Positions 1-64,000 of a DNA stretch of 64,000 nucleotides are shown here, piece after piece. The position numbers were made by a program, and so were the translations under genes. Numbering within the stretch: position 1 is the first letter of the stretch; every line of letters starts with the position of its first letter. Where the stretch lies: the NCBI GenBank assembly GCA_030650605.1, contig JAUSDP010000100.1, positions 16,383-80,382 of the forward strand, given 5' to 3'. The stretch comes from a bacterium. GTDB lineage: Bacteria > Patescibacteriota > Minisyncoccia > Phycocordibacterales > Zambryskibacteraceae. The notes under the pieces were generated by a model. The model ran no database searches, was not told the origin of the DNA, and saw only the letters and a program-made list of their open reading frames with translations.

Positions 1-33
1 GATATAAATTAAGCTTTAAAAGAAAGTAATTTT

Positions 34-1116
34 ATGATCACTACAGAAAGTCAACAAAAAGACGATTTGAAACTTCTATACCTTTTGGTACGTATTAATC
101 GTTTTTCATCGTATCGCCAAGTGAAAGAAGCGTACGAAGCCGTAGTCAAGAAAACCGAAAAGGACTACGCGTTTATCTTCAATAAAAAGGAGCGTGAAGT
201 TGAAATTCGCAATGCTCTGAATAAGTACATTACAGAAGAAATGCGTGAGTTTGAAGACCATGCGTTGGTTAAGCAGTATTACGCGCAAAAAGATCTGGAA
301 AATGAACTGCATAGTCGTAATGATTTTGAAAAACAACGTGACGAGATAAAACGATTTGATGAAATGCAAAAGGATCGTAAGAGCGAGGACGCACGAGATA
401 AAAAGTCAGAAAGAATTAAAGAAGAAATGACTGATGAACTCAAGTCAAATCAAAATCAAAAAATCTCCAAAACCGAAATTAAAGCCCAGGACATCAAAGG
501 CTTTACAGCCGTTGTCCTAAAAAATGGAATCGAGTACAGGAATGCTGAAGATAAATCTCTAGCTTTTGTGGATTCAGGCGCTCGCATAAAAATAGTGATG
601 TCAAAGAATGAAGCATCACGCCATGCAGCATTAAAGCTGGCATCGGAGAATTTCAATGACGGCTTCGTCTTTAAAGGAAGCGATGAAAAGAAGCGTCAGC
701 TTGCGAAAGACTGTGTTGCGTTGAACCTCGAGGACAAAATTAAAAATCCAGAGCTGAAAGAATTCATTGCGCAGCAGGTTAAAGAACGTGATTTGATAAA
801 TGGAAGAGATGCAGCCAAAGCCAGCGTTCAAGAGACAGTAAAAGAAGACGCGGTAAGTGAACTGAAATCTAAAGTCGAGCAAGTAAATGAAGTCTCGAAG
901 CAAGAGCGCGAAGTTGAACAAGTCTCTGAAAAAATTTCACTACCTGAACAAAAGAAAGAGCAAATTACAGCGTCCGATTCGACCCCTGAAAACTCGACAG
1001 TGCAAACAAATGGATTTGTATTCGATACAGCCAAATTACGCGAAATGGATCCAGCGAGAACGCAAGTGCAAGAAAATCAAAAACATCGCGAACAAGAACA
1101 AGAAATTGAACGATAA
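34..1116 (+). CDS. Hypothetical Lys/Glu-rich (coiled-coil-like) protein, 360 aa
   Basis: Long ORF with highly charged K/E-rich low-complexity composition and an ATG at 34 preceded by a purine-rich stretch. No recognisable catalytic motif. Confidence 0.4.
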   Translation: MITTESQQKDDLKLLYLLVRINRFSSYRQVKEAYEAVVKKTEKDYAFIFNKKEREVEIRNALNKYITEEMREFEDHALVKQYYAQKDLENELHSRNDFEKQRDEIKRFDEMQKDRKSEDARDKKSERIKEEMTDELKSNQNQKISKTEIKAQDIKGFTAVVLKNGIEYRNAEDKSLAFVDSGARIKIVMSKNEASRHAALKLASENFNDGFVFKGSDEKKRQLAKDCVALNLEDKIKNPELKEFIAQQVKERDLINGRDAAKASVQETVKEDAVSELKSKVEQVNEVSKQEREVEQVSEKISLPEQKKEQITASDSTPENSTVQTNGFVFDTAKLREMDPARTQVQENQKHREQEQEIER

Positions 1117-1331
1117 CATCAATCTCACCAAGGAATGAAAATGAATGCAAGCGAAATCTATGGCGTTAAGGCCGCAAAAAAAGTTCAAGCGGAAAATGTA
1201 AAACTTTGGGGTACGACTCAGGTAATAGAAAACCTACGTCTTGCACCGGCCGCAATTGCCAATATTCGTGCTCTTGAAAAAGAACGTGACCTCGAATTGC
1301 AAAAAGAAAAGACACCTCAGCGAGAACTGTA

Positions 1332-1673
1332 ATGAGAAAACTCATACTCATCATTTTGTTGGCCTTGAGTTTTCAGGCGACAGCTGGCATTAAGTTATCC
1401 AAGCCTGCTGCACCGGTTACTACGCCGACTGTGGCGCCCTCTTCAGTTCCCGCTTCGGCGGTTGCAGTGTCTACGCCAGAGCCAACCACAAAGCCAGAAG
1501 TAACTCCAGAAGCAAAGACTGAGAAAACATCAAAGGCAAGTGTTCCAACTGGTGAGAAGAAAGTAAAACAAGCCGCAAGTAAGCGTACAAAATCTGCAAT
1601 CAGAAACACTACTCAATACAAAGAGCAAGTGACCTACCTGAAAGCTGGCGCAACAATTTGGGGACAACACTAA
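1332..1673 (+). CDS. Secreted Pro/Thr/Ala-rich low-complexity protein
   Basis: N-terminal signal-peptide-like hydrophobic segment (MRKLILIILLALSFQATA), followed by a PTVAPSSVPASAV...PEPTTKPEVTPE linker-like sequence. Confidence 0.35.
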   Translation: MRKLILIILLALSFQATAGIKLSKPAAPVTTPTVAPSSVPASAVAVSTPEPTTKPEVTPEAKTEKTSKASVPTGEKKVKQAASKRTKSAIRNTTQYKEQVTYLKAGATIWGQH

Positions 1674-1977
1674 TGGTTAGCAAATCCGTTCTTGCCGCCG
1701 TTAAAGCACACGACCACGAGTATCCGAATCCAATTTTGGCGGGTCTGGCAGTTGGCAACGCTTTAAGAGAAAAAGTTAGACAAAGGAACGAAAGTGAAGG
1801 TGCTCAACAGCATTCGCAACTTGTCGCCAGGTGCGAGTCGCACAACGAAAAGACCCACAACGAGGAATTGTCGAAAGGCCTTGCGATAACAACTGAGAAG
1901 AAGCAAAACGCAGAAACGCGTAGCGCTAATGCAAATCAAAAAACACAATCTACCTTCGAACCATCGCCTTAGAAAGC

Positions 1978-2595
1978 ATGATCATGTTCAAATTAACAAA
2001 ACTGATATCAGCTATGTGCGTAATTGCCACAATTACTGGCTGTGCAGAAATGAAGAACCTTCAATCTGCGGCCAGCCAACTGCCACAAACGGCATCGAAG
2101 GCTTATCGCAATATCGTACCTGCAGAACCGCCCGAGCTCATTCGATTGCGCGAGGTATCAAAGGAAGATGACTCCATTTTGAATGCGCTCAATATGGTGA
2201 ACAAAGAGCATCCTGAACTCTCAAAACAAAAACTCTTGTGCGGTGGCACTTCGGATCCAGTTGAATTCAAATCGCAATCATATTCCTGGTCACCAGTACA
2301 GAAATTTCAGCTTTTTTGTACGTTGCCTGAAGACGTTCTTCGAGAGCGTGATACCGATTTGATAGCATATTCAAAAGCCATGGCAACTTATGCTGTTAAG
2401 CGTGGATCCAGAGAGCTTACTGGATTCGCAGTTCAAGCCCGCACAAAAGAGGATGCAGCCTTTCTCGAGACCGCTGTGGCATCCATCCTCAAAAATAAAG
2501 GGGTCCATTTAAATGTATTGGTCAACCCAAATGCCATGCCAACTTTGGCCATTCTGTCGCCAGGTCTGATCAAGCGCACTGTACGAGATCAGTAA
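1978..2595 (+). CDS. Putative lipoprotein, 205 aa
   Basis: Signal peptide ending in a lipobox-like ITGC (MIMFKLTKLISAMCVIATITGC). No catalytic motif recognised. Confidence 0.4.
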   Translation: MIMFKLTKLISAMCVIATITGCAEMKNLQSAASQLPQTASKAYRNIVPAEPPELIRLREVSKEDDSILNALNMVNKEHPELSKQKLLCGGTSDPVEFKSQSYSWSPVQKFQLFCTLPEDVLRERDTDLIAYSKAMATYAVKRGSRELTGFAVQARTKEDAAFLETAVASILKNKGVHLNVLVNPNAMPTLAILSPGLIKRTVRDQ

Positions 2596-2596
2596 A

Positions 2597-3271
2597 ATGA
2601 CACCAGAAATGACGAAATCAAGAAACACGCGAACGCGCGTACAGGTGTCGCCAATGATCACTCGAGCTGGTTCCGAATCGATTCGGGATTACAAGTTCTT
2701 AGCATCGCATCCAGACGTGCATTGCAATTCGGTTAGTGAATTTTCAAATATCGTCATTCGAGAATTCATCGATGCCAAGCCGTGGATGCAAACGTCTTGG
2801 AAATGGCAGATATCTCGGGCGAGCGAACGGATGTCAGGGAATACTGGCTGCCCACAATTTAATTTCATGGTATCAAACGACATTGAATTCGCTGTAAAAA
2901 ACGTGACGTCACGATTAATCATTGAAGCCGAAAAGGCTGCATGGAAGCAGACACTCGGCAATGGGGAAATCTCTTTTAACGATATCGAGACGCGCGTGAA
3001 TGCTAAGCTGGTATTACTGCAATCGAAAAGCAATTGCTTGGACACTGAAATAGAAGCGACATCGTGGAAGTATGTGCGATTGCATGATGACACCGTTGAT
3101 GCCATCATGAACGTTACCAAGCGACGTGTCTCATCTCTTCTTTCGAGCCAACAAAAGAATGGCTATGTTTGCAAAAATATTAGTGGATTCCTGCTCAGTG
3201 CGATGACATGGGCAACTCGTGGCGACAGTAGATTTTCGAAAATACTTAAACAGAGCTTGCGACAACAATGA
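2597..3271 (+). CDS. Hypothetical protein, 224 aa, translationally coupled to the downstream HAD-like gene
   Basis: ORF overlaps the next gene by 4 nt (ATGA-type coupling). No recognisable domain. Confidence 0.4.
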   Translation: MTPEMTKSRNTRTRVQVSPMITRAGSESIRDYKFLASHPDVHCNSVSEFSNIVIREFIDAKPWMQTSWKWQISRASERMSGNTGCPQFNFMVSNDIEFAVKNVTSRLIIEAEKAAWKQTLGNGEISFNDIETRVNAKLVLLQSKSNCLDTEIEATSWKYVRLHDDTVDAIMNVTKRRVSSLLSSQQKNGYVCKNISGFLLSAMTWATRGDSRFSKILKQSLRQQ

Positions 3272-3714
3272 TTGTATTCCTTGATATTGATGGTGTGCTG
3301 CATCCGGATCCCTGCTATGACAGAGACCTGCTACTTTCATGCTTGCCGAAGTTTGAGTCCGTGATCCGTGAGTTCCCAGGAGTTGAAATCGTAATAAGTA
3401 GCACCTGGCGTGAGAAAAGATCACTCACAGAATTGAGGGATCTTTTCTCACCCGATATCGCGCAAAGAATTATAGGAGTGACGCCCAGCTGGAAGGATCA
3501 TCAGGGCATTTTTAATAGAATTGGCTACCAACGTCATGCCGAAGTCGAAGCATGGCTGCGTGGGTCCTCAGAGCCATGGCGACGATGGGTGGCAATTGAT
3601 GACAAGCCATATTTGTTTCGACCATTTTCAAATCTCGTAAAGACCAAATCTGAGGTTGGATTCGATGATTTAAGTGAAATCGCACTACGCGATAAGCTAT
3701 CTGAAGCTGATTAG
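3268..3714 (+). CDS. Small HAD-superfamily hydrolase (phosphatase/5'-nucleotidase-like), paralog of 8593..9012
   Basis: N-terminal MIVFLDIDGVLH matches HAD motif I (DxDGV). The downstream ISSTWRE segment is shared with the paralog 8593..9012 (MIIFLDFDGVLH ... VISSSWRE). Confidence 0.55.
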   Translation: MIVFLDIDGVLHPDPCYDRDLLLSCLPKFESVIREFPGVEIVISSTWREKRSLTELRDLFSPDIAQRIIGVTPSWKDHQGIFNRIGYQRHAEVEAWLRGSSEPWRRWVAIDDKPYLFRPFSNLVKTKSEVGFDDLSEIALRDKLSEAD

Positions 3715-4019
3715 TTATCCACAAATTCTGTGTATAAGTTCAGTAAAAGCCATATGGGATCTAGCTGTTATCGTTAAATTAAAAATTAAGCAAAATGGTG
3801 CTTCTTTGTGCATAAACACTCGGTATGCTAAAGTCGGGAGGATATTTAAGTGCATTGAAAATTTAATGACGTAGTGAAAGCTGTACCGATCATTTGTCAT
3901 AGCTCTTTAAATCGAATCATCTACCTTTTGGCATGAGCTCGTAAAGTGCGCATTCCTTTTTTACCTACTCGCGTCTTCTGCCAAAGAGACGGCGCTCATT
4001 CATCGGTTTCTAAAATCCA

Positions 4020-6917
4020 ATGCCAGGAATTACAACTAGAATGCAGATTGGTCGCCTTCACGAAATGAAGGGACTCCCTATAAGAACACGCAATCAGGTA
4101 AGAGCCATCCTCGCAGTCGACAGCGACGTATCATTGAAACTCCTAAATCAACTTCGGGTCGAGAAGTCGGCAGGAGAACTACTTCAAATAGAACGAGTTT
4201 TACGCTACGATTTTTTGAAAACCATCCCAATGGTCCCAGATCTCTTCCCTGAATTCCCACAGACGGGTGAAGAATATGATCGACTGGCTAAAATAGATAT
4301 TGCCAAAGAGATTGAAATACTCGATCTTTTGACGTTGCGATGGCATGAGAAACTTGTTTTGCTCCTTGCGGCTATGCGGCGCCTTGACTCGGCAATTACG
4401 ATGAGAAACTTCAACGAAGGTTCTGTTCTTGTTGGCCAGATATATGCTGAATTTGGTTACAGTCATTTTCTTATTCGTAAAGCAGCTTTACTTTATACCC
4501 ATGCTGCAGGAATTACGGCAATACCTGAAGTTGACTCGATTCTGAGCGAGGCAGGACTCGATAACAAAAATATCGCAATGTCCTCGCTTATCCATTGCTT
4601 TAAAGAGGAGCAGGACTTTCTCAGTTTGAAGCGCTCGATAATGAATTTGCCCCAAAGAGGTATTGCTAATAAATTTACGAGGGATGTGTGTCGACTCCCG
4701 TTTCATCCGTTCGCGAAGGATGCCGCTGACTTTGGTGAACTTCTACAAAGTTGGCGCCAATCGTCGCTTATCGATGCAATTATTGGTGCCAAGGTGAACG
4801 TCCATTTAGTGGAGGCTGAAAATGGACGTTCAGTAAATCTGCGGGCATTGTTCGCTCATATAGATTCAAACGCATTGTCCATCGATCGCATCTTATCTAT
4901 CTACGATCTGGAGGATCCGGATAGCGAGACAACATTCTACAAGCAATCGAGTGCTTGGCTAGAAAATGCATGCATAGTTAAGTATCGCACGCTCGTCGAC
5001 CATTTTTACAATTTTCCGGAGTCTGACTATTTTGAATTTAATCAGGAATTGATCGCAAGAATTGCCAATTGGGCTGCCCCAATTGACTTGGCGGTACTCG
5101 CTACCACTTCTAAACTTTCTCACACTGATTCTGCGAGCATGATGGCCCTTGAGAGCCTTGGAACAGTGACGCGATCAGCGATGTTTAACTTCTCAGTATT
5201 TAATGTCGAAGGGTATGCAAAAATCAGTGAGACAGAATTGTTATCATTGATGGGTAGCACTAGAGATTTGGCGAAAACAATTAACCACAAATTTCTAAGT
5301 AATATGGCAAAAATGTCAACGTCGAAGTTGTCGCGTCTGATACTCTATTTTTTAATTGCAAAAAAGAGCAAAAACGAACTCGATGATCACCAGCTAAGGC
5401 GAATTTTCCAGGGGATTGTCCTAACAGAACACAATGGAAGCATAGTAGAACTGTTTGATGCTTTAAGTAAGATGTCACGAGTTGTAGCTGAGTATGCGTA
5501 TGAGATTTGCACAGAGGACTTCATCGCAAAATTATTTCATATCATAAAAACATCTTCCGAAATCACTGAAACGCGAGCTAGTCTACATAAGTGGATGGGG
5601 AAACTTACTGGGGAAAAGGCGTACCTAGACCGTGCCAGGACTCTTTTGATCGACCACCAACTAAACAAAATTCGTAACGAGATCGATGACAACCGCATCT
5701 ATGTGGACGCAGCCCGATTTGCAGAGTGGATGAACGATGAGGTAGGGCGCGACTTGAACGGCATCTTGACAAGTATTGAACACAAAAGCGCATTACTAGA
5801 AGCTGCGGATCCTCAGCTCATGGCTATTGTGGAGCGATGCTATGTCAACTTTTGTTCAAATAAGATTTTTGGCATCGCTTCATATTTGGGGCGACGTATC
5901 CGTCATGGAACGTTCAAGGGGCACTTGTTTTCGAACGTTGTTTCCATCGAGAGAAAGAAGGAATATGAATATCTTCTTTCAGATCCAGTAGTCGCCTCGA
6001 AGTGGGTACGTTGGAAAGCCGATTACGAGAAGATTATCGATGAGATAATCGTTAGTCGCCTGCATATCGAATCGCCAGGCAAGCGCGAGGGGCTATTAAA
6101 ACCTAGCGTTAATACTGCATTGAAGCTAGAAACGCTTTCAGCGTGTGCGAGAAACATCGCCCGAGACTTTTCTGAATCAAATAGCTCGTTTGGTGCGATC
6201 CCCATCATCACCGAATATTGCTGGCGTTTGGCTGAACATGATTTGAAGGATATCAACGGGTATTTGAAGAGTAAAAAGGCGGCGTTGATAAACACTGACC
6301 TTTTAACAGATTTGAAATCGTGTGTTTACGGTTCAAACTTGGGTGTCGCTCGTGATTTTTGTCGGGAACTTGTTCGCCTTATTGACGACAAGTTATTGTC
6401 AATGTACAACTGGTTCAAAAAACCTGCGAACGTTTCGCCGCAAGCGTCATTATCACTACTATATAAAGCAGTCGTAGCAGAGGTGCGCGAGGCATTTCCC
6501 GAATTTGACACGAGCACTGATTTTGACGATGCCAGAGATATTAAACTAGTTGGTGGTGCGTACCATGTTCTGTACGACTCATTCTATGTCATTGTTTATA
6601 ACGCAGCGAAGCATGGCAAGGCAGGCGAGGAACTTGAGCGGAATTTCGAGCTCATTGATGATACCGTTGAGCGGCGAAAAATGCTGAACATTAATGTCAC
6701 GTCGCTGATTAAGGACAACGAAAGCGAGGACTATGTTAGGAGTAGACTCGTCTTGGATAGGACACAAGATCTTGATGATGCTCAGGTCTCAGAGGATCGG
6801 AGTGGAATCCGAAAATTGTATTTCCTGGAGCATTGGAATCGAGATTTTTGTATCGGTGATATTTATTGTCGAAATCGTAAAGTAACTGTGAACCTAACCC
6901 ATGCTTTGGAACACTGA
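4020..6917 (+). CDS. dtcA: Detocs DtcA-like sensor histidine-kinase-like protein, 965 aa
   Basis: Large N-terminal region without known domain. C-terminus carries a histidine-kinase ATPase N-box-like motif (VIVYNAAKHGKAGEE). Stop overlaps the start of the next gene (TGATG). The gene order matches the Detocs three-gene architecture. Confidence 0.55.
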   Translation: MPGITTRMQIGRLHEMKGLPIRTRNQVRAILAVDSDVSLKLLNQLRVEKSAGELLQIERVLRYDFLKTIPMVPDLFPEFPQTGEEYDRLAKIDIAKEIEILDLLTLRWHEKLVLLLAAMRRLDSAITMRNFNEGSVLVGQIYAEFGYSHFLIRKAALLYTHAAGITAIPEVDSILSEAGLDNKNIAMSSLIHCFKEEQDFLSLKRSIMNLPQRGIANKFTRDVCRLPFHPFAKDAADFGELLQSWRQSSLIDAIIGAKVNVHLVEAENGRSVNLRALFAHIDSNALSIDRILSIYDLEDPDSETTFYKQSSAWLENACIVKYRTLVDHFYNFPESDYFEFNQELIARIANWAAPIDLAVLATTSKLSHTDSASMMALESLGTVTRSAMFNFSVFNVEGYAKISETELLSLMGSTRDLAKTINHKFLSNMAKMSTSKLSRLILYFLIAKKSKNELDDHQLRRIFQGIVLTEHNGSIVELFDALSKMSRVVAEYAYEICTEDFIAKLFHIIKTSSEITETRASLHKWMGKLTGEKAYLDRARTLLIDHQLNKIRNEIDDNRIYVDAARFAEWMNDEVGRDLNGILTSIEHKSALLEAADPQLMAIVERCYVNFCSNKIFGIASYLGRRIRHGTFKGHLFSNVVSIERKKEYEYLLSDPVVASKWVRWKADYEKIIDEIIVSRLHIESPGKREGLLKPSVNTALKLETLSACARNIARDFSESNSSFGAIPIITEYCWRLAEHDLKDINGYLKSKKAALINTDLLTDLKSCVYGSNLGVARDFCRELVRLIDDKLLSMYNWFKKPANVSPQASLSLLYKAVVAEVREAFPEFDTSTDFDDARDIKLVGGAYHVLYDSFYVIVYNAAKHGKAGEELERNFELIDDTVERRKMLNINVTSLIKDNESEDYVRSRLVLDRTQDLDDAQVSEDRSGIRKLYFLEHWNRDFCIGDIYCRNRKVTVNLTHALEH

Positions 6918-7366
6918 TGAAAAACGTTCTGATTATTGAAGACGATAGCTTCAAAAGCGATAATCTCGCGACTTTTCTGAAGGCAAATATAGGAAATGCG
7001 AATATTTCGCTTGCTTCAGACGTTGCGAGCGGCGTTTCGGCTGTCGAACGAAAAATATTTGACCTAATAATAATTGACATGGCCTTGCCAAGCCACCCTG
7101 TGGTGTCTGGAGGAGGCGCGCCAATGTCTTTACTAAGTGGTGGGTTGGAAATTCTATTTGAACTACGCTCGCTCGATCGTACTGATTTTTGCATCATAGT
7201 CACTCAATATCCAGAAGTGGAAATCTCGGGAAATTACTTTCCGGTTGAAAAAGCAGCGGCAGCTATTAAGACTCATTTTGACTGTGATGTCGGGGCATGC
7301 ATAGAATACGCCGAAGCATCTAATGCCTGGAAATTCGAGTTAATAAACTTAATTAAAAACATATGA
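6917..7366 (+). CDS. dtcB: Detocs DtcB-like stand-alone receiver (response-regulator receiver domain only), 149 aa
   Basis: MKNVLIIEDD ... DLIIIDMALP is a CheY-like receiver with the phospho-acceptor Asp context. There is no output domain. It is coupled to both neighbouring genes. Confidence 0.6.
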   Translation: MKNVLIIEDDSFKSDNLATFLKANIGNANISLASDVASGVSAVERKIFDLIIIDMALPSHPVVSGGGAPMSLLSGGLEILFELRSLDRTDFCIIVTQYPEVEISGNYFPVEKAAAAIKTHFDCDVGACIEYAEASNAWKFELINLIKNI

Positions 7367-8580
7367 AGATTCTTGTACTCGAAGACGACTCAACTAAAAG
7401 TGAGCTCGTCAAAGCAGAGATATCCAGCGTAGACCTTGCTGTCAGCGTTGAGATTGTTAGTAATTTACGTGACTACACGATAAAGGTGGGGCAAAACGTT
7501 TACGATCTGATCATAGTTGATCTCGTCGTTCCGCAGTTTCCATTTGACGCCCAGGCGATCGACGTAACTGGTCAAATTATTGACATTACCAGAGACCAGG
7601 ACTGTCTGAATTTTCGCTCTCCGGTTCTCGCACTCACACGATACAACGAAAAGGCTGAGGCGCAATTCGAAGATCTCAACCGAAAAGACATAACGATCGT
7701 TACGTTCGATGAGGATTCTGGACGTTGGAAAGAGAGTATTCGTGAAAAGGTCCGCAGTTGCGAACCTCCGGTTCACTACCCGTTTGTGATAATTTGTGCG
7801 CTGGCCAAGGAGGCTGACGCATACGCTGCGGCCGGTTATCAAGTCGGGGAGCGCCAAACAATAAAAGGTCTAGCTTGCAGAGAGATTTCAATCGGATTAG
7901 TAGTAGGGGTAATTATTACGGCGCCAAGAATGGGATTGGTTAGCTCTGCTATAACCAGTACCCAAGCGATAGAGGCATTTAAACCTAAATTAATTTGCAT
8001 GAGTGGGATTTGTGGAGGAGTTCCGGAAAAAACAAAGATATACGATGTTGTGATACCAGATATCTGTCACCAAAACGATTCCGGAAAATGGACGAACGCT
8101 GGCTTTGAATCTGAAGGGTACAGTGTACAGCTTGAGCATGGTATGAAATTAAAGATAGACGAGCTCATATCAAAGCCTGCCTTTCTTGAAACGGTGAAGC
8201 GTGACGTGATCCTTCGACGTGCCGAATTCCCTGAAGGAGCTGACGTACTAGATTTCAAAATTATTATTGCACCTACTTCTAGTGGCAGTGCGGTCATTGC
8301 CGATAAGGAAATGGTAGAAATTCTTAAAGAGCAACACAGAAAACTATCAGCCTTCGAAATGGAATCTTTTGCTGTCTTCGAGGCTGCCCGTTTGGCGCCG
8401 ACAAAACCCCAGTATTTCAGCGCAAAGGCAGTTGTCGATGATGGATCTCCAAGCAAAGGTGATCTCTTCCATAGGGTGGCGTGTATTCTTTCTGCGAAAG
8501 TAGTCTATGAATGCATTAAGTCCGGCTTGCTTCTAAGCGGAGGGGTAAGTCTCGAAACAAAACGGGGGAACATCAGTTAA
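7363..8580 (+). CDS. dtcC: Detocs DtcC-like effector: N-terminal receiver domain fused to a purine nucleoside phosphorylase (PNP_UDP_1-like) domain, 405 aa
   Basis: N-terminus MKILVLEDD ... YDLIIVDLVVP is receiver-like. The C-terminal half has a PNP/MTA-nucleosidase-like glycine-rich loop (MSGICGGVP) and the hallmark EMES motif (SAFEMESFAVFEAA). 4-nt overlap with dtcB. Confidence 0.65.
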   Translation: MKILVLEDDSTKSELVKAEISSVDLAVSVEIVSNLRDYTIKVGQNVYDLIIVDLVVPQFPFDAQAIDVTGQIIDITRDQDCLNFRSPVLALTRYNEKAEAQFEDLNRKDITIVTFDEDSGRWKESIREKVRSCEPPVHYPFVIICALAKEADAYAAAGYQVGERQTIKGLACREISIGLVVGVIITAPRMGLVSSAITSTQAIEAFKPKLICMSGICGGVPEKTKIYDVVIPDICHQNDSGKWTNAGFESEGYSVQLEHGMKLKIDELISKPAFLETVKRDVILRRAEFPEGADVLDFKIIIAPTSSGSAVIADKEMVEILKEQHRKLSAFEMESFAVFEAARLAPTKPQYFSAKAVVDDGSPSKGDLFHRVACILSAKVVYECIKSGLLLSGGVSLETKRGNIS

Positions 8581-8592
8581 GGCGAAAGTGAT

Positions 8593-9012
8593 TTAACTTG
8601 CTAAAATTTTTCTCAGTTTAAGCTCTATGATTTCGTCAAGGCCTGAATTTGACTGACATAGCAATAAGTGTGGACATCCATCAGGAAACTCGGCATGTGC
8701 ATCATCAATAGCAAGCCAGGGTCCACCATAATGATTTAGAGTTATCCAGGCTAAAATTTCTTCATAGCGCGAATATGGTGGTTTACCGTCACCATTGGGC
8801 GTCATGCCAAGGATTCTATCCTGAATATCTTCCGAAAATAGTCCCCAAATAACTTCAGAAGGATAGGCCTCGCGCCAGGATGAGGAAATTACGACCATCA
8901 GAGAGGGAAATTCTCGAAGAATATTTTCAAACCTCGTTAAATGATAAAAATGGCCACGTTCTCCAGCTGGCGATGAATGCAAGACACCATCAAAATCCAG
9001 AAAGATGATCAT
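8593..9012 (-). CDS. Small HAD-superfamily hydrolase, paralog of 3268..3714, coupled to the hipA-like gene
   Basis: MIIFLDFDGVLH (HAD motif I) and VISSSWRE. The start overlaps the HipA-like stop by 4 nt. Confidence 0.55.
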   Translation of the reverse strand: MIIFLDFDGVLHSSPAGERGHFYHLTRFENILREFPSLMVVISSSWREAYPSEVIWGLFSEDIQDRILGMTPNGDGKPPYSRYEEILAWITLNHYGGPWLAIDDAHAEFPDGCPHLLLCQSNSGLDEIIELKLRKILAS

Positions 9013-10352
9013 CGCCGCAATTCCTTAAGCTGATTTATTTGATTCTGAATTGCATAATACCGGGCTCCAATAATATCGCTATCAACTCCTTGTTCCGCCA
9101 TCACATCCGATAGCCCTTCAATTTTGGACCCAAAAATTCGTAATGCATCGGTCACAGTCGCAAGCTCATCTGGATCCAGTTCCAATGACGCCAGCACGTC
9201 AGCCCAGTTGGTAATCTCTGTTTTGCCACGTTTCCATCTCAGTGCCCGGGCAATGCCTTCTTTATCTAGATTCATCGGGGCGAAATCAAATAATGGTGTC
9301 AGCTGCACCCGACCATTCACAATCTGGACAGCAGTATTTCTTGCATGGTTATCTGTGTTGCCCATGGCCAGATTGAGCACATCACGCTTTATGAACTCAA
9401 TGGTAGCAGCAGTTTTATCGGTGACATGCAAACGTATTGCCGCCAATAGATCATTTTGTGACGGTCTCTGATCAAAGCCAATCTGGCCAACCAACGAGGC
9501 GCCACTTTCTTGATGGCGCCGTTCTATGCCTGATTCCGTCACCAACCTATCGAAGCGCGGGATAAATAGCATATCCGCATGCCATTCGGGAAGCTCATCA
9601 ACAGCGAGCCCCAGAGCTTTCGTTGTACGCATAAATGCAGCTTCATTTTTGAGGATTTTCAAATCAGATGGGTCCCGTCCGCGCGAAAGCTTAACTAGAT
9701 AATGCTTCTTTGCGTGGGCATCAGGAATGGCACCATCAAGATAAAACAAATCATCTTTACCTAGCGTCAGCATGAATTTTGGTGCCACGCCTTGCAGGCC
9801 TGTGGTGCCGGCAGTGAGCATATTGTGACCAAAGATATTTTCAAGAAATTCATCCTTGCGCTCCAGGATGTCTTGAAGCTTGAATCCACGTTTTGTCAAC
9901 TCATCTTGACGCTCTGGATGGACCTCATAAAAACGTGCGGACTCTCTTACTCGTAACCTGCCTATTGGATTGATTGCGCCGGCACAAAGGAGCTGCCAGT
10001 CTGCTGAGGGGCCATCTTGCAGGTTGAGTTCGCCCAGGAGATATTTGCGTCCTTTGCCCTGCGGAATGAGATCAAATAGAAAAGATGGCCAGCGGTCTAA
10101 ATGTGTGGAATTCCTACTGACTGGAATGCGAAGAGATGCCGGAGAATTCTTGTAGTTGTGCACAAATTCAGAATCATAAGTTATCCGTGATGCACCGGTA
10201 CCGCCCAAGGCCGGTTTATCGATTTCGATAGTGCAGCATTCCCTCCACTGGCCATCAATATGAATTTCGAATTCGCATGTGTTCATAAACGTAGATTCAT
10301 GAATTTTGAGTTCGTGGATCAACGGAGCAGCCAACCAAAAATTAGTGTCCAT
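9009..10352 (-). CDS. hipA: HipA-family serine/threonine kinase toxin-like protein, 447 aa
   Basis: C-terminal HipA catalytic-loop signature GNTDNHARNTAV (GNxDxHxxN). The overall length and N-terminal region are consistent with full-length HipA. Confidence 0.7.
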   Translation of the reverse strand: MDTNFWLAAPLIHELKIHESTFMNTCEFEIHIDGQWRECCTIEIDKPALGGTGASRITYDSEFVHNYKNSPASLRIPVSRNSTHLDRWPSFLFDLIPQGKGRKYLLGELNLQDGPSADWQLLCAGAINPIGRLRVRESARFYEVHPERQDELTKRGFKLQDILERKDEFLENIFGHNMLTAGTTGLQGVAPKFMLTLGKDDLFYLDGAIPDAHAKKHYLVKLSRGRDPSDLKILKNEAAFMRTTKALGLAVDELPEWHADMLFIPRFDRLVTESGIERRHQESGASLVGQIGFDQRPSQNDLLAAIRLHVTDKTAATIEFIKRDVLNLAMGNTDNHARNTAVQIVNGRVQLTPLFDFAPMNLDKEGIARALRWKRGKTEITNWADVLASLELDPDELATVTDALRIFGSKIEGLSDVMAEQGVDSDIIGARYYAIQNQINQLKELRR

Positions 10353-10382
10353 TCAAATCTTCGATACACCATGAACCACATT

Positions 10383-10730
10383 TTATGTTTTGTAAGTTGC
10401 ATTGATTCCGTTGGCAGAGAGTACCAATAATATCTCAGACACATCTTTTCCCTGATCGGTATTAGGTACACTTTTCCCAAATTGTATTTTGGGATCTTGG
10501 TTTGCTTCAAGAATTACCGTGCGATTTCTCTCTGAAGTTAAATGAAGAACCAATGGGTCAGAATTTGGATCGTTGGCTTGTCTATCAACCAAATACTTTA
10601 AAGCAGAATGTACTGTTGAAATTTCAGACGTTTTCCATAATTTGATGAACACCTGTGTTTTATTGAGGCCCCTGTTCGAATCAGACAAATATTCGTATAG
10701 AGGGACATCTGGCGCCGTCGTTTTATCCAT
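10383..10730 (-). CDS. Hypothetical protein upstream of hipA-like gene (sits where HipB would be, but has no obvious HTH)
   Basis: 115-aa ORF 30 bp upstream of the HipA-like gene. No XRE-type helix-turn-helix detected. Confidence 0.35.
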   Translation of the reverse strand: MDKTTAPDVPLYEYLSDSNRGLNKTQVFIKLWKTSEISTVHSALKYLVDRQANDPNSDPLVLHLTSERNRTVILEANQDPKIQFGKSVPNTDQGKDVSEILLVLSANGINATYKT

Positions 10731-10735
10731 TATTC

Positions 10736-10936
10736 CTATCTCGGGTTGTAACCAGCTTCGACCAGTGCATTAGCGATCTTGTCGCATCCATCTCGCATTA
10801 AATATGCTTCTTCGTCATCCACTGCGTTTTGACGCCACTCCGAAAATCCGACACGCTTCAAAAATTGTGCTAGAGCTTGTGCTTCTTCGTCAGACAAAAG
10901 TGCTGTGATAGTTACCATAAGTTTTTCCTCTTTCAA
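10736..10936 (-). CDS. Small hypothetical protein, 66 aa
   Basis: Short ORF immediately upstream of and co-oriented with 10383..10730. Confidence 0.3.
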   Translation of the reverse strand: MKEEKLMVTITALLSDEEAQALAQFLKRVGFSEWRQNAVDDEEAYLMRDGCDKIANALVEAGYNPR

Positions 10937-11014
10937 TTAAATCTGCTTGCGATATTCATGGGGCATTAAGGTAGTTCATGGCTGGTTTTCTCGGCCATCA
11001 TCTACTGGGAGTAA

Positions 11015-11785
11015 TTATTGTTTAATTTTCCAGAAGACTTCAGCAACGCCTTTTGAAACACGCAATGCTACAAAGAACATTAATAAAAGAGGCCAAGTCC
11101 GGGTTCTTTGACTCCAATCTTCAGTGTCTTTTTTATCCAACATGACTGGAAGTTGAAGTACATAAGCTACTGTGTTGGCCTTCATACACCCGTAAACTCG
11201 AGTATGGCTGTAACCACTCGGCAATGCCACAGATAGGTCAATTGGAAACGGAGGGCAGGCAGCATTTAGCAGGGAAGCATCAATGATTCCATGACTCGAT
11301 AAGGCAGTGATAAGTACAGCCAATCGCCCGCATCCTTTTGCCTCTGTAGGTTGCTGCTCATTGCATTCTTCGTTTGCGGCCAATTTGAGCAGTTGAATGG
11401 CATCGTTACGGCTTTCTGACCATTGGCGTTCTATGCGCGCCCTAGATTCGTCAGCGGACACGACGAACAATTGAATAATAGCGAACACCACACCAATTGC
11501 GGATGCAGATACCCACAATAGATCGATAACTTTGAGATGAAAGGAAGTAATGCGCCTTGAAGCGATGCCCACAATCGAAGACAAGGTCACGATCGTGACA
11601 AGCATGTTTGTTGCAGCCCATTTACTTACTTGCATTACAGGGGCATCAATTCCAGGAAGACGCATGAAGCAGTAATACATTCCCGCAAGACCAATAAATG
11701 CTCCAAAGTAAGCCAGCTTTATTCTTGACGGCAATATTGACCACTGTGTAAACGATCTCTTAGCGAATTGAATTCCGTTGGCCAA
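11015..11785 (-). CDS. Integral membrane protein, 256 aa
   Basis: Several hydrophobic helices (e.g. LAYFGAFIGLAGMYYCF, NMLVTIVTLSSIVGIA, LLWVSASAIGVVFAIIQLFVV). Confidence 0.45.
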   Translation of the reverse strand: MANGIQFAKRSFTQWSILPSRIKLAYFGAFIGLAGMYYCFMRLPGIDAPVMQVSKWAATNMLVTIVTLSSIVGIASRRITSFHLKVIDLLWVSASAIGVVFAIIQLFVVSADESRARIERQWSESRNDAIQLLKLAANEECNEQQPTEAKGCGRLAVLITALSSHGIIDASLLNAACPPFPIDLSVALPSGYSHTRVYGCMKANTVAYVLQLPVMLDKKDTEDWSQRTRTWPLLLMFFVALRVSKGVAEVFWKIKQ

Positions 11786-11880
11786 CTTGGACTCCTTTGA
11801 TTTATTAAGTTACGAAAATAATTTCGCTGAGCTGAAATGTTAATCGCATTTAGAACTCTTGCGTAAGGGATTCTGAAATT

Positions 11881-14800
11881 CTACATTTCGCGACCGTAAT
11901 ACTTTTCCTTTTCTCTCTCTCTTACTGGCTCAATTTTTACGACTTCAATCTCTTTGATTTTTGTCTTCTCTACTTCTGGTTCCGCTAAATTGATTGCAAA
12001 TTCTTTGAGTGCTTCCTTATTATTTTTTGTTGCCCACAGCGTGTCCTGGAGAGCTTGTAGACCACCCTTTTCATTCGTAATCCTGATGTCCAAATTGTTT
12101 TCAACTATCAATTCGATTACCTGCTTTTTAAATTTAGGCGAGCCCATTAGGCCGATTTCGGGACCAATAGTTTCTCGGGCAGACTTCAATTGCTCAAGCA
12201 AGGAAGGTGGTTTAGAAAATTGTCCCGTTATAAGATCCTTTTCAGGCCGAATATATTCACATCGAGTTTTAGAATTCCATGCATCATTTCCATTTACAAA
12301 TGCGGACTTTAAAAGAATCGGTTTCTCGTCATTTAATCTTTTCGCTAGCTCTTCTTTTGTGGGTTCAATCGCTCGATCGTGCACAAGTTTTACGCCGACT
12401 TCCAAAAACGTTTTTTCTACATCTTCAACATTGCGAGCGTCAGTAAATAGCACAACAGATCGCGGCCCCATTACTGATCGCGTGGAGTTTGTGTATATCG
12501 AGTTGTAATCGCCCCGGTCCTTTCTTGGGACGTACATTAGAACTTGAGCGCGGTTGCTTATTGTGGGATCCTCTTTAGTCCCATCGGGATTACTAAAAAT
12601 TTTTGTTGAAGCTGTCCCGCCCTGGCTTGAGTGACCAGTTGCACTGTAGCCCCATCGAATAGAAAGTCCTCTACCTTGGTCGGGCAAAGGTACTTTGATA
12701 ATTTTACTTGTGCTCACAATTTTTACGGTAGCAATTCGCTTTTCAAAATCAATATTTTCAACGATTCCTCTATCGCCATTAAGTATTCCTAATTTTTCAT
12801 TTGCCGCAGTAAAACGAATGCGTTCACCAGGACAAATCTTAATGCGTTCCTCAACGCCCAGCGAGACACCAGCGCTTTGCGTCATCGGAGAATAGTCGTA
12901 TTCGACAGTTTTAGGGTTGAGTCCATTTTTATCAGTAATTGTGCGTGCAAGCTTAACGATGGATCCTTCTACGCGTAAAACTTCGCACGCTTCACCTTTT
13001 TGGAATGGTGAATGTGGAGAATTCATATTAAAAAATACAGTGCTGCCTGACTCGTATTGCGCAGGATTCCGCAAGTCTTGAGTCGTCAGATTTCCGAACC
13101 GTTCAAATGAATTGATTTCTAATCCACGAGTTTTTTCGATTCCAATTTTTTCACGGATGGCGATATTTAACAGTCTCCGATCTTCATTTGTTTTCGTGAT
13201 GCAGAAAGTGTTATCTCGTGCTGCTTCAGTGAGTTCGTTGTAATACGTTGCCATTTCTTTTAAGCATTCGTCTTCTGTGTTCCTCACCACAATTCGATTT
13301 TTCTCACTCATATAAACCAGTCCTTCTGCCGGACTTTTAAAGCATAAACTATGAATTTTAATTGTCTCCTGATCTTTTCCCCGTTGCATTTCGGTGAGCT
13401 CTTTAAATGCATTTTCTGATGGATTGCCTCTTATAAAATCCGAAACATGTTTTAACGGTGCTCCGGCGCCCACGGAGTGATACTGATCATAATCTCCTGA
13501 AAGAATTATTCGACACTGGTGCTCGTTTGCTTTTTCTAAAAGTTCCAACATAGATCGAGCATCAACTAAACCTGCCTCATCAATAATTACAATCGAACCC
13601 TTTTGGATATTCTCTTCCCACCATTTTTCACTGAGCGCAGCCTTTTGGGTGGTTATTACATGAGGAAAATATGTATCCATCCCTGATCCATTAGTTTTCT
13701 CCCTAAGATACACAGAGTCAGCAAGTGCTTCCTTGGCTTTCCCAGACGGTGCCTGGCCAAACACGCGAACCCGAGAGGCCTCTGCGCAGCGCTGTAAAAG
13801 ATCCATCGATGTGCTCTTGCCAGTGCCAGCGCGACCAAGAACAACTGAAATCCCAGAGGTAGTAGTGAGCGCCATGTAGGTAGCTTCCTTCTGCCCCTTA
13901 CTAAGTTTGAAACCTTTTTCTGCTTCATATTGCAACACAATGGCATCAAACAATGCCCGGTCGCAAACCGGTTTAAAACGAGCGAAATTTTCTTTTACTA
14001 GTCTCTCAATTTTTTGTTCGCACTCGACCAGCTCGCGAGTAGTGAGTGAGCGACCATCGTTTTGCATAATGAGTTCACCTGAGAGTATTTTCTCCTCAAT
14101 TTTTTGTTGGAGAATCTCTGGCTCCAGTTGATAGAGTCCTTCTTTCAACATTTGTGTAAGCAGGGCTTCTTTGCTGCGTATCGTCGAAATTCTCTCAGTG
14201 AGACCTTGAGAAGCCATTTGATAGGCCAGCTCGGGCGTTCGCTTCTCCAACCTATGTGCTCGCCCATATTCTTGTGCGAGCTCAACTCGTTTTCGAAGAT
14301 CCTCTATAAAGACTGGATGGAGTTCTTTGTTCAGCGGATTCTCAGCCTTATATTTCCACCATGCTTGAGCGGCCGCCAATCCCGTGGCGGCATCATTAAT
14401 TGGATCGTCAAACGCACTGAAATCGAAAGAATCTTTGCCGCCGCGAGAGGCAGCATTTGCGGTATCTCGATCATGCTTGCTATTTATATCGAGATAGATA
14501 CCGTGCTTAGGATGAGATGGGTCTTCTCGTAATTTGTTCTGGGAAGAGATCCATTCTGGAATTCTCAGAGAGGAGCCGTCCGCGAAGACTTCGATGTCGT
14601 TCCTGGAGAAACCAGATAATTCATAGCCGTCCTTGGTATCATAAAATACGTAACCTTTATCTTCCAGAAAGAGACGTTCGGCTGTTTTTCCGATTGCATC
14701 AAGCAAGTGCTGGTTTTCATAAACTTTACCGAATGCGATGGCCCTTAAACTGCCAGCGCAATCTACAGTGTGCGTAGCTCTAGTGGAGTGAGAATGAATT

Positions 14801-15603
14801 TGTGGATCCAAGCCTCCATCGCCCTTTTCGTTTGGCCTGGATACAGTGTGCATGCACTGCACCCACATCATATTGTCGCCTTTGACCATCCATACATCTT
14901 TTTTGGGATCCACCAATTTAAGTACAGGAACATCAACTCCTGCTTCCTGGCATGCTTTGATTTCAGTGCCTGTCATTCTGTACTCAAGCAAGTATTTCTC
15001 TGTGAATTCAGCTATAGCGGTATCGCCGGCAAGGTGGCCTTTCAAGAAGTTTTCATCGTCAAACACGAGACCTTGCACTGACAAAGACTTTGAATTCGCC
15101 CAATTTCCTTCGAAGCCAATCGTAGAATTTCGTGTTTTTTTAGCGTTTTCTTTGAACGCATTGAGGTCCTTTTTTTGTGCATCTGTGAACGATTTTAGTG
15201 CTTTCTTTTGCTGGCTTTTGAACTCAGTTTTATCGATATTGGAGAGATTTTGATTTCGCAAAAAGCGATCTTTTGTTTTCTCTTGGGCGTTCACAAACTC
15301 TGCTTTTGCTAACTTATGTATGAGCTTCTGTTTCGCCAGGTCTTCATTGGGGCCTCTTTTATAGTCGCGCCTGGTAACTTGCAGCTCCGGTGAATCACCG
15401 AATTTTCCATCGAGAATTTCTGAAAAACGCTCTTCTGAATACTTTGCAAAGCGATCTCCTCCAAGTTTTTCAAGCATTTTTCCTTTAAATTGGTTGGCAT
15501 AATCAGCATGATCTCCTTCCCGATATTTCTGTTGATAGTTATCTGATTTCCTATAACTAGCTATTTGACTCGAGTTGCCAGCAAGTGCATTTTCTGTGTA
15601 CAT
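11881..15603 (-). CDS. traI: MOBF-family conjugative relaxase-helicase (TrwC/TraI-like), 1240 aa
   Basis: N-terminal Tyr-rich relaxase motif I (SYRKSDNYQQKYREGDHADYANQFKGK...LG, matching the TrwC YY...WxG pattern). 3-His motif III (LDPQIHSHSTRATH). Internal Walker A (VVLGRAGTGKST) of the TraI/RecD-like helicase domain. A K-rich insertion separates motif I from motif III. Confidence 0.85.
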   Translation of the reverse strand: MYTENALAGNSSQIASYRKSDNYQQKYREGDHADYANQFKGKMLEKLGGDRFAKYSEERFSEILDGKFGDSPELQVTRRDYKRGPNEDLAKQKLIHKLAKAEFVNAQEKTKDRFLRNQNLSNIDKTEFKSQQKKALKSFTDAQKKDLNAFKENAKKTRNSTIGFEGNWANSKSLSVQGLVFDDENFLKGHLAGDTAIAEFTEKYLLEYRMTGTEIKACQEAGVDVPVLKLVDPKKDVWMVKGDNMMWVQCMHTVSRPNEKGDGGLDPQIHSHSTRATHTVDCAGSLRAIAFGKVYENQHLLDAIGKTAERLFLEDKGYVFYDTKDGYELSGFSRNDIEVFADGSSLRIPEWISSQNKLREDPSHPKHGIYLDINSKHDRDTANAASRGGKDSFDFSAFDDPINDAATGLAAAQAWWKYKAENPLNKELHPVFIEDLRKRVELAQEYGRAHRLEKRTPELAYQMASQGLTERISTIRSKEALLTQMLKEGLYQLEPEILQQKIEEKILSGELIMQNDGRSLTTRELVECEQKIERLVKENFARFKPVCDRALFDAIVLQYEAEKGFKLSKGQKEATYMALTTTSGISVVLGRAGTGKSTSMDLLQRCAEASRVRVFGQAPSGKAKEALADSVYLREKTNGSGMDTYFPHVITTQKAALSEKWWEENIQKGSIVIIDEAGLVDARSMLELLEKANEHQCRIILSGDYDQYHSVGAGAPLKHVSDFIRGNPSENAFKELTEMQRGKDQETIKIHSLCFKSPAEGLVYMSEKNRIVVRNTEDECLKEMATYYNELTEAARDNTFCITKTNEDRRLLNIAIREKIGIEKTRGLEINSFERFGNLTTQDLRNPAQYESGSTVFFNMNSPHSPFQKGEACEVLRVEGSIVKLARTITDKNGLNPKTVEYDYSPMTQSAGVSLGVEERIKICPGERIRFTAANEKLGILNGDRGIVENIDFEKRIATVKIVSTSKIIKVPLPDQGRGLSIRWGYSATGHSSQGGTASTKIFSNPDGTKEDPTISNRAQVLMYVPRKDRGDYNSIYTNSTRSVMGPRSVVLFTDARNVEDVEKTFLEVGVKLVHDRAIEPTKEELAKRLNDEKPILLKSAFVNGNDAWNSKTRCEYIRPEKDLITGQFSKPPSLLEQLKSARETIGPEIGLMGSPKFKKQVIELIVENNLDIRITNEKGGLQALQDTLWATKNNKEALKEFAINLAEPEVEKTKIKEIEVVKIEPVREREKEKYYGREM

Positions 15604-15655
15604 ATATATTATCCTAATTATTTTATAGCTTAAAAGCAGTAAAAAATTGACGTGA

Positions 15656-16048
15656 TTACTCTGCGTATCCGGATTCCAAAAGCAATTTTTCCAGCCGACC
15701 TACTGTGCCTTCTATTGAATTCAGACGATTTGCGAGAAGCCTTAATGTCCGATTGACCTCTCCAGTCGAGAGTTCATTAGCAACCACGATTAGCTTATCT
15801 TGCAGCTCCAATCTACTTTGTTGATTCAAATAGTCGTCTAGCATTAATGATAAAACTCGTGATGAGGCGATCCCACGAACCTCTGCTAACTGTTCAATTC
15901 TTTGCTGTTGTGGGCCCGATAATCGAACTGAAACCACCTTGCTTTCGGCGGCTCCAGTGCCTGAATTTGATCGCGTTTTCGATCTCGATACGGGCTGGGT
16001 TGGAATGGTTTCGTTTTTGGCTTGGTTTTGAGTATTCATTTTAGTCAT
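15656..16048 (-). CDS. Relaxosome accessory protein (MobC/TraJ-like ribbon-helix-helix)
   Basis: 130-aa basic protein directly upstream of the relaxase. VSVRLSGPQQQRIEQLAEVRG is RHH-like. The position is typical of nicking accessory proteins. Confidence 0.5.
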   Translation of the reverse strand: MTKMNTQNQAKNETIPTQPVSRSKTRSNSGTGAAESKVVSVRLSGPQQQRIEQLAEVRGIASSRVLSLMLDDYLNQQSRLELQDKLIVVANELSTGEVNRTLRLLANRLNSIEGTVGRLEKLLLESGYAE

Positions 16049-16189
16049 CTAAAATATTTGTTATATTTACTAAGTATTCGATTTTATTGCAATCATTCAT
16101 GTTTACAATATATTTTTTATGATTACATAGTAGTCTTTACGTTTCCGAATTGCAAGTCGCCCTACAATTCTTTTGAATTTTGGGATGCC

Positions 16190-16540
16190 TTTGACACACC
16201 GATTCCCCTATGAGGGGAAGGCATCGCGAAGCGATGCAGGTGTGTTTTACTTTAGGAGAAATTACGTAGTAATTTTGAACGGTTCTAATTATGCTCTTGA
16301 CGTTATGTTTTCATGATGATTCTCTCTATGAGAATCATCATTTTTGTGTGCTTTTGAATTCCTTTGATATGAGGTTGCTTTTGATTTTTATGGAGACTTG
16401 AATATTTTGAGAGGGTGTTACTGAAGGTGTCAGGCTAGGTGTTATCTAAGGAGTTATTGGGGTGTCATTCGGGAGTTACTCAGGTGTCATCGAGGGGTTA
16501 GCTGGGTGTTATTAGTGGTGTCACAGGGGTGTTACTCCGA
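16190..16540. promoter_or_regulatory. Candidate origin of transfer (oriT): nested palindromes plus about 11 helically phased GGTGTYA repeats
   Basis: At 16194..16245 there are two adjacent perfect hairpins (ttcccctatgaggggaa and gcatcgcgaagcgatgc) enclosed by acacacc/ggtgtgt arms. At 16413..16537 there are about 11 direct repeats of GGTGTTA/GGTGTCA/GGAGTTA with 11-12-bp periodicity. The region lies between the RHH accessory gene and the divergent + strand operon. Confidence 0.5.
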
Positions 16541-16603
16541 ATCCACACAAAATATTTCTTGCATAAACTCTTTAAACGGATACACTATAACCATTAATAT
16601 TTA

Positions 16604-16879
16604 GTGACACAAAAAAAGCACTTTATGAATCCAGAATCAAATCCAATTTCGATCGACGACTTCCTCGAGAAACTGAAAACTCGTGGCCAACGTCGTCGCC
16701 AATACAAATTGGATCCTCTGATCAAAGAAGTGGATTCGATTTTGAAAGCCGGCCATGGCGCCCTGGATGTTCATGAGTTCGCATTGGAGAGTGGTCTCGC
16801 AATAAGCAAAAGCACAGCATACAAATATGTTGCCAAAAGAAAACAAGTGACGTCGCCGAAAAAGGGATCGCCAAAATGA
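16604..16879 (+). CDS. Small basic hypothetical protein, 91 aa (possible DNA-binding)
   Basis: ORF divergent from the relaxase operon and next to the candidate oriT. Lys/Arg-rich. Confidence 0.35.
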   Translation: MTQKKHFMNPESNPISIDDFLEKLKTRGQRRRQYKLDPLIKEVDSILKAGHGALDVHEFALESGLAISKSTAYKYVAKRKQVTSPKKGSPK

Positions 16880-17406
16880 CGCCAAAAACAATTCATGAAA
16901 TCTTGCTTGATCGGCAGCGCCGAAATAAAGAAGCCAATACTAAGAAATCAAAGTTTTGGCCACATGCAAAAGAAATTTTAATGATTCTGAATGGAGATCC
17001 TGAAAGTGGTTTGCCACCAGGCTTATGGTCTGACGTATTGCAATATTTACAAGGACGTCTTATTGATCCTGGGACCGGAACTCTTGAAGAAGTATCCACT
17101 GCAAAGCATCGCAGCTTACTTTTAAAATTCGTACGGACTCATATCAAAGCACTCGACGAAAAATTTGGAACAACGGATGCTCAAAAAGCAAATCGGGTTG
17201 TTGACTTAAAAATGCCGGCATCCAAAAAAATAAGCAGCCTGGTACCAGAATCAAAGTCCACAAGAAGTTCCGGTACCGGAATTGCAGTTCCCAATATTTT
17301 AGTTACCGAAAATGAAAAGTCCAAAAATTCAAACCCAACACGCGAGGAAACCCTGGCAATAATTAATAGTGAGCGAGACCGAAGAAAAAAGGAATTGGGA
17401 TTTTAA
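16876..17406 (+). CDS. Hypothetical protein, 176 aa
   Basis: 4-nt overlap with the upstream ORF. No domain recognised. Confidence 0.35.
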   Translation: MTPKTIHEILLDRQRRNKEANTKKSKFWPHAKEILMILNGDPESGLPPGLWSDVLQYLQGRLIDPGTGTLEEVSTAKHRSLLLKFVRTHIKALDEKFGTTDAQKANRVVDLKMPASKKISSLVPESKSTRSSGTGIAVPNILVTENEKSKNSNPTREETLAIINSERDRRKKELGF

Positions 17407-17494
17407 TAAAATATTTTAAATTTAAATGCTTTTTCTTAACTGATACAATATAATCTTATATACACATATCAAAACCAACAACTTGGAGCATCAA

Positions 17495-18385
17495 ATGAGC
17501 AAGAAAAATACGGTAGCAAATGAAGCAATTGAAACAATTGAAATGAACGCAGTTTTGCGTAAGCCTGTTTTACGTGTCCTGGTCACATCTGGATCCGATA
17601 CTCGTCAAACCAAGACATCCACTGCGACACACGGCATCAAGCCCTTCCTCGAGAATTATTATGACGAAGTCGATCTCTGGGGTGTTGAGCTCGAAGCTCA
17701 CGCACGCGGCGTAGAGAGTCGTCTTTACTTGCCCTCCGACATCGAAATGTTAGCAAAAGATCTTACCTACGCTCGCCCAACTGTGCCTGGTGGTCGCCGA
17801 GCCCTGATAGTTGATTTGGGTGGCGATCTTTTCCGCGACTTGATGTCCGAAATGGAGGCGATTGATGGCGGCGGATTAAAATTCGATGTTGTCATATATC
17901 CGATCACGACGACAGCTGACGTACGTAAATTCGAGACCATGTTGCTCTCTCTAATAGATGCCGGCATTGAACTGTCCACAGTTCACGTGGTTTTCAATTT
18001 AATCAAAAAAGATGATGCTAAAAGTGGTTTCCAAGGAATTACAAAAAAATTCCAGGCTCTAGGAAACATTGCAGCGCTAGGACGCAAAATGGGCGTGAAC
18101 GTCTCAGAAGCTTTTATTCAAGAAAACGGTTTGCAAAGTCAGCTTACACAACTCGAGATGGAAGCCGATGAAAGTGGATCTCTGCAACTTAAGTATCCCG
18201 AACTTTCGTCAATGCATCGACTAGCGAATTCTGAGATCGATTATGAAGCGCTGGCAAATAAGGCTTTGGACGAAGACGACACAGAAACTTTTGATCGCAT
18301 GTCCAAAATGGCATATTGGAAAAAGACTGCGATCATCGCGTCTAAGCAGTACGCGCTCGCAATGCAAAAAGTCTTCGAGGGTTGA
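17495..18385 (+). CDS. Hypothetical protein, about 296 aa
   Basis: The ATG at 17495 is in frame with the longer ORF from 17483. It is the first gene of a translationally coupled series (the stop overlaps the next start). Confidence 0.4.
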   Translation: MSKKNTVANEAIETIEMNAVLRKPVLRVLVTSGSDTRQTKTSTATHGIKPFLENYYDEVDLWGVELEAHARGVESRLYLPSDIEMLAKDLTYARPTVPGGRRALIVDLGGDLFRDLMSEMEAIDGGGLKFDVVIYPITTTADVRKFETMLLSLIDAGIELSTVHVVFNLIKKDDAKSGFQGITKKFQALGNIAALGRKMGVNVSEAFIQENGLQSQLTQLEMEADESGSLQLKYPELSSMHRLANSEIDYEALANKALDEDDTETFDRMSKMAYWKKTAIIASKQYALAMQKVFEG

Positions 18386-19041
18386 TCATGAGCGACCACG
18401 AAGCAGATTATGAAGACGATGAGCTATCAATTGAAGACGTCAACCTCACAATTCCGGTGCGGTCGCAAAAAATTAGCGATCTCGACCTGATGGTGCATTC
18501 TGATGCGATTGAAGCTATCAAAATAATTGTGAGAAGCAACCACGACGCATCCATCAACAACAAGGAATCCGCCCTCCTCTTGTCCGATATCCCCACGCAG
18601 CTGGGGATTCACATGGAGGAGATGCAAGAAAAATTCTTTAATGAGCTCGATCGAACATTGGATCCTCGGTCTGAGGATTCAATTATCGTGCAGATGAAAT
18701 TGTTCGCTGACGCGCTCACAAAAGATGCCGACGAAAATATCAGAGAATCCAGCACTTCTCATCTCGAAAGCGTCCGTGATGAGGGTAATCGTCAATTCGG
18801 TCGCCTGGCGGCACTCAGTGACAAGATTGAATCCGAAATTGCTGGGGCGCTCAAACAGAACGCAGAGGCGACCAAGGCTATTTTCGAACTCGTGAGCTCG
18901 CTGGCCTCACGCGAAGCTGCGCTCAAAACTGCAGAATCCGCTTTTAATACTGAACGCCAAAAATTTGTTACTGAATCCGGCAATTCTGTTTCGAAACCAC
19001 GTGGATTTTGGGCTGAGCTCATTGGGACGAATCCAAAATGA
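18382..19041 (+). CDS. Hypothetical protein, 219 aa
   Basis: ATGA-type overlaps with both neighbours. Confidence 0.4.
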   Translation: MIMSDHEADYEDDELSIEDVNLTIPVRSQKISDLDLMVHSDAIEAIKIIVRSNHDASINNKESALLLSDIPTQLGIHMEEMQEKFFNELDRTLDPRSEDSIIVQMKLFADALTKDADENIRESSTSHLESVRDEGNRQFGRLAALSDKIESEIAGALKQNAEATKAIFELVSSLASREAALKTAESAFNTERQKFVTESGNSVSKPRGFWAELIGTNPK

Positions 19042-19718
19042 GCATCGACATGAGTCTGTTTGATGACATGCTCGATGTCGACGATGACACTCCTCCTGAG
19101 CCGGTAATGCCTGAGTATCCTGACGGCCCCGAGGAGCCTCCAGAACTCGAGGAGCGGCCTCGTCCAGCCCAGGTGACTGGGCTGGACTCGGTTGAAAGCA
19201 CTCAGGCTTCACCTGAGAAAATTGAGCCACTAAGCGATGAAGCCGTTGAAGCCCAAATTGCTTCCGCACGTCGGATTCTTGCTCTGTGCAGTGCTCCTGC
19301 GATACCGAGGGCACCTCGCCTGGACACAAAAAAGCTTTTTGAGATCGCATCAAAAACGGCTATTGAGCTCGTTAAAAAACGTGCTTTGGATGCTCAGAGT
19401 GCAATTCAGAATCCTGAGGAATCTCTTGATATCTTGGGTTCTGATGATGCTGATGGCCGATCCGAAAGTGACTCGCAGGCGTCAAATATTGCGATCTCAA
19501 AAAAATCTGAGGGCGCCCAAAAGCCATATGCGAAACAACTGTTCGCGCCGACTGGCGAAGACACGTATGGAGTGATGGCTGCACGGAGGGTTATTGAGCG
19601 CAATCAAAAAACCGTTACGTTCGAACCGACTGAATTCACGCTGCACGAAGTTGCACGTTTACGCATTTTGAATGATGCCACCGCGCGCGGTGAAGGCATC
19701 CCTAAAGAGTCTTCGTAA
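19038..19718 (+). CDS. Acidic Pro/Glu-rich hypothetical protein, 226 aa
   Basis: Coupled to the upstream gene. The N-terminus is DDMLDVDDDTPPEPVMPEYPDGPEEPPELEE. Confidence 0.4.
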   Translation: MSIDMSLFDDMLDVDDDTPPEPVMPEYPDGPEEPPELEERPRPAQVTGLDSVESTQASPEKIEPLSDEAVEAQIASARRILALCSAPAIPRAPRLDTKKLFEIASKTAIELVKKRALDAQSAIQNPEESLDILGSDDADGRSESDSQASNIAISKKSEGAQKPYAKQLFAPTGEDTYGVMAARRVIERNQKTVTFEPTEFTLHEVARLRILNDATARGEGIPKESS

Positions 19719-19745
19719 TCAAATTCAATATTTGGGAGAAATCAC

Positions 19746-19913
19746 ATGCTTAAGAAATTTTTACACGGCGCATTGATGTGCGCATTAACGCTTTTGGCAG
19801 CAGCCTTTTTATATTGGCTCCTTATCAAAATGGGAATTAGTTTTGAAGGCTTTGACAATAACTGCCTTTGTTTCCCTGAGTATCCTGAATATTTAAAAGG
19901 AGACATTAAATGA
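19746..19913 (+). CDS. Small membrane protein, 55 aa (not in the supplied ORF track)
   Basis: ATG at 19746. Hydrophobic N-terminus ALMCALTLLAAAFLYWLLI. The stop overlaps the ATG of the next small membrane-protein gene (ATGA). Confidence 0.3.
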   Translation: MLKKFLHGALMCALTLLAAAFLYWLLIKMGISFEGFDNNCLCFPEYPEYLKGDIK

Positions 19914-20122
19914 GCCAATCTCGTAGGGGGTCTTTTATTGAGAATCTTGTGGTCATGGCTGGAAGCCTGGTTATAAGCATCCTCGCACAAACTTTTTTGT
20001 TTCCATTGTTCGGAGTTTATGTGCCAGGCATCAGTACAAATTTGTATTTGACGTTGATTCTGGGTGTAGTCGGTTTCAGTTACAAATATATGATCCGGCG
20101 CGTCTTTAATGCGCGTGAATAA
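19910..20122 (+). CDS. Small membrane protein, 70 aa
   Basis: Two predicted TM helices (LVVMAGSLVISILAQTFLFPLF and LYLTLILGVVGFSY). Confidence 0.35.
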   Translation: MSQSRRGSFIENLVVMAGSLVISILAQTFLFPLFGVYVPGISTNLYLTLILGVVGFSYKYMIRRVFNARE

Positions 20123-20143
20123 TTAATTTCAGTAAAGGCAATC

Positions 20144-21100
20144 ATGTCACAAGCTATCGATACTTCTGCAACTCAACTATTCACAATCGAACAACTCAAG
20201 ACAGCATCTTGGACTTGGTCTAGACATGATATTTATTTAGACGACGACGATGAATACCCCATCGATGATGATGGTGAGTCGGCGTTCAGATTCGCCATTG
20301 GCAAAGCGTCTGTCTTCGCATTAATAGATGGTTTCCGCGCTGAAATCTCATATTACTTTAATCTTCACGTAGGTAATTATTTCGAGACTAATGATGACAT
20401 TGATGGAGAATCCGTAGATTTGTCGGCGGAACAAACGACTCCCATTGAGAAAAATTTTAAATTAATTTCAATAGATAGTTCAGGCGAGATCAAAGAAAGT
20501 GAATTTTGTGATTTAAGAATGTTTGTCGATAATTTGACAATTGACTTGCGTAACATGGATCGAAACACTACTGAAGAATATTTAACTTCAACAAATGATG
20601 AAGTTCAGGATGACTTGGAAGATCGAGAGCGATTGTTTAGCGAGCTTATTGAAGCGTATACATCTACTGGCTGCTCATCACTAAGAACCAGCTTCTACAA
20701 TGCCGATTTAGTTCAAAATTGTCGCAACCTTGGCGGCAGGTGGGATACAGAAGAAAAGGCGTGGATGTTCTGGGGCACTGTCGCTGACAAAATTAAGGTT
20801 CAAAGATTGGACGAAAAATACAATTCAGCGATGGTTCTAATTGAGGTTAAAGCACTTGAACAAATTGACGCTTGGTGCGCGCCAGTTTTTTTGGCGGGAT
20901 TCAAGTTTTGCACTGCAACAAGTTGCGGCTCAGGTGCAAAGTTAGCTGCTAGGATCAATTTTATTTCTGGTGAAATTACATCATCTGGATCTCCAAAAGG
21001 CTGGTACACAACGATTCGGAAAGAATCCGTTTTTAGACTTGAAGTTCCTCAAAATTGCATTGAAGATTTCGGTTCAAATGTTTTCGTTACCTTGCTTTAA
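20144..21100 (+). CDS. Hypothetical acidic protein, 318 aa
   Basis: Long ORF with an ATG start. Contains the motif NLGGRWDTEEKAWMFWG. No confident family assignment. Confidence 0.4.
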   Translation: MSQAIDTSATQLFTIEQLKTASWTWSRHDIYLDDDDEYPIDDDGESAFRFAIGKASVFALIDGFRAEISYYFNLHVGNYFETNDDIDGESVDLSAEQTTPIEKNFKLISIDSSGEIKESEFCDLRMFVDNLTIDLRNMDRNTTEEYLTSTNDEVQDDLEDRERLFSELIEAYTSTGCSSLRTSFYNADLVQNCRNLGGRWDTEEKAWMFWGTVADKIKVQRLDEKYNSAMVLIEVKALEQIDAWCAPVFLAGFKFCTATSCGSGAKLAARINFISGEITSSGSPKGWYTTIRKESVFRLEVPQNCIEDFGSNVFVTLL

Positions 21101-21134
21101 TCTAAAACATCGAATTTTGAAGATCGCTCAATTA

Positions 21135-21839
21135 ATGCTAGTTCCCTCGATGTTCATCGCTGCCTTTTCTAGCGTGATGCTATTAAAAGCAGTTAATTTG
21201 AAGTTTGAATATATTTTGGTTTTTGAAGTTATTCTTGGAGTACTGATGATGATATTAATTACTAAAGACAAAAGCGAATCCGATACAAACAAGCCTTCTG
21301 AGAGCCTGTTGAAAAACCTTACGGACCCGAATTTTGAATTCAGTATTCAAGATCCAGAAATCGCAAAACTAATTTTTCAGAATCAGGAAGACGACGATGC
21401 ATTGTGTGACGAGCGCAACCGCATCATAAATGCATGCGCACTCATCATGCAGGCCGCGGGAAAAACTGATTTCGGTCACAGAAAAATGCTTGAAAACGGC
21501 TGTCGATACAACTCAGTTTTCACACTAAATCGATTGCTATACACGCTTAGAAATGTGACCGGCGAAGCGATCTTGGCATGCCAGACGATTTTAGATGCCG
21601 AAAATATTCAGATTGGATCCGAATTGGCTGTTGCAATCGAATTCGTATTTCGAGGTAGTTTTGAAATGTCTCGATCGCTATTTTTATTACAGATCGGTTC
21701 CAGAAAATTGGCAAAGTTGGTTCATCGATGCGAAGAATTCAAAGCGAAAACTGAATGGCCACTCAGTTTTATGGACTATGCGGATTACACAGATAATTAC
21801 AGCGAAGACTCTTATCTTGAATTCATAAGTTGTATTTAG
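21135..21839 (+). CDS. Hypothetical membrane-anchored protein (internal start of the longer ORF 20970..21839)
   Basis: The ATG at 21135 gives an N-terminal TM segment (MLVPSMFIAAFSSVMLL ... VILGVLMMILI). The upstream part of the ORF overlaps the preceding gene and is probably not translated. Confidence 0.35.
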   Translation: MLVPSMFIAAFSSVMLLKAVNLKFEYILVFEVILGVLMMILITKDKSESDTNKPSESLLKNLTDPNFEFSIQDPEIAKLIFQNQEDDDALCDERNRIINACALIMQAAGKTDFGHRKMLENGCRYNSVFTLNRLLYTLRNVTGEAILACQTILDAENIQIGSELAVAIEFVFRGSFEMSRSLFLLQIGSRKLAKLVHRCEEFKAKTEWPLSFMDYADYTDNYSEDSYLEFISCI

Positions 21840-21970
21840 TTCACAATTAAAAAGATATCAAATAAACTTAAATAAATACACATATGCGCCCGAATGGGCG
21901 TATAATAAATCTATAGACACAACGCCTATATCGACACCAGACGAATTCTGGCGCTTTGAGGAGATTTAAA

Positions 21971-22309
21971 ATGCTGACCCAAGATCAACGCAACACCTTT
22001 AGGCTCGCTCTTGCATCGTTCAACGCGTATTCCGTCAAGAATGTCGAAGAACTCGACATCAACCATATGTTGTCGGATGACCAGATCGTCGAAACCCGCG
22101 AAACAATCGAAAATTTTTTTGAGGCGAAAGGCCGGAAATTGAACCGTCGGAGCGAGCGGCCAGAAGTGCCTTTTGAACAGGAAACCACTTTACTTGGCAT
22201 TATTTTTAAGTGGGACGACGTTCAAGCGCGCAAAGGCGCTCGCCGTGGCACTCTTTACGTCATGGATTTTGGTGTTGCTCGTGCCGCCTTCTTCGATGGC
22301 GAGGCATAA
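21971..22309 (+). CDS. Hypothetical protein, about 112 aa
   Basis: The ATG at 21971 is in frame with the ORF from 21956. Confidence 0.3.
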   Translation: MLTQDQRNTFRLALASFNAYSVKNVEELDINHMLSDDQIVETRETIENFFEAKGRKLNRRSERPEVPFEQETTLLGIIFKWDDVQARKGARRGTLYVMDFGVARAAFFDGEA

Positions 22310-22442
22310 CAGGCAAGCAAGCAAAATATCAATCAATTTGGAGAATTAAGATCAAAAAAGAATGCTTGCTCAATTGGAAGCGAAACGACATTTTGGCGTT
22401 GAAATATAATGTTCCCAATCAAAACCAAAGACCCCATAAAAA

Positions 22443-22676
22443 ATGAGCGATACCAATTCCAAAATCCCTACGGGCGCCGAAGTCAAAGCAATGCGAATTG
22501 CGGCCGGAATGACGCAGAAAGAGTGCGCGGAGCGTTTTGGATACCAGGTCGTGCGCAGCTGGCAAAAGAAAGAAGAGACTGGTCCCAGTGCTCGTGAGCT
22601 CACTCTGGGGGAGTGGGAGCTCCTTATGCTCTTAGCTGGCCAGCATCCAGAATTTACTCTGGAACCCAAAACTTAA
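22443..22676 (+). CDS. Small XRE-family helix-turn-helix protein, 77 aa
   Basis: AMRIAAGMTQKECAERFGYQVVRSWQKKE is a classic HTH_XRE pattern. Confidence 0.5.
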   Translation: MSDTNSKIPTGAEVKAMRIAAGMTQKECAERFGYQVVRSWQKKEETGPSARELTLGEWELLMLLAGQHPEFTLEPKT

Positions 22677-22881
22677 GTAAATTCAAGAATAATTTGGTTC
22701 CAAGTTGCGTATTTAATTATCTGAGATATCCTTTAAGCATAAAATAGAAATAATTGTAAATGATTAAAAATAATCTTAAATACTTCTTGCATAACGCCCA
22801 TTTGGGCGTATATTTTAATCATTGGGAGTTGCAAATCAGTCGCTTATATCTTCCAGTTAACGGACCACCAAGGAGAATTTC

Positions 22882-23115
22882 ATGAATGCAATAAAATCAA
22901 TCAGCACTATTAATACCACTGCAGGGTGGGCAATTCGAGTGCGACTAACGACAGGCAAAGAATTATTTAGTGGCATGACTGGTGAAAACGGACATAAGCT
23001 GACGTTACACGAAGCCGAAGCAACTGCTGTTTCACTCCGCCGCGATATCGCTCGACATGGGACAAGTCAGATTCGTGGTGATGAGCTTCCTTCCGACGTG
23101 AGAATTATTAAATAA
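22882..23115 (+). CDS. Small hypothetical protein, 77 aa
   Basis: ORF with an upstream GGAG-like ribosome-binding site (accaaggagaatttc ATG). Confidence 0.35.
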   Translation: MNAIKSISTINTTAGWAIRVRLTTGKELFSGMTGENGHKLTLHEAEATAVSLRRDIARHGTSQIRGDELPSDVRIIK

Positions 23116-23181
23116 ATTAGTTAGCATGTTTTTATGCTTATGCTCAACCGCACTAAATGAACATTAAGTGGAGAATTAAAA

Positions 23182-23601
23182 ATGACCGCCTTATCAAAAC
23201 AAGATTTCTTAACAAAAACATCATTTGAACCAGCTTTTAAATTGGTAGTTACTGATACACAAAAAAAGGCATTATTGGATTTCTACCAAGAATCTGTTTA
23301 TGAAGAATTTAGAGCTAGCTTAATTGCAAGTGGATTTTCTATCGAAGCAGCAACCGAAAGTGTTGAGGGACACAAAGAAAAGCTGACGGCAATCTTTAAT
23401 CACATGACAAAAAGAACAGACGAATTCTTCGAACTTGTATCTGCAGAAGACGGGTTTCCAAGTACTAATTTCTCAGCTCCAGAATCTAAAGAGAAAATGA
23501 TTTACCTTTTTGAAAGTATTACGCATCAAACTTATAATCCAGCAATATCTTATTACACGAGTGATAACAACGCATGGAATGAAGTGTTGCAAGCAATATA
23601 G
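23182..23601 (+). CDS. Hypothetical protein, 139 aa
   Basis: ORF with an upstream RBS (ggagaattaaaa ATG). Followed by a hairpin terminator. Confidence 0.35.
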   Translation: MTALSKQDFLTKTSFEPAFKLVVTDTQKKALLDFYQESVYEEFRASLIASGFSIEAATESVEGHKEKLTAIFNHMTKRTDEFFELVSAEDGFPSTNFSAPESKEKMIYLFESITHQTYNPAISYYTSDNNAWNEVLQAI

Positions 23602-23625
23602 AGTTCAAAACCAAAAGACAGCCTG

Positions 23626-23655
23626 GAGCCACACTTTTTCGTGTGGCTTTTTCTT
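23626..23655. terminator. Bidirectional rho-independent terminator between convergent genes
   Basis: gagccacac tttttc gtgtggctt followed by a T-run. Lies between the stop of 23182..23601 (+) and the stop of 23670..25715 (-). Confidence 0.45.
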
Positions 23656-23669
23656 GTGACACCACAAAC

Positions 23670-25715
23670 TTAATCAGAACTTTTCTTAAGCTCTTGCAAA
23701 TTGAGTAATTGCTCGTATGAGGCATAAAAGTCTCGACTGGTGATGCTAATATGAGCGGTCCTCAATAGCTCCCTAACGAAGTCGTCTGCACTCGCAGTCC
23801 GCTCCAATAGCAACAGTATTTGAAACAGCGAGAGGCTCCAGCACCGACTAAACGGAAACCGATTCGTTAAGTCGTACTCACCTGCGCGTTTTGCTGCATC
23901 CTTAAATTTGCGGAACCATTCGTGCAGCGGCTCTAGATTTTTCTGCTGCGTAGGATCGGTTGTTTCGAAATCCATTTCGCACCCAGCGAGCAAGTAGTGC
24001 CATAAATATGGGCGGTCATGGAGGCTGAGTAGTTCCCCTCTTGTTACAGAAACTTTTAGAACTTCCTTGGAGCCAAGTTCAATAACAGATAGCTCTTCGT
24101 TAAATCTCAGCTCAATCGTTTTGTGTTCTTTGAGGAATGCATGCCGCTCCATTGCTTGTGCCTGCGGACGTGCTAGCGAATCTGCGAGATCCTCTAGCGC
24201 TTTGAGGACATCGCCTGATCTTGATTGTCTGGTTAGCACCTTCCCTTTGAGTTCAAAAAAGATAATATGGGATTCTGTCTGAATGGCCAGATCGCACTCA
24301 CTTCTCTCTGAATTATTACCATAAATACCGTAATGAATCTTTACGCCTTTTGCGGAGAACTGATCGCGTACAAACTGCTCTAATGCAAGCCCGAGTGTTT
24401 CGTCGAAGCCCTTTTTATCAGGCCATGCACGACGGCACCACTCTATGACCGCATTCAGCGTGGCGCGCGCAGCGATATTTGGAGGCAAGCGTAACAACGA
24501 TCCTTGCTCATCTATGAGAAGCGGTCGAAATGCTGCATTGACTTCGCTATCTTGAAGTGGGAATGTTAGCTTTAGATTTATTTTGCCGAAGTCGTGAGCA
24601 AATATGCGAGTGAGTAAGCGCTGAGCAGAGGGGGAATCCATTCCTCCAAGTTCCGCAAGTGCCGCAGGTGGAATTCTCTGAATCCCCGTTGGGCCGCAGG
24701 ATGTCTCCTTAAGTAGAACTATTGCCGCTGCAAGAATGTGGGGCGAATTAAATCCATCCTTATCGACCAATTTTGAAAACTGCTGATAAGTGAGCAACCA
24801 ACGAACGAAGGTTTCAACATGGTTTGGTTTTGCTTGGACGAGACAAAATGTTGCATCGTAAAGCAACGATTTTCGTGTTGTCTCTAGGATGTCTCTCGAA
24901 CGCGCAAATATCATCCCCATCGTATCGTCGGCTTCCAAGTCGAGGATTCCGACAGCAAAGGTCAGCAATCCTAAGAGCCGGGTAAATTCCGCTTGTCCAG
25001 CATCGTGGGTCTGCTTACAGTGGAAGTACTTCAGTCCCAACTGGAATAGAAATGCGAATGGAACCTGTGGCGAAGCGTCAAGACGAACCTGTTGGCCATG
25101 TCTACCTAAATTGAAACGATCTGTTGTACTGCTATATGTTGGCTCTATTTCAGCCATTGCAGTAGCTACCAGTGCTTCACCACCTAGCTTTCGCGCCAGC
25201 GTGTCAATATCTTCCTGCAGGCGTGCAACCTCTGGATCAGGCATATCTAGCCCTCCAATTTCGGGAAGAAGAATCTGGTAGCCACTATCTCGTAGGCCGT
25301 TTATCGATTTTGAAACAACCTGCGCACGCACGTCGCTTACAAGCTCCTGTTCAGGAGAACGCCAAGGCGGAAAATGCAAGTGATATCGGACTGCCGCTAG
25401 TATCGCTGATTCCCAATTTATTACTTCAGCTGCGGAAGTACCATGGACTCGTAGCGCAATTTTCAGTGCTTGCGCTACGTTTCGGTAAGGCTGCAATAAT
25501 TGTTTATCGCAAAGATGTCTAATCGCCAGCTCATGAATTATGGTCCTAACTTTTGCAAGTGCCTCCGAGGATTTTACTGGCGGAAAGTAGCTCCGAATCT
25601 CTTCAAAGAGCGCGGCTTCAGTGATGCGTTGTGCGGCTTGTGTTGTTGTTTCGAGGTGAGCGTCTGTCAGCGTCCTGAATTTTATTAAATCCATCTCATT
25701 TCCTTTTAGCCGCAT
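23670..25715 (-). CDS. Large stand-alone protein (681 aa) with a PD-(D/E)XK-nuclease-like motif
   Basis: Motif ECDLAIQTESHIIFFELKGK (D ... E-x-K), typical of the restriction-endonuclease fold, in the C-terminal half. The rest has no known domain. Monocistronic and flanked by terminator-like hairpins. Confidence 0.45.
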   Translation of the reverse strand: MRLKGNEMDLIKFRTLTDAHLETTTQAAQRITEAALFEEIRSYFPPVKSSEALAKVRTIIHELAIRHLCDKQLLQPYRNVAQALKIALRVHGTSAAEVINWESAILAAVRYHLHFPPWRSPEQELVSDVRAQVVSKSINGLRDSGYQILLPEIGGLDMPDPEVARLQEDIDTLARKLGGEALVATAMAEIEPTYSSTTDRFNLGRHGQQVRLDASPQVPFAFLFQLGLKYFHCKQTHDAGQAEFTRLLGLLTFAVGILDLEADDTMGMIFARSRDILETTRKSLLYDATFCLVQAKPNHVETFVRWLLTYQQFSKLVDKDGFNSPHILAAAIVLLKETSCGPTGIQRIPPAALAELGGMDSPSAQRLLTRIFAHDFGKINLKLTFPLQDSEVNAAFRPLLIDEQGSLLRLPPNIAARATLNAVIEWCRRAWPDKKGFDETLGLALEQFVRDQFSAKGVKIHYGIYGNNSERSECDLAIQTESHIIFFELKGKVLTRQSRSGDVLKALEDLADSLARPQAQAMERHAFLKEHKTIELRFNEELSVIELGSKEVLKVSVTRGELLSLHDRPYLWHYLLAGCEMDFETTDPTQQKNLEPLHEWFRKFKDAAKRAGEYDLTNRFPFSRCWSLSLFQILLLLERTASADDFVRELLRTAHISITSRDFYASYEQLLNLQELKKSSD

Positions 25716-25901
25716 CGTTTTGATTAATGTGATTTTATCTTCGCAAGCTCTTTTCCAGTTGGAAAATTCTCTGTCTGAGCGAATGCGAGTCGAAATCTAA
25801 AAAGGTTTTTTGAATCCGCAAAATATATCTGGAGCGCCTCGAGGACTTTCTTAATGTAAAGCCAGTACAATTGCCTATAGCTCAATCTGTGAGACGGAAA
25901 A

Positions 25902-26651
25902 ATGATTAAATTGACGATAGCGACCGCTTTGGCCGCAATGGCTTCACTTGTAAGTTTTGCTGTTTATGGCCAAGATTTGAGCAACGCTCTATCTAGATCA
26001 GTAGGAGTTGAGATCTCGTATGATTTTAAAACGTTTTCCGGTGGCGGCGTTTGGCTTGGAAACGGTGAAGTGTTGAGTGCATCTCACATTTTCATGGATG
26101 CAAAGTCTTTAACGGATCCAATCTTCGTCGTGACGCATGGAAAGAAATACAAGGCCACGCCAATTTTTCATGGCAACCCGCCTCACAACGACCTAATACT
26201 GTTGAAGATTGATGCCGCATTGGTCCCTGATTTTTTAACGAAGGCACCTGCACCACAAGTTTGTGACGAATTCGAGCCGGTGGGTGCGCAGTTGTATGTG
26301 ACCGCGCGCGAAGTTATCTACAACACCTACGCGTCACCTTATGGCGCGGTTACGTATAAGGGGAAAACGTGGGCCACATCGACAACAGCTATGTTGAGCC
26401 ATGGTGTCTCAGGAAGCCCTGTTTACGATACCGAAACAAGTTGCCTTGCCGGGATTGTTAGCCTGGGTGAATGGCGACCGATCGGGAATGTAGCGGATCC
26501 GAAACGCCTCGAATGCGAAATAGCGACGCTGCAGTTGAGGGATTCAGGAGATGGGATAACGTGCGCAGCTGAAACCAAATCTGTATTCATGACTGCTGAT
26601 GTTATTCGTGTTTTTTTGAAGGCCGCCAAGGAGTACCAGCGAACTCACTGA
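25902..26651 (+). CDS. Secreted trypsin-like (S1 family) serine protease, 249 aa
   Basis: Signal peptide. Catalytic triad contexts LSASHIF (His), NDLILLKI (Asp) and GVSGSPVYD (the GDSGGP equivalent). Confidence 0.55.
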   Translation: MIKLTIATALAAMASLVSFAVYGQDLSNALSRSVGVEISYDFKTFSGGGVWLGNGEVLSASHIFMDAKSLTDPIFVVTHGKKYKATPIFHGNPPHNDLILLKIDAALVPDFLTKAPAPQVCDEFEPVGAQLYVTAREVIYNTYASPYGAVTYKGKTWATSTTAMLSHGVSGSPVYDTETSCLAGIVSLGEWRPIGNVADPKRLECEIATLQLRDSGDGITCAAETKSVFMTADVIRVFLKAAKEYQRTH

Positions 26652-26809
26652 CGCCGTATTAATAATGGGGTGTGCGGAAAATTTGATTGATTTGCTTGTG
26701 TGCACCGCACAACAAATTAATGAAAATAGTTCTTGTATGTTCGTAAAATACGAACTAATATAACTACATCGGCAGCAATTGTGCAAACCGATACTCCAGG
26801 AGATTCAAA

Positions 26810-27076
26810 ATGTCTTACTCAAAAATCACTACCATCTGCGGTCACACATCACAAAAACCTGCAAACTGGTCTGATATGACAGCTGATCAGCGTTATGAAT
26901 GGTCGAATAAAAATCCAATGGTCAGCACTCATCGCAACGGCTTCTGGAAAACAGAAACAATCTCAAAAGTTGCGCAAAAAATGGGAATTGTTAACGAAGC
27001 TTCAGCCTCGCATTGTGTCATCGACCATTCTGGAAAAGGTCGCGGATCTAGCAAGCAATTCAAAGTATCAATTTAA
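26810..27076 (+). CDS. Small hypothetical protein, 88 aa
   Basis: ORF with the RBS ggagattcaaa ATG. Confidence 0.3.
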   Translation: MSYSKITTICGHTSQKPANWSDMTADQRYEWSNKNPMVSTHRNGFWKTETISKVAQKMGIVNEASASHCVIDHSGKGRGSSKQFKVSI

Positions 27077-27115
27077 ATTTAAAACGGCGGGGCAACCCGC
27101 CTATCGAGAAAGCAC

Positions 27116-27577
27116 ATGAACGGATCAACTCTTAAGGCTCTGCGCAGCCTTTTATTTTTCACGCAAGAAGAAGCGTCCATCTTGATTGGTGGCGTTTCTC
27201 TGCGCTCCTGGCAATATTGGGAAGTCGATAAACGGACCATCCCACAGGACGTGATCGACCGCGTTACCAGCCTCATTCTATGGCGTAAGAAGGCTATAGA
27301 AACTGTTGAGCTTGCGCTTGGCGATATGCTGGCGCATATACCAGCAGACCAACCGGTAGAGCCGCTTACCATCATTGTGTACGGCTCAGTGGAAGACTGG
27401 ATGACACTGCCAGACCGTGAACCTGTCATGTGGAAGCCACATTGTTCGGCGGTTGCGAATCTGTGTGCCTCATTCGCGGCCAGATCGATTGTATTTGACG
27501 CACCGGCCTATGCGCGATGGCTAGGCAAACGCAAAGACAATGAAACCATGCGCGGTCAATGGGCTGCTTCTGTTTAA
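27116..27577 (+). CDS. Putative HTH DNA-binding protein (DUF1870/YdiL-like N-terminus), 153 aa
   Basis: LKALRSLLFFTQEEASILIGGVSLRSWQYWE resembles a phage-type HTH. Confidence 0.35.
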   Translation: MNGSTLKALRSLLFFTQEEASILIGGVSLRSWQYWEVDKRTIPQDVIDRVTSLILWRKKAIETVELALGDMLAHIPADQPVEPLTIIVYGSVEDWMTLPDREPVMWKPHCSAVANLCASFAARSIVFDAPAYARWLGKRKDNETMRGQWAASV

Positions 27578-27644
27578 TTTTTGCAGCGCAGCACAAAATA
27601 ACGTCATCAATCATAAAATCCGCATACCCTAATAATGAAAATCC

Positions 27645-28850
27645 TTATCTGGATGAACTGTTTTTTTCTAATTTCGCTGTTTTGGGATCATAAATAAATT
27701 CAGTAATCGATCCATCCCGAATCCGATGCACAGCCTCATCGATTACACTCAACGGCACCAGGAACCACTCTCTCGGTTTCACAGGATTCCCAAATCGGTC
27801 ATCAATAGTTAAATCAAGTTGGGCGCCGGCGAAGATCCGATGAAATAAGTTTTCCAAACTGATGCGGTTCAAATTGTGAAGCTTATACGTGGCCACTACG
27901 TCGACATCAGCCAACAAATAAGTGGCATCCTTCGATGCGTTTGCAATCCTGGTCTCAACCTTCCCTCCGGTCACTCCTATTTTATGGATCAGCTCGCGAT
28001 GTTCAGTAACAAATGGATGCGTTGATTTACTCTGGAGTACATAGATGGTCCCAGTCGCAATGTCTGCCGGCTCGGCAACACTACCAAACAGTGGTCCGTC
28101 ATCCTTGCGAATGAGGCGCCGTCCAACAGGCGTGTCACCATCTGGATACAGGGATCTGGAAAGAGATCTCAATAACAAGTTACCTTCAGTCCCGTTATCA
28201 AAAATAACCCGCAGCCGAGGGTTATCGCGCCCATCCTTGGTCTTATTGGCGTCGTTCATTTCGGCGACGTAAGATGTCTGGCCACTGACAATATAGAAAT
28301 CTCCCACATTGATACTGGCATCCTTAGCGAATGGCTTCGTCATCCAGGTGCCGGCTTTGAGTCCAGATATGGCTTCATCGAACAAATGTTTGAAATTATC
28401 GAAATCCGCGCACGGAGTTCGATTTGCGACTTCTTCAGCGGCCTGAATTTCAACACTGGAGCGAACATGGCGCAAAACTCGGATGTCATTTTCATCCGTG
28501 AGCTCAGTGCTAATCCCGAGCTCAGCAAGTAATGCGTCCTCGTCTAAGCTATCGACATCAACTGCATTTGCTACGACACCAGAAAGCAGCCCGGGTCCAT
28601 CCATAGCGCCCAGCAGAGATTGAGCTTCTGGTAACTTACGAATTTGATCGAGCCGAACAGCATAAATGCGCTCGAAAATATCACCGCTCTCTCCATGCAA
28701 TGGGGCTCGGCCGTGTGCCTGATGGAATCGCAGAATATCTTCGAAGCCAGCAATAATGCGTTCTTCGCGCGCAGTTCGACTTGATACCTTAATCGGAGTG
28801 GCATCAATGCCAAGCGCATCTAGAAGTTCATCATCATTCATTTCAGCCAT
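27645..28850 (-). CDS. T5orf172 / GIY-YIG-like (MUG113-type) domain protein, third gene of the MTase-helicase operon, about 401 aa
   Basis: C-terminal GIY-YIG/T5orf172 signature (GTIYVLQS ... HKIGVTGG ... REWFLV). The chosen ATG at 28850 overlaps the helicase stop (ATGGCTGA). The longer ORF from 29015 would run 170 bp into the helicase gene. Confidence 0.6.
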   Translation of the reverse strand: MAEMNDDELLDALGIDATPIKVSSRTAREERIIAGFEDILRFHQAHGRAPLHGESGDIFERIYAVRLDQIRKLPEAQSLLGAMDGPGLLSGVVANAVDVDSLDEDALLAELGISTELTDENDIRVLRHVRSSVEIQAAEEVANRTPCADFDNFKHLFDEAISGLKAGTWMTKPFAKDASINVGDFYIVSGQTSYVAEMNDANKTKDGRDNPRLRVIFDNGTEGNLLLRSLSRSLYPDGDTPVGRRLIRKDDGPLFGSVAEPADIATGTIYVLQSKSTHPFVTEHRELIHKIGVTGGKVETRIANASKDATYLLADVDVVATYKLHNLNRISLENLFHRIFAGAQLDLTIDDRFGNPVKPREWFLVPLSVIDEAVHRIRDGSITEFIYDPKTAKLEKNSSSR

Positions 28851-30954
28851 TGCTTGAATCCTTTTGCGATTGAGCTGCTTTAGCTTGGGAATATCTGGTA
28901 AAAGCAGCGACGCCTTCGGCCATACGTTTTTCCCAGGCATCCGACGAATTGATATCCGGCAGGCGGCCTCGTTCATTTTTAAACTGAACCGCTCGCCTCG
29001 CAAGGTCGCGAGCATCTTCTTCAGAAATATTTACTCTCTTAGCAGCAATTGTCGCTTGGACTTGTCTTAAAGATTTTTCGTCCATCGCCTTCGCTAAAAC
29101 AGCGTAGGCGGCATCGAAAGGGTTAATGCGATCGATCAGATCGATATCAAGATCACGAACATTAATGAATTTACGGACCCCATCAAGAAACGCTGAGTTA
29201 CCTGGTGGCGTGCCATCATTAGCATCAACTTTAGCCAACTCCAGCTTCGCTTGCTGGGTTACATTCATCGCCGCGATGGCATGTTGACGGATTGATTCCT
29301 GATCAGTATCACTTAAATCTGGGTAACGCTCCCGCACGATCTTACCCATATGGAGTTGAGTGAGTTCTTCTGGTAACGTGTTTTCTTTATCAAAGAGACC
29401 GCGCTCCAAAACTGTTTTCTCTTGTAAAAAACTGGTCACAACTTCGTTTAGGTCTTCCTTGCAGATACGTGTAGCCTCGGGGCTTTGAGGTTTTACCAGC
29501 CCATTGATCTCCACGTGGATCTGACCGGTTTCTTTGTTGACGCCAACGTTTTTACCGTCTTCCTTGTAGCCATCGTCACCGTAATCAAAACCTTCCTTCG
29601 GTCCTGCATTTTTAGGCGTGAACTCATACCGTGGTGCCAAAACTTGTTCCATCAGAAGACTGGCAGAGATTGCCTTGAGCATGTCATTCACGGCTTCAGC
29701 GACAAGTGATTGCTCGGCTGCCGGTTCTGCAATCAAGTTTGTGAAACGGGAACGCTCTTTACCCTCAGCATCACGAGTCGCACGACCAATAATCTGAACG
29801 ATTTCAGTTAAGCTGCTTCTGTAACCTACTGTCAAAGCGTGCTCACACCAAATCCAATCGAAGCCTTCTTTTGCCATGCCGAGGGCAATAATGACATCCA
29901 CGAAATCGCGGTTATTTTTTTGTTTAGGATCTTTTAACGCCGTGAGTACATTCGATCGCTTAGCTTGATCGCTGTCATCTACCAGATCGGCTACTTTCAA
30001 TATGCGGCCATCTTTAGTTTGGACCAGATGAAAACCTGTAATAGGGTCGACACCTTTCCAGTCTCCCATTCCGTGCATGATGTCATTCACTTCGCGCTGC
30101 TTGTCTTTGAGGCTTTCACGCGCATTCACGTTAGGAATGTGAACGATAGTTTTCAAAGAGGGATCTAAAACTTTGTGGATTGCATCAACATAAGGACCGG
30201 TGTAGAAAAAATAACCGATGTCCAGTGATTTGAGCCATTGATACCCATTGAGCTGCTCGTAATACGTGTATGTGATCGTTTCGAATTTGGACTCATCTGT
30301 TGGTGACATCACCGCTTCACTGTCACCACGGAAGTAGGAGCCCGTCATAGCAACCAAGTGCGCCTTATCTCGGGCGATGAGAGCACCTAATTGAGCGCCC
30401 AACTTATTGTCGGGGTTGCTGGAAACATGGTGAAATTCATCAATAGCAACCAGGCGGTCATCAAACGCTTGAATGCCTAGCTCTTCCACCGCGAACCTGA
30501 ATGTGGCATGAGTACAAACGAGAACCTTATCGGCTCCTTCCAAAAACTGTTTTACCGCGTCCACTTTTGACTTAGCCACACGTGGCTCATCGACGCCTGG
30601 TGCGTTGCACAGGTTCCATTGTGGTTCGACTTTCCAATCCCAATAGAACCCAAACTTACTCAAAGGTTCATCGGCAAAGCTGCTTCCAATGGAGCGCTCT
30701 GGTACCACGACGATTGCTTGTTTGAGACCTTGATTATTGATTTTATCGAGCGCGATGAACATGAGGGCTCGGGATTTACCAGATGCCGGAGGTGACTTGA
30801 TCAGCAGATATTGTTCACCACGTTTGGCATAAGCGCGCTCTTGCATGGTACGCATCCCCAGCTCGTTTGCTTTGCTGGATGCGCCGGTGCACGCAGTCGC
30901 AATCGATACTGATGGAACCGTGTATTTATTCGTCGGATTGCTCGATTGATCCAT
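28843..30954 (-). CDS. SF2 DEAD/DEAH-box helicase (restriction Res/HsdR-like motor without a recognisable nuclease domain), 703 aa
   Basis: Motif I KSPPASGKS, motif II VAIDEFHH and motif VI QIIGRATRD. The start codon overlaps the MTase stop (TAATG). Confidence 0.75.
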   Translation of the reverse strand: MDQSSNPTNKYTVPSVSIATACTGASSKANELGMRTMQERAYAKRGEQYLLIKSPPASGKSRALMFIALDKINNQGLKQAIVVVPERSIGSSFADEPLSKFGFYWDWKVEPQWNLCNAPGVDEPRVAKSKVDAVKQFLEGADKVLVCTHATFRFAVEELGIQAFDDRLVAIDEFHHVSSNPDNKLGAQLGALIARDKAHLVAMTGSYFRGDSEAVMSPTDESKFETITYTYYEQLNGYQWLKSLDIGYFFYTGPYVDAIHKVLDPSLKTIVHIPNVNARESLKDKQREVNDIMHGMGDWKGVDPITGFHLVQTKDGRILKVADLVDDSDQAKRSNVLTALKDPKQKNNRDFVDVIIALGMAKEGFDWIWCEHALTVGYRSSLTEIVQIIGRATRDAEGKERSRFTNLIAEPAAEQSLVAEAVNDMLKAISASLLMEQVLAPRYEFTPKNAGPKEGFDYGDDGYKEDGKNVGVNKETGQIHVEINGLVKPQSPEATRICKEDLNEVVTSFLQEKTVLERGLFDKENTLPEELTQLHMGKIVRERYPDLSDTDQESIRQHAIAAMNVTQQAKLELAKVDANDGTPPGNSAFLDGVRKFINVRDLDIDLIDRINPFDAAYAVLAKAMDEKSLRQVQATIAAKRVNISEEDARDLARRAVQFKNERGRLPDINSSDAWEKRMAEGVAAFTRYSQAKAAQSQKDSSNG

Positions 30955-33734
30955 TATGCTTTCTTCCCTTTTTTTGTAATTTTGGCGCCAACAGCTGTCA
31001 TCTTTGTGTATAGATCAAATAGTTTTTCTAATCGTTCTGTATCGTTCTTGAAGCGCCGTCCAATATAGATCCGCTCTATAACTTCGTCGTTTCGTTCATG
31101 GGCAAGACGCAGGTTTTCAGGCATCTTATCCGGATCGTACAAGTCGGCGATGGTAGATGGAAAATGTGTCTCGCGTGCCAATAAAATGTTTTCGGCGCTT
31201 GCGGTCAGGTCTGCCTTGTTCTGTTCAGTGAGAAGAGGGATGGGGAAGGTGTTCCAGCCAAGTTCGTTTGAGTAGCGAAAATCAGTCTTCAGCTGCCCAC
31301 AAATAGTTGCAATCCACGATAAATGCAGCTTTGAAACTAGAATCGCAAGTTGCCAAAGCGGGGCATCAAAAATCGCAAACGCCTCACTAGAAACTGTGCT
31401 ATCTGTTGCTATCAAACCAGCGGGTAAGTAACGGCGAGACTCTGAAGATGTTCTTGGCATCACTACCGTGTGGACGCTGGCACCACGCATTTCTCTCAAT
31501 TGATGTGCCCGCGCAGCCATTGCTCTTCCACCTGAATCGGTACTATTCAAGCGCATTTCTTTTACCGCATTCACACGAAGTCTAATGCCAGGTATTAGCA
31601 TCGCTTCTGGAAAATTTTCGTCTTCAATCCAAAGACAGTATCTACTTAATCCGTTTGTGAACTCCTTCGACCCGTAAATCCTTCGAATAAAGCTCTGACG
31701 CTGTGCTTTAGTCAGATTTAACTCGATGAGTTCATCACGGGAAAGTAGCAGGCTGCCACCGTCATACGGCATGTTGCCCAAGTCCATATTTGACAAACCG
31801 TTTATAGGTTTTGAACTCTTTTCAATGAGTACGTTTGCCCCCCCAACAAGATAGGCATTTATGAATGAAACATCCTTTGCCAGTAACTCACCTTCGTCTG
31901 TTATCGAGTAGATCTTTCGGGCAGTCCGTGCCTCTCTCGAAAGTCCGATGATTGCGACTATCACGCCAGCATTGTGGGCGGCTAAATTTTTCCACTTAAA
32001 GGACGTGTGTGCAAAGCTGATCTCATACTGATCTCCAAAAATCTGCGGCCAAATCAATGGAACTTGATGACCTCTGGAAATAGAATTTGTTGAAACAAAA
32101 GCACATGATGCGTTGGTGCTTTTACCGTAGTCAACAGCTTTAATAAACCAACATCCGACATAGTCGATATAGCCATGCTTGACACCACGTGGGCCAAAAA
32201 TATTTTCCATGTCGGAGATCTGCTGCGCTGATTTCTTACCTTTGCCCGCATATGGTGGATTGCCGCAAATGTACGTTTCCCCCCCTTCGTTCTCGAAGTC
32301 AATTTCTACCTGATTCAGCGGAGTACCAAACAAATCATCTGCCACCAGCTTCACGCCTGTTCCCGTGGGCGGGCAAATACTTAGCCAATCCAAACGAAGG
32401 GCGTTACCGCAAACAATCCAGTTTTGCGCATCGAGCGGAAGAAACTCTGCCAAGGCATCCTGTTGACCTCGATAAAGTACGTCACACTGAAACTCTGCAA
32501 TGATGAGCGCCAGGCGTGCTATCTCCGCAGGAAAGTCACATAGCTCAATTCCTCTATAGTTCGTTAGTGGAATTTCACTGCCTTGATGTTGTTCACCGCG
32601 CCGCCGATTAATTTCACCTTCGATCTCACGCATCTGCTTATAGGCGATAACTAGGAAGTTCCCGGATCCACACGCCGGATCGAAAACACGAATCCGCGCA
32701 ATACGTTTCCGCAGATTCAAAAGCTTCCGATCGTTTTCCCCGGCCTCGTCCAACTGCGCCCGCAGGTCATCAAGGAATAGAGGATTCAACACCTTCAAAA
32801 TATTGGGCACACTGGTGTAGTGCATTCCAAGAGAACCACGCATTTCCTCATTGGAAACAGCCTGGATCATGCTTCCGAATATATCCGGATTGATCTCTTT
32901 CCAATTCAATCCACCGGTATGCAGCAGGTAGGTACGCGCCATACGAGTGAATCGTGGAACATCTGTACTGCCAGAGAAGAGACCACCATTCACATAAGGA
33001 AATCCGGCAATCCAAGTAGCCAAACGAGGTTTGGCTCCAGCACGTTCGGCAACCTTAATATTCATGGATCTGAAAATTTCGGATACCACTTCATGAGTGT
33101 TCAAACCATCGCGGTCACTAATTTGCTCGACAGTTTTCGTAAAGAGGCCGTTACCTTCGAAGATATTAGTATCCTCAGCAAAAAAACAGAACACAAGGCG
33201 CGCCATAAAGTGATTCATGTCTTGGCGGCGCTCTTCTTTTGCCCACTCTGGATTCTCACGCAAGAGCTCGACATACAGCTTGTTCAGGCGCCCAGTCGCA
33301 CGTACGTCAACTGGATTGTCTTTGATCTCTTTGATCGTCGAGATGCCAGCCAGTGGCAGGAAGAAACCAAAATGGTTTGGGAAATCTTGATAAGCGCACG
33401 CGATTGTCTCGCCACCATTTAAATCTTCGGATTCCAGACTCTGACCATCGGTGGCCAAAATGAATTTGGCTTTAGCTTTTGTTGTTGTCGAGCTGGCGCG
33501 CAGCGCTTTAAGGGTTTCGCCCACACTACCGGCATCACAAACTGCGATATGGATATTATTCCGTTGGAGTACGCCGCCAGAAACATCGGAAGCGTTGTTA
33601 TTTCCCGATCGCAGACGCTGAAGTGTTGTGTCCTTATTTCCAAAGGCGGCAAGAAAGTGATACGGGAACTCAGTAGCATCAAAGGGTTGGAGCGCTAAAT
33701 TCGAAACGGCTTCTTCTATTTCTACAGCGTTCAT
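30954..33734 (-). CDS. Gamma-class N6-adenine DNA methyltransferase with a long C-terminal target-recognition region (MmeI/PglX/type IIG-like architecture), 926 aa
   Basis: AdoMet motif I VFDPACGSGNFLV and catalytic motif IV CGNPPYAG. Roughly 300 aa N-terminal to the MTase core and roughly 350 aa C-terminal to it. Confidence 0.8.
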   Translation of the reverse strand: MNAVEIEEAVSNLALQPFDATEFPYHFLAAFGNKDTTLQRLRSGNNNASDVSGGVLQRNNIHIAVCDAGSVGETLKALRASSTTTKAKAKFILATDGQSLESEDLNGGETIACAYQDFPNHFGFFLPLAGISTIKEIKDNPVDVRATGRLNKLYVELLRENPEWAKEERRQDMNHFMARLVFCFFAEDTNIFEGNGLFTKTVEQISDRDGLNTHEVVSEIFRSMNIKVAERAGAKPRLATWIAGFPYVNGGLFSGSTDVPRFTRMARTYLLHTGGLNWKEINPDIFGSMIQAVSNEEMRGSLGMHYTSVPNILKVLNPLFLDDLRAQLDEAGENDRKLLNLRKRIARIRVFDPACGSGNFLVIAYKQMREIEGEINRRRGEQHQGSEIPLTNYRGIELCDFPAEIARLALIIAEFQCDVLYRGQQDALAEFLPLDAQNWIVCGNALRLDWLSICPPTGTGVKLVADDLFGTPLNQVEIDFENEGGETYICGNPPYAGKGKKSAQQISDMENIFGPRGVKHGYIDYVGCWFIKAVDYGKSTNASCAFVSTNSISRGHQVPLIWPQIFGDQYEISFAHTSFKWKNLAAHNAGVIVAIIGLSREARTARKIYSITDEGELLAKDVSFINAYLVGGANVLIEKSSKPINGLSNMDLGNMPYDGGSLLLSRDELIELNLTKAQRQSFIRRIYGSKEFTNGLSRYCLWIEDENFPEAMLIPGIRLRVNAVKEMRLNSTDSGGRAMAARAHQLREMRGASVHTVVMPRTSSESRRYLPAGLIATDSTVSSEAFAIFDAPLWQLAILVSKLHLSWIATICGQLKTDFRYSNELGWNTFPIPLLTEQNKADLTASAENILLARETHFPSTIADLYDPDKMPENLRLAHERNDEVIERIYIGRRFKNDTERLEKLFDLYTKMTAVGAKITKKGKKA

Positions 33735-33840
33735 GCTTTCGTTACCTTAATTATTATTTTAATAGAACAGTAAGAGCAATATTATAGCTAGGGCTGCGCC
33801 AGGAGCGGATAAATAAGGATTCGAGAGTATTTTGCTTGCC

Positions 33841-33876
33841 TACGGTACATGATAATTATTATTATCATGTACCGTA
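33841..33876. promoter_or_regulatory. 36-bp perfect palindrome about 105 bp upstream of the MTase-helicase-T5orf172 operon (candidate operator)
   Basis: tacggtacatgataat tatt attatcatgtaccgta has 16-bp perfectly complementary arms. It is the only such element in the 550-bp leader. Confidence 0.45.
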
Positions 33877-34290
33877 AAAATAGCCGTCAATTCGACAAGT
33901 CTTCATTTGAGTGGCACCCAAAACCCTGCTCACATATGCTGAGAGTGACGTCCACATTGAGTTTGCGAGGCATTAAGGCGCGGAGATGGAAAGCAAACAT
34001 TATTTGTGGCTGTCTATTTGCAGAGTTATCATTGATATCTTAAATCCTAAACTATGCGAGATGATAATGAGCGATAAGAAGGTGCCTGAGGTCGCCAAAG
34101 ACCTCAATGCAAAAACGATATTGTCAACGTAGGACGCAGCCGAGTTGATGCATGAAACGCGGGGACCTAGGTAACTTAGACGATATACCGACAGGGGCAG
34201 TTCATGCGCCTCTTGAGCGATAATATCTAGGGCAGAAATGAAGAAAGCCGCCCGTAGGCGGCTTTTAGGTGTTAATTGTCGGAACGCCGA

Positions 34291-34746
34291 CTAAGCTGCT
34301 TCCTCAGTCTCTTCAATTTTAGAAATCCATTTATTTCTGGATTCTTTCACAATGATTTTTGTATTGGAAATGCGGTCCAGTAAATTCATGGTGTTGATCA
34401 TGGCTGACACTTTTTCATTGCCATTAGCGTCTGCTGAGTATAATGAGCGCAAGTAAAATTCAATCGCTTTAGGTATCTTTCCGCTTTTTTCCCATATCGC
34501 TACGGCTTGTTCTGTATAACCAAGTTTTTGACCAATTGCCTTTTGAGAAAGCAGCAACGCGCTACGAATATAGCGAAATTCCGCTCCCGTCAATTTGCTT
34601 GGTTTTTTAATTAAAGCAAGGCAAATAGCTTTGGTCAGTCCATCAGCATCATGAAAAGAAACACCTTTCCCGTACTTGGTGTCGCATTCAACGTAACCAT
34701 TCTCTAACCATACATTGCGCAAGCCACCGTCAGTATAGTGAAACAT
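34291..34746 (-). CDS. HTH (XRE-type) antitoxin-like protein, 151 aa
   Basis: LTGAEFRYIRSALLLSQKAIGQKLGYTEQAVAIWEKSGKIP is an HTH. It lies immediately downstream of, and co-oriented with, the small toxin-like gene. Confidence 0.5.
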   Translation of the reverse strand: MFHYTDGGLRNVWLENGYVECDTKYGKGVSFHDADGLTKAICLALIKKPSKLTGAEFRYIRSALLLSQKAIGQKLGYTEQAVAIWEKSGKIPKAIEFYLRSLYSADANGNEKVSAMINTMNLLDRISNTKIIVKESRNKWISKIEETEEAA

Positions 34747-34756
34747 AATAATCCTC

Positions 34757-35068
34757 TTAAAAGGCTGTAATCAGCACCAGATATGGGTCGTCGTCATCAA
34801 GCGCAACAACCATTTTTATTTCCTGCCCTGCAACAAAATATTCCATTCGACATTCAATATTTCCCTTTGCGTAATTAATCTCAGGCGTCAAATTAATTTT
34901 ACCGTTGCGCAATGTTTCAAAGGCCATACTGTTTGTAATCTTTCTTTCCTTCATTCGTTTCAGCGCATGAATAGTAAATACAACATTGACTGATTGAATG
35001 GACTCAGAGCGAATATGCGCTTGCAACTGCGGAGTTGACCATTTTAGTTTTGAATGTTTGGAAGCCAT
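34757..35068 (-). CDS. DUF4258-like small toxin-like protein, 103 aa
   Basis: FTIHALKRMKERKIT matches the conserved H..RM.ER.I segment of the DUF4258 family. The toxin-first gene order resembles HigB/HigA and MqsR/MqsA. Confidence 0.4.
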   Translation of the reverse strand: MASKHSKLKWSTPQLQAHIRSESIQSVNVVFTIHALKRMKERKITNSMAFETLRNGKINLTPEINYAKGNIECRMEYFVAGQEIKMVVALDDDDPYLVLITAF

Positions 35069-35499
35069 AATTTTTATATGTTTAGCCTATAAAAAGTATA
35101 GCTAAACAAAATTCCAAAAGCAAGGTATTTATTGAAATATCAACAGGGGTGATATCCATTCAGAGGTTGGAATTGGCATTATTTTAACCCGGCGCACCAA
35201 TACTCAAGGATTAAAAGTATTAAGAGCAATCGCAAGACAGCCCCCGTGGCTTTTCCTAAAGACTGTCAATATTGCTTACTGAAGCAATTTAACACTGAAC
35301 GATAGGGGCTGTTATACAGAATTATATTGATTATTGAAGTACGAAACGCCTGTTAAATTGGTGTTTTATTCTTCAAATCGGTGAATGAATTTGCCGCTTA
35401 TTTTGATGAAACATAATGGATAATTGCAACAATTAGCGCGGAACTTTTATAGATGCAGTTTAAGTTTTTGACTCAGTTGATCAATTTCACGAAACCAAA

Positions 35500-37569
35500 A
35501 TGACAGAGACAGAACCCAAAAAATTAGACTTCAACAATTCGGCCCCAACTACCTCCCCCACCCGAGCACGCAAACTCCATCTCGGCCACTTCGCCTTTAT
35601 GCGTGCAGTAGTTCAAGGCCTGGACGCCCAATCAAGTTGGAACCGCTACTTACGACTTGACGGTGACTATAGCGATTTAAGAATCACAAAAAAGACTATC
35701 GCTTGGATCCGAGATGAATTCGCTGCGGCCGCACGTCGGTACGATAGACATGGTACCGCCAGGCTTGTTCTCATGGATGCAACTACGATTTCCGATAAAT
35801 CAGGTGAACTACAATCCCTGGACGAATTCGTCGTTGAAATGGGGCTAGAGGATTTCTCTGAAACCGAACAGATTGAAGCCTACCAAGAAAAATTTGGAAA
35901 CAAAACTCAGCAGCAATCCAGACGCGCTAAGCTGATTTCAAAGCAACTTGAAGCTCTGAAATGGCTTGAAGAATTGGTAGCCCAACCGCCATTATCCGGA
36001 GATGCAATTGCATCCTGGTTTAACCCAGACTTGGTTACCCATTTAGAAGCGGCAGACATTTTTACTGTCCGAGCGCTCGTTGAGAGAATCAACGGATCCG
36101 GCTTACGATGGTGGTCAGGTATCAAGGCAATCGGAGCTCTCAAAGCGAAACGAATTGTTGAGTGGTTAAGTGTGCACGAGGTGACTATCGGGTTACGAAT
36201 AGGTACCCACACACTTGTTCAACGCTCAAAACTGCAGCCGGAAGAATTGGATCGAGTTGTCGCAAGAAAGACCGGAATCGTCCCATTAGAAAAGTTTGTA
36301 ATGCCGGCAGAGCTGAATGGCACCGACGGAATGTACCGGGCACCACAACGTCTCTGTTTGATGCGCGCCGATAATGACTACGATGCCATACTGACCTGGC
36401 TGAAATCGAAGCATGGGCCGTCTGAAGCGGTGATAGCTAAGAAAAAGGCATCAAGTTCTAGCCAAAAAATGGATCCATCAAATCCGCTTGCCTGGCTAAG
36501 TAGTCTTTCTAATACACAGCGTGCCTACAAGAAGGAAGCAGAACGATTCCTGCTTTGGGCCATCGTGCAGCACAAGAAACCCTTGTCTTCGATGACGTTG
36601 GAAGATTGCGAATCCTACCGTGAATTTCTGGCCAACCCGGCACCGGCTGACAGATGGTGTGGGCCTCGGTGGCGAGAGAAATGGAGCCCATTATGGAGAC
36701 CATTTGAAGGCCCTTTGGCGCCGCGCGCACAGCGACAATCCGTTACTATTTTGAAGTCAATGTATCGCTTCCTGGTCGATCAATGCTATTTGATTGGAAA
36801 CCCATGGAACGGGGTTTTGACGCCAAAATCGAATCAAAAAATCAATAAGGGTCACAGCTTCTCACGATCACAATGGAAATTCATTAACGAATATCTTTAT
36901 ACGTTGCCTGATCACTCGGCGAATATTCGAATTAGTTTCGCCATACATTTCCTGTATGCAACTGGACTAAGATTATCTGAAGCTGTCATGTCGAAGGTGG
37001 ATCATTTGAATTGGATGAGTTATCCTGCCGATGAAGAATCTGATGGCGTTGAAGGGTGGGAACTTACTGTTATTGGCAAGGGGGACAAGGAAAGAACTAT
37101 TCCGATCCCAATTGAAATCGTCGCAGAGCTTTCCCAATATTTGGAGTCCAGAGGTTTGGACTCCGATCCTACGGATCCATCGAATGTTGGAGTTTTCCTG
37201 TTTGGCAAGACCACAGACGTAGCCGAGAGAGCACCATGGTCACCGAAATCTACATTAGATGTTGACCCTAAGTCAGGGATCGTAGCGAGTACGCTCGCAG
37301 ACCAATTGAAGAGATTCTTCGCTAATTGTTCTGACGCCATGATGCTTGTTGATCCCCAAAGTGCAAGTAAGCTTGCATCTGCCAGCACTCACTGGATGCG
37401 ACACACACATGGATCCCATTCGCTTGCATCCGGAATGCCGCTTGAAATCCTTCAACAAAATCTGGGACACGCTTCGCTTAATACCACCACTGTGTATTCC
37501 TCAAGCGAAGAAAGTCGTCGGATGAAGGAAGTTCAGAAATTCTGGCAGAAGAATCGGACGGGATCGTAA
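35500..37569 (+). CDS. Tyrosine recombinase / integrase (large, 689 aa)
   Basis: C-terminal catalytic signature HWMRHTHGSHSLASGMPLEILQQNLGHASLNTTTVYS (the R ... HxxR ... H ... Y pattern). Confidence 0.8.
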   Translation: MTETEPKKLDFNNSAPTTSPTRARKLHLGHFAFMRAVVQGLDAQSSWNRYLRLDGDYSDLRITKKTIAWIRDEFAAAARRYDRHGTARLVLMDATTISDKSGELQSLDEFVVEMGLEDFSETEQIEAYQEKFGNKTQQQSRRAKLISKQLEALKWLEELVAQPPLSGDAIASWFNPDLVTHLEAADIFTVRALVERINGSGLRWWSGIKAIGALKAKRIVEWLSVHEVTIGLRIGTHTLVQRSKLQPEELDRVVARKTGIVPLEKFVMPAELNGTDGMYRAPQRLCLMRADNDYDAILTWLKSKHGPSEAVIAKKKASSSSQKMDPSNPLAWLSSLSNTQRAYKKEAERFLLWAIVQHKKPLSSMTLEDCESYREFLANPAPADRWCGPRWREKWSPLWRPFEGPLAPRAQRQSVTILKSMYRFLVDQCYLIGNPWNGVLTPKSNQKINKGHSFSRSQWKFINEYLYTLPDHSANIRISFAIHFLYATGLRLSEAVMSKVDHLNWMSYPADEESDGVEGWELTVIGKGDKERTIPIPIEIVAELSQYLESRGLDSDPTDPSNVGVFLFGKTTDVAERAPWSPKSTLDVDPKSGIVASTLADQLKRFFANCSDAMMLVDPQSASKLASASTHWMRHTHGSHSLASGMPLEILQQNLGHASLNTTTVYSSSEESRRMKEVQKFWQKNRTGS

Positions 37570-37667
37570 CTAGTAGTTACGTTGCATTTCTAACTTCAAT
37601 CAAATTCAAGTTAGCTTTTGGCAAAGTCTATTTACCTTTAAAAGAAAAAAGACAACCAATTTTGAGA

Positions 37668-38280
37668 TTATAAGCTGCTTATAATTGTTTATTTATTAGC
37701 CGATTGAACTCAAAAATATTCGTTAATATAGTCTACTTCATACACTATCTATTCTTCTTCATAGCTGAATTTTAGAACCCAATTATAAGCAGCTTATAAA
37801 CCGTAAAATATGCTCTTTGAAATTCATTCAACAATCATAGCTTTTACCGGTCCGATTAATTTCTAAAATATAAGCCGCTTATAAACCGTAAAATATGCTT
37901 TTTAAGGTTTCACTGGAATATTTGGTAACAACAAAGAAGATAAAAATTGAAAAATAGATTTTGTGATTACGTATTTGACGCAAATGTTGAAAATTTACTG
38001 AAAATCCAAACCGTAAAATATGCTCTTACATAAATTCTATATGGAAATCGTTCATATTTATGGAAGAAATTTTATAAGCAGCTTATAAACCTAAAACTAT
38101 GCTGTTTCAATTTGCAATTGCATCAAATAGAGCAGCTGAAGTATTTTAAAGAAATTGAATAAAACCACATAGCTGAATATTCTTAAGGCAATAAGTAAAA
38201 CTATAATTATTATTTCACACAATGTGAAAGTCATAATAATCAAAACAAGTCCTGAAACGAACGGTAAATGTATAACCGTA
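37668..38280. repeat. Composite repeat array: 17-bp palindromes TTATAAGCWGCTTATAA (x4) abutting 16-bp iteron-like repeats AACCGTAAAATATGCT (x5)
   Basis: Palindromes at 37668-37684, 37783-37799, about 37869-37883 (shorter arms) and 38072-38088. Iteron-like units at 37799-37814, 37884-37899, 38009-38024, 38088-38103 (variant) and 38265-38280. The reverse complement AGCATATTTTACGGTT resembles the oriV iterons AGCATAGTTTCAGGGA / AGCAGAGTTTACGGGA. Confidence 0.6.
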
Positions 38281-38324
38281 AAATATGCTATCTCATACAC
38301 TATAATTTTAAAAAAAGCATGGCC

Positions 38325-38352
38325 CGAAAAAAACCCCGCATAAAGCGGGGCA
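38325..38352 (-). terminator. Rho-independent terminator of the parAB operon
   Basis: On the minus strand, ccccgctttatgcgggg is followed by tttttttcggg, 27 bp downstream of the parB stop. Confidence 0.55.
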
Positions 38353-38378
38353 TCTTGTAAGTGAGTACTTAGTATGAA

Positions 38379-39365
38379 CTACTGATTGCTAAGAACAAGA
38401 TTTCTTAAGGCGTCAATCATTAGGCTGTTAACCACATTCTTATCTATATTTTCGTCCTTTATATCAATAACGATTTGATTATTTTTAATTTTCACAGTGA
38501 ACATAGAATCTCCCTGTAAATTTGAAACAATCGTAGGCTTAACAATCGGACTACGACTACGGTTCAATAATGCTCGTTCCACGAATGATCGTAAATCATC
38601 ACTGTTAAGTTCGTTATTATCAATAAGCTGCTCAATGCCCTGAGTTATTGTATCGATGCCTAACGGAAATTCCTTCATTAAATCTGAGACGACAACTCCA
38701 TATCGATATCCAAAAAGCCCAGGATATTTATCAAGAATATCTTTGACTTCGAGTGGCAAAGATAAAAGACTTAAACATTGCGAGACTCGAGCTTGAGTGC
38801 AACCAAATAAACGAGCAACCTCAGTTTGGTTTTTTGCAAATCCACGATCCACACTTTTGCGGTAGGCTAAACCCTTTTCATAGTCAGTAAGGTCTACCCG
38901 TCCTTCATTGCTAACTAAAGTTGCAAGCTCGGCATCGCGGTCATTTAAAACAACTATTTGGGCCTTTATGGTGCTCCAGCCAATTAACCTGGCAGCACGT
39001 ACTCGACGATGGCCTGCAATAAGCTCAAAACGCCCCGTAGGGAGTTTTCTAACGATAATTGGATCGTCTTGCCCTCGATCCTGAAGCATCTCTCCTAATG
39101 CCTGAATATAACCTTCATCGTACCTAGAACGTGGTTGCCATGGCGAGTCATCAACTAAATTGACTGCAATTGTTTCAATGTAGTTATTACCATCTTGATT
39201 TACTAATTGAGCATTTTGAGTGTCTTCGATTAAAGCCTCTAAGCTTTTCGAATTGGTAGATGGAGGCTTGGTCATTACCATGCCATTATTTTTTGTCGCC
39301 ATATCTTGCTGAAACTTCCTTCTCAGCTCATCGTTAAATTCAGCTTCGGTTTTCTTTTGATTCAT
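38379..39365 (-). CDS. parB: ParB-family partition protein, 328 aa
   Basis: ParB N-terminal box IVRKLPTGRFELIAGHRRVRAARL. 4-nt overlap with parA upstream. Confidence 0.8.
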   Translation of the reverse strand: MNQKKTEAEFNDELRRKFQQDMATKNNGMVMTKPPSTNSKSLEALIEDTQNAQLVNQDGNNYIETIAVNLVDDSPWQPRSRYDEGYIQALGEMLQDRGQDDPIIVRKLPTGRFELIAGHRRVRAARLIGWSTIKAQIVVLNDRDAELATLVSNEGRVDLTDYEKGLAYRKSVDRGFAKNQTEVARLFGCTQARVSQCLSLLSLPLEVKDILDKYPGLFGYRYGVVVSDLMKEFPLGIDTITQGIEQLIDNNELNSDDLRSFVERALLNRSRSPIVKPTIVSNLQGDSMFTVKIKNNQIVIDIKDENIDKNVVNSLMIDALRNLVLSNQ

Positions 39366-40441
39366 AAGACACCCATACGGCCAACGAGAGCCTGTGCAAC
39401 AGCACGCAACTCCACAGAAGCATTACTGCTTGGTTTCGCGACAGCTAATGGCAATTCATAATCTTCAGAAGATAGAACCTTTTTAAATTCTTCAGAGCTA
39501 CTAATCGATTTATCAACCCAAGAATCTTTATATTGATTCACCAAAGTAATAACTTGGGCGGCAACTCGCAATCTAGTCTTATCGTAGAAATTACCCAGAA
39601 TTAACAACTCAGGATACTTTCCTAAGCTACTTTCCATTTCTCCCAAAACTTTCGCTAAATAAGAAACCGATTTTGTACTGTATCTTTCCATAGATACTGG
39701 AGCTACTACATAATCACTGGCTAATAATGCACCCCTGGTCGTTTGATTTTTAGCTGGGGGAGCATCAAAAAGAATAACGTCGTAGGACGATAAATCAAGA
39801 TCAGGATTTGTTCCGTTCATACCTTCATACAAAAATTTGGCAATTGTAGTTTCAGGATTTTTACCCATGATCGTGTCAAGTGTGAAAAGTGCTTCTAGTC
39901 TGTCCAAGCTGACCTCGCTTGGTATCAGATGAGGACCGAATTCTCCGAAGGGCTTTTTGATAACATCATTTAACGGTGGAGTTGATGAAGCCTGCCATTG
40001 CGGCATCAAATGTCCGAAATGATAGTCAATACATTTATCGATTGGAATGTTGTCGTCTAGAGCTTGTTCATGCGTAAGTTCTGCGTCATAACCGAATGAC
40101 ATAGATAAATTAGCTTGAAAATCGAGATCAATAACTAAGGTTTTCAGCCCCATTAATGGGAAAAGTGTGCTTAAATTTGAAGCTACCGTAGTTTTTCCAA
40201 CCCCACCTTTTGGAGCGTAAATTGTCATAATGACTTTACGTTTTGGTGTGAGACCAATTTTCTTAGCTCTAAATCTCGCTAATTCAAAAATGTTTTCAAT
40301 ACTGAAAAGACGAGTTTTAGGACCATCACCAGTCTGTCTTTGAATAAGAATTCCTGATTCGTCTGTATCACGTCGAATGGAATCTACAGTTGTTCCGAGC
40401 AAGTTTGCAACTGCTTGAACCTTGAAAGGTTTGCGTTCCAA
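39362..40441 (-). CDS. parA: ParA-family partition ATPase (type Ia, with N-terminal HTH-like extension), 359 aa
   Basis: Deviant Walker A box TIYAPKGGVGKTTVASN. About 100-aa N-terminal extension. Confidence 0.85.
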   Translation of the reverse strand: MERKPFKVQAVANLLGTTVDSIRRDTDESGILIQRQTGDGPKTRLFSIENIFELARFRAKKIGLTPKRKVIMTIYAPKGGVGKTTVASNLSTLFPLMGLKTLVIDLDFQANLSMSFGYDAELTHEQALDDNIPIDKCIDYHFGHLMPQWQASSTPPLNDVIKKPFGEFGPHLIPSEVSLDRLEALFTLDTIMGKNPETTIAKFLYEGMNGTNPDLDLSSYDVILFDAPPAKNQTTRGALLASDYVVAPVSMERYSTKSVSYLAKVLGEMESSLGKYPELLILGNFYDKTRLRVAAQVITLVNQYKDSWVDKSISSSEEFKKVLSSEDYELPLAVAKPSSNASVELRAVAQALVGRMGVL

Positions 40442-40671
40442 GATAAGTCTCCAGTATTTAAGAGACTAAATGGTAGCCAATAAAAATTGTTTTTGCAAGG
40501 ATTTTTAGTTTTTTTTAGAAATATCCTAGCAAACAAATATTTTTCTGAATCTATAGACTAATCATTGAAAACAACAACAAGCATCTGTTGTTGTTTATTT
40601 TTAAAAACAACATCTTTAAAAACGTTTACGTTACTAAGACCCTTTATACATGCGGCTCTCAGCTTAGATAC

Positions 40672-40860
40672 AGCATAGTATCCGGGTTGAAATGACATAG
40701 TTTTAGGGAAAAAGTCGTTTCAAATAGCAGAGTTTACGGGAGGTAAAATTGTCAGAAAGCATAGTTTCAGGGATGATTTGCAAGTAAAAGCATACTTTCA
40801 GGGATGTCGCAAAAATGATACTGAAATAGCATATTTCTAAAAAATGGAATATGCTATTTC
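40672..40860. repeat. Replication origin iterons (about 5 copies of AGCATAGTTTCAGGGA-like 16-mers) plus inverted-repeat operator upstream of the rep gene
   Basis: Units begin near 40672, 40695, 40723, 40759 and 40790. The inverted repeat aaatagcatattt / aaatatgctattt at 40824-40858 contains the AGCATA half-site. An AT-rich tract with the hairpin aacaacaaca ... tgttgttgtt lies at 40572-40600. Confidence 0.6.
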
Positions 40861-40885
40861 AAAATTTATATAATTCTTAAAATTA

Positions 40886-42094
40886 ATGTCAAACGAAATT
40901 ATCCCAAAAAAAGAATTAAAAAAACACGTCGCGACCATACACACGAGCGGTGTCCTTTCGTTCACAGAGCGTAAGCTTTTAAACGTATTGTTGCTGAATG
41001 CATTCGATAATTTACTCGATAAAAGAATTCATAGTATCCCTGTAAAGTTATTGCTGCCGCTCATAGGCTGGGCCGATAGTTTGAATACGGTGGATCTCAA
41101 AAAATCTCTCTCCAAACTGACAACTACAGAAGTCAAATTTGACTTGCTTGGTGATTCAAAAGAGGAATGGGGTACTACTGCTTTTCTTGCGCACGCAAAA
41201 ATTAAAGATGGCGTTTGTACGTACGAATATAGTTCGTTTCTTTCTACAAAAATGGCGAACCCAGAAATTTATGGAACCATTAATGTGTCAATGCAAAATC
41301 AATTTTCAGGTGGCTATGCTCTGAACCTTTATGAGAACTGTAAGCGTTTCAGAAAAGTGGGTTCCACTGGGTTTATTGAAGTCAGCAAGTGGAAAGATTT
41401 ACTGGGTGCCTCTGCTCCGATGTATGACGACTTTAGACATTTCTCAAATCACGTCATCAAAAAAGCGATGAATGAGATCAATAAGGTCTCCGATATTCAT
41501 ATTGAAGTCGTATATCAAAGACACATGAGGAAAGTTACTCATTTAAAATTTTTGATTACTGATAATTCGCAGCGGTCGATCTATGAAATTGCGATGGAAA
41601 CGCAAGAAAGCGGGTTAGATTTACTCCGTGAAACTAAGGCTTATAAACGATTATTTGAACATGGTATAGGCGATAAACTTGCTCTCTCAATGATCAACGA
41701 GCAGGGTGAGAATAAGATAAATGATCTTATCGATTACGTAGAAAACAAGGACAAGAAAAAGCAAATAAAAGGATCTACCGCTGGATATATTCGGGTACTT
41801 GTTGAGTCCGGTGCGACGGTGACCACTACTGCATATGAAGCCGGAAAACGAAAGAAAGAAATCGAAGAGAATGCGGCGATTAATACGATTGAAAAATCTG
41901 AAATTTCAAAGCAAGAAACCTTTAAGAAATTATTAAAGGTAATGACACTAGAGCAGAAGATTGAATGGGCTCAGAAATATTTTTCGTTAGAAGGCGCCGG
42001 GAAAGAAGCAAATTTCAATGTTGAAAAAGGTGAGTTTTCTAAGGGGGAGCCAAACATTCATTTCATGAGTTGGATGAGAAAACAAAATATTTGA
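40886..42094 (+). CDS. Rep_3-like iteron-binding plasmid replication initiator, 402 aa
   Basis: N-terminal LSFTERKLLNVLLLNAF resembles the conserved winged-helix segment of the Rep_3 family. Sits directly downstream of the iteron cluster. Confidence 0.65.
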   Translation: MSNEIIPKKELKKHVATIHTSGVLSFTERKLLNVLLLNAFDNLLDKRIHSIPVKLLLPLIGWADSLNTVDLKKSLSKLTTTEVKFDLLGDSKEEWGTTAFLAHAKIKDGVCTYEYSSFLSTKMANPEIYGTINVSMQNQFSGGYALNLYENCKRFRKVGSTGFIEVSKWKDLLGASAPMYDDFRHFSNHVIKKAMNEINKVSDIHIEVVYQRHMRKVTHLKFLITDNSQRSIYEIAMETQESGLDLLRETKAYKRLFEHGIGDKLALSMINEQGENKINDLIDYVENKDKKKQIKGSTAGYIRVLVESGATVTTTAYEAGKRKKEIEENAAINTIEKSEISKQETFKKLLKVMTLEQKIEWAQKYFSLEGAGKEANFNVEKGEFSKGEPNIHFMSWMRKQNI

Positions 42095-42196
42095 TAAGTT
42101 TGTTCTTGTTGTTTTTATTAATCGTTATTTCGCAATATTTTGTTCAAGTGAAGTTCCATTTTATTTCCAAGAAATAGATATCTAAAAGAAAAATAC

Positions 42197-43213
42197 ATGC
42201 CACAAGCGCTGACACTAACTACAGAACTTGAAACAATATCCCAAAATTTGATTGATGCATTTGATCTCAAGTTTGAGGAAGAAGATCAAAATTTAATGGA
42301 TCCAATTATTCGATGGCTTGATTATCGATTGCGTTACATTGATCCACGACCAAGAAAGATAATGAAATCGGATGGATTTGATGCGCGCATTCCGATCGAG
42401 GCTCTACCGGTTCTAAAAGCATTTATTAAACTTGTGAAAACCGGGAAAAACCTCAATGCATTTCAAACGGAAACAATTAAGCGTAACGATACTAGCGGCA
42501 CTAAACGTCAATTGCGAACTGATGGATTGTGGGCAGATTGGGGGATACACCACGTTCACCTAACAGATGTGCCATTAAAAAGTGGTAAAGAATTTTCTGC
42601 TCGTTCTGATTGGCTGCTATTTTTCTTAGTAACGGACAATCATCTTGCTCTTATTGATGTGCGACCTCATGGTGAGCAAGGTGTATTTCAGGCCAACGAC
42701 CTGGTTGAAAAAATGATTCGAAGTTGGCCACAAATCACAAAGAGATTCGAGTTGAAGGGAGTATTGGGATTAGCTCGCTCACCGTCAACCGACGCAAATT
42801 CAATTAAAGATCTTAGAATGGGTGGAGTGACTCAAATGATAGAGGTTGATGGTAAGGTATATTGTCCACCAGGATATGGAGTAACAACGGCAGCTACTTC
42901 TACGAAGGTATCTTTAGCTCGCCTCCAAGTTAGGCGGAATGTTGAATCGATTTTGGACTTCTACAATATGCCAGAGGGCCAAATAATGAAGGCTGCTTCT
43001 CTAAAGGGGGTTACAAATCCAGTCCTCTCATTCACGTTGTCGTCGGCGGGGCGACTTGCGATTTCATGCTCTGAGACAGGCGAAAATATTCCGTTTCCAT
43101 CACGCCCTATACAAGGGGACGCGCGTTCCGAACTAGAATATTTATTATTACCTCAGTGGGCTGGTCTGAAACTATTTAAGTATCTTTCAACAAGGCCGGA
43201 TTCTGAATTATGA
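42197..43213 (+). CDS. Hypothetical protein, 338 aa
   Basis: Long ORF. No confident domain. Confidence 0.35.
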   Translation: MPQALTLTTELETISQNLIDAFDLKFEEEDQNLMDPIIRWLDYRLRYIDPRPRKIMKSDGFDARIPIEALPVLKAFIKLVKTGKNLNAFQTETIKRNDTSGTKRQLRTDGLWADWGIHHVHLTDVPLKSGKEFSARSDWLLFFLVTDNHLALIDVRPHGEQGVFQANDLVEKMIRSWPQITKRFELKGVLGLARSPSTDANSIKDLRMGGVTQMIEVDGKVYCPPGYGVTTAATSTKVSLARLQVRRNVESILDFYNMPEGQIMKAASLKGVTNPVLSFTLSSAGRLAISCSETGENIPFPSRPIQGDARSELEYLLLPQWAGLKLFKYLSTRPDSEL

Positions 43214-43311
43214 ACAAATAGTTAATGGGAAATTATCACTTTACAGTCTGTGCATTCTCAAAGTGTATCATTAAAAATAGGTCAATTGATCGTAAATAGG
43301 ATGACTGAATT

Positions 43312-43575
43312 GTGACTAACAAAAATGACGCAGCATATTGTTTGGTGCCCACTGGGTTGACGCAAACAGCTATCTTTTCACCTACATTGAAGCCGAATGA
43401 AAAGCGGAAAGTTAATGTGAAAAATTCTGCACATCCATTTGATGAAATGGTTGTAGATAGTTGGATTTCCGAAGATCAAGGATATAAGTATTTCCATTAT
43501 GAAGATGGAAAGCTTGGTGATGATATAACGATTCCATTTGATGACGCGGTTCGTCAAATGCTAAATGATGATTAA
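43312..43575 (+). CDS. Small hypothetical protein, 87 aa
   Basis: ORF only. Confidence 0.25.
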   Translation: MTNKNDAAYCLVPTGLTQTAIFSPTLKPNEKRKVNVKNSAHPFDEMVVDSWISEDQGYKYFHYEDGKLGDDITIPFDDAVRQMLNDD

Positions 43576-43623
43576 CCGGGATATCTTAGGAGAAATTTTT
43601 CTAAAAAATTCTGAGAGAATAAA

Positions 43624-43872
43624 ATGGACAATGAAAAAATCGAGACACTAAATAAGGGATTTTTAGAGCATGCCCAGGCATTGTTTGGTCCAATTCATAG
43701 TGGATGGAAATTTGTCGGAGTTGAATTCGGAGCGGGACCGCATTTGGTATATCTACCAGAGTCGAAAGAGGTCTTAATTTCGTTAAGTGATCGTGCTCGC
43801 ACAGATGATGTTCAACTTTGGTTTCAGTTGTCACATGAAATGTTGAAATTTTCAATAATTAAAACCATCTAA
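43624..43872 (+). CDS. Small hypothetical protein, 82 aa
   Basis: ORF with the RBS gagagaataaa ATG. Confidence 0.3.
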   Translation: MDNEKIETLNKGFLEHAQALFGPIHSGWKFVGVEFGAGPHLVYLPESKEVLISLSDRARTDDVQLWFQLSHEMLKFSIIKTI

Positions 43873-43882
43873 ATTACAAACC

Positions 43883-44173
43883 ATGGCGAGCAATCTCACG
43901 TCAGAGAAAAAAGTCAATATTGACGAAAGCACCAAGGTTCCTCAGTCAGGACTAAAAGAATACATTGTTAGCCTCGCATTACGGCGCGATGTGGCTTACG
44001 TTAAAACGTATTCCGATGAGTGGGCAGCTACAGTCACTAGGCTTGTGGGTGATGATGTCGAGATGGACGATATCGAATGTACACTGATCGCCTTGAGGCG
44101 GGCCGGAGTCATAAACACAAAACAGATGGGCATACTCCTCGTGGCTTATCTACGGGAGAATTTTAATGTTTGA
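43883..44173 (+). CDS. Small hypothetical protein, 96 aa
   Basis: ORF only. Confidence 0.3.
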   Translation: MASNLTSEKKVNIDESTKVPQSGLKEYIVSLALRRDVAYVKTYSDEWAATVTRLVGDDVEMDDIECTLIALRRAGVINTKQMGILLVAYLRENFNV

Positions 44174-44281
44174 GTTTGGTGATCGTATTGAAAAATACGA
44201 TCACTGATTTGTGCCGTGGCATTTACACAGAATTTCTTACAGGCTCGTCTGAAAAATTGTGTTGCTAGATAGTCGAAAAGT

Positions 44282-45088
44282 CTATTCAATCTCCAAGACT
44301 TCAATTAAGCAAGCCCACTGAAATCCCGGATTCTCAAATTTAAGTTCTTTCGTCGATGCAGCATTGTTACGATTTCTGGCATATCCGAGGGGGTTCGCTA
44401 CAACCCGGCATCCATTTACGACATAATCAAAACTATCGTGCACATGCCCGTGCAGCCATAGGCTTGTTTTCCCTAATAGCTCTTCGAGATTCCCGCTAAC
44501 GAATGCGGCATTCAACGGTTCCCCGATATAGCGCGGGTGGACCGACGATGGGTGAGGTCCGTGATGGGTTACGACAACTGTCTTGCCGTCGTAAGGGGTA
44601 TTCAATTGGTTTAGCAGCCATGCTCGTGACTTATTATGTTCTCCTAGCGCGTGGGCTGGCATAAACACACCTCCGCGTGTTTTTATAATGCGATGGTCAT
44701 TTAGGCTTAGTTCTGCCACTTCCATTAACTGTCGTTGCGTCCTATTACATGGCAGTAGGTAGTCAGTCCACATCGTGCAGCCTAAGAACCTAACGCCGCC
44801 GAAATCCACTACAGAGTTATCCATAAATCGAACAGATGTGCCCTCAGCAGCGCGGTGGAGATCTTCGCGTAGCTTTTCGAACGAATACCCATAGAATTCA
44901 TGGTTGCCAGCTAAATACAGCACAGGCACCGGCCAGTCGTGGAACAACTCTATCGCCTCGGTGCCATTCGATATATCTCCAGCGAGCACGAGTGCGTCTG
45001 CGCCAGCTGCCGGCGAAATTAGCCGTGTTCCAGGAGAATCCCTCTGAAAAAACTCGAGATGTAAATCGGATGCAAGTTGAATTTTCAT
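44282..45088 (-). CDS. Calcineurin-like metallophosphoesterase, 268 aa (paralog 1 of 4)
   Basis: The five MPP motifs in order: SDLHLE, LAGDISNG, LAGNHEFYG, VVTHHGP and HGHVHDS. Confidence 0.7.
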   Translation of the reverse strand: MKIQLASDLHLEFFQRDSPGTRLISPAAGADALVLAGDISNGTEAIELFHDWPVPVLYLAGNHEFYGYSFEKLREDLHRAAEGTSVRFMDNSVVDFGGVRFLGCTMWTDYLLPCNRTQRQLMEVAELSLNDHRIIKTRGGVFMPAHALGEHNKSRAWLLNQLNTPYDGKTVVVTHHGPHPSSVHPRYIGEPLNAAFVSGNLEELLGKTSLWLHGHVHDSFDYVVNGCRVVANPLGYARNRNNAASTKELKFENPGFQWACLIEVLEIE

Positions 45089-45483
45089 GAGATCTCTTCC
45101 ACCAAAGGATTCAAAAAATTCTTCAAGATCTCAAGCCCCCGACATTGGTCATCAATAACAGCTTGATTCTGTTTTCTCAATCCCATTTTGTGAACAATCG
45201 AAAACAAAGGTCTGTATGTTAAATTAAAATTTTTGATCTCTTTTTCATTTCGCATACGCTCTAAAATTAATTTTTGGGCATCCACAAAATCATCTTGAAA
45301 TCGATTGGCCAGGACATCGATTTGCTCATACAAAGAAAGATTCTTGATACCAAAATCAGCCTTCATTTTGCCTGCAAGAGTTTTGATCTCTTCGTGGAGC
45401 TCCGTCAATTCAGAAATTCGGTTATGGATATCAGAATGAAATATGTGATCTGAATTTGAGTCTGAGGAAAGCTGATTAATCAT
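45085..45483 (-). CDS. Hypothetical protein, 132 aa
   Basis: Coupled (4-nt overlap) to the MPP gene downstream and to the 212-aa gene upstream. Confidence 0.35.
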   Translation of the reverse strand: MINQLSSDSNSDHIFHSDIHNRISELTELHEEIKTLAGKMKADFGIKNLSLYEQIDVLANRFQDDFVDAQKLILERMRNEKEIKNFNLTYRPLFSIVHKMGLRKQNQAVIDDQCRGLEILKNFLNPLVEEIS

Positions 45484-46118
45484 TTTGAGAGAGCGCTTTC
45501 AAATATCGATTTTTCTTCAGCTGTTAGTTCAATTAAATCATTATCTTCATCGGATGCCGGAAACTTAACATGATCCATTTTGATTGAGATCGCAGAGAGC
45601 ATCTCGGCTAGCAATCTAAGATCCAAATCTGAGATATACATCTCATATTTTTCTCTGTCGTCGAGTACAAATAGGTGTGCTACATAAATGCCTGCGCTGT
45701 TATAAATCTCGACTTCAATAGCGGCATCTTCGATGAGATCAAGTAATTTATTCCGTACTCCTTCCGAAAAATGATGTGGGCATAGGGGTGAGAGATACCC
45801 ACCGATTTGAGCCGGGGAACCGCGGGATCCGCAAGCCGTGCAAGTAAAAGCCGAACGCCTGATGGCGTCGTTAATCAGATCTTCTATTATTGGGAGCCTG
45901 GTTGCTCCGAAACGAAGTCTTCCAAACTTTTCTTTAATTTGGGTAACTGAGAATTTGGCATCAGTTTCCGCTAGGGCTACCTCAATTTTTGAGCAAAGCT
46001 CATCCAAAAGATTCCCCCAACCTGTTGGAATACAGCTGCCATACAGCTCCTGGTTCCTAATGGATTGTTTAGTAAAACATCGGGGGTGTTTTTTAATGAT
46101 TTCTTCAAATGTGATCAT
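45480..46118 (-). CDS. Hypothetical Cys-rich protein, 212 aa
   Basis: Contains CTACGSRGSP and CPHH motifs suggestive of a metal-binding site. Confidence 0.35.
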   Translation of the reverse strand: MITFEEIIKKHPRCFTKQSIRNQELYGSCIPTGWGNLLDELCSKIEVALAETDAKFSVTQIKEKFGRLRFGATRLPIIEDLINDAIRRSAFTCTACGSRGSPAQIGGYLSPLCPHHFSEGVRNKLLDLIEDAAIEVEIYNSAGIYVAHLFVLDDREKYEMYISDLDLRLLAEMLSAISIKMDHVKFPASDEDNDLIELTAEEKSIFESALSK

Positions 46119-46373
46119 GATTAGTCCAGTTAGATTACTTTCTTAATAAAGCATATTAAAGCAATTTTTTGAGCGAAAACATTGACATCTTCTGTATTTC
46201 AGAGCCGAAAAGCATATGAGATATTCGATAAGCTATAACGCATTCAAATTTATTCAAATAGCAATCCTTCTATCTCATCGCCAAAATTATTTTCAAGAAT
46301 GCTAAAAATCAATATGCGCAAATGAATCATGTGATATATTATATACATATAGTATATAAAAAGGGATTCACAA

Positions 46374-47207
46374 ATGAAAAAATTAACTCAACTGGTAGCC
46401 GGCATCTCACTAATCCTCGCGGCTTCATCTGCATTTTCCCAGGAATACACAGAAGAATGGCGCGTGCTCGGACCAGCATTTTCCAAACACATGAGCAAGT
46501 CTGGAGCGCTCATTACACATAGAGCGTCGAACTACGATTGCAGGATTGGTTCCTGGATGCCTCCAGGTCAAACGGCTTCCGATCTAGAAAAGTTGGGAAT
46601 TCCATCCCAAGTTTGTTCGCTCACTTCGCACGACATGCAATCAGAGCATGACGCGGGCAGATTAGATTGGAAATGTGATTTCTTTGTGAAAGAAATCGGC
46701 ATAGCTTCTTGTAAATTCACAAAGATTGAGGACGTGCCGACTTGGTCCCAAAACAACCCAGCACTTGGTCTGCAATATAGCCGGCGTTATGGCACCCACA
46801 CTGACCAGGTGTTCGGCACTTTCGTCAAGGACTCCTACGGCACGTCCAGCTTCATGGCTGGAGCAGGGCGCCTTTGGCCAGTGGCATCTATCTCGACGTT
46901 TTCAGTTGATGCTGGCATCATTGGTGGCGCCTGGTATCGCAGTGTGCTCAACATCGAGAAGAACACACTATCAAATCGTTTGGTGCCATATGTTTTGCCG
47001 GCGTTGTCGATTACTGAATCCAGAACTGGGCTAGGTATCAATGTCGCATTCGCACCCAAAACTAGATATAAGGGGAAACATGTTGTTCCGACGAATACGT
47101 TTATGTTTCAGACAACATATTTGATAACAAGTAAGAAACATGCGACCTTGTTAAGTGTAGACGTGGGAACAGAAAAACTTGGGGCTTCAGTTAGTACGAG
47201 TTTTTGA
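46374..47207 (+). CDS. Putative outer-membrane beta-barrel protein, 277 aa
   Basis: Signal peptide (MKKLTQLVAGISLILAASSAFSQE), alternating amphipathic strands, and a C-terminal aromatic residue (SVSTSF) typical of OMPs. Confidence 0.4.
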   Translation: MKKLTQLVAGISLILAASSAFSQEYTEEWRVLGPAFSKHMSKSGALITHRASNYDCRIGSWMPPGQTASDLEKLGIPSQVCSLTSHDMQSEHDAGRLDWKCDFFVKEIGIASCKFTKIEDVPTWSQNNPALGLQYSRRYGTHTDQVFGTFVKDSYGTSSFMAGAGRLWPVASISTFSVDAGIIGGAWYRSVLNIEKNTLSNRLVPYVLPALSITESRTGLGINVAFAPKTRYKGKHVVPTNTFMFQTTYLITSKKHATLLSVDVGTEKLGASVSTSF

Positions 47208-47387
47208 AAATGTGGTACCTGTAAGGTCTCACCTTGATTCAGTTTTTCGAAATTATCAAATAACCGTCAGATAGCATAAATACGATACGAAACACTGTAT
47301 GGGCTGATGGATTTACCTGTGTCGCTTAGTATATTATTGAAATCCCAGATGGGACTTCGCTTACCAAAACACTAGGCTCCAATCACA

Positions 47388-48377
47388 ATGCTATCGCTAC
47401 CTGCTGCCTTTCTTGCTGAATTTGGAACTCCAATGGCACCGCCTTCAGCGGATCAGATAATCAGTGGAAGTGATGAGGAGATCACATTCGTACTACTTGA
47501 GCGGTGCCAAGCTTTAGTTATAAAAGCTTTAAGTGATAGCCGATATAAAGACATTCGAGTCAACGCGATATGCTTACCAAAATTTGAACCTCGGGTATTC
47601 ACTTATTGGAGGCAAGACGATCCCAATAACTATGTAATCTCATGCAACATTGGTACCGCAGCGCTCATTCGACGAATCCTGGTCGACGCGAATTTTCATG
47701 AGCTGCTCCCGAATAGCTGCGTCCTACTGCGCACGCTGCATCCCGATGATGTTTTGACCATTGCAATCTCACTGATACTTTGCACACTTCTCTACCACGA
47801 GCTGGCACACGTTGTTCGTTTTCACCTGCCCTATAAGATCTCATGTGCTGGTGAAATGAATCGAAATATGGAAGAGATAAAAGGTATGTGTGAGGTCGAT
47901 GCTGATAAGTGGTGTTCATATTTAATTGCACCAGAGATTTCATCTCAAGCAGCAGGAATTAAATGTGCAATAGCGAACGTTTTAAATATGGAACAGGAGC
48001 ATATTCTCAGAGAAGTATTGTCGTTGTATGGTCTGGTGCTTCACTTGTGGTTTAGCTTTTTTAACAAAACGATGTTCCGCATATCCTCCTTCTATCCACA
48101 TCCCCTCATAAGATCAACCAGAATTGCTGTTGGGGCCGCAGACAACATTGATCGCAAATTAATTGCTCCGCACCTCGCCATAGAGCGGGCCGCATTTGTA
48201 TTAGAGGAATTAGCAAGCATAGAGGAGTTACTACTATCGAAAGCGGGTATCGATCAGAAACCATTTGATCTGGCAGATGAAATGAGTGCGATTGAAACCC
48301 GCTTCGATGAGGTTTCACGAGTACTTGATCCTGAACTCGCAGAAATGGTTCTAAAATGGAGTAAGAGTTCTGTCTAA
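47388..48377 (+). CDS. Hypothetical protein with an HExxH motif (possible ImmA/IrrE-like zinc metallopeptidase)
   Basis: LLYHELAHVV contains HExxH. No other support. Confidence 0.3.
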   Translation: MLSLPAAFLAEFGTPMAPPSADQIISGSDEEITFVLLERCQALVIKALSDSRYKDIRVNAICLPKFEPRVFTYWRQDDPNNYVISCNIGTAALIRRILVDANFHELLPNSCVLLRTLHPDDVLTIAISLILCTLLYHELAHVVRFHLPYKISCAGEMNRNMEEIKGMCEVDADKWCSYLIAPEISSQAAGIKCAIANVLNMEQEHILREVLSLYGLVLHLWFSFFNKTMFRISSFYPHPLIRSTRIAVGAADNIDRKLIAPHLAIERAAFVLEELASIEELLLSKAGIDQKPFDLADEMSAIETRFDEVSRVLDPELAEMVLKWSKSSV

Positions 48378-48378
48378 A

Positions 48379-48729
48379 TTAAGTTGAATCGTGCACCGCA
48401 CCTTCAGCAATCGCCAGTGCGAACCCCCTTTCAATACTTCTTATTATGCGTTCTAGCTTAACTACCCGTTCTGCATCAATATCGCCGTTTTTTTGTAGTT
48501 GCTGCATTTGTGCTCGAACAAAGCCAATACCATCAACCGCGGCCGATTCGAGTATTGCATAGAAGCGCCCTTGTAGAAGCGCGTTACGCAACAGCACATC
48601 TTCTTTTGCATGGGGATTCATAGAGGCTAAGCCAAATCGCGGATGAGCCAATGCTGCAATGCTTGTCGTTGCGTTTTCAGTTGCGCCCGAGGGATGGACA
48701 TTAAGTGATTTGACGTCGATATTGGACAT
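48379..48729 (-). CDS. Hypothetical protein, 116 aa
   Basis: ORF only. Confidence 0.3.
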   Translation of the reverse strand: MSNIDVKSLNVHPSGATENATTSIAALAHPRFGLASMNPHAKEDVLLRNALLQGRFYAILESAAVDGIGFVRAQMQQLQKNGDIDAERVVKLERIIRSIERGFALAIAEGAVHDST

Positions 48730-49059
48730 GATGCATTGTCTGAAATATGCAGCGATTTGTCCAGAAAGTACTTGGACAAATCGATTTCGAGGAATTTATT
48801 AGACCAAAATTTTCCAATCTAATTAAAATTGCCACATATTTTGTGGCTAATTTCAATTGGCTTCCACAAACCTTTAACTACGTTTCCGAACTCGACTTTC
48901 GATGAGATTCAGCTTCACGACCAAATGAATGGCCAACTTACAAAACTCTTCCGGTTCAAAACCGACTGATTCGGCCGCAGCTGTCATTGAACCGAAATCA
49001 GTAGGGTGACACTCAAGAAATAAGGGAACCGATTGTGGCGGTGTTGGCAATGTCATAAA

Positions 49060-49467
49060 TCACTCTCTGGGAATCAAATCTATAATTTTTGCGGCCACGT
49101 TTTTCTGAACTCGGACAGACAGATAGTCGCAATTACTGGAAATTTCTATTGCGGGGTCATTCAGCGCTGTTCTAAGATCCGTCATTTTGTTTACTGATGC
49201 CTCGCATATGTTTCTGTATTCTTTTCGAAGGCTTCGGATAAGTGCTACATCGTCACCGTCATCGACATTAGTTATGACCGCATTTCCCAACATTTTCCCT
49301 GGAACCAAATCAGCTAGGATTTTGGAATTCTCTGCTTCACCCGCTGGCAAACGAATCACAACGGATACATATTTTTCAGATCCAGGATTGATGTTGGCCG
49401 CGCTCGAAAAATTTGGTGACATCAACAAAGTTGATAGCAAAAATAACATACATGGATTCTTAAACAT
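49060..49467 (-). CDS. Secreted hypothetical protein, 135 aa
   Basis: Signal peptide MFKNPCMLFLLSTLLMSPNFSSAAN. Confidence 0.35.
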   Translation of the reverse strand: MFKNPCMLFLLSTLLMSPNFSSAANINPGSEKYVSVVIRLPAGEAENSKILADLVPGKMLGNAVITNVDDGDDVALIRSLRKEYRNICEASVNKMTDLRTALNDPAIEISSNCDYLSVRVQKNVAAKIIDLIPRE

Positions 49468-49497
49468 TTGAAGCTCCTAATAATTACTTCGTTAAAA

Positions 49498-49836
49498 TTA
49501 AAGTGAGGCCGCGATAGAAATTGCAAGTAATGCAAGGAAAATTGCAGCAATTTTGATACCAAAAAGAACTGAAATCAGAACGACACCGGCCAGGATACAA
49601 ATGGTCTTTGGAAAAGCTTTTACGACGTCGAAACAAATGTGAGCAATCGGACGCACTATTTCTAGCGCTAGGTTCTGCAAGTTTCGAGACGTCCCGATCA
49701 TGAGAACAAAAAACAAAGTGGCAATCTGGACTGAGGGACCGAAAAATAAAGATGTGAGTGCGAAGCCCATCAAGAGGGGGATCACGTAAGGGAAATCCAG
49801 TGCAATGTCGAATGTGGATGGTCTTTTGTTTTTCAT
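49498..49836 (-). CDS. Small integral membrane protein, 112 aa
   Basis: Three hydrophobic helices. Confidence 0.35.
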   Translation of the reverse strand: MKNKRPSTFDIALDFPYVIPLLMGFALTSLFFGPSVQIATLFFVLMIGTSRNLQNLALEIVRPIAHICFDVVKAFPKTICILAGVVLISVLFGIKIAAIFLALLAISIAASL

Positions 49837-50037
49837 TTTAAATCTCCAAGTTGTTTGTCAGTAACTACAGTATAGTATAAGTTATTAATTAAGTATAGTA
49901 TAAAAACATAATAATATACATTGTTGTTGTTTGGCTTCAATAATATATTTCAGCTCCGAAAATAGCGTCCGTAAACGTCAATGTTGTGTTGTCAGGAAGC
50001 TTTTTACTATATAGACTATTAATTACTTAGTTTATAA

Positions 50038-51051
50038 ATGAAATCTATGCCACACCACACTTTTCAAATGAATCCCTTACGCGCTGCGCGCAAAGCACGG
50101 AATCTGACACTTCAATATGTTGCGGACATAATGCGCATCCGCGGACATAGGTATCCCCTAAGCGAAATCTGCAATCTAGAAAAACACACGGATACTAATG
50201 CTGAAACCAAATTTAAGATTGCTGAAATCATCGAGGCAATAGAGTCCAGCTCAAATATCAAAATGATTTCATCGGATTTCGATAACTTAAAACTCACAAA
50301 AGAGAACCTAAGAAGATTGCGACAGCATTTGGGATTCACGACAAATGAGGTTGCTCAAGTTTGCAGAGCGGTTGGGATTCGTGACGGAAAAGGTCTCTCA
50401 AATATCAGTTACGTTTTGTACGAGACCGGAAAACTGACCCCGAATCCTGAGGTGTGGGATCTTTTAAATTCATTTCTTTCGGAGCCGAAACCAGTGGCGA
50501 AACTATATAAAATGTTAGACAAAGATATCCCTGAAAATCGCCGTGGACCCAAGTCAAGCATAGGCCCAGTTAGTCTTCGTATAGTGGAAAACGTTGTCGA
50601 TCTTGATGGCACATTTGCGACGCTGATGGGACTCGGCAACATCGCAAGAATCCAAAAAGACGATTTGTACTCAATTTTTGGAAGCGTGAACTTAGGGGAA
50701 CTGGATGCAAAGAAGGATTTGAATTCAGGCCTTTCGAGACTCGATGACTTGGTAGTCCTGAGAGCTAAGAAAATAGAAGAGATCGCGGGAATGCTTCCGT
50801 CGCCAGCATCTTTAAAAGAGATCCGCGGATGGCACAAGATCACTCAAAGCGAGTTGGGCGACAAGATTTTGGCCGATGATCTCCCGAATTTAAATGCGGA
50901 CTACATTTCGCGTTTCGAGAACAATGCCGCCAAGTTTTCAGAGGAAACTTGGAGTCAAATTTTGAAAACATTAAAAAAGTTTGCACAAAAAATTGATGAT
51001 GATTACAACCAGTCTAGGTTGTCTGTGAAAGAAAAATATGGCAACAAATAA
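50038..51051 (+). CDS. Protein with three XRE-like helix-turn-helix repeats, 337 aa
   Basis: HTH-like segments LRAARKARNLTLQYVADIM, LRRLRQHLGFTTNEVAQVC and LKEIRGWHKITQSELGDKI. Confidence 0.4.
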   Translation: MKSMPHHTFQMNPLRAARKARNLTLQYVADIMRIRGHRYPLSEICNLEKHTDTNAETKFKIAEIIEAIESSSNIKMISSDFDNLKLTKENLRRLRQHLGFTTNEVAQVCRAVGIRDGKGLSNISYVLYETGKLTPNPEVWDLLNSFLSEPKPVAKLYKMLDKDIPENRRGPKSSIGPVSLRIVENVVDLDGTFATLMGLGNIARIQKDDLYSIFGSVNLGELDAKKDLNSGLSRLDDLVVLRAKKIEEIAGMLPSPASLKEIRGWHKITQSELGDKILADDLPNLNADYISRFENNAAKFSEETWSQILKTLKKFAQKIDDDYNQSRLSVKEKYGNK

Positions 51052-51399
51052 TAATAAATTTAATCCGAAATCGTTCAGTGTCCGATTGGAGAATGTTTTC
51101 AGGTTTATTCGCGAGAGACCAAAAACGGCTTTAGTTCTCTTCGTTCTGTTGTGTGCGGTTCCCTTGATTTTAATTTTTGGGTCCTCGCATCAAACAAAAG
51201 TGGAGCCTAAGAAATCTGGCCTTGGGGGCATGTATGAGCGGGCAGCGGAAACGATTGATCAGAAAAATCAATAAGGTCGGTAGATTTAGAATATTAGTTG
51301 TTGTCCATCGCAGATGCATTGATTTTCATTACACACGCGGTCTAACAATTCTAAAAATAGTGCAATAATAGTTCATACAAAGTGCATAGAGGAGCAGAT

Positions 51400-51816
51400 A
51401 TGGCTACAGCAGAAATAGCCGTCCCAGCCGGTGAGACAGTTCCTGTATTTGATCGAAATTTTGATGGGTTCATGAATTTCCTCAATTCGGAGGCGAGCCC
51501 GTCGATTTCCCCAAAACAATTCGGACTTGTTTTCAGGATTGATATGCAGACCCTCGCAGCGCAGGCACACGTTCACATGAACACCGTCAGGCTGGCACCG
51601 AACACCGAGACCATCCAGTCGCACCTGCGTGAATCGGTGCGCGTGATACGCGCTGCCGCCGATATTTCTGGCAGCATCGAAAAGGCGATTTACTGGTTCA
51701 AGAATCATCCGCTGCCGACTTTCGATTATAAGATGCCGCAGGACCTCGTTGCAGAAAAGCGCACCGAAGCACTCATCAAGTATATCCAGTCGCTCCAGGC
51801 CGGTTACACCGGATGA
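51400..51816 (+). CDS. ParS/MbcA/Xre-like antitoxin (DUF2384 C-terminal domain), apparently orphaned
   Basis: C-terminal SIEKAIYWFKNHPLPTFDYKMPQDLVAEKRTEALIKYIQSLQAGY matches the DUF2384 toxin-neutralising domain pattern. No intact RES toxin gene follows. Confidence 0.45.
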   Translation: MATAEIAVPAGETVPVFDRNFDGFMNFLNSEASPSISPKQFGLVFRIDMQTLAAQAHVHMNTVRLAPNTETIQSHLRESVRVIRAAADISGSIEKAIYWFKNHPLPTFDYKMPQDLVAEKRTEALIKYIQSLQAGYTG

Positions 51817-52322
51817 TTTTGGGTCTAAAACTAAACGACTAGGGTCTAAAACTAAACGATTCAAATTCTAATTCCCCCAAATTCGAGGGAATTAGAAATG
51901 AGGTTGGGCGAAACAGTTTCTTTATATCAGCCAAGAAATGGATAGGCGCGACCGATGCTATTGGTTTGCATGCCAAGACAGGGAGCTACGGCGGCTCTTA
52001 CGCCCATAAAGATGTCGCACAGCCGTGGTGTATGCCAGGGCGAGGACGACTTGCTCAATTCCACTGTTGCCATTCCAAATCAGGGTCTAAAACTAATACA
52101 AAACAGACTATTATTAGTGATTCACACATCCAGTATTCGCTTACTTATTATTCAACTTTTCAGCTTGGTATAAATCATATTGCAATCCCCGCAGCGCCAG
52201 TAACGACACGTTGAAGTGTAACGCGGCCTACACCAAGACGTATTGGCTGTATTATGAACTATGATCGAAGCACAATTACCCCGATGGCTTATCTAGTAAC
52301 CTCAGGGCGTTATCTAGTAACC

Positions 52323-52634
52323 TCAGATGCCTGAGGGATCATTGCTCAAAGCAAGAAGTTCGCCAACCATCAAATCAATTTGTGTTTGCGGAAGAGATGG
52401 GAACGGTAAATTGGTCCGTCCAAGTAAATCCAGTAATTGCCCGTGATATCTAAGTCGAAGCGAATCCATTGCTTCGACTGAGCTGATTTCAGCATTTGAA
52501 TATTGAACGAGAGTGTTGATCGTGTGTTTGTCGCCGGCAATCAAATTTACGACCGCTTTGCGCATGCCAGTCGGATGCGATTTCCATATTTTGTAAACTC
52601 TATATTTAGCTTTTCGATTTTTCATCTTCGGCAT
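52323..52634 (-). CDS. Hypothetical small protein (possible toxin-like partner of 52606..53112); start uncertain
   Basis: ORF 52323..52703 trimmed to the internal ATG at 52634. It overlaps the upstream gene by about 29 nt. Confidence 0.25.
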   Translation of the reverse strand: MPKMKNRKAKYRVYKIWKSHPTGMRKAVVNLIAGDKHTINTLVQYSNAEISSVEAMDSLRLRYHGQLLDLLGRTNLPFPSLPQTQIDLMVGELLALSNDPSGI

Positions 52635-53112
52635 CCAGTGCACTGTGCATCTGCGCAGAGATTGTAAGCGGCGCATCAAAATCAGCAGCAATAGAAATAG
52701 CACCCTTCAGCGAGCCAGCTCGTCTCGTTGGTTTTTTTTCATTTTGAGCGATAATTTTAAGTTTTTGAACAATAACATTGTTGCTCTCCGCTTTTAAGGC
52801 AACAGCTTCCGGAACTGGAAATCCCAAGTCCAGAAAAACATTTCCACCAACAGGCGTAACGATAGAGGATTGCACTGACGCTGCAAAATCTGATTCCTCC
52901 AAAGCAGGCTTCTTTAACGCCTCTGCCATCTTTTCGAGTACAGAACTGAGTCCATCAATTCCTTCATTGGAAAAAACGCTGACGGGATTTTCGGTATAGC
53001 CGTTTGGATGCCCATCTTTGTCATAGTAAACTTCATGAATCTGATGATAGGGTTCTCCATCTTCGTCGATGAATTTCATCACGCGGTAGTTCCAAGTCAT
53101 TGGCTTTTTCAA
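52606..53112 (-). CDS. Hypothetical protein with C-terminal AbrB/MazE-like antitoxin-type motif
   Basis: The C-terminal RRAGSLKGAISIAADFDAPL resembles the conserved swapped-hairpin (...GKIWIADDFDAPL) segment of some type II antitoxins. N-terminal domain unknown. Confidence 0.3.
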   Translation of the reverse strand: MKKPMTWNYRVMKFIDEDGEPYHQIHEVYYDKDGHPNGYTENPVSVFSNEGIDGLSSVLEKMAEALKKPALEESDFAASVQSSIVTPVGGNVFLDLGFPVPEAVALKAESNNVIVQKLKIIAQNEKKPTRRAGSLKGAISIAADFDAPLTISAQMHSALDAEDEKSKS

Positions 53113-53114
53113 GT

Positions 53115-53921
53115 TTAAATTTCTATTATAAAATTAGGATCGAAATCAACGTTTTCCCCTTGTCCACTCGATAAATGATACCCGCGCGGATTGCATACAA
53201 CCCTGCAAGAACCGATTTCATAATCGGATGACGTATGCATATGGCCGTGCATCCAAAGATCCGCCTGCGATGCCAATTCATCCAAATTGGACGCATAGGC
53301 GGCCGAGATAATGTCCGCTAAAAACCGTTCTGGAACCGATAGCATTGACGGTGCCATGTGCGTAACGACTACCGTCTTGCCGGCGAATGGTTCCGCGAGC
53401 TTGTCTCGAATCCAATTGCGCTGCTCTGCATGAAAACGTGCGGTATCTGGCGTCCTCATTTTTTTGTATCCACGACTCTCCAGGCGGATACGGTGGTAGT
53501 CGTTCATACCATTCTCGGCTTCATACATCGCGGCTTGTCTTTTATCGGCGCCAAACAAATTGAAGTCTGTCCAGAGCGTCGCGCCTAGGAACCGTACATC
53601 GCCTAGGCGCCATTCTTTGGAATTCAAAAATTGGACATTCTCAGTAAGCTGGCAGGCATCTTCAATATCTCTTTGTGCTTGCTCCAGCTTGTGTCCATAG
53701 CCTTCGTGGTTACCATGCACGTACAGCACCGGAATCCCAGAAAACGTCTGTGTTGCCCAAGGAATTGCTTTGGCGCCAGTATGAATGTCGCCAGCCAGGA
53801 TCACCACATCGGGCCGACTCAAATTGATATCGACCTGCAGTGCGGTTTTTCCCCAATGCTCCAGATGGAGATCCGATAGAACTAAGAGTCTCAATTCAGT
53901 GCTCTCCTGGGCGCCATGCAT
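53115..53921 (-). CDS. Calcineurin-like metallophosphoesterase, 268 aa (paralog 2 of 4)
   Basis: SDLHLE, LAGDIHTG, VHGNHEGYG, VVTHMAP and HGHMHTS. Confidence 0.7.
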   Translation of the reverse strand: MHGAQESTELRLLVLSDLHLEHWGKTALQVDINLSRPDVVILAGDIHTGAKAIPWATQTFSGIPVLYVHGNHEGYGHKLEQAQRDIEDACQLTENVQFLNSKEWRLGDVRFLGATLWTDFNLFGADKRQAAMYEAENGMNDYHRIRLESRGYKKMRTPDTARFHAEQRNWIRDKLAEPFAGKTVVVTHMAPSMLSVPERFLADIISAAYASNLDELASQADLWMHGHMHTSSDYEIGSCRVVCNPRGYHLSSGQGENVDFDPNFIIEI

Positions 53922-54076
53922 TCAAGTGCCATCTGCAAAGCTTTTACGATTTCTGGCTGAGTTGGTGAATACCCGTCCTGGCGTTGGACACTAATAGTCA
54001 CAGTTTCGGGATCACTGATCATGGTTTCGCGCTGCTTGCCGACGGCAATAATTTCGATTTTTAAGGTCATTATTAT

Positions 54077-54427
54077 TTACTTTTTAAGTTGCATCGATAT
54101 CGTAAAATTTGGAGAGCCTGGCTTGCTTAACCAAGAGCCCATGCGCACGATTTTTGTTTCGAAAACCAATCCTGATAACTCGATTTCAAGTTCGTAGCGG
54201 GTGTTTTGCGATGGTGAAATGGTGTTATCGGAACGGTTATCCGCAATACATATATTTTCTGTTTCCTCAATGGTCTGCACAAACGTAAGTAACAAAGCAG
54301 AGTCGAAATGATTATTCAATTTTGCTTTAACTTTTCTGTTTTCTCGATCTATGACGTATTCGACGAATAGATCTGGGATTTGGAGCCCAATGTGTTTAAA
54401 GTAAATTCGATTCCCATTCATACTCAT
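54077..54427 (-). CDS. Hypothetical protein, 116 aa, last gene of the MPP-exonuclease operon
   Basis: 4-nt overlap with the exonuclease gene upstream. Confidence 0.35.
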   Translation of the reverse strand: MSMNGNRIYFKHIGLQIPDLFVEYVIDRENRKVKAKLNNHFDSALLLTFVQTIEETENICIADNRSDNTISPSQNTRYELEIELSGLVFETKIVRMGSWLSKPGSPNFTISMQLKK

Positions 54428-54933
54428 AATTCGTCCGCGCCTTTTTTTAATAGTTGTGCAAGCAGTGTTTCAGAATCGCGCGGGCGATAAGCAAACCTAT
54501 TCGCTCTGGCATCTGACAGCGCATGGTGTTGGACCTCTGAAGGATTTTTTTTAAAATATTCGTACAAGAGCAATTCATTAAAATCTGATCCACAAAGTCT
54601 CGGCTTCACCCAACTCGGAATCCGGTATTGAATCACCTGAGAAAACAGATCCCAATCTGCTGTGTAATCAAAACAGACTATGATGTCTTCATCTTTTCTT
54701 CTTATAATTTCAAGCCATGTCTGAATCCTCCGCGGCATTTCACTGAGTGAACAAAAGGCGTTTGGTTCTCGCCCCAAGTATGGGATCACCGCCTCTCTCA
54801 CAAATGCAGTGCATTTATTGTCCGGGTACGGAACTTCGGCATAAAACTCTTCACCTGTGTCCGCGACCATGCCAATGCTGATAAGGATCGGATCCAATAG
54901 GTCGGTGAATTCAGTATCAATGAATACGTTCAT
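54424..54933 (-). CDS. DEDDh-family 3'-5' exonuclease (DnaQ/RNase T-like), 169 aa
   Basis: Exo I FIDTEFTD, Exo II CFDYTADWDLF and Exo III HHALSDARAN (H-x4-D). Confidence 0.6.
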   Translation of the reverse strand: MNVFIDTEFTDLLDPILISIGMVADTGEEFYAEVPYPDNKCTAFVREAVIPYLGREPNAFCSLSEMPRRIQTWLEIIRRKDEDIIVCFDYTADWDLFSQVIQYRIPSWVKPRLCGSDFNELLLYEYFKKNPSEVQHHALSDARANRFAYRPRDSETLLAQLLKKGADEL

Positions 54934-55682
54934 TTGGAAACCATCTTTTCTCTATGTTGTTGACGTTGTGCATCCTGTTCACCAGGCCTTATGATTTCGA
55001 TTTCCCATGTCTCGGTATCCAAAGACGTGATGCCTCGCAGACCCACGCCATAGGGCCGGAATCCTTCCTGCGCTGGATACTTTAAGCTGTCGTGTTGATG
55101 GCCGTGGAATGATTTTAGAAGCCGTTGGTTGCCGATACCTAAGTTGCGGGCGAGGTCACTGATCAAATCGGATCCATACGGATGGGCCCCTGGCGCGTCG
55201 TGCGTAATCAGGACATCCGCGCGTTCACCAATCAGGCCGAAATACTCATTTGGGAAAATGGTACTGCGATGTTTAAGCGGCAGCCCACCACGCCAATGAT
55301 TACCTTTTCCACATTTCTTAAGGTATTCGGCCGGTGATTCGAATTCAGGATTGTCCTGGGGCATCCATACCTTCGATCTGAATACTCCTCCGAGTCCAGC
55401 AATACGGATTCCGGCGATTTCGACAACGCGTGAATGTAGATTTCTATCTGAAAGTTTTGAGTGGAATAGGTTGTCGTAATCTGACTCAGAGTCCGTGTCG
55501 TGATTTCCAGGGATCCACCAGATTTCAGTTAGTGAGATGATCTCGACTAGTTCAATTTCTAGCGATCGCAGCGCCTGTTGATCACCCAATAAAATGACAG
55601 CTGCCGGCCTGTGGTCTCTCACAGCTTTGATGATGTGATTAAAGTGGCCGTGAGGATCGCCACAGAAAAAGATTGTGCCCAT
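54930..55682 (-). CDS. Calcineurin-like metallophosphoesterase, 250 aa (paralog 3 of 4)
   Basis: CGDPHGH, LLGDQ, IPGNHD, LITHDAP and HGHQHDS. Confidence 0.65.
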   Translation of the reverse strand: MGTIFFCGDPHGHFNHIIKAVRDHRPAAVILLGDQQALRSLEIELVEIISLTEIWWIPGNHDTDSESDYDNLFHSKLSDRNLHSRVVEIAGIRIAGLGGVFRSKVWMPQDNPEFESPAEYLKKCGKGNHWRGGLPLKHRSTIFPNEYFGLIGERADVLITHDAPGAHPYGSDLISDLARNLGIGNQRLLKSFHGHQHDSLKYPAQEGFRPYGVGLRGITSLDTETWEIEIIRPGEQDAQRQQHREKMVSK

Positions 55683-57280
55683 TAGAAGTCGTTGTCCCAG
55701 GTTCGAAGAAATTTCTTCGGGATGACATCGTCTCGTTTCGATTCAGCTTTCAAAAGTCTTTTCATCGATGCCAAATTTTTGGATTTGAAGAAGACAAGTC
55801 TCGATAGTATAAATTCTCTGAACTCGATTTTAAACTTGACGGCATCAGAGATTGATCCCAGAACTTCAGGATCCAGTTCCTCTTCAAAATCTGCATTTTC
55901 AAAATCTTCATATCTCCAGTAGTCATATATTTGGAACCTAAAATTTCCTTCAATATCTTTGGTATTTTCGGTTACTTCAGAATCAAAGGAGTTGACCAGG
56001 CGATCGAACTCGGTGAATTTTTCGCGAAGCTTGTCCGCAATCGTTGCAACGATTTCTGGATCATTGTTATCACAGTGTTTTGAAAGCGATTTGCATTTGT
56101 TTAAGATAGCGATTAACTGGGGTTCAAGAGATTCAATTGATCCACGAATGACGGGCGAAATACCCTCGTTTACATCTATAACAAAGTAAGGGTCGAACTC
56201 CTGGTTCTCCCCCAAATATGGGCTCAGTTCATGAGCTGCTTTGGATCGTAGAACATCGGCCTCGGTATAGCCAATACCAAATAAATTCATTGCTGCCGCA
56301 CTCTCGAGAGTGAGTGGATGAGTGTACCGACCGCGTGGATTACAGCATACTCTGATACCCTGTTCGATGTAATCCAAGCTGTCATGCAGGTGCGCACAGA
56401 GCCATGCTGTCACCATTTTTTTATGGCTTTGCTTATGCTTAGCATTAAATGAAAACGGAAAATTATTAAGATCCAGATTGCTTGCATATGCTGCGACTTT
56501 GTACATGTTATTTTCGGCCGGGCGCTTCCAGTGTGCTTCGAAGTGTTTGCTTTCGATAATTGTTTTTTCGCTTACTTCACCAGACAGCAATAAAGACTTC
56601 CAGAACGGATGATGGTGCGTGACGATTACATTTTTGATTCCGGGTTGAATTTTTACAGGGTCCCCCCATGCGTCAGTATGAATAAATTTTCGTAAAAATT
56701 TCATGGATCGACGATGGAGTACAAGCCCTACAATTGGGTTCCATCCTTTTGATTCAACAATTTGATAGCGAATCTCTTGTTGTCGAGTTAAATCGATGCG
56801 GGCATGCTCAAAATATTTTTTGAGTAATCGATCGAACTCGGCAAGCAAATCTTCATCTTCGAAGAATTCCCCGCAATGGATACAGGAATCATTCATGAAT
56901 TTTGCTTCGTCGACCAAACCGCTATTTATGGACGCTCCAGTGCTACCCAAATTCGTCCACAAGGTGCATCCTATAAATCTTACATCCCCAATAACGACTG
57001 ATTCGTTTTCTAAAAAATGTACGTTTGATCCCTCTGCAGATTTTTTGATGTCTCGGGCTATCTGGAACATGTCTACTGGGTTGTCACGAGTACTCCAAAA
57101 TTCATGATTTCCAGCGGTATATATGATTGGGACATCTGTTTTGAGCGTCTTCAACCACTCGACGCCTTTCGTGCCATTTGAGATATCACCCGCTGCGACG
57201 ATAACATCGCAATCTAAATCTGTTGGGATTTCATACGGGCCAGATTCTAAATGGAGGTCGCTAAGTAAGTGGATTCTCAT
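55682..57280 (-). CDS. Calcineurin-like metallophosphoesterase with about 250-aa C-terminal extension (paralog 4 of 4)
   Basis: The ATG at 57280 gives MRIHLLSDLHLE at the N-terminus, followed by AAGDISNG, TAGNHEFWS, VIVTHHHP and CAHLHDS. The longer upstream ORF start is less likely. The stop abuts the next MPP gene. Confidence 0.6.
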   Translation of the reverse strand: MRIHLLSDLHLESGPYEIPTDLDCDVIVAAGDISNGTKGVEWLKTLKTDVPIIYTAGNHEFWSTRDNPVDMFQIARDIKKSAEGSNVHFLENESVVIGDVRFIGCTLWTNLGSTGASINSGLVDEAKFMNDSCIHCGEFFEDEDLLAEFDRLLKKYFEHARIDLTRQQEIRYQIVESKGWNPIVGLVLHRRSMKFLRKFIHTDAWGDPVKIQPGIKNVIVTHHHPFWKSLLLSGEVSEKTIIESKHFEAHWKRPAENNMYKVAAYASNLDLNNFPFSFNAKHKQSHKKMVTAWLCAHLHDSLDYIEQGIRVCCNPRGRYTHPLTLESAAAMNLFGIGYTEADVLRSKAAHELSPYLGENQEFDPYFVIDVNEGISPVIRGSIESLEPQLIAILNKCKSLSKHCDNNDPEIVATIADKLREKFTEFDRLVNSFDSEVTENTKDIEGNFRFQIYDYWRYEDFENADFEEELDPEVLGSISDAVKFKIEFREFILSRLVFFKSKNLASMKRLLKAESKRDDVIPKKFLRTWDNDF

Positions 57281-57857
57281 GATCAATATCGATAATTCTG
57301 GAAGCAATTTTAAGTGGAATTTCAACTTATCATAGATTTCATCGGGAATTATCGATTCTAGTGTTGGAGATATCTGCAACACTATTTGAACGAAGATTTC
57401 GTTGGATTATTTAAATGGATTTAGCTTCAAGGAGGACTTGATCTCGAAATTTTTGAGGTAGATCGGCTGGCGTCTTGATGTCGACAGGAACACCTAAAAT
57501 CTCTTCGAGCTCTTCCATAGCGGCCCAGTCGCTGAGAATTGTTGGTCAGATGGCCCCATTGGAAAGGGGTGGAGCACTCCGTCAAAGTCCAAAAAAAATA
57601 ATCATGTAATTCTTAACGTTCTATCTGCTGAATCTGAAGATGCTGCTCATGCCAACCTTTCAATCTCAATCACGATTGGATTCTTCATGTGGAAACGGCC
57701 CACCAAAGCGGGCCGTCTGTATATCGATTGTCTCCAGGGGGAGGCTTTCACCCACGAAACCCAGAGCTAACGAATGAATAATACAATGAAACATTGTCTT
57801 TTGTTTTTCTATTTGTGCAGCAAGCCTCTGCACAAATTAGCAGATGGTGTGACAACT

Positions 57858-59084
57858 CTATTTCAGATGACCCAACAACGCATTTGCAAGCACGGAATTA
57901 AGGCTCCATTTGCGCTCATGCTCGCTAAGTATTGTATGCGGCGCCAGGGCGTGAATGATCTCTTCAATACGTCCCTTTGAAACGCGTATTTTGGCGCCGG
58001 CAACAACGATCTCAACACTATCATCGATCGCTATTTGAGGCTTGAGCGGAACCGGAGCAGATGCGATCGTATTTGTTTTGGCACTGAGTAAAAATTCAGT
58101 CGGATCCGGGGCTACAAATTTTCCAACACGATTTTTGAATGGACTCAGAGATTCGAATGCCTTTCCGCGATCAAAATTTGGATCTCTAATGCTCTCTGTC
58201 AGATGTCTAATATCTGAGTTCGCCGTCGTTGCAGATGGAGCCTGAATTAAACGTGACGTCACGGAATTTGATAACGGACTATCAGCAATGCTTTTGCTTG
58301 TATCCCGATCGTGTTTCAGCTTGTTTAGTGTGCCCAGCTCCATCGAGCGTGATGCCAAAATCTTTTGAGCACTAAGATCGTCGGCATAGGATACATAGAG
58401 CTTTATTTTTTTGAGATCTGTTTCTGTGTACCTGGTGCCAGTTAAATTGAATTCATCCAAAAGAATATTTTTGTGCGCGTCACTTAGGCTCCGAAATTGG
58501 GAGAGCACGTGTGGGCTGTTTCCGCAGGCCGCTAAAAATGCCCGATTTTTTGGATCGCTCAGCATCAGTATTTTCGAAATCGTTGCCTCTGATTTCCCGC
58601 TCAGTTTGGCGATTTCTTTACGGTCCACATTGGCATCAGATAGCTTTTGAATGGTGTCCGCGACGTCTGAGTCAGCTAGATCCTTCCGATGAATGTTCTC
58701 GACTAACTGGGCGATCTGTCTTTCAGTCTTGTCGTCACAAAGCTTCTTTGAAGCTATCACTGCAGGAATTGTTTTGAGTCCAGCAAGGCCGGAAGCGGTG
58801 AATCGACGTTCCCCGAAAACTATCATCCATTTAATTATTGGGCTCGATGGATCTGTGAAAGGCCTCACGGTAATTGCCTGGAGAACCCCGTTTGAGCGGA
58901 TTGAATCCACCATTTCTGAAAGCGGGTCCTTGTCGTCGGACCCATACTTTAGGCTCGCTGTCCTGAGTTTAGTTTCAGTCTCAACATCCGAATGGGGGCG
59001 CGGGTTCTCTGGGTCTACTATGATTTCCCCAAGCGGGATTTCGAGAACCGTTTTTTGATCTTCTTGCTTCATTTTTCGTTCCAT
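57858..59084 (-). CDS. ParB/KorB-like protein (second ParB-family gene), 408 aa
   Basis: ParB N-domain GVLQAITVRP ... IVFGERRFTASGLAGLKTIPAVI and VENIHRKDL. The C-terminal half is unrelated to the parB at 38379. Confidence 0.55.
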   Translation of the reverse strand: MERKMKQEDQKTVLEIPLGEIIVDPENPRPHSDVETETKLRTASLKYGSDDKDPLSEMVDSIRSNGVLQAITVRPFTDPSSPIIKWMIVFGERRFTASGLAGLKTIPAVIASKKLCDDKTERQIAQLVENIHRKDLADSDVADTIQKLSDANVDRKEIAKLSGKSEATISKILMLSDPKNRAFLAACGNSPHVLSQFRSLSDAHKNILLDEFNLTGTRYTETDLKKIKLYVSYADDLSAQKILASRSMELGTLNKLKHDRDTSKSIADSPLSNSVTSRLIQAPSATTANSDIRHLTESIRDPNFDRGKAFESLSPFKNRVGKFVAPDPTEFLLSAKTNTIASAPVPLKPQIAIDDSVEIVVAGAKIRVSKGRIEEIIHALAPHTILSEHERKWSLNSVLANALLGHLK

Positions 59085-59094
59085 TTTTATTGTT

Positions 59095-59559
59095 TTAACG
59101 ATTACCTTGTGGAGGGAACTTCTCCGTGACTAACCAGAGGATGAAGTTGTAAGCAAGCGCCCTGCCAGACATCTCTCCAAAATGGAACAGCTTAAGTTCG
59201 GGATAATCAGGGTCATCGCTGCTTATGCACATTGCAGCCGCATTCAAATTGTCTTTAATTTGCTGTGCTGTGACGATTTCACCAGAAGGAAGGGTCACAT
59301 CCTCAAGATAGATAGTGAACTGTTTGTATGGATTTTCAGGATCCTTGGACGGTGTCCCAGGTTGAATTAAATACTGCTTATTCAACGGCCTACTTGGGTC
59401 TTTTTTATAAGCCTTTTTTGATAGGTATTCGCACAAGAGAACGGAGAAGAAAGTTGTTGATTTCTGTCCATATGGCAGTGACTGTGAAGACCAGACTTCT
59501 TTAAGATATCTAACGATCGAAGGCTCGCATCCAGTAGCTATGATTGTATGTTTCCGCAT
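59095..59559 (-). CDS. Hypothetical protein, 154 aa, downstream of the second rep gene
   Basis: ORF only. Confidence 0.3.
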   Translation of the reverse strand: MRKHTIIATGCEPSIVRYLKEVWSSQSLPYGQKSTTFFSVLLCEYLSKKAYKKDPSRPLNKQYLIQPGTPSKDPENPYKQFTIYLEDVTLPSGEIVTAQQIKDNLNAAAMCISSDDPDYPELKLFHFGEMSGRALAYNFILWLVTEKFPPQGNR

Positions 59560-59660
59560 TTTTTGAATTCTAATTTTAGTGTGTGGAGATAGTTGTGTAC
59601 CTTAAACACTATTATATTAGATTTTAATAAATTATTAAGTTTTCATAGCATCTATTTTTT

Positions 59661-60680
59661 TTAAAACTCTTCACATAATTTTGTGAGTTTTTGAGCCGGT
59701 TTTAAGATCTCTTTAGTGATTTTTTTTGCACCAAACTGGTGTTTTCTGAATACAAAGCGGATGGCAACCACCTCGCGTTTTGAATTCCGTTCTGTTTCGT
59801 ATTCCAAGCCGAGATTGAGGCCTTCAGGTTTGTTGAGTTCTTTAACAGCGGCGTTGATTGTGCGCTGATTAAATTGTTTGAATGAATTCATGTCAGATGT
59901 AGAAGCATCTAAAACTGAATGCAATTGTTCTAATGTCAGCCTAAATTTTCCGAATGAATTGTTCATGGCACACACTTCCATGAGTCTCCAGGAGCCAACC
60001 TTTTTAAGGGTGCCGGCCGCTCCGATTTGATACCTGGTGAAGCCGCCCTTTTCGCGCATGTTCCTTAGCATAGGAGTTGTGAACTTAGTGAAGCGCATCG
60101 CGACCATGCCAGATCCGGGTTCGTAGTTTGAATCTGTCTCGTCAATCCATCTGCGTCTTTTGGTCTCAATTTGAATTTGGGCATCAAACAGGCCGTTGAC
60201 ACCAATTTTAAGCTGTCTGTATGCCTCTGCTTTGTCTATGTTAAATAGAGCTGCATACTCATCAGCTGAGATCGTTACGAGCGGTTCCGCGTCTGTTGTC
60301 GGGTAAAGTTTTGAGATGCCAAGGAAAAGAACTCGTTTCTCCACAAGTGAGAGCATTTGGGCTTCGAAAACCAGTGCATTTGCCATGTTCACATTGTTTT
60401 TTGCAATGGCAGTTTCGAATCCAGCAAGTTTTTCTTGTTGCCGTACTTGCTGCAATCTCTTGCTAATTGTGACCGCTGCATTCGCCAGTTTGTTTATTTT
60501 TGCTTGCTCGACGTCTTGTTGCCTGGCTGCTGCCCTTAAGGTTTCTGACTCAAAGTTGATTGTTAACTGCGCTTTTTCAGCTATCTGCTTGAGCTCATAA
60601 ATGGCATGAATTCCCGCATCAATTTTTGTTTGAATTCCAGACTTTGACTTGGGACTTTTACTTGTTATGTCGGATTGCAT
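59661..60680 (-). CDS. Second Rep_3-like iteron-binding replication initiator, 339 aa
   Basis: LSLVEKRVLFLGISKLYP matches the Rep_3 winged-helix segment. The second WH-like segment is TLEQLHSVLD ... INAAVKELNK. Four 22-bp iterons lie immediately upstream. Confidence 0.6.
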   Translation of the reverse strand: MQSDITSKSPKSKSGIQTKIDAGIHAIYELKQIAEKAQLTINFESETLRAAARQQDVEQAKINKLANAAVTISKRLQQVRQQEKLAGFETAIAKNNVNMANALVFEAQMLSLVEKRVLFLGISKLYPTTDAEPLVTISADEYAALFNIDKAEAYRQLKIGVNGLFDAQIQIETKRRRWIDETDSNYEPGSGMVAMRFTKFTTPMLRNMREKGGFTRYQIGAAGTLKKVGSWRLMEVCAMNNSFGKFRLTLEQLHSVLDASTSDMNSFKQFNQRTINAAVKELNKPEGLNLGLEYETERNSKREVVAIRFVFRKHQFGAKKITKEILKPAQKLTKLCEEF

Positions 60681-60761
60681 GATTGCTCCGTTTGTAAAAT
60701 AAATAATGTATATGTAGTATATACGAATTGTAGAATTTGTGCATAAACTTACCTAAAAACA

Positions 60762-60849
60762 ACGAGGGAAAGTGCTACTTTTGACGAGGAAAAGTGCTAC
60801 TTAAGGAGAGGAATGTTGCTACTTTGGGCGAGGATAATTGCTACCTATC
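60762..60849. repeat. Four contiguous 22-bp direct iterons (aCGAGGaaAgTGCTACtt) upstream of the second rep gene
   Basis: acgagggaaagtgctacttttg / acgaggaaaagtgctacttaag / gagaggaatgttgctactttgg / gcgaggataattgctacctatc, in head-to-tail order. Confidence 0.7.
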
Positions 60850-61323
60850 TGTCCGGAGCGTCAATATTTATGCGGCTCTACAAAATCGTAAATAAGTAAA
60901 TATTTAAATCTATCAATTCCTTATTCTGATTTCTTTAACTGCAACGTCAAAAACAAAAAAATAAATCATATTTCGGATCCGAAAAGCAAAAGACAAAGCA
61001 AATGCAAAATTTATCTAACTGGAAAGGAATGTTGACTTTTTCATTGCAAACATATCGGCCTATTAACGATTAAATTTCCTGTTCTTTTCCAGTTGAATAT
61101 TTTATGTCTGAGCGAATGCGAGTCGCCCCCAAAAAATAAGACTTTTGAATTCATATAATTGTTTGAAATATTGATCCACTTGAAAAGTTTAAGGATTTGG
61201 AATATGTGTAAAAATTACTACACATAAACTATTTTTAATTTTTTTATGCAATTTACGATTTGTTGGTATATGCTATAAATAATAAATACAAGACATTTAA
61301 AGAGCATTAACAACGGACATTAT

Positions 61324-61824
61324 ATGAAACTAAATTTCGCATTATTCGCCCTTGCAACATCTATATTCAGCTCATCTTTTGCTGCTAATACAAATGAAAG
61401 CAAGATTCAAAAACCAACTTACTTATCAAATAGTAATGTTGAAGCCGATCTGAATTCTTTCAAAATTCCTAATACTGGCATCGCCAATCAGACCTATTTG
61501 ATAGACATCAAAAATTTGAATTTTTCAGATTTCGTCATTGCAAATTTGTTGGACACGGTATTAGCACAACGACAAACGGAAATTGATCTGGTTGCTGATT
61601 TGGAATTTGTGGCATCGGTGAATACCGATCCGAACGTTCTCAAAAAGATTAGTAAGCGTCTCAAAATCATAAAAGAGGCTCAACTAAATAATTGCAATGC
61701 GTATGGGTCCATTTTCTTTTATTACAAAGCGATTCCTGAGAACACAAAATTGAGGGCACAAACAGAAATTTTGAGCACGGAGGTAAGCAACCACTGCAAT
61801 TTATTAGCTAGATCTCTGAAGTAA
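61324..61824 (+). CDS. Secreted hypothetical protein, 166 aa
   Basis: Signal peptide MKLNFALFALATSIFSSSFAANT. Confidence 0.4.
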   Translation: MKLNFALFALATSIFSSSFAANTNESKIQKPTYLSNSNVEADLNSFKIPNTGIANQTYLIDIKNLNFSDFVIANLLDTVLAQRQTEIDLVADLEFVASVNTDPNVLKKISKRLKIIKEAQLNNCNAYGSIFFYYKAIPENTKLRAQTEILSTEVSNHCNLLARSLK

Positions 61825-61866
61825 ATATTTAACTCCCATTTTTTAACTTAAGAAAGCAGGAAAATC

Positions 61867-62367
61867 ATGAAATTTAAAATCTTATCGGTAGCAATAACAA
61901 CATTAATCTCAACTGCTGCTTTTGCTGGCAACTACAACAATGGAGATCGCGCCCACGTCTACAACGCATTCGTGCAAGACGTCCAGATCAACTATCGCAA
62001 TGTCAACAGAACACAGCGTGTGTGTGACAACAATGTCACCCAACAGCGCCAGGGCTCGAACTCAAGCCCACTGGGATTGATCATTGGCGGCGTTGCCGGC
62101 GGATTACTCGGCAATCAAGTGGGCGGCGGCAACGGTCGCGTAGCAGCAACAGCAGTTGGTGCCGTGGTCGGTTCTGCAGTAGGAAACAATATGCAAAATC
62201 AGAACCAAAATAATGTCGGCTCCGAAATAAACAATAACGGATCCTGCCGCGATGTCACCGTACAAGATAGGGTCCCGACTTCGAGACAAGTTGTCCTCAT
62301 CATCAATTTGGAAGGAGATGAACAAGCGCCACAGATTGGTGCCAATTTTGTGGCCCAACGCCAATAA
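61867..62367 (+). CDS. Glycine-zipper (2TM-type) outer-membrane/surface protein, 166 aa
   Basis: Signal peptide followed by GLIIGGVAGGLLGNQVGGGNGRVAATAVGAVVGSAVGN (Gly-zipper). Confidence 0.5.
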   Translation: MKFKILSVAITTLISTAAFAGNYNNGDRAHVYNAFVQDVQINYRNVNRTQRVCDNNVTQQRQGSNSSPLGLIIGGVAGGLLGNQVGGGNGRVAATAVGAVVGSAVGNNMQNQNQNNVGSEINNNGSCRDVTVQDRVPTSRQVVLIINLEGDEQAPQIGANFVAQRQ

Positions 62368-62437
62368 CGAATTCAAACTTTTAACGCAATCTACTATATT
62401 TAGTAGCTACTATTTTCACTCCATTTAGGAATTCAAA

Positions 62438-63298
62438 ATGAAACATAAATTCAACAAAATCGCTATTGCTCTCTCTTTAGTATTTTCTGCTTCCACTGCA
62501 TTTTCTCAGCAAATTATCATTGGAAACGGAGTATCAAATCCTGCTGCGGATCCATCAACAATCGCCATTGGTGACTCAACTACCACAGCGACTGCGGGTG
62601 AGACCGGCCTTGGTCCCGCTGGTGGCGCAATTGCAATCGGAAATTCGCCAACCGGTAATCCAACGACGGCAATCAATGGTGGAGTAGCAATAGGTTATGG
62701 CGCGAAAGCCATCGGCTTTCTAAATTCAACTGCCGTGGGTCCAGCTGCAACGGCATCAGGCATTAGTTCCTCAGCTTTTGGTCAGAAATCTGAGGCCTCC
62801 GGAACCAACTCAGTTGCGATCGGTGTCTTTGCTAAATCGGCAAATTTTGGCAGCGTAGCCATCGGTTCCTTAAGCCAAACTACTCGCGATTTCGAGGTTA
62901 ACATTGGTTCCAGGCTGCTCGGTGGTGTCAACGACGGCGTATTGCAGACAGACGCGGTTAATGTCCGCCAAATGGAGGTGACAGCAGCAAAAACTCTGGC
63001 AGCGGCAAATGAATATACAGATGCCTCAGCTTATCGATTAAACTCTCGAATAGATACCGTTAGCAAAGAATCTCAGCGCGGTATCGCTGCTGCAATTGCC
63101 ATGTCCGCTGCCATACCAAGTTTGGCACCCGGCGAACGAGCTATTGCTGCCGGTGTTGCAAACTATGGCTCTCAGAGCGGATTAAGCGTCGTCGCTGCTT
63201 ACAATACACGCTCTGATATTTTGATTAGTGGTGGCGTTTCCTCTTCTATATCAGGAGGTCCGACGGCACTGAAAGCAAGCGCAGCGTTCAAGTTTTAA
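62438..63298 (+). CDS. Small YadA-like trimeric autotransporter adhesin, 286 aa
   Basis: Signal peptide. Repeated head motifs (AIAIGNS, GVAIGYGA, SVAIGVFA, SVAIGSLS). Neck-like DAVNVRQM. C-terminal anchor GIAAAIAMSAAIPSLAPGERAIAAGVANYGSQSGLSVVAAYN ... AAFKF. Confidence 0.6.
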   Translation: MKHKFNKIAIALSLVFSASTAFSQQIIIGNGVSNPAADPSTIAIGDSTTTATAGETGLGPAGGAIAIGNSPTGNPTTAINGGVAIGYGAKAIGFLNSTAVGPAATASGISSSAFGQKSEASGTNSVAIGVFAKSANFGSVAIGSLSQTTRDFEVNIGSRLLGGVNDGVLQTDAVNVRQMEVTAAKTLAAANEYTDASAYRLNSRIDTVSKESQRGIAAAIAMSAAIPSLAPGERAIAAGVANYGSQSGLSVVAAYNTRSDILISGGVSSSISGGPTALKASAAFKF

Positions 63299-63322
63299 GC
63301 ATTCAAGATTTCATATATAAAA

Positions 63323-63356
63323 GGGGAGGCATCACAAGATGCTTCCCCTTTTTTAA
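63323..63356. terminator. Bidirectional rho-independent terminator
   Basis: ggggaggcatc acaa gatgcttcccc followed by ttttttaatt, between convergent genes. Confidence 0.55.
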
Positions 63357-63367
63357 TTGCCTGCAAA

Positions 63368-63664
63368 TTATGGTTTAGGTTTTGAAGATGCATCACCAAC
63401 CCTAAATTTATCTCTACGATCCCCCATCAGAGCCCGCAATTCTTTAATACTCAAATCACTAATCTCGTGCATACGAATGAGTAGTGAGGCCCCAACAGGC
63501 AAACGACGGTGCCGAATTTTACTGATCACTGGCGGAGCTACTTCGAGAGCCCTCGACAAGGCGGCGTCATTTTTCAAGTGCAATTTTTTGACTAGTGTGT
63601 CCAACAAATTGTTGGGGTCATAATCGACGTGCTCTGAAATATCGATGTCTAATAAATTTGCCAT
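63368..63664 (-). CDS. Hypothetical protein, 98 aa
   Basis: ORF only. Confidence 0.3.
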   Translation of the reverse strand: MANLLDIDISEHVDYDPNNLLDTLVKKLHLKNDAALSRALEVAPPVISKIRHRRLPVGASLLIRMHEISDLSIKELRALMGDRRDKFRVGDASSKPKP

Positions 63665-63676
63665 TCAGTTCTCCTT

Positions 63677-64000
63677 CTATTGAATAATTTGTTTTCGTTT
63701 GTTTTTCTTGTCTTGGCGCCAATCCCACGGTGCCTGCGGATTGTCGTCTGCCCATAGTCCTAATTTGGCATCGCGGGCCTCATCTTGATCTGCATATAAG
63801 CTATTGTCGGATACGTACTTATCGTAGACCCATGCCATTCCGCGGCGTATTTGTTCTGCATTCGCATCGATTTCATCGCAGTAAATGCGTCCAAGTAATC
63901 GGCCGTATTTATCACTTTTCTTGGTAACGACAAGGGCGTCTTTCTGGAAGCATAGCTCAGATAGCGATTGCTTCGATTTTTGCCCGAATGCTTGCGATTT
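63677..64000 (-). CDS. Staphylococcal-nuclease (thermonuclease/SNase)-like protein, C-terminal part only (5' end lies beyond the window)
   Basis: Minus-strand translation ends ...DKYGRLLGRIYCDEIDANAEQIRRGMAWVYDKY ... LGLWAD ... KQIIQ, which matches the SNase DKYGR ... and LW motifs. The frame is open to the window edge. Confidence 0.5.
   Translation of the reverse strand, partial: KSQAFGQKSKQSLSELCFQKDALVVTKKSDKYGRLLGRIYCDEIDANAEQIRRGMAWVYDKYVSDNSLYADQDEARDAKLGLWADDNPQAPWDWRQDKKNKRKQIIQ

Follow-up and report, generated by a model that had tools for sequence, protein, structure and literature searches.

The target of the characterized HipA kinases is an aminoacyl-tRNA synthetase, and to our knowledge, the recovery of cells from HipA-induced dormancy is not fully understood. 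On mobile elements such as ICEs and P2/P4-like satellites, defense hot spots consist of variable slots between conserved backbone genes. Ten gene organizations have been catalogued for the Hip kinases, with no phosphatase mentioned among them (PMC8262856); moreover, the literature that we searched describes no dedicated phosphatase for HipA kinases. In the KKP system of Pf prophages, a PP2C phosphatase serves as the antitoxin to toxic kinases, and the system also functions in phage defense (PMC11341870). The HAD_SAK_2 family, whose Pfam name returned no match in a literature search, has been described by computational prediction as an RNA-repair enzyme, a standalone phosphatase for linear phosphates (PMC7824862). 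The three genes of Detocs encode, in order, a sensor kinase, a receiver that stands alone, and a second receiver joined to an effector, a PNP (bioRxiv 10.1101/2023.01.24.525353).

The window, which is the whole 64,000-nt stretch of DNA analyzed here, is part of a Rep_3/MobF plasmid. The four ORFs central to the initial annotation, namely, two HAD genes and their upstream partners, were found at the coordinates that it gave, and its view that an inverted HAD pair brackets Detocs is borne out: two operons run toward each other with the Detocs architecture between them, and the last gene of each is a HAD gene. Together with two sibling plasmids (L083 and L084), the window shows that these operon ends are conserved arms around a slot for cargo, which holds Detocs in the window and L084 and an RmrA-like (RosmerTA-type) cassette in L083. 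The features are as follows.

34..1116, forward strand: 360-aa protein with an LPD7 domain, encoded early in the left operon (Pfam PF18821, LPD7, on the identical gene)
2597..3271, forward strand: 224-aa ORFan, the upstream partner of HAD-L (ORF with no match in Pfam, NCBIfam, or PADLOC)
3268..3714, forward strand: HAD-L, 148-aa HAD_SAK_2 phosphatase-like protein, the last gene of the left operon (Pfam E=1.1e-28)
3793..8580, forward strand: exchangeable cargo cassette, here matching Detocs (junctions from the comparison with L083)
4020..6917, forward strand: dtcA (PADLOC PDC-M60A, 3e-14)
6917..7366, forward strand: dtcB, standalone receiver (PADLOC PDC-M60B, 1.5e-21; Pfam Response_reg)
7363..8580, forward strand: dtcC, receiver fused to PNP (PADLOC PDC-M60C, 5e-59; Pfam PNP_UDP_1)
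8593..9012, reverse strand: HAD-R, 139-aa HAD_SAK_2 phosphatase-like protein, downstream of hipA (Pfam E=4.3e-25)
9009..10286, reverse strand: HipA-family Ser/Thr kinase, most likely 425 aa from M23 (the ORF extends to 10352; Pfam HipA_C and Couple_hipA)
10290..11880, reverse strand: variable block, missing from L083 (blastn gap)
10383..10730, reverse strand: 115-aa protein of the variable block (no family match in Pfam, NCBIfam, or PADLOC)
10736..10936, reverse strand: DUF7706 protein of the variable block
11015..11785, reverse strand: 256-aa protein of the variable block (no family match in the same three collections)
11881..15603, reverse strand: TrwC/MobF-type relaxase, 1240 aa (Pfam TrwC, AAA_30, and others)

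Both HAD proteins cover positions 1-136 of the 139 positions of the HAD_SAK_2 profile (PF18143), with scores of 100.8 bits for HAD-L and 89.1 bits for HAD-R against a cut-off of 27.5. When aligned, they prove homologous, with 39% identity over the full length (BLASTP, E=3e-27). HAD motifs I (DxD), II (S/T), III (K/R), and IV (DD) are all present in both proteins, and the residues D6, D8, S44/S45, R48/R67/R89, and D111/D112 are invariant in 16/16 aligned HADs, both window proteins included. At the DNA level, recognizable similarity is confined to the first 36 nt (78%), and consequently, the duplication is not recent, in agreement with the initial annotation. Among the collected HADs, which were gathered with HAD-L as the query, the best identity to HAD-R is ≤49%. 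An ATGA is found at both gene junctions, where each HAD start codon overlaps the stop codon of the upstream gene by 4 nt. These overlaps are genuine rather than artefacts of start choice: neither gene has an in-frame start further upstream, each ORF opening at the first start codon past a stop, and homologues begin at the same M-I-[ILV]-F-L-D, in which Asp6 and Asp8 belong to motif I; the starts are therefore immovable. The AF2 model of HAD-L has a pLDDT of 95.5 and leaves no room for a cap domain; among its best PDB matches, which are weak, are SCP/FCP protein Ser-phosphatases and the T4 PNKP phosphatase. In codon alignments of the window with L083 and L084, both HAD genes and their upstream partners show purifying selection, with pN/pS values of 0.06-0.30 over all four genes, 0.06-0.10 for HAD-L, and 0.12-0.16 for HAD-R.

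The upstream partner on the right is a HipA-like kinase, as first annotated; it matches HipA_C (2.1e-28, 99.9 bits) and Couple_hipA (6.5e-06, 27 bits), both past the cut-offs, and its start has been corrected to 10286. This ATG is most likely the true start, rather than that at 10352, because homologues span only 94-95% of the long ORF and the homology to L083 stops 3 nt upstream of it. The kinase looks active, with the catalytic motifs D312-N-H-A-R-N317 and F333-D334-F335 invariant (alignment A2) and the gene under purifying selection (pN/pS 0.23-0.24 against the siblings). Beyond the variable block, the predicted relaxase marks the element as conjugative or mobilizable. The 115-aa gene was considered as a necessary HipA antitoxin and rejected: L083 is without it, yet keeps the HipA-HAD pair directly after the relaxase gene. 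Across the sibling plasmids, this pair has been held together over a pS of about 0.2-0.35.

Judged by sequence, the window HipA belongs to the reversed-order hipA-hipB family. Among its relatives at 39-68% identity, the second gene of the same layout encodes an HTH protein; in those at 68, 61, 60, and 51% identity, an HTH_3 gene overlaps hipA or starts 2 nt after it, and a conserved HTH gene directly follows hipA in approximately 76 of the 78 relatives with downstream room (88 non-sibling relatives in all). A search profile derived from 67 HipB-like partners detected no HipB-like HTH in positions 1-16 kb of the window, in L083, or in L084, and where an adjacent HTH gene would lie, the window has HAD-R. 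In the HipA tree, the HAD-bearing clade sits nested among HTH-bearing clades. HAD-R thus occupies the HipB-type antitoxin slot, translationally coupled to hipA, with the HTH gene gone in this plasmid lineage, and this position suggests that a phosphatase may take the role of the HipA antitoxin. Within the subfamily, a HAD is found only in the sibling plasmids and in 0/88 other loci, so the HipA-HAD link is not general. Furthermore, orphan HipAs without an adjacent partner exist (L114 and L181), which indicates that hipA can persist without a neighboring antidote.

The best explanation overall, to which we give a probability of roughly 0.45, is that the HAD-R phosphatase counteracts HipA from the slot of HipB, and that the two HADs flank swappable defense cargo in which Detocs is a passenger. 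We infer the antagonism of HipA only from the position of the gene. HAD-R would be a HAD phosphatase without a cap, and its phospho-substrate would be a macromolecule; the enzyme may remove the phosphate that HipA places on its target or act on HipA itself, and in either case, it would be an enzymatic stand-in for HipB. HipA and HAD-R would then form a kinase/phosphatase addiction or abortive-infection module adjoining the relaxase gene.

As to whether this HAD family is coupled to HipA-like genes elsewhere, a HAD_SAK_2 gene adjoins hipA or lies close to it in six further unrelated HipA lineages (L061, Acidovorax, Gallionella, L041, L059, and L181). The commonest neighbors of the family are metallophosphoesterases (Metallophos, 18/97 adjacent slots over 80 loci) and RNase T-like exonucleases, and not toxins or kinases. 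The HipA of L061, which is 40% identical to the window HipA and of the same reversed-order family, shares 69% identity with relatives that carry the HTH gene; in L061, this gene has been lost, and hipA is preceded by HAD-Metallophos-HAD-Metallophos. Acidovorax plasmids and a Gallionella MAG show the order hipB-hipA-HAD; since HipB is present there and the HAD lies ~185 nt off, that HAD may be a separate unit. In L041, L059, and L181, hipA is 2-3 kb or less from the HAD gene. Apart from the pair formed by the window and L061 HipAs, the HipAs of these HAD-associated loci share only 20-33% identity with each other and with the window HipA. HADs and HipAs both favor mobile elements and defense islands, which is enough alone to enrich their co-localization. 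In addition, three Xre_MbcA_ParS_C neighbors were tallied for the HADs and were not located on rescanning; an equivalent case is present in a Diaphorobacter plasmid.

The wider neighborhood of the family bears on the main rival to the reading of HAD-R as a HipA antidote. Both HADs may instead be nucleic-acid-end phosphatases (RNA/DNA 3'/2') of the kind known as Swiss-army-knife repair enzymes that serve in establishment or counter-defense, for example, by healing RNA cut by host toxins. They would then do no more than share operons with their neighbors, and HipA would be an orphan toxin restrained in some other way, such as by a chromosomal hipB, by low expression, or by autophosphorylation. 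Both proteins are assigned to HAD_SAK_2, which has been published as a family of predicted RNA-end phosphatases (PMC7824862), although its RNA-repair role is itself just a computational prediction. Besides Metallophos, RNase_T/Rv2179c-like exonucleases, Exo_endo_phos, and SIR2 occur as neighbors across the 80 loci, and the plasmid contexts include a non-specific DNA/RNA endonuclease, a metallophosphoesterase, and HU, which fits this rival, as do the placement of HAD-L in an LPD7 operon, the finding that 1,725 of the 1,969 plasmids with a HAD relative are conjugative, and the C-terminal HAD_SAK_2-like domain of a T4SS coupling protein that adjoins a MobF relaxase. On the other hand, neither an RNA ligase nor a Pnk-type polynucleotide kinase nor a cyclic phosphodiesterase adjoins either HAD or is found among the window neighbors, as would mark an SAK-type RNA repair cluster. 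End repair also leaves unexplained why a HAD sits in the exact coupled junction of HipB and why, in the window clade and in L061, where HipB was lost independently, HADs are in the operon both times. We consider it rather unlikely. As a separate observation, HAD_SAK_2 is common on conjugative plasmids, Klebsiella virulence plasmids among them.

The left operon offers no such link to a toxin. HAD-L is a paralogue that closes a long, tightly packed operon starting upstream of the LPD7 gene, and its 224-aa partner is an ORFan restricted to this plasmid family: a search of 5.8 billion proteins, together with HMMER over 1.84 billion representatives, returned a sole homologue, P0241, which is 92% identical and comes from a sibling plasmid. 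L083 and L084 both keep an intact copy of the gene (pN/pS 0.22-0.30). The single-sequence AF2 model of the protein was unusable (pLDDT 35), and internal repeats are only weakly suggested, by a single pair with z=2.8. The closest relatives of HAD-L elsewhere have no partner or different ones. The initial annotation had seen a conserved module of effector and HAD in two versions; because the left partner is an ORFan, this is only half supported, the persistent HipA-HAD pair on the right agreeing with it and the HAD-L relatives, which share no partner, speaking against it.

The block between the HADs matches Detocs, PDC-M60 being equated with Detocs by the match in architecture. In L083, positions 1..3792 are kept at 94.8% identity and 8581..10289 at 90.7%, and the genes between are different: a 2.8-kb RmrA-like cassette (PADLOC RmrA match, 3e-18) replaces the 4.8-kb Detocs of the window. 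The junctions are sharp, between 3792 and 3793 and between 8580 and 8581, which is 78 nt and 12 nt past the stop codons of HAD-L and HAD-R, respectively. L084 carries Detocs, and its backbone is 100% identical to that of the window and its Detocs ~99.9%, whereas 2400-3800 and 8700-10300 are only 80-94% identical. The flanking modules are thus a three-way mosaic of the window, L083, and L084, and the arms of the slot have been reshuffled by homologous recombination. The cargo swap and the mosaic flanks support the earlier suggestion of a recombination hot spot between the HADs, within a sample of three siblings carrying two kinds of cargo. A search for inverted repeats that could form transposon-like ends around Detocs turned up nothing beyond the 36-nt coding similarity at the 5' ends of the two HAD genes. 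Megablast detected no DNA near-identical to 1900..11000 in PLSDB plasmids or complete E. coli genomes.

Such recombination raises the possibility that there is no functional link at all, and that the HADs are hitch-hiking terminal genes whose sequence serves mainly as homology arms, HAD-R having arrived through the recombination activity that also deleted hipB. The exchange is heavy exactly in the two flanking modules, the cargo junctions lie just past the HAD stops, HAD partners are very diverse, and the arrays of 3-5 HAD paralogues in L068 and L077 suggest mobile duplicating cassettes. However, strong purifying selection acts on the two HADs, in which no catalytic residue has been lost, the HipA-HAD pair persists through the pS given above, HAD-L and HAD-R share no DNA homology usable for mutual recombination, and HADs co-occur with several unrelated HipA lineages; hitch-hiking is improbable. 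Far less probable still is a role of the HADs as Detocs accessories, for example, in draining phosphorelay phosphate or processing the ribose-triphosphate product. HAD and receiver domains share Asp-phosphate chemistry, and the HADs bracket Detocs in both the window and L084. Nevertheless, L083 has both HAD modules without Detocs, and homologues of DtcA, DtcB, or DtcC occur in 0/80 other HAD loci, for which reasons this role is rejected; Detocs is, moreover, described as a three-gene system (bioRxiv 10.1101/2023.01.24.525353). Since L083 keeps both flanks with other cargo, Detocs is not functionally tied to the HADs, and we infer that it is passenger cargo, independent of either.

With HAD-R read as an antidote to HipA, a hipA operon with a HAD in the place of the antitoxin, together with independent HipA-HAD adjacencies, provides a testable candidate for an enzymatic antidote, and the HipA-HAD order would add an eleventh gene organization to the ten catalogued for Hip kinases. 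A broader and more doubtful proposal is that HAD_SAK_2 proteins are dedicated erasers of HipA-family phosphorylation, that HipB has been fully replaced here, which would make a TA module of two enzymes, a kinase and a phosphatase, and that the HAD is a third, resuscitation-type component in the hipB-hipA-HAD and HAD-Metallophos-hipA lineages. The locus is also a clean plasmid defense-cargo slot, and its base-pair-resolved junctions and two different anti-phage cassettes can help in the search for further cargo; Detocs is seen here to travel as a cassette of 4.8 kb.

Like the known defense-cargo hot spots, the window has conserved flanks and sharp junctions, and one position is occupied by different anti-phage systems in siblings; it differs in that its flanks are an inverted paralogous pair and highly mosaic, as seen in three siblings with two cargoes. 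Like the SAK HAD family (PF18143; PMC7824862), the window HADs match the full-length model, stand alone, and lie on a mobile element; unlike it, they have no RNA ligase or polynucleotide kinase alongside, and one of them is in the antitoxin slot behind a protein kinase. KKP is similar by analogy of logic, as a protein kinase with a co-encoded phosphatase on a mobile element. However, KKP comprises two Hanks-type kinases and a PP2C phosphatase whose gene comes first, whereas the window domains are those of a predicted HipA-fold kinase and HAD-fold phosphatase. Also close is the reversed-order hipAB/hipEB TA group (Gerdes et al. 2021, PMC8262856), in which, as here, the gene of a kinase with HipA_C, Couple_hipA, and intact catalytic motifs precedes a second gene that is translationally coupled to the kinase stop codon; in that group the second gene encodes an HTH protein, whereas in the window, with no HipB-like gene nearby, it encodes a HAD_SAK_2 phosphatase.

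The two HAD-like genes that bracket the Detocs locus, their upstream partners and the relaxase gene are placed as follows.

2597..3271, + strand: 224-aa ORF upstream of HAD-L (ORF list)
3268..3714, + strand: HAD-L, 148 aa (ORF list; Pfam PF18143, HAD_SAK_2, 1e-28)
8593..9012, - strand: HAD-R, 139 aa (ORF list; Pfam PF18143, HAD_SAK_2, 4e-25)
9009..10352, - strand: HipA-like ORF, 447 aa as listed (ORF list)
11881..15603: TrwC/MobF relaxase

End-to-end alignment of HAD-L and HAD-R gives 39% protein identity (E=3e-27), so the homology proposed in the initial annotation holds. In an alignment of the pair with 14 homologues, D6/D8, S44/S45, conserved Arg residues and D111/D112 are invariant, and M-I-x-F-L-D is the common N-terminus of every sequence. 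Both junctions read ATGA, with the start of each HAD gene 4 nt ahead of the stop of its upstream gene; given the invariant motifs and the common start, the start codons and overlaps are not artefacts. Their DNA is similar only over the first 36 nt, so the duplication is old, not recent, unless the two copies arrived independently. Solo genes of Undibacterium and related genera match HAD-L at 60-70% identity, whereas HAD-R has no relative above 49% identity in the HAD set collected.

The partner of HAD-R is a kinase with HipA_C and Couple_hipA domains, whose catalytic motifs are invariant across the alignment of its relatives; its start is most likely M23 (position 10286), which corrects the protein to 425 aa. 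In four relatives (68, 61, 60 and 51% identity), an HTH_3 gene overlaps hipA by 8 nt or begins 2 nt after it, the same gene order as the reversed hipA-hipB organisation (Gerdes et al., PMC8262856). Two sibling plasmids, L083 and L084, were recovered via HipA homologues, and a metagenome scan added 80 further HipA loci, for a non-sibling total of 88. A conserved HTH protein (MDKRRK...LTQxEFAxHRG) is encoded -29 to +18 nt relative to the hipA stop in about 76 of the 78 non-sibling loci with room downstream, the other two being L114, where hipA is an orphan, and the doubtful L100. A HAD gene lies beside hipA of this subfamily only in the siblings (0/88 non-sibling loci), and a profile built from 67 HTH partners matches nothing in window 1-16 kb, L083 or L084. 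In a distance tree, an HTH-bearing pair is the sister group of the HAD-bearing clade, which is itself nested among HTH-bearing lineages; therefore, HAD-R replaced the HipB-type HTH gene in the ancestor of the plasmid family. The 115-aa protein encoded upstream of hipA is ruled out as a required antidote, since L083 lacks it and carries hipA-HAD directly after the relaxase gene.

The comparative signal for a HAD gene in the HipB slot is clean and directly testable. The functional claim is drawn from gene position alone: HAD-R, a predicted phosphatase, would counteract the HipA kinase and take over the neutralising role of HipB, and kinase and phosphatase together would then form an addiction or abortive-infection module. 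We give this reading a probability of roughly 45%.

Beyond the plasmid family, HAD genes also lie beside or near HipA genes. In Variovorax sp. OK212, a HipA of the same family as that of the window (40% identity between them, and 69% to HTH-bearing relatives) has likewise lost its HTH partner and is preceded by a HAD-Metallophos-HAD-Metallophos array and followed by an SGNH hydrolase gene. The order hipB-hipA-(~185 nt)-HAD is found in three Acidovorax plasmids (context examined in pACP3.2) and a Gallionella MAG, and HipA lies within 2-3 kb of a HAD gene at three further loci (L041, L059, L181). The HAD-associated HipAs, the window/Variovorax pair excepted, are only 20-33% identical to one another and to that of the window, and therefore the adjacencies are independent. 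Genomes of 5-7 Mb carry a few copies of hipA. On this assumed density, HipA within 6 kb of 4 of the 80 HAD loci is, by rough estimate, about 10 times the chance expectation; the excess is suggestive, but both families favour mobile DNA, so it is not proof. At L181 (696..12067), a HAD-L relative (63% identity) sits in an island with AbiEii, NT5C, NUDIX/NrtR and WYL genes and the NAD-rebuilding pair NAMPT and PRPP synthetase, with an orphan HipA 2.3 kb downstream.

Among Burkholderiales, stand-alone HAD_SAK_2 proteins (140-165 aa) are common. The genes next to them vary widely: Metallophos leads with 18/97 adjacent slots, and AAA ATPases, SIR2 and RNase_T/Rv2179c-like exonucleases follow. A protein with an Xre/MbcA/ParS antitoxin domain, encoded immediately ahead of the HAD gene, was tallied three times among 80 genome loci, the individual loci not being located; at L175 (1815..2764, Diaphorobacter plasmid NZ_CP049911.1), an annotated gene of this type is followed at once by a HAD_SAK_2 gene, which occupies the usual RES/ParT toxin position. 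Arrays of 3-5 paralogues exist, such as five at L077 (5201..12098) and three at L068 (6001..8517), within a few kb and with some members overlapping by 4 nt. In PLSDB, 1,969 plasmids carry a HAD relative, IncHI1B/IncFIB plasmids found in Klebsiella and E. coli among them; 1,725 of the 1,969 are typed conjugative. On one such IncHI1B/IncFIB plasmid (L173, NZ_MW598242.1, 6821..7423), the relative has 200 aa; its gene belongs to the backbone of large enterobacterial plasmids and lies downstream of genes for thioredoxin-fold and DsbA proteins. In a Tritonibacter scottomollicae plasmid (L179, NZ_CP136707.1, 871..3588), a HAD_SAK_2-like domain forms the C-terminus of the T4SS coupling protein directly before the MobF relaxase, and an equivalent match lies inside the coupling protein of a Leisingera plasmid, which hints at a conjugation-linked role.

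In the literature searched, the function of the family is addressed only by a computational prediction, which makes the "Swiss-army-knife" HAD a standalone enzyme that removes linear phosphates from RNA ends (PMC7824862). The confident AF2 model (pLDDT 95.5) of HAD-L leaves no room for a cap domain, and its best matches, all weak, are capless macromolecule-acting HADs: the SCP/FCP protein phosphatases and the phosphatase of T4 PNKP. This modelled fold would fit either a phosphoprotein or a nucleic-acid substrate. In the main rival to kinase neutralisation, both HADs would be nucleic-acid-end phosphatases for plasmid establishment or counter-defence and hipA would be controlled otherwise; we consider this unlikely, though it deserves weight. 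Outside the siblings, the genes most closely related to HAD-L stand alone in defence/anti-defence islands, among WYL, NT5C, type I RM, NAMPT/PRPP synthetase and AbiEii genes.

The left module differs from the right. At least six genes precede HAD-L in its tightly packed operon, which extends from the LPD7 gene and the genes upstream of it. All three sibling plasmids conserve the 224-aa protein (pN/pS 0.22-0.30); beyond them it is an ORFan with no family match, and its structure model is not usable. It shows a weak hint of ~70-aa internal repeats (residues 24-73 vs 81-127, z=2.8, local alignment), and a D-x-x-x-x-A-x-x-N-V-T-x-R motif recurs in it. Nothing indicates that it is a toxin or that it forms with HAD-L a module like HipA-HAD. 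The proposal of one two-gene module in two versions is half supported: on the right, where the HAD gene fills the HipB slot, but not on the left.

Between the HAD genes of the window, 4020..8580 has the Detocs architecture (sensor, standalone receiver, receiver-PNP; PADLOC PDC-M60A/B/C matches). L084 has the same layout. L083 aligns to window 1..3792 (94.8%), 8581..10289 (90.7%) and 11881..13248 (90.9%) and carries between its HAD genes a different 2.8-kb set, encoding proteins of 81, 373, 176 and 221 aa. This cargo spans 3174..5998 of L083, with the 221-aa gene on the other strand. The 373-aa protein combines HTH and Peptidase_M78 domains and matches PADLOC RmrA, the RosmerTA antitoxin (3e-18); the 176-aa and 221-aa proteins have no family match, and the set could be a system of RosmerTA type whose toxin goes unrecognised. 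The cargo junctions are sharp, 78 nt past the HAD-L stop and 12 nt past the HAD-R stop, directly after the dtcC stop codon. An accessory role of the HADs in Detocs is essentially excluded by L083, which has both modules without Detocs; Detocs thus has no functional tie to the HADs. In addition, no Dtc homologue occurs at any of the 80 further HAD loci.

The backbone and Detocs are 99.5-100% identical between the window and L084, whereas the modules (~2400-3800 and ~8700-10300) are only 80-94% identical. Three-way comparison with L083 reveals segments where any two plasmids agree against the third, and therefore repeated allelic recombination inside and around the modules. All four module genes are under purifying selection (pN/pS 0.06-0.30, pS up to 0.43, codon-based comparison), so this divergence comes from imported alleles, not decay. 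The earlier suggestion of an inserted Detocs or a recombination hot spot is thus supported. The mosaicism is consistent with a null explanation in which the HAD genes would ride as passengers and serve as recombination arms, functionally unlinked to their neighbours; we regard this explanation as improbable. Inside HAD-L, 3410..3451 forms a strong hairpin (18-nt arms, 94% complementary, 6-nt loop), and 3401-3600 is the stretch of lowest identity to L084 within the left module. L083 also lacks 10290..11880 (115-aa, DUF7706 and 256-aa proteins), which makes this interval, lying between hipA and the relaxase gene, another small region of variable content.

The window is part of an 80.6-kb contig that also encodes ParB_N proteins and an LPD7 protein. 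Two Rep_3 replication initiators, a DUF3701 tyrosine integrase and a 566-aa metallophosphoesterase lie at 40886..42094 (+), 59661..60680 (-), 35500..37569 (+) and 55682..59084 (-); the metallophosphoesterase adjoins a ParB_N protein, and Metallophos is also the commonest HAD-family neighbour elsewhere. A second defence-like block (27648..33734, -) comprises a T5orf172/MUG113 protein (456 aa), a DEAD/ResIII helicase (703 aa) and an MmeI-family restriction-modification enzyme (926 aa, all five MmeI domains). Judging from where homologues occur, the element is a plasmid whose host is betaproteobacterial and probably Oxalobacteraceae-like; PLSDB and E. coli genomes hold no near-identical DNA.

The individual elements (HAD genes, HipA kinases, Detocs, defence hot spots) belong to known kinds. 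The presence of a HAD phosphatase in the HipB slot, the recurrent proximity of HipA and HAD genes and the base-pair definition of the cargo slot appear undescribed in the literature searched, and the catalogue of ten Hip gene organisations mentions no phosphatase (Gerdes et al., PMC8262856). The logic proposed for HipA and HAD-R, a phosphatase set against a toxic kinase, has an experimentally tested precedent: in KKP, a PP2C phosphatase is the antitoxin of toxic Hanks kinases (PMC11341870).

Follow-up and report, generated by a model that had tools for sequence, protein, structure and literature searches.

The window, by which we mean the whole 64,000-nucleotide stretch of DNA analysed here, contains three plus-strand genes, dtcA, dtcB and dtcC, lying between two genes for HAD_SAK_2 proteins (Table 1). 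The open reading frames were found exactly as given in the first-pass annotation, which had described three coupled genes. Their junctions overlap (TGATG between dtcA and dtcB, then ATGA between dtcB and dtcC), and the genes are therefore translationally coupled. The motifs that had been picked out in the products were likewise all present: NAAKHG at residues 861-866 of the first protein, IIIDMA with D54 in the second, and IIVDLV with D53 together with FEMES at 331-335 in the third. The length of 965 aa initially assigned to the first protein is correct for the longest open reading frame, but translation probably begins with the ATG at 4041 and yields 958 aa, because the identical protein has this length in public gene calls and DNA homology with the closest Detocs locus (L069) spans only 4040-8536.

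Table 1. Coordinates of the three-gene operon and its surroundings in the window
Feature	Position	Strand	Remarks
HAD_SAK_2 paralogue 1	3268..3714	+	Pfam 1.1e-28; last gene of upstream operon
Cargo segment: dtcABC with 227-248 bp of upstream DNA	3793..8580	+	Stretch differing from related plasmid L074
dtcA	4020..6917	+	965 aa as longest ORF; likely start 4041 (958 aa)
dtcB, stand-alone receiver (proposed 'buffer')	6917..7366	+	149 aa
dtcC, receiver-PNP effector (predicted ATP nucleosidase)	7363..8580	+	405 aa
HAD_SAK_2 paralogue 2	8593..9012	-	Pfam 4.3e-25; coupled to HipA-like kinase gene
HipA-like kinase gene	9009-10352		Upstream of HAD_SAK_2 paralogue 2, 4 nt overlap

The genes are adjacent and co-oriented in the order dtcA-dtcB-dtcC, in agreement with the published detection rule for Detocs, which tolerates no more than one foreign gene between components (10.1101/2023.01.24.525353). 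The same arrangement prevails among relatives: homologues of DtcA and DtcB were encoded immediately upstream of the DtcC relative in 55 of 66 species-representative loci. Promoter and terminator scans gave signals at chance level only, and no Rfam RNA family was matched in the window.

We next consider the surroundings of the operon. The inverted paralogous HAD genes that had been regarded as a notable feature of its flanks are real: they are convergent, their products match Pfam HAD_SAK_2 and are 39% identical, and there are no other such genes in the window. The start of paralogue 1 overlaps the stop of the preceding open reading frame by 4 nt. They are not special, however, since both are kept in a related plasmid (L074) that is devoid of Detocs and has four unrelated genes between them. 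In a blastn comparison with this plasmid, positions 1-3792 of the window aligned at 94.8% identity and positions 8581-10289 at 90.7%, with a gap without homology between them; the HipA-HAD pair is kept there at 91% nucleotide identity. No HAD genes were detected near the other Detocs loci examined, in flanks that reached 8-10 kb at most and were shorter on small contigs. HAD_SAK_2 homologues elsewhere adjoin metallophosphoesterases in mobile contexts. Because the HAD genes are kept in the Detocs-less plasmid and absent from the other Detocs loci examined, these comparisons identify them as plasmid backbone bracketing a variable cargo site and lying outside the Detocs system. By the same alignments, the segment 3793-8580 is exchangeable cargo between the HAD_SAK_2 genes of a Rep_3/ParAB/TrwC plasmid. 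As a more modest possibility, the convergent HAD_SAK_2 pair may mark a cargo-exchange hotspot for defence cassettes in this plasmid family.

Several other interpretations of the flanking genes were rejected. If the two genes had arisen by a recent inverted duplication, or were the ends of a transposon-like element, their proteins would not be so divergent, nor would complementarity be limited to a 36-nt stretch at 78%; HAD_SAK_2 as an accessory Detocs component is contradicted by its absence from the flanks of other Detocs loci examined; and support for HipA-HAD as a widely conserved pair is confined to this plasmid family. The junctions of the cassette showed no repeats that would point to a mechanism. 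A megablast search of PLSDB with positions 3200-9100 returned zero matches, that is, no close sequenced relative is present there.

The window also contains two genes for Rep_3 initiators, ParA/ParB genes and a gene for a TrwC-type relaxase-helicase, which agrees with the earlier assignment of this DNA to a plasmid. Its description as mobilizable is plausible rather than proven; type IV secretion genes were not found among the larger open reading frames scanned in the window, which the source contig (80.7 kb) exceeds. The plasmid location, also thought notable in the first-pass annotation, is not unusual, as homologues of the Detocs effector are carried by 47 PLSDB plasmids, 29 of them conjugative.

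To what extent does the operon correspond to Detocs, the architecture proposed for it at the outset? All three proteins of the window matched the corresponding components of the PADLOC system PDC-M60 (PDC-M60A, 3e-14; PDC-M60B, 1.5e-21; PDC-M60C, 5.4e-59, 198 bits), with scores similar to those of the validated Vibrio reference (3e-16 for an orthologue of the Vibrio alginolyticus protein VaDtcA, 1e-17 for VaDtcB and 1.4e-64 for VaDtcC). The match to PDC-M60A was partial and weak (residues 433-900, 50 bits) for the window DtcA and the Vibrio orthologue alike; evidently, it was a more remote branch that had supplied the PADLOC A models. For practical purposes, Detocs goes by the name PDC-M60 in PADLOC.

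Comparison with the Detocs system of V. alginolyticus UCD-32C revealed the same gene order, a similar operon size (4561 bp here, 4548 bp in Vibrio) and colinearity of all three proteins, which have in common GRRIRHG, the Asp of either receiver and the catalytic Asp in the PNP domain. The mutations H645A, D58A and D353A abolish defence in the Vibrio system, and an Asp mutant of its DtcB is toxic (10.1101/2023.01.24.525353). Every residue mutated in that work is kept here, namely H629 of DtcA, D53 and D359 of DtcC and D54 of DtcB. The differences concern the level of identity, with DtcB and DtcC at only about 34%, the location of the window copy on a plasmid, and the C-terminal tail of its DtcC, where the last ~15 codons are unique to this plasmid. 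In addition, the first ~340-380 residues of the window DtcA, its presumed sensor, have no pairwise similarity to VaDtcA and are linked to it via family intermediates only; the trigger specificity may therefore differ from that in Vibrio.

The second gene had been read as encoding a 149-aa receiver-only protein, and this was borne out by a Pfam Response_reg match (9.8e-8) and by full-length similarity to VaDtcB (34% identity, E 3e-28). Besides T96, DtcB contains E8, D9, K13 and D54, which are invariant in 55 of 55 DtcB sequences, D54 being the phospho-accepting Asp. DtcC likewise has the predicted composition of a receiver fused to a PNP-like domain with the EMES signature. It aligns with VaDtcC over the full length (34% identity, E 1e-75). 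Its receiver contains D8, K12 and D53, the last corresponding to D58 of Vibrio. The PNP domain (residues ~135 to 390; Pfam PNP_UDP_1, 1.7e-15) contains MSGICGG, SSGS, EME (332-334) and the catalytic D359, equivalent to D353 of Vibrio. D53, E334 and D359 are invariant in all 54 DtcC sequences.

Taken together, these data make it very probable, at about 0.88 in our estimate, that the three genes make up a complete and apparently functional Detocs system, which would work as its V. alginolyticus counterpart does and is carried as an exchangeable plasmid cargo cassette. By analogy with the experiments on the Vibrio homologue, we infer phosphotransfer, ATP cleavage by an ATP/dATP N-glycosidase activity and phage defence for this copy as well. 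The large helical N-terminal region of DtcA would sense infection, upon which its C-terminal kinase-like ATPase module would phosphorylate H629. The phosphate would then move to D53 in the receiver of DtcC, the predicted ATP-destroying effector, and the resulting energy depletion would abort the infection. DtcB, through D54, would compete for the phosphate and may serve as a sink for leaky signalling.

The same biochemistry could also serve another role, the maintenance of the plasmid or its competition with other mobile elements, with killing upon plasmid loss or entry of a rival. The cassette is plasmid cargo whose neighbour is a HipA-like toxin kinase gene, and a type IIG restriction enzyme gene lies about 22 kb away. 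Its effector has the plasmid-borne homologues mentioned above, and the toxicity of the DtcB Asp mutant implies a system poised to kill. However, the homologous loci found in genomes were mostly chromosomal, and the sole experimental data describe phage-triggered ATP depletion (10.1101/2023.01.24.525353). Moreover, an addiction module would need DtcB to be less stable than DtcC, and no sign of this was seen. We therefore regard such a role as unlikely and retain phage defence as the probable function.

The assignment of DtcA required the most careful consideration. The DtcA homology to Vibrio was established through two orthologues with the same numbering, and VaDtcA itself was compared as its first 399 aa. 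By phmmer, the window protein matched both orthologues over residues 340-938 (L032, E 8e-88; L034, E 1e-89); this 399-residue VaDtcA fragment shares 67% identity with L032 and matches L034 with E 2e-169. A direct BLASTP comparison of the window DtcA with this fragment gave no significant match. In the AF2 models (pLDDT 89.2 for the full-length one, 88.1 for the C-terminal one), the N-terminal two-thirds of DtcA are all-helical, and the C-terminus, which includes N861 within NAAKHG, forms a DHp-CA-like kinase module. H629 is carried by the invariant motif FGIASYLGRRIRHGT and corresponds to H645 of Vibrio, aligned via GRRIRH; SYLGRRIRHG, as well as H629, N861 and the G2-like Gly G929, is invariant in 49 of 49 DtcA sequences. 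The precomputed Pfam family of the protein is PF27260 'Y4jQ'.

An alternative to be weighed here is that DtcA falls outside the true, autophosphorylating histidine kinases, its conserved His being structural or otherwise catalytic and the receivers being controlled by binding or by small phosphodonors. Indeed, neither HisKA nor HATPase_c was matched in DtcA by Pfam, nor in the VaDtcA orthologues, and searches of PDB sequences with phmmer and with the family profile recovered zero histidine kinases. The profile found only 874 cluster representatives among 1.84 billion and therefore does not reach canonical kinases. At D899, where the G1-box Asp is expected, just 16 of the 49 sequences have an Asp, a count that is uncertain as the loop is poorly aligned. 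Furthermore, H629 precedes the N-box Asn by 232 residues, roughly double what is usual: the two residues are ~105-120 residues apart in EnvZ, CpxA and HK853 and ~230 in DtcA. In the AF2 models H629 sits in the gap that separates two short helices, outside the long hairpin adjoining the ATPase domain. Given this spacing and placement, the structural logic of autophosphorylation in DtcA would not be that of the textbook.

Against this alternative, Foldseek searches with the DtcA models returned almost exclusively DHp-CA structures of histidine kinases, with probability 1.00 and E down to 1e-4, among them CpxA, RetS, ZraS and LvrB. The C-terminal ~250 residues have the same fold as CpxA, HK853 and RetS (HisKA/HATPase_c), a helical hairpin with an alpha/beta ATPase domain and an N-box-like NAAKHG; DtcA differs from canonical sensor kinases in the absence of detectable sequence homology and of a transmembrane or periplasmic sensor. 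The invariant N-box Asn and G2-like Gly, the full acidic pocket and phospho-accepting Asp retained by the receivers, and the loss of defence in both His and Asp mutants of the Vibrio system also argue for phosphotransfer, so that we consider this alternative quite unlikely.

The claims made for DtcA in the first-pass annotation stand in part. An N-box-like sequence is there in the form of NAAKHG, with its invariant Asn and a DHp-CA-like fold, but it is not accompanied by a HATPase_c sequence match; similarly, alignment of the proposed H-box uncovered an invariant His motif but no recognisable HisKA domain. The kinase assignment is thus supported by modelled fold similarity and homology to VaDtcA. 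It is possible, though doubtful, that the DtcA (Y4jQ) family is a structurally distinct class of histidine kinases whose phospho-accepting His is carried by a separate element of short helices that precedes the DHp-like hairpin by ~100 residues, an arrangement that would be nearer to the CheA/HPt type than to classical HisKA. It should be mentioned that the peculiarities of DtcA in sequence signal, D899 and the spacing and placement of H629 hold equally for the validated Vibrio system.

The origin of the PNP domain of DtcC was assessed by comparison with housekeeping enzymes. Taken alone, it matched the VaDtcC PNP domain with 40% identity (E 1e-64, 191 bits), compared with 24-47 bits for MtnN-type models and structures and ~17 bits for DeoD. 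Measured against the cut-offs of the NCBIfam equivalogs, the best housekeeping match (NF004079) reached 47.4 bits where 169 are needed, and DeoD ~17 where the cut-off is ~230, so that identification of DtcC as a housekeeping MTA/SAH nucleosidase or DeoD was rejected. The reading of the whole locus as an ordinary regulatory two-component system with an MtnN- or DeoD-type nucleosidase, to which the weak MTA/SAH nucleosidase matches (NCBIfam, 1.7e-12; PDB, 1.8e-4) and the public annotation of DtcC as 'nucleoside phosphorylase' might lend some credit, is highly improbable and effectively refuted by these scores, by the much stronger PDC-M60C match, by the conserved His motif of DtcA, and by a locus that has a stand-alone receiver gene, no DNA-binding output and the character of mobile cargo. 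Neither of the two results named in the first-pass annotation as refuting Detocs, a PNP domain closer to housekeeping DeoD/MTAN and a first protein devoid of a phospho-accepting His domain, was obtained, as the domain fits VaDtcC far better and DtcA has the invariant His motif.

Among immune effectors, the PNP domain also matched the PADLOC model of the CBASS 'PN-superfamily' effector (7.7e-15). Cap17, the TPALS-PNP protein of type III CBASS, belongs to the same immune PNP clade as the Detocs effector in the published tree; its similarity to the window PNP is weak (36.6 bits to part of Cap17). The activation logic of the two differs, as the N-terminal domain of Cap17 is a cyclic-nucleotide sensor and that of DtcC a phospho-receiver.

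Thus, the call of Detocs was correct but ordinary: the locus holds an intact version of a system described before, and it leaves the current understanding of Detocs unchanged. The intact systems are extended by one whose branch shares only ~34% identity with the tested system and which resides on the plasmid of an uncultured bacterium. The locus further makes clear that Detocs components are what PADLOC PDC-M60 and Pfam PF27260 'Y4jQ' stand for. It also provides a clean natural case in which a defence cassette is swapped at one fixed position of a plasmid, and a relative carrying alternative cargo is available for comparison. Finally, the divergent sensor region of its DtcA can be compared with that of Vibrio in the search for what Detocs senses.

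As the first-pass annotation had described, the locus consists of three ORFs on the plus strand, and each of them, with all motifs quoted for it, was found where stated. At both junctions the stop and start codons overlap, as TGATG from dtcA to dtcB and as ATGA from dtcB to dtcC, which couples the three genes translationally. For dtcA the ATG at 4041 is the probable start codon and yields a protein of 958 aa; the identical protein in public gene calls has this length, and nucleotide homology to the nearest Detocs relative (L069) starts at 4040. This homology ends at 8536 and homology to the plasmid backbone restarts at 8581, just past the dtcC stop codon, so the 3' end of the cassette may have been remodelled at insertion. 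The last ~15 residues of DtcC (about 391-405; 8537-8580) are peculiar to this plasmid.

Features of the plasmid segment (window positions)
Feature	Position	Strand	Remarks
LPD7 domain protein	34-1116		large polyvalent protein-associated domain 7
HAD_SAK_2 gene 1	3268-3714	+	last, overlapping gene of its operon, after two unknown genes
dtcA (protein 1)	4020-6917	+	965 aa as longest ORF
dtcB (protein 2)	6917-7366	+	149 aa
dtcC (protein 3)	7363-8580	+	405 aa
HAD_SAK_2 gene 2	8593-9012	-	last, overlapping gene of its operon, after HipA-like kinase gene
Apparent HipA-HAD operon	8593-10936	-	DUF7706 (66 aa), unknown 115-aa protein, HipA-like kinase, HAD_SAK_2
MmeI-like type IIG restriction-methyltransferase and DEAD/ResIII helicase	28843-33734	-	
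ParB-type genes	38379-40441; 57858-59084		
Rep_3 initiator genes	40886-42094; 59661-60680		
Metallophosphoesterase genes	44282-45088; 53115-53921; 54930-55682; 55682-57382		

The three proteins matched the three components of a single PADLOC candidate system, PDC-M60: DtcA (sensor kinase-like protein) matched PDC-M60A at 3.2e-14, in residues 433-900 only, DtcB (stand-alone receiver) PDC-M60B at 1.5e-21 and DtcC (receiver-PNP effector) PDC-M60C at 5.4e-59. Since an orthologue of DtcA of Vibrio alginolyticus (Va) and the experimentally validated VaDtcB and VaDtcC gave the same pattern (3e-16, 1e-17 and 1.4e-64), PDC-M60 is Detocs by a different name. Pfam recognised Response_reg in DtcB and PNP_UDP_1 in DtcC. 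With the local Pfam library neither DtcA nor the VaDtcA orthologues had any match, so the lack of a HisKA/HATPase_c signal characterises the DtcA family as a whole. The precomputed Pfam annotation places DtcA and every relative of it in PF27260 'Y4jQ', an entry more recent than that library.

In V. alginolyticus, the substitutions DtcA H645A, DtcC D58A and DtcC D353A each abolish defence, the DtcB Asp mutant shows PNP-dependent toxicity, and the PNP domain on its own cleaves adenine off ATP and dATP (10.1101/2023.01.24.525353). Reference sequences were taken from Table S1 of this preprint (full VaDtcB and VaDtcC, first 399 residues of VaDtcA). The window DtcC aligns with VaDtcC over the full length (34% identity, E 1e-75), D53 and D359 corresponding to D58 and D353, and DtcB aligns likewise with VaDtcB (34%, E 3e-28). 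A closer relationship of the PNP domain to housekeeping DeoD/MTAN enzymes can be dismissed: the domain alone scores 191 bits against that of VaDtcC (40% identity, E 1e-64), whereas the NCBIfam models for MTA/SAH nucleosidase (47 bits; cut-off 169) and DeoD (~17 bits) gave sub-threshold scores. The available part of Cap17 scored 36.6 bits against the same domain.

The window DtcA showed no pairwise similarity to the 399-residue VaDtcA fragment, and Detocs loci (n=66) were therefore collected from species-representative genomes. The DtcA N-termini of Vibrio proteolyticus (L032; 67% identity) and Colwellia (L034) match the VaDtcA fragment at E 3e-174 and 2e-169, respectively. When compared with the window DtcA, these orthologues give E 8e-88 and 1e-89 (residues 340/384-938), and intermediate family members match it across residues 20-938. 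Residue 645 of the Colwellia protein, whose numbering is that of VaDtcA, is the His in the motif FGIASYLGRRIRHGT and aligns with H629 of the window protein; Va H645 was mapped to H629 in this way.

The invariant positions include H629 in 49 DtcA (together with G618, S621, R625, R626, R628, W735, W798, P802, D853, N861 and G929), E8, D9, K13 and D54 in 55 DtcB, and D8, K12, D53, E150, the MSGI.G motif, G308, M333, E334, K355, D359, K365 and D367 in 54 DtcC. D899, at the position expected for the G1-box Asp, did not appear conserved across the 49 DtcA, where this loop aligns poorly. Both Detocs receivers of loci L003-L058 have an invariant E-D-x-x-x-K after strand 1 (DtcB residues 8-13, DtcC residues 7-12; the Lys is K13 and K12, respectively), and in neither was a conserved Lys found at the canonical position past the conserved Thr. 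This combination seems to be a family-wide peculiarity.

The DtcA family profile matched no histidine kinase among PDB sequences. It retrieved only 874 cluster representatives among 1.84 billion proteins, which marks the family as small and isolated in sequence space. The AlphaFold2 model of full DtcA is confident (mean pLDDT 89.2; 88.1 for a model of residues 596-965) and comprises ~600 helical N-terminal residues, more helices and a C-terminal alpha/beta domain (808-962). Nearly all Foldseek matches in PDB were histidine-kinase DHp-CA modules (CpxA, RetS, ZraS, LvrB, bacteriophytochrome, HK853), with pyruvate dehydrogenase kinases as further matches; probability was 1.00, E reached 1e-4 for the C-terminal model and target-normalised TM was ~0.4-0.56. 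These matches support a kinase fold of the modelled DtcA. In the model H629 is located at a break between short helices 619-628 and 631-645, with N861 232 residues further on, a spacing that would place H629 upstream of the hairpin superposing on DHp.

The flanking HAD_SAK_2 genes, regarded as notable in the first-pass annotation, turned out not to belong to Detocs. They are the only two in the window, their products are 39% identical and their DNA shares only a 36-nt stretch. No HAD_SAK_2 gene was found near the other Detocs loci (66 genome loci, flanks up to 8 kb per side), and L069, 73% identical in nucleotides across 4040-8536, has unrelated catabolic genes as neighbours. A related plasmid from another sequencing run (L074) is 94.8% identical to window 1-3792 and 90.7% to 8581-10289, and shares the gene order of the window for both HAD genes, the HipA-like gene and the LPD7 gene. 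Between its convergent HAD genes (L074 3160-6001) there are no dtcABC but four other genes, encoding proteins of 81 aa, 373 aa (HTH_3/Peptidase_M78, ImmA/IrrE-like), 176 aa and 221 aa. Because the flanks are kept and the genes between them differ, the HAD_SAK_2 genes are plasmid backbone and 3793-8580 is exchangeable cargo; the interval between the two HAD genes is thus a variable cargo site of this plasmid family. No informative repeats were seen at the cassette junctions in this comparison.

A second segment variable relative to L074 is located at 10290-11880. In the window the HipA-like and relaxase genes are separated by the 115-aa gene, DUF7706 and a predicted 256-aa protein; in L074 they are direct neighbours, the relaxase gene coming after a gap of 81 bp. 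The gene for the HipA-like kinase (447 aa, HipA_C 2e-28) overlaps the HAD gene by 4 nt; L074 keeps this pair, but HAD_SAK_2 contexts further removed do not. The two might form an unusual toxin-antitoxin system, in which a kinase toxin is coupled to a HAD phosphatase-like protein. HAD_SAK_2 homologues elsewhere adjoin calcineurin-like metallophosphoesterases in mobile settings in all three contexts examined (L070, L071/L072 and L073), and in L073 the metallophosphoesterase gene is flanked by a convergent HAD pair. Three of the four window metallophosphoesterases weakly match another PADLOC candidate, PDC-S10. Upstream of the LPD7 gene the source contig carries a 1059-aa gene, an arrangement characteristic of the 'polyvalent' anti-defence proteins of plasmid leading regions; HAD_SAK_2 domains were reportedly first described by Burroughs and Aravind in that context.

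The replicon carries two Rep_3 initiators, ParA/ParB, a second ParB-like gene, a TrwC/TraI-type relaxase-helicase, a tyrosine integrase and a type IIG restriction-methylase. Two Rep_3 and two ParB-type genes within 64 kb suggest a multi-replicon or cointegrate plasmid. Its Rep protein shares ~44% identity with initiators from plasmids of Paraburkholderia and Ralstonia, and no close relative of the plasmid was found in PLSDB. The MmeI-like locus is a second defence system of this plasmid; the enzyme (926 aa, PADLOC 2e-279) is encoded directly upstream of the helicase, which has a pseudomurein-binding repeat. The plasmid location, also singled out earlier, is not unusual, because 47 PLSDB plasmids (29 predicted conjugative) carry DtcC homologues.

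Thus, the Detocs interpretation is borne out by the PADLOC pattern, the full-length Va alignments of DtcB and DtcC and the retention of essential residues, and by its sequence the locus is a genuine and intact family member from a divergent branch, whose mechanism would be that of the Vibrio system by analogy. Cargo exchange at a site in the plasmid backbone accounts for the HAD flanks and the plasmid location, neither of which is a part of Detocs. Detocs itself is already known and the window locus adds little new; what remains of interest is the divergent sensor region, together with the unusual kinase architecture common to all DtcA.

Follow-up and report, generated by a model that had tools for sequence, protein, structure and literature searches.

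A HipA-family kinase gene followed by a putative HAD-superfamily phosphatase gene in the usual hipB position on a conjugative plasmid

Gene order and extent of the hipA-HAD139 unit

The stretch of DNA analysed here (the window, 64 kb) carries on its minus strand a gene for a HipA-family Ser/Thr kinase (hipA, 9009..10286), assigned by Pfam and profile matches, and directly downstream the gene of a predicted 139-residue phosphatase of the HAD_SAK_2 family, HAD139 (8593..9012, minus strand). The hipA stop and the HAD139 start share an ATGA junction at 9009..9012 (minus strand), which is seen directly in the sequence. A Shine-Dalgarno-like AAGGA lies 8 nt upstream of the HAD139 ATG, inside hipA, and the stop/start overlap is also present in two related plasmid loci, L081 and L082, where the end of hipA and the start of the HAD gene share a coordinate. 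The longest hipA reading frame has 447 aa (10352..9009, minus strand) and contains AMGNTDNHARNTAV. Met23 (10286) is the most likely start of the kinase, with a predicted product of 425 aa rather than 447 aa, since its homologues align only from Met23 (94-95% query coverage) and the DNA homology to L081 begins 3 nt before the Met23 ATG. No obvious Shine-Dalgarno sequence was seen in front of Met23. A sequence-only reading of this DNA had described the 447-aa frame with a HipA motif, a HAD gene immediately downstream with a 4-nt overlap, and frames of 115 and 66 aa upstream; all four frames and the overlap were recovered here, with the kinase start moved to Met23.

Upstream of hipA, on the same strand, lie the 115-aa frame p115 (10730..10383), which has no Pfam match, and the 66-aa frame p66 (10936..10736), which Pfam assigns to DUF7706. 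Further upstream, and relevant here as context, is a TrwC/MobF-type relaxase-helicase gene (11881..15603, minus strand; Pfam TrwC, AAA_30 and TraI_hel_assoc_N). The relaxase gene heads a run of genes on one strand and hipA-HAD139 forms the end of that run, the locus being backbone of a MobF-type conjugative plasmid. HAD139 is flanked by hipA and by a Detocs-like gene in convergent orientation, and neither PADLOC nor PHROGs gave the pair a defence-system or phage-function assignment. A scan of the interval between the relaxase gene and hipA for consensus promoters and terminators gave nothing above shuffled expectation, and the sequence 5' of hipA differs between the window and L081, without conservation.

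The hipA-HAD pairing was found in one shallow plasmid lineage only, represented by three alleles (window, L081 and L082) with HipA identities of 89-92%. Comparison by blastn of L081 with the window, together with the junction sequences, defines a conserved two-ORF unit at 8581..10289 (minus strand), where homology of 90.7% extends from 3 nt before the hipA ATG to 12 nt after the HAD stop. L081 lacks p256, p66, p115 and the Detocs-like genes, and 82 nt separate the relaxase stop from the start of hipA there. In L082 the unit is 84-94% identical to that of the window and both flanks are 99.5-100% identical. The two genes have stayed together as a unit, with variable DNA on both sides. The three plasmids are related to one another differently by their HAD alleles than by their hipA alleles, and a recombination breakpoint falls inside HAD, which indicates that the two genes are not strictly co-inherited.

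The same comparisons bear on the proposal, made in the sequence-only reading, that the 115-aa protein may be a novel antitoxin. Both p115 and p66 are encoded on the same strand directly upstream of hipA and neither has an assigned function, which would be in line with such a role for one of them. However, both are missing from the hipA-HAD locus of L081, and the segment that holds p66 and p115 has the same sequence in the window and in L082 (100% identity), against differences of 6-16% in hipA-HAD, so that the segment is taken to be cargo, exchanged recently and separately from the pair. No homologue of p115 was found outside the element among 5.8 billion proteins, and its single-sequence AF2 model (pLDDT 47) is too low in confidence to use. 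Neither p115 nor p66 resembles HipB: compared by hhalign with the HipB profile of the clade, they reached, as did HAD139, a probability of at most 0.2%. Both frames were rejected as candidates and are judged to lie outside the module; judged from the sequences, it is very unlikely that either of them is the antitoxin, and we would give this explanation the least weight of those considered here.

The predicted kinase and phosphatase

The kinase matches HipA_C (PF07804) with 99.9 bits against a cut-off of 30.5 (2e-28) and, over residues 54-135 of the 447-aa frame, Couple_hipA (PF13657) with 27 bits against a cut-off of 22.5 (6.5e-6). By these domain matches it is of the full-length HipA type and not of the split HipT type. 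Solved HipA and HipT chains are matched by the kinase profile at 1e-8 to 5e-7, and in the profile alignment TDNHARN of the kinase aligns with TDGHAKN of E. coli HipA and LFDF with FYDI. Across the kinase and 27 homologues 90 columns are invariant, among them those of D312, H314, N317, D334, G163, Q165 and K170. Conservation of the catalytic-loop Asp and His, on which the sequence-only reading had made the activity of the kinase depend, is thus borne out (D312 and H314, 28 sequences). We infer that the Gly-rich loop is the counterpart of the loop of E. coli HipA.

Selection on the kinase was estimated as dN/dS from codon alignments. Over the whole gene the values for the HAD-linked alleles are 0.20-0.26, while in the kinase core omega is 0.10-0.14, compared with a median of 0.19 in HipB-linked relatives. 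The N-terminal 170 residues, with an omega of 0.36-0.45, rank in the 98th percentile or higher when set against 127 HipB-linked pairs, and their change, measured against synonymous change, is 2-3 times faster than in these relatives; such a fast N-terminus is compatible with a changed partner surface after loss of hipB. Since that loss, hipA has stayed intact over a dS of about 0.25. Among the 96 columns conserved to at least 95% in HipB-linked relatives, 95 are retained in all three HAD-linked alleles, and A116S is the sole change that the alleles share. The kinase keeps its predicted catalytic residues and is under purifying selection.

These figures also speak to the idea that the kinase has lost its toxin role through inactivation or retargeting and requires no antidote. 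The rapid evolution of the N-terminal 170 residues and the presence of A116S in all three alleles at an otherwise invariant position could be read in this way. The retention of the catalytic loop, the Mg-binding Asp, the Gly-rich loop and all but one of the conserved columns, together with the low omega of the kinase core, speaks against it, and we regard a kinase that has ceased to be a toxin as improbable.

HAD139 matches HAD_SAK_2 (PF18143) with 89.1 bits against a cut-off of 27.5 (4e-25). The residues D6 and D8 of the DxD nucleophile motif I, S43 of motif II and D103 and D104 of motif IV are invariant across 34 HAD homologues, and with a dN/dS of 0.09-0.14 the gene is under strong constraint, so HAD139 also keeps its predicted catalytic residues under purifying selection. 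The AF2 model of HAD139 (pLDDT 92.8) has as its nearest folds MDP-1, the T4 Pnkp 3'-phosphatase and the SCP1/CTD phosphatases, all of them weak matches (Foldseek E>=0.06). In this model the protein resembles a minimal capless HAD, akin to phosphatases acting on macromolecules. The name of the family suggests an RNA-repair set of kinase, ligase and phosphoesterase, in one protein or in several genes, but no RNA ligase or P-loop kinase of such a set adjoins HAD139, which is a stand-alone protein of 139 aa.

The hipB position and the genomic contexts of both families

The sequence-only reading had taken an upstream HipB as the relevant comparison; in the clade of this kinase that choice does not hold, as hipB is found on the other side of hipA. 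An XRE-HTH HipB of about 100 aa is encoded directly downstream of hipA in 85 of 87 relative loci, which comprise HipA proteins with 43-72% identity to that of the window together with L081 and L082 (89-90%). In most of these loci hipB is on the same strand as hipA and lies between -29 and +25 nt from the hipA stop. The two loci without hipB are L081 and L082, in which a HAD_SAK_2 gene occupies the slot as it does in the window. With hipB downstream in 85 of the 87 loci and a HAD gene in both exceptions, the HAD139 gene is placed in the usual hipB position. Among 80 genome loci that encode relatives of HipA, none contained a HAD gene.

A search of the 64-kb window with a HipB profile derived from the 85 relative loci detected no HipB-like ORF, near hipA or elsewhere; the best match (E=0.003, 22440-22673) belongs to an unrelated locus. 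The description of the module in the sequence-only reading as atypical and lacking HipB therefore stands. By comparative gene order it is shown that the gene for the HTH antitoxin in the hipB slot has been replaced by the gene for a small, predicted phosphatase of the HAD superfamily, and hipA-HAD139 is a real, though narrowly distributed, variant of the reverse-order hipAB module.

The HAD_SAK_2 family itself has no general association with hipA. The family comprises 19,620 representative clusters and is present in 2026 plasmid records. Conjugative plasmids account for 1766 of these records, plasmids of Klebsiella, E. coli and Salmonella among them. In a survey of 159 HAD loci (80 metagenome and 79 viral) none had an adjoining hipA, one having a non-adjacent hipA about 0.8 kb downstream, and a viral scan with HipA found nothing. 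The closest HAD homologues outside the lineage (51-73% identity) are encoded after unrelated genes or beside metallophosphoesterases, and the partners that recur in operons with the family are Metallophos proteins (11 of 65) and additional copies of HAD (6 of 65). The best 150 of the 19,620 representatives are stand-alone or tandem HADs, and no HipA-HAD fusion was found among ten longer proteins checked, which are without a kinase domain. Genes of the family frequently overlap the preceding gene by 4 nt (many gaps are -4), whatever that gene may be, so that the ATGA junction is unspecific as evidence for coupling to hipA.

Elsewhere in the window HAD_SAK_2 occurs once more (3268..3714), and there are four Metallophos-like genes, 35-48 kb from HAD139. 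A Variovorax plasmid carries a complete hipB-hipA and, 3 kb away and unlinked to it, a Metallophos-HAD pair, and in a further locus (L123) two HAD+Metallophos pairs precede a hipA; both arrangements mark HAD and hipA genes as common plasmid cargo.

These contexts give substance to the view that the juxtaposition is fortuitous. HAD139 would then be a generic plasmid or phage phosphatase, with a role for instance in RNA-end or phospho-ester healing together with metallophosphoesterases, and a rearrangement would have deleted hipB, with the HAD gene ending up downstream of an orphan hipA, the kinase being tolerated through weak expression, self-limiting autophosphorylation or a HipB supplied in trans from outside the window. 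The partners of the family, the further HAD_SAK_2 and Metallophos-like genes in the window, the cargo arrangements on the Variovorax plasmid and in L123, the overlap as a habit of the family, and the Met23 start without obvious Shine-Dalgarno or conserved promoter are all in line with this, as is the existence of antitoxin-less monocistronic Hip kinases, namely HipH/YjjJ and HipL (PMC8262856). Less easily accommodated are the location of the HAD gene exactly in the antitoxin slot, an intact hipA with a core more constrained than usual over the dS given above, the retention of hipA and HAD together while the flanks turn over, and 64 kb of DNA without a HipB-like gene. We consider an accidental juxtaposition a serious possibility, albeit a doubtful one. 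If it is the case, the locus would still be of use, as a naturally occurring case of a hipA that is intact and selectively maintained with no antitoxin encoded in cis.

Possible action of HAD139 and comparison with known systems

Hip kinases are the founding persistence toxins, and E. coli does not tolerate hipA in the absence of hipB. In view of this intolerance, an intact and conserved hipA without its antitoxin calls for some neutralising factor. To our knowledge, every Hip kinase family described so far either has a binding protein that neutralises it (HipB, HipS or HipS-like domains, Stl-like repressors) or lacks a partner. A tentative but plausible proposal is that HAD139 serves as a counter-enzyme of HipA. 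In this proposal HipA would still phosphorylate a translation factor, e.g. an aminoacyl-tRNA synthetase, like its relatives, and the co-translated HAD139 would supply the counter-activity. The pair would probably be expressed by read-through from upstream genes, and the lack of a conserved promoter or operator of its own would be in keeping with there being no DNA-binding antitoxin left.

The counter-enzyme could act in two ways. In the leading version HAD139 would take the phosphate off the target of HipA, for which neither DNA binding nor a tight complex would be needed. It would in that case be a catalytic antitoxin, a phospho-protein phosphatase that acts continuously on the target and functionally replaces HipB without transcriptional autoregulation; in this specific form we find the proposal rather unlikely, and it is put forward with corresponding caution. 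In the second version HAD139 would remove an inhibitory autophosphate from the Gly-rich loop of HipA, where two Thr are present, and would be a re-activator instead of an antidote. Dephosphorylation of autophosphorylated HipA is expected to activate the toxin and not to neutralise it, which counts against an antidote acting at that site.

A HAD139 that neutralises HipA by stoichiometric binding, in the manner of a type II antitoxin devoid of a DNA-binding domain and with its phosphatase chemistry irrelevant, would explain the positional and co-conservation evidence equally well, and the fast N-terminal domain of HipA could mean adaptation to a new binding partner. Yet the strict retention of the HAD catalytic residues and the strong, enzyme-like constraint on the gene argue for chemistry, and the independent recombination of HAD and hipA alleles is disfavoured by a tight cognate complex. 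The chances of such a binding antitoxin appear slim to us.

Should the counter-enzyme proposal be true, a phosphatase in the antitoxin slot would represent a type II module switched to antidote-by-reversal. It would also provide a direct handle on the physiological substrate of HipA, as the dephosphorylation target of HAD139 would then be the phosphorylation target of the kinase, and HAD_SAK_2, with its roughly 20,000 protein clusters, would gain a first function for one of its members.

Compared with E. coli K-12 HipBA, the kinase of the window belongs to the same superfamily, and the catalytic loop and the Mg-binding Asp align, but the relationship is distant (profile E about 1e-8) and the gene order is opposite. 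HipB of E. coli is an upstream HTH repressor that binds both HipA and the operator, and it has no equivalent in the window.

HADs of the SCP1/FCP1 type and MDP-1 dephosphorylate phospho-Ser or other phospho-protein substrates. They share with the HAD139 model a minimal capless core in weak matches (TM 0.5-0.59, Foldseek E>=0.06) at a sequence identity of 10-15%, a likeness that does not set the substrate class of HAD139 (protein or nucleic-acid ends). HAD_SAK_2 proteins and the T4 Pnkp 3'-phosphatase domain have in common with HAD139 the DxD motif and, as predicted, the capless fold, and most HAD_SAK_2 proteins are likewise stand-alone and of about 140 aa. They differ in their usual neighbours, which are metallophosphoesterases or HAD copies, while HAD139 has a HipA kinase gene upstream.

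Under the proposed mechanism the closest functional analogy would be with enzymatic antidotes. In DarTG, DarG removes the ADP-ribose added by DarT, and the enzymatic antidotes of type VII include HepT/MntA and TglT/TakA. By analogy, HAD139 would be a catalytic antidote opposing the chemistry of the toxin, and not one acting by sequestration or repression. In contrast to these systems, a kinase/phosphatase pair for Hip kinases, and with it a phosphatase antitoxin, was not found in the literature searched.

The published catalogue of Hip modules, with which the sequence-only reading had advised comparison, lists 10 module organisations, none of them with a phosphatase (Gerdes, Baerentsen and Brodersen 2021, mBio; PMC8262856). 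Inclusion in that catalogue generally rested on an adjacent putative antitoxin gene encoding a DNA-binding protein, and by this rule a module like hipA-HAD139 would generally not have been retained. The nearest relatives of the kinase in the window are the reverse-order hipAB modules (HipA 43-72% identity). From the reverse-order hipAB/hipEB organisation (PMC8262856) the locus differs in that its downstream gene encodes a predicted HAD phosphatase instead of an HTH HipB, which leaves it without a DNA-binding partner. It shares with that organisation a full-length HipA kinase with N-subdomain-1 and all core motifs, and an arrangement in which the toxin gene comes first and its partner follows immediately downstream with a stop/start overlap.

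Anatomy of the hipA-HAD locus

According to the ORF calls for the window, a same-direction run on the minus strand terminates at hipA and the gene of HAD139, a 139-aa HAD protein (9012..8593). The order on this strand is a relaxase gene (1240 aa, 15603..11881), p256 encoding a 256-aa membrane protein (11785..11015), p66 (66 aa, DUF7706 by Pfam, 10936..10736), p115 (115 aa, no Pfam match, 10730..10383) and a HipA ORF which is open for 447 aa (10352..9009). The sequence-only reading had recognised a HipA catalytic motif in this ORF and a HAD gene overlapping it by 4 nt, and both observations are confirmed. The ORF includes AMGNTDNHARNTAV and scores 99.9 bits against Pfam HipA_C and 27 bits against the N-terminal Couple_hipA, HAD139 scores 89 bits against PF18143 (HAD_SAK_2), and the hipA stop codon shares an ATGA with the HAD139 start, AAGGA lying 8 nt further upstream. 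Because kinase homologues align from Met23 onward only, and DNA homology with a related plasmid begins 3 nt 5' of the Met23 ATG, the kinase is most likely 425 aa long (10286..9009).

The window is plasmid DNA, and carries two Rep3-type initiators, ParA/ParB, the TrwC/MobF relaxase-helicase and a tyrosine integrase. It also encodes an MmeI-type restriction-modification enzyme and a DUF4258 and Aca2/YdiL pair, the latter probably a separate toxin-antitoxin module.

The hipB position in related loci

Homologues of the kinase number more than 1100, with Burkholderiales predominating, and 87 relative loci were compared (80 genome loci at 43-68% identity and seven further contigs). In the relatives an XRE-type HTH protein of about 100 aa is encoded immediately 3' of hipA. 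A HipB profile built from this protein matches in 85 of the 87 loci, in 84 of these on the strand of hipA and typically at -29 to +25 nt from its stop. The gene order in this kinase's clade is thus reversed, as reported by Gerdes et al. for subclades of clades VI/VII and HipE (PMC8262856), and since hipB here follows hipA, the earlier argument from upstream ORFs lacking an HTH is beside the point. A downstream HipB is missing only from L081 and L082, two related plasmid loci with HipA 89-90% identical to that of the window, where a HAD_SAK_2 gene occupies the exact hipB slot with a stop/start overlap. That the window has no recognisable HipB, as first claimed, agrees with the profile search, which found no HipB-like ORF anywhere in it (best match E=0.003 at 22440-22673). 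By profile comparison HAD139, p115 and p66 show no relationship to HipB, and proteins like these three are absent from the 80 genome loci. We consider it solid that, in a single lineage of MobF plasmids, the hipB of a reverse-order hipAB module has given way to a HAD phosphatase gene.

The kinase in this lineage has kept its active site. In an alignment of 28 kinases the motif residues are all invariant, the window kinase included, and the catalytic loop and Mg-binding Asp line up with the solved E. coli HipA; the catalytic-loop Asp and His, whose loss had been considered as an objection, are thus in place. From codon alignments, dN/dS comes to 0.20-0.26 in hipA and 0.09-0.14 in HAD139. We split hipA in two and compared omega with that of 127 HipB-linked pairs that have diverged to a similar extent, a comparison that is descriptive since the pairs are not independent. 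The kinase core has values of 0.10-0.14 against a median of 0.19, a tighter constraint than usual. For residues 1-170 (about 10286..9777) omega is 0.36-0.45, where the HipB-linked median is 0.15, which places them at the 98th percentile or higher. The amino-acid changes in the HAD-linked alleles are concentrated at residues about 43-70 and 100-155, and A116S is the sole change common to the three alleles within 96 columns whose conservation across 81 HipB-linked kinases is 95% or more. This pattern fits a kinase kept active whose N-terminal regulatory or partner-surface constraints were altered after hipB loss.

Backbone, cargo and the HAD_SAK_2 family

Three blocks of L081 align to the window at about 91-94% identity, namely the relaxase 3' end, 10289..8581 with hipA and HAD139, and the surroundings of a second HAD gene. 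L081 is without p256, p66 and p115, its hipA starting 82 nt after the relaxase stop, and has different genes at the position of a plus-strand three-gene system. Between L082 and the window, identity is 99.5-100% over p115/p66 and this system, but only 84-94% over hipA-HAD and 85-93% at the second HAD gene and its surroundings. These identity patterns show that the plasmid backbones are about 10% diverged and that hipA-HAD belongs to them, the p66-p115 segment and neighbouring defence genes being recently exchanged cargo. For p115, a putative gene, homologues other than itself (6 contigs) were not found in 5.8 billion proteins, and its model is unusable (pLDDT 47). Its absence from L081, cargo-like identity in L082 and ORFan status effectively exclude the alternative, offered in the sequence-only reading, of p115 as a novel antitoxin.

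The three-gene operon (4020..8580, plus strand) has products of 965 aa, 149 aa (receiver only) and 405 aa (receiver plus PNP/nucleosidase), and is convergent with the HAD139 gene, with only 12 nt to its stop. It matches the PADLOC candidate PDC-M60 A/B/C (E 3e-14, 1.5e-21 and 5e-59), and its architecture is that of Detocs, a defence system of the two-component type whose effector is an ATP nucleosidase (bioRxiv 10.1101/2023.01.24.525353). Its 100% identity in L082 despite the backbone divergence, and its absence from L081, mark this Detocs-like operon as mobile cargo.

The second HAD_SAK_2 gene (148 aa, 3268..3714, plus strand; PF18143 1e-28) is 40% identical to HAD139 and lies last in an overlapping operon (1978..3714, plus strand), the other genes of which encode a putative lipoprotein of 205 aa and a protein of 224 aa, both without a Pfam match; the trio is also found in L081 and L082.

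HAD_SAK_2 is a very large family (19,620 representative clusters), also found on phage contigs, and homologues occur on 2026 PLSDB plasmids, 1766 of them conjugative; many Klebsiella, E. coli and Salmonella plasmids are included. Across 80 metagenome loci, Metallophos genes (11/65) and further HAD copies (6/65) were the most frequent neighbours in the operon, and an adjacent hipA was never seen. One locus, L123, has two HAD and Metallophos pairs followed by a hipA, and a Variovorax plasmid has a complete hipB-hipA 3 kb from a Metallophos-HAD pair. Outside the lineage, the HAD139 homologues nearest in sequence (51-73% identity) lie beside Metallophos genes or come after unrelated ones, a 4-nt overlap with whatever gene precedes is common among family members, and no HAD-kinase fusion was found in ten longer proteins checked among the top 150 of the HAD representatives. 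Given these contexts the HAD_SAK_2 family as such is not a HipA partner, and recruitment of HAD139, if it works with HipA, would be recent.

HAD_SAK_2 and Metallophos form a recurrent, uncharacterised plasmid pair, seen in the metagenome neighbours and in L168, L169, L172, L123 and L253. The window has four calcineurin-like metallophosphoesterase genes (44285-45088, 53118-53921, 54933-55682 and 55685-57382, all on the minus strand), 25-62% identical to HAD_SAK_2-adjoining ones of other elements. The closest extra-lineage HAD139 homologue (73% identity, L254:571-1547) overlaps by 4 nt the upstream gene of a 184-aa protein, whose N-terminus resembles an XRE-type HTH by eye only (…ETISRAKKRGDMHLGTMARLASVVGLELVLQP). 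Homologues at about 36% identity, annotated only as 'HAD domain-containing protein', are on about 2000 plasmids, mostly of Enterobacterales (Klebsiella, Escherichia, Salmonella, Enterobacter, Citrobacter). These include IncFIB/IncHI1B Klebsiella virulence plasmids, with the HAD gene among hypothetical and DsbA/thioredoxin-like genes (L252).

A possible role of HAD139

HAD139 retains the DxD nucleophile, Ser and DD motifs, and its predicted fold is a minimal capless HAD (pLDDT 92.8). Among solved structures the closest in fold are MDP-1, the T4 Pnkp 3'-phosphatase and SCP1/CTD phosphatases, each of them with macromolecular substrates; since every match is weak, they do not separate a protein from a nucleic-acid substrate. 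The reading we tentatively put first is that HAD139 is a counter-enzyme of HipA, to which the exact slot replacement, the survival of a kinase that is intact and strongly constrained in the absence of HipB, the joint retention of both ORFs and the enzyme class of HAD139 all point. A fortuitous juxtaposition is almost equally likely, consistent with the restriction to a single lineage, the variety of genes that HAD family members adjoin, recombination of the hipA and HAD genes independently of each other and the existence of Hip kinases without a partner (HipH, HipL). What weight remains is shared by sequestration, a kinase that is inactive and a role for the upstream ORFs. The functional pairing of HipA and HAD139 is what we infer, and the statement on hipB replacement stands apart from it.

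Shut-off of Hip kinases is thought to be autophosphorylation beside the Gly-rich loop, where the window kinase has two Thr (GTTGLQG). If HAD139 dephosphorylated HipA itself, the toxin would be re-activated, and an antidote effect would be expected only if HAD139 acts on the target of HipA.

The module is moderately interesting and directly testable by toxicity-rescue and phosphatase assays. The literature searched gave no precedent for a Hip kinase whose partner is a phosphatase. The published Hip catalogue generally demanded an adjacent putative antitoxin gene encoding a DNA-binding protein, and because of this criterion modules of the hipA-HAD type would generally not have been retained in it. 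A HAD phosphatase taking the antitoxin's place beside a Hip kinase is a genuine but narrowly distributed new variation on a known kind of module.
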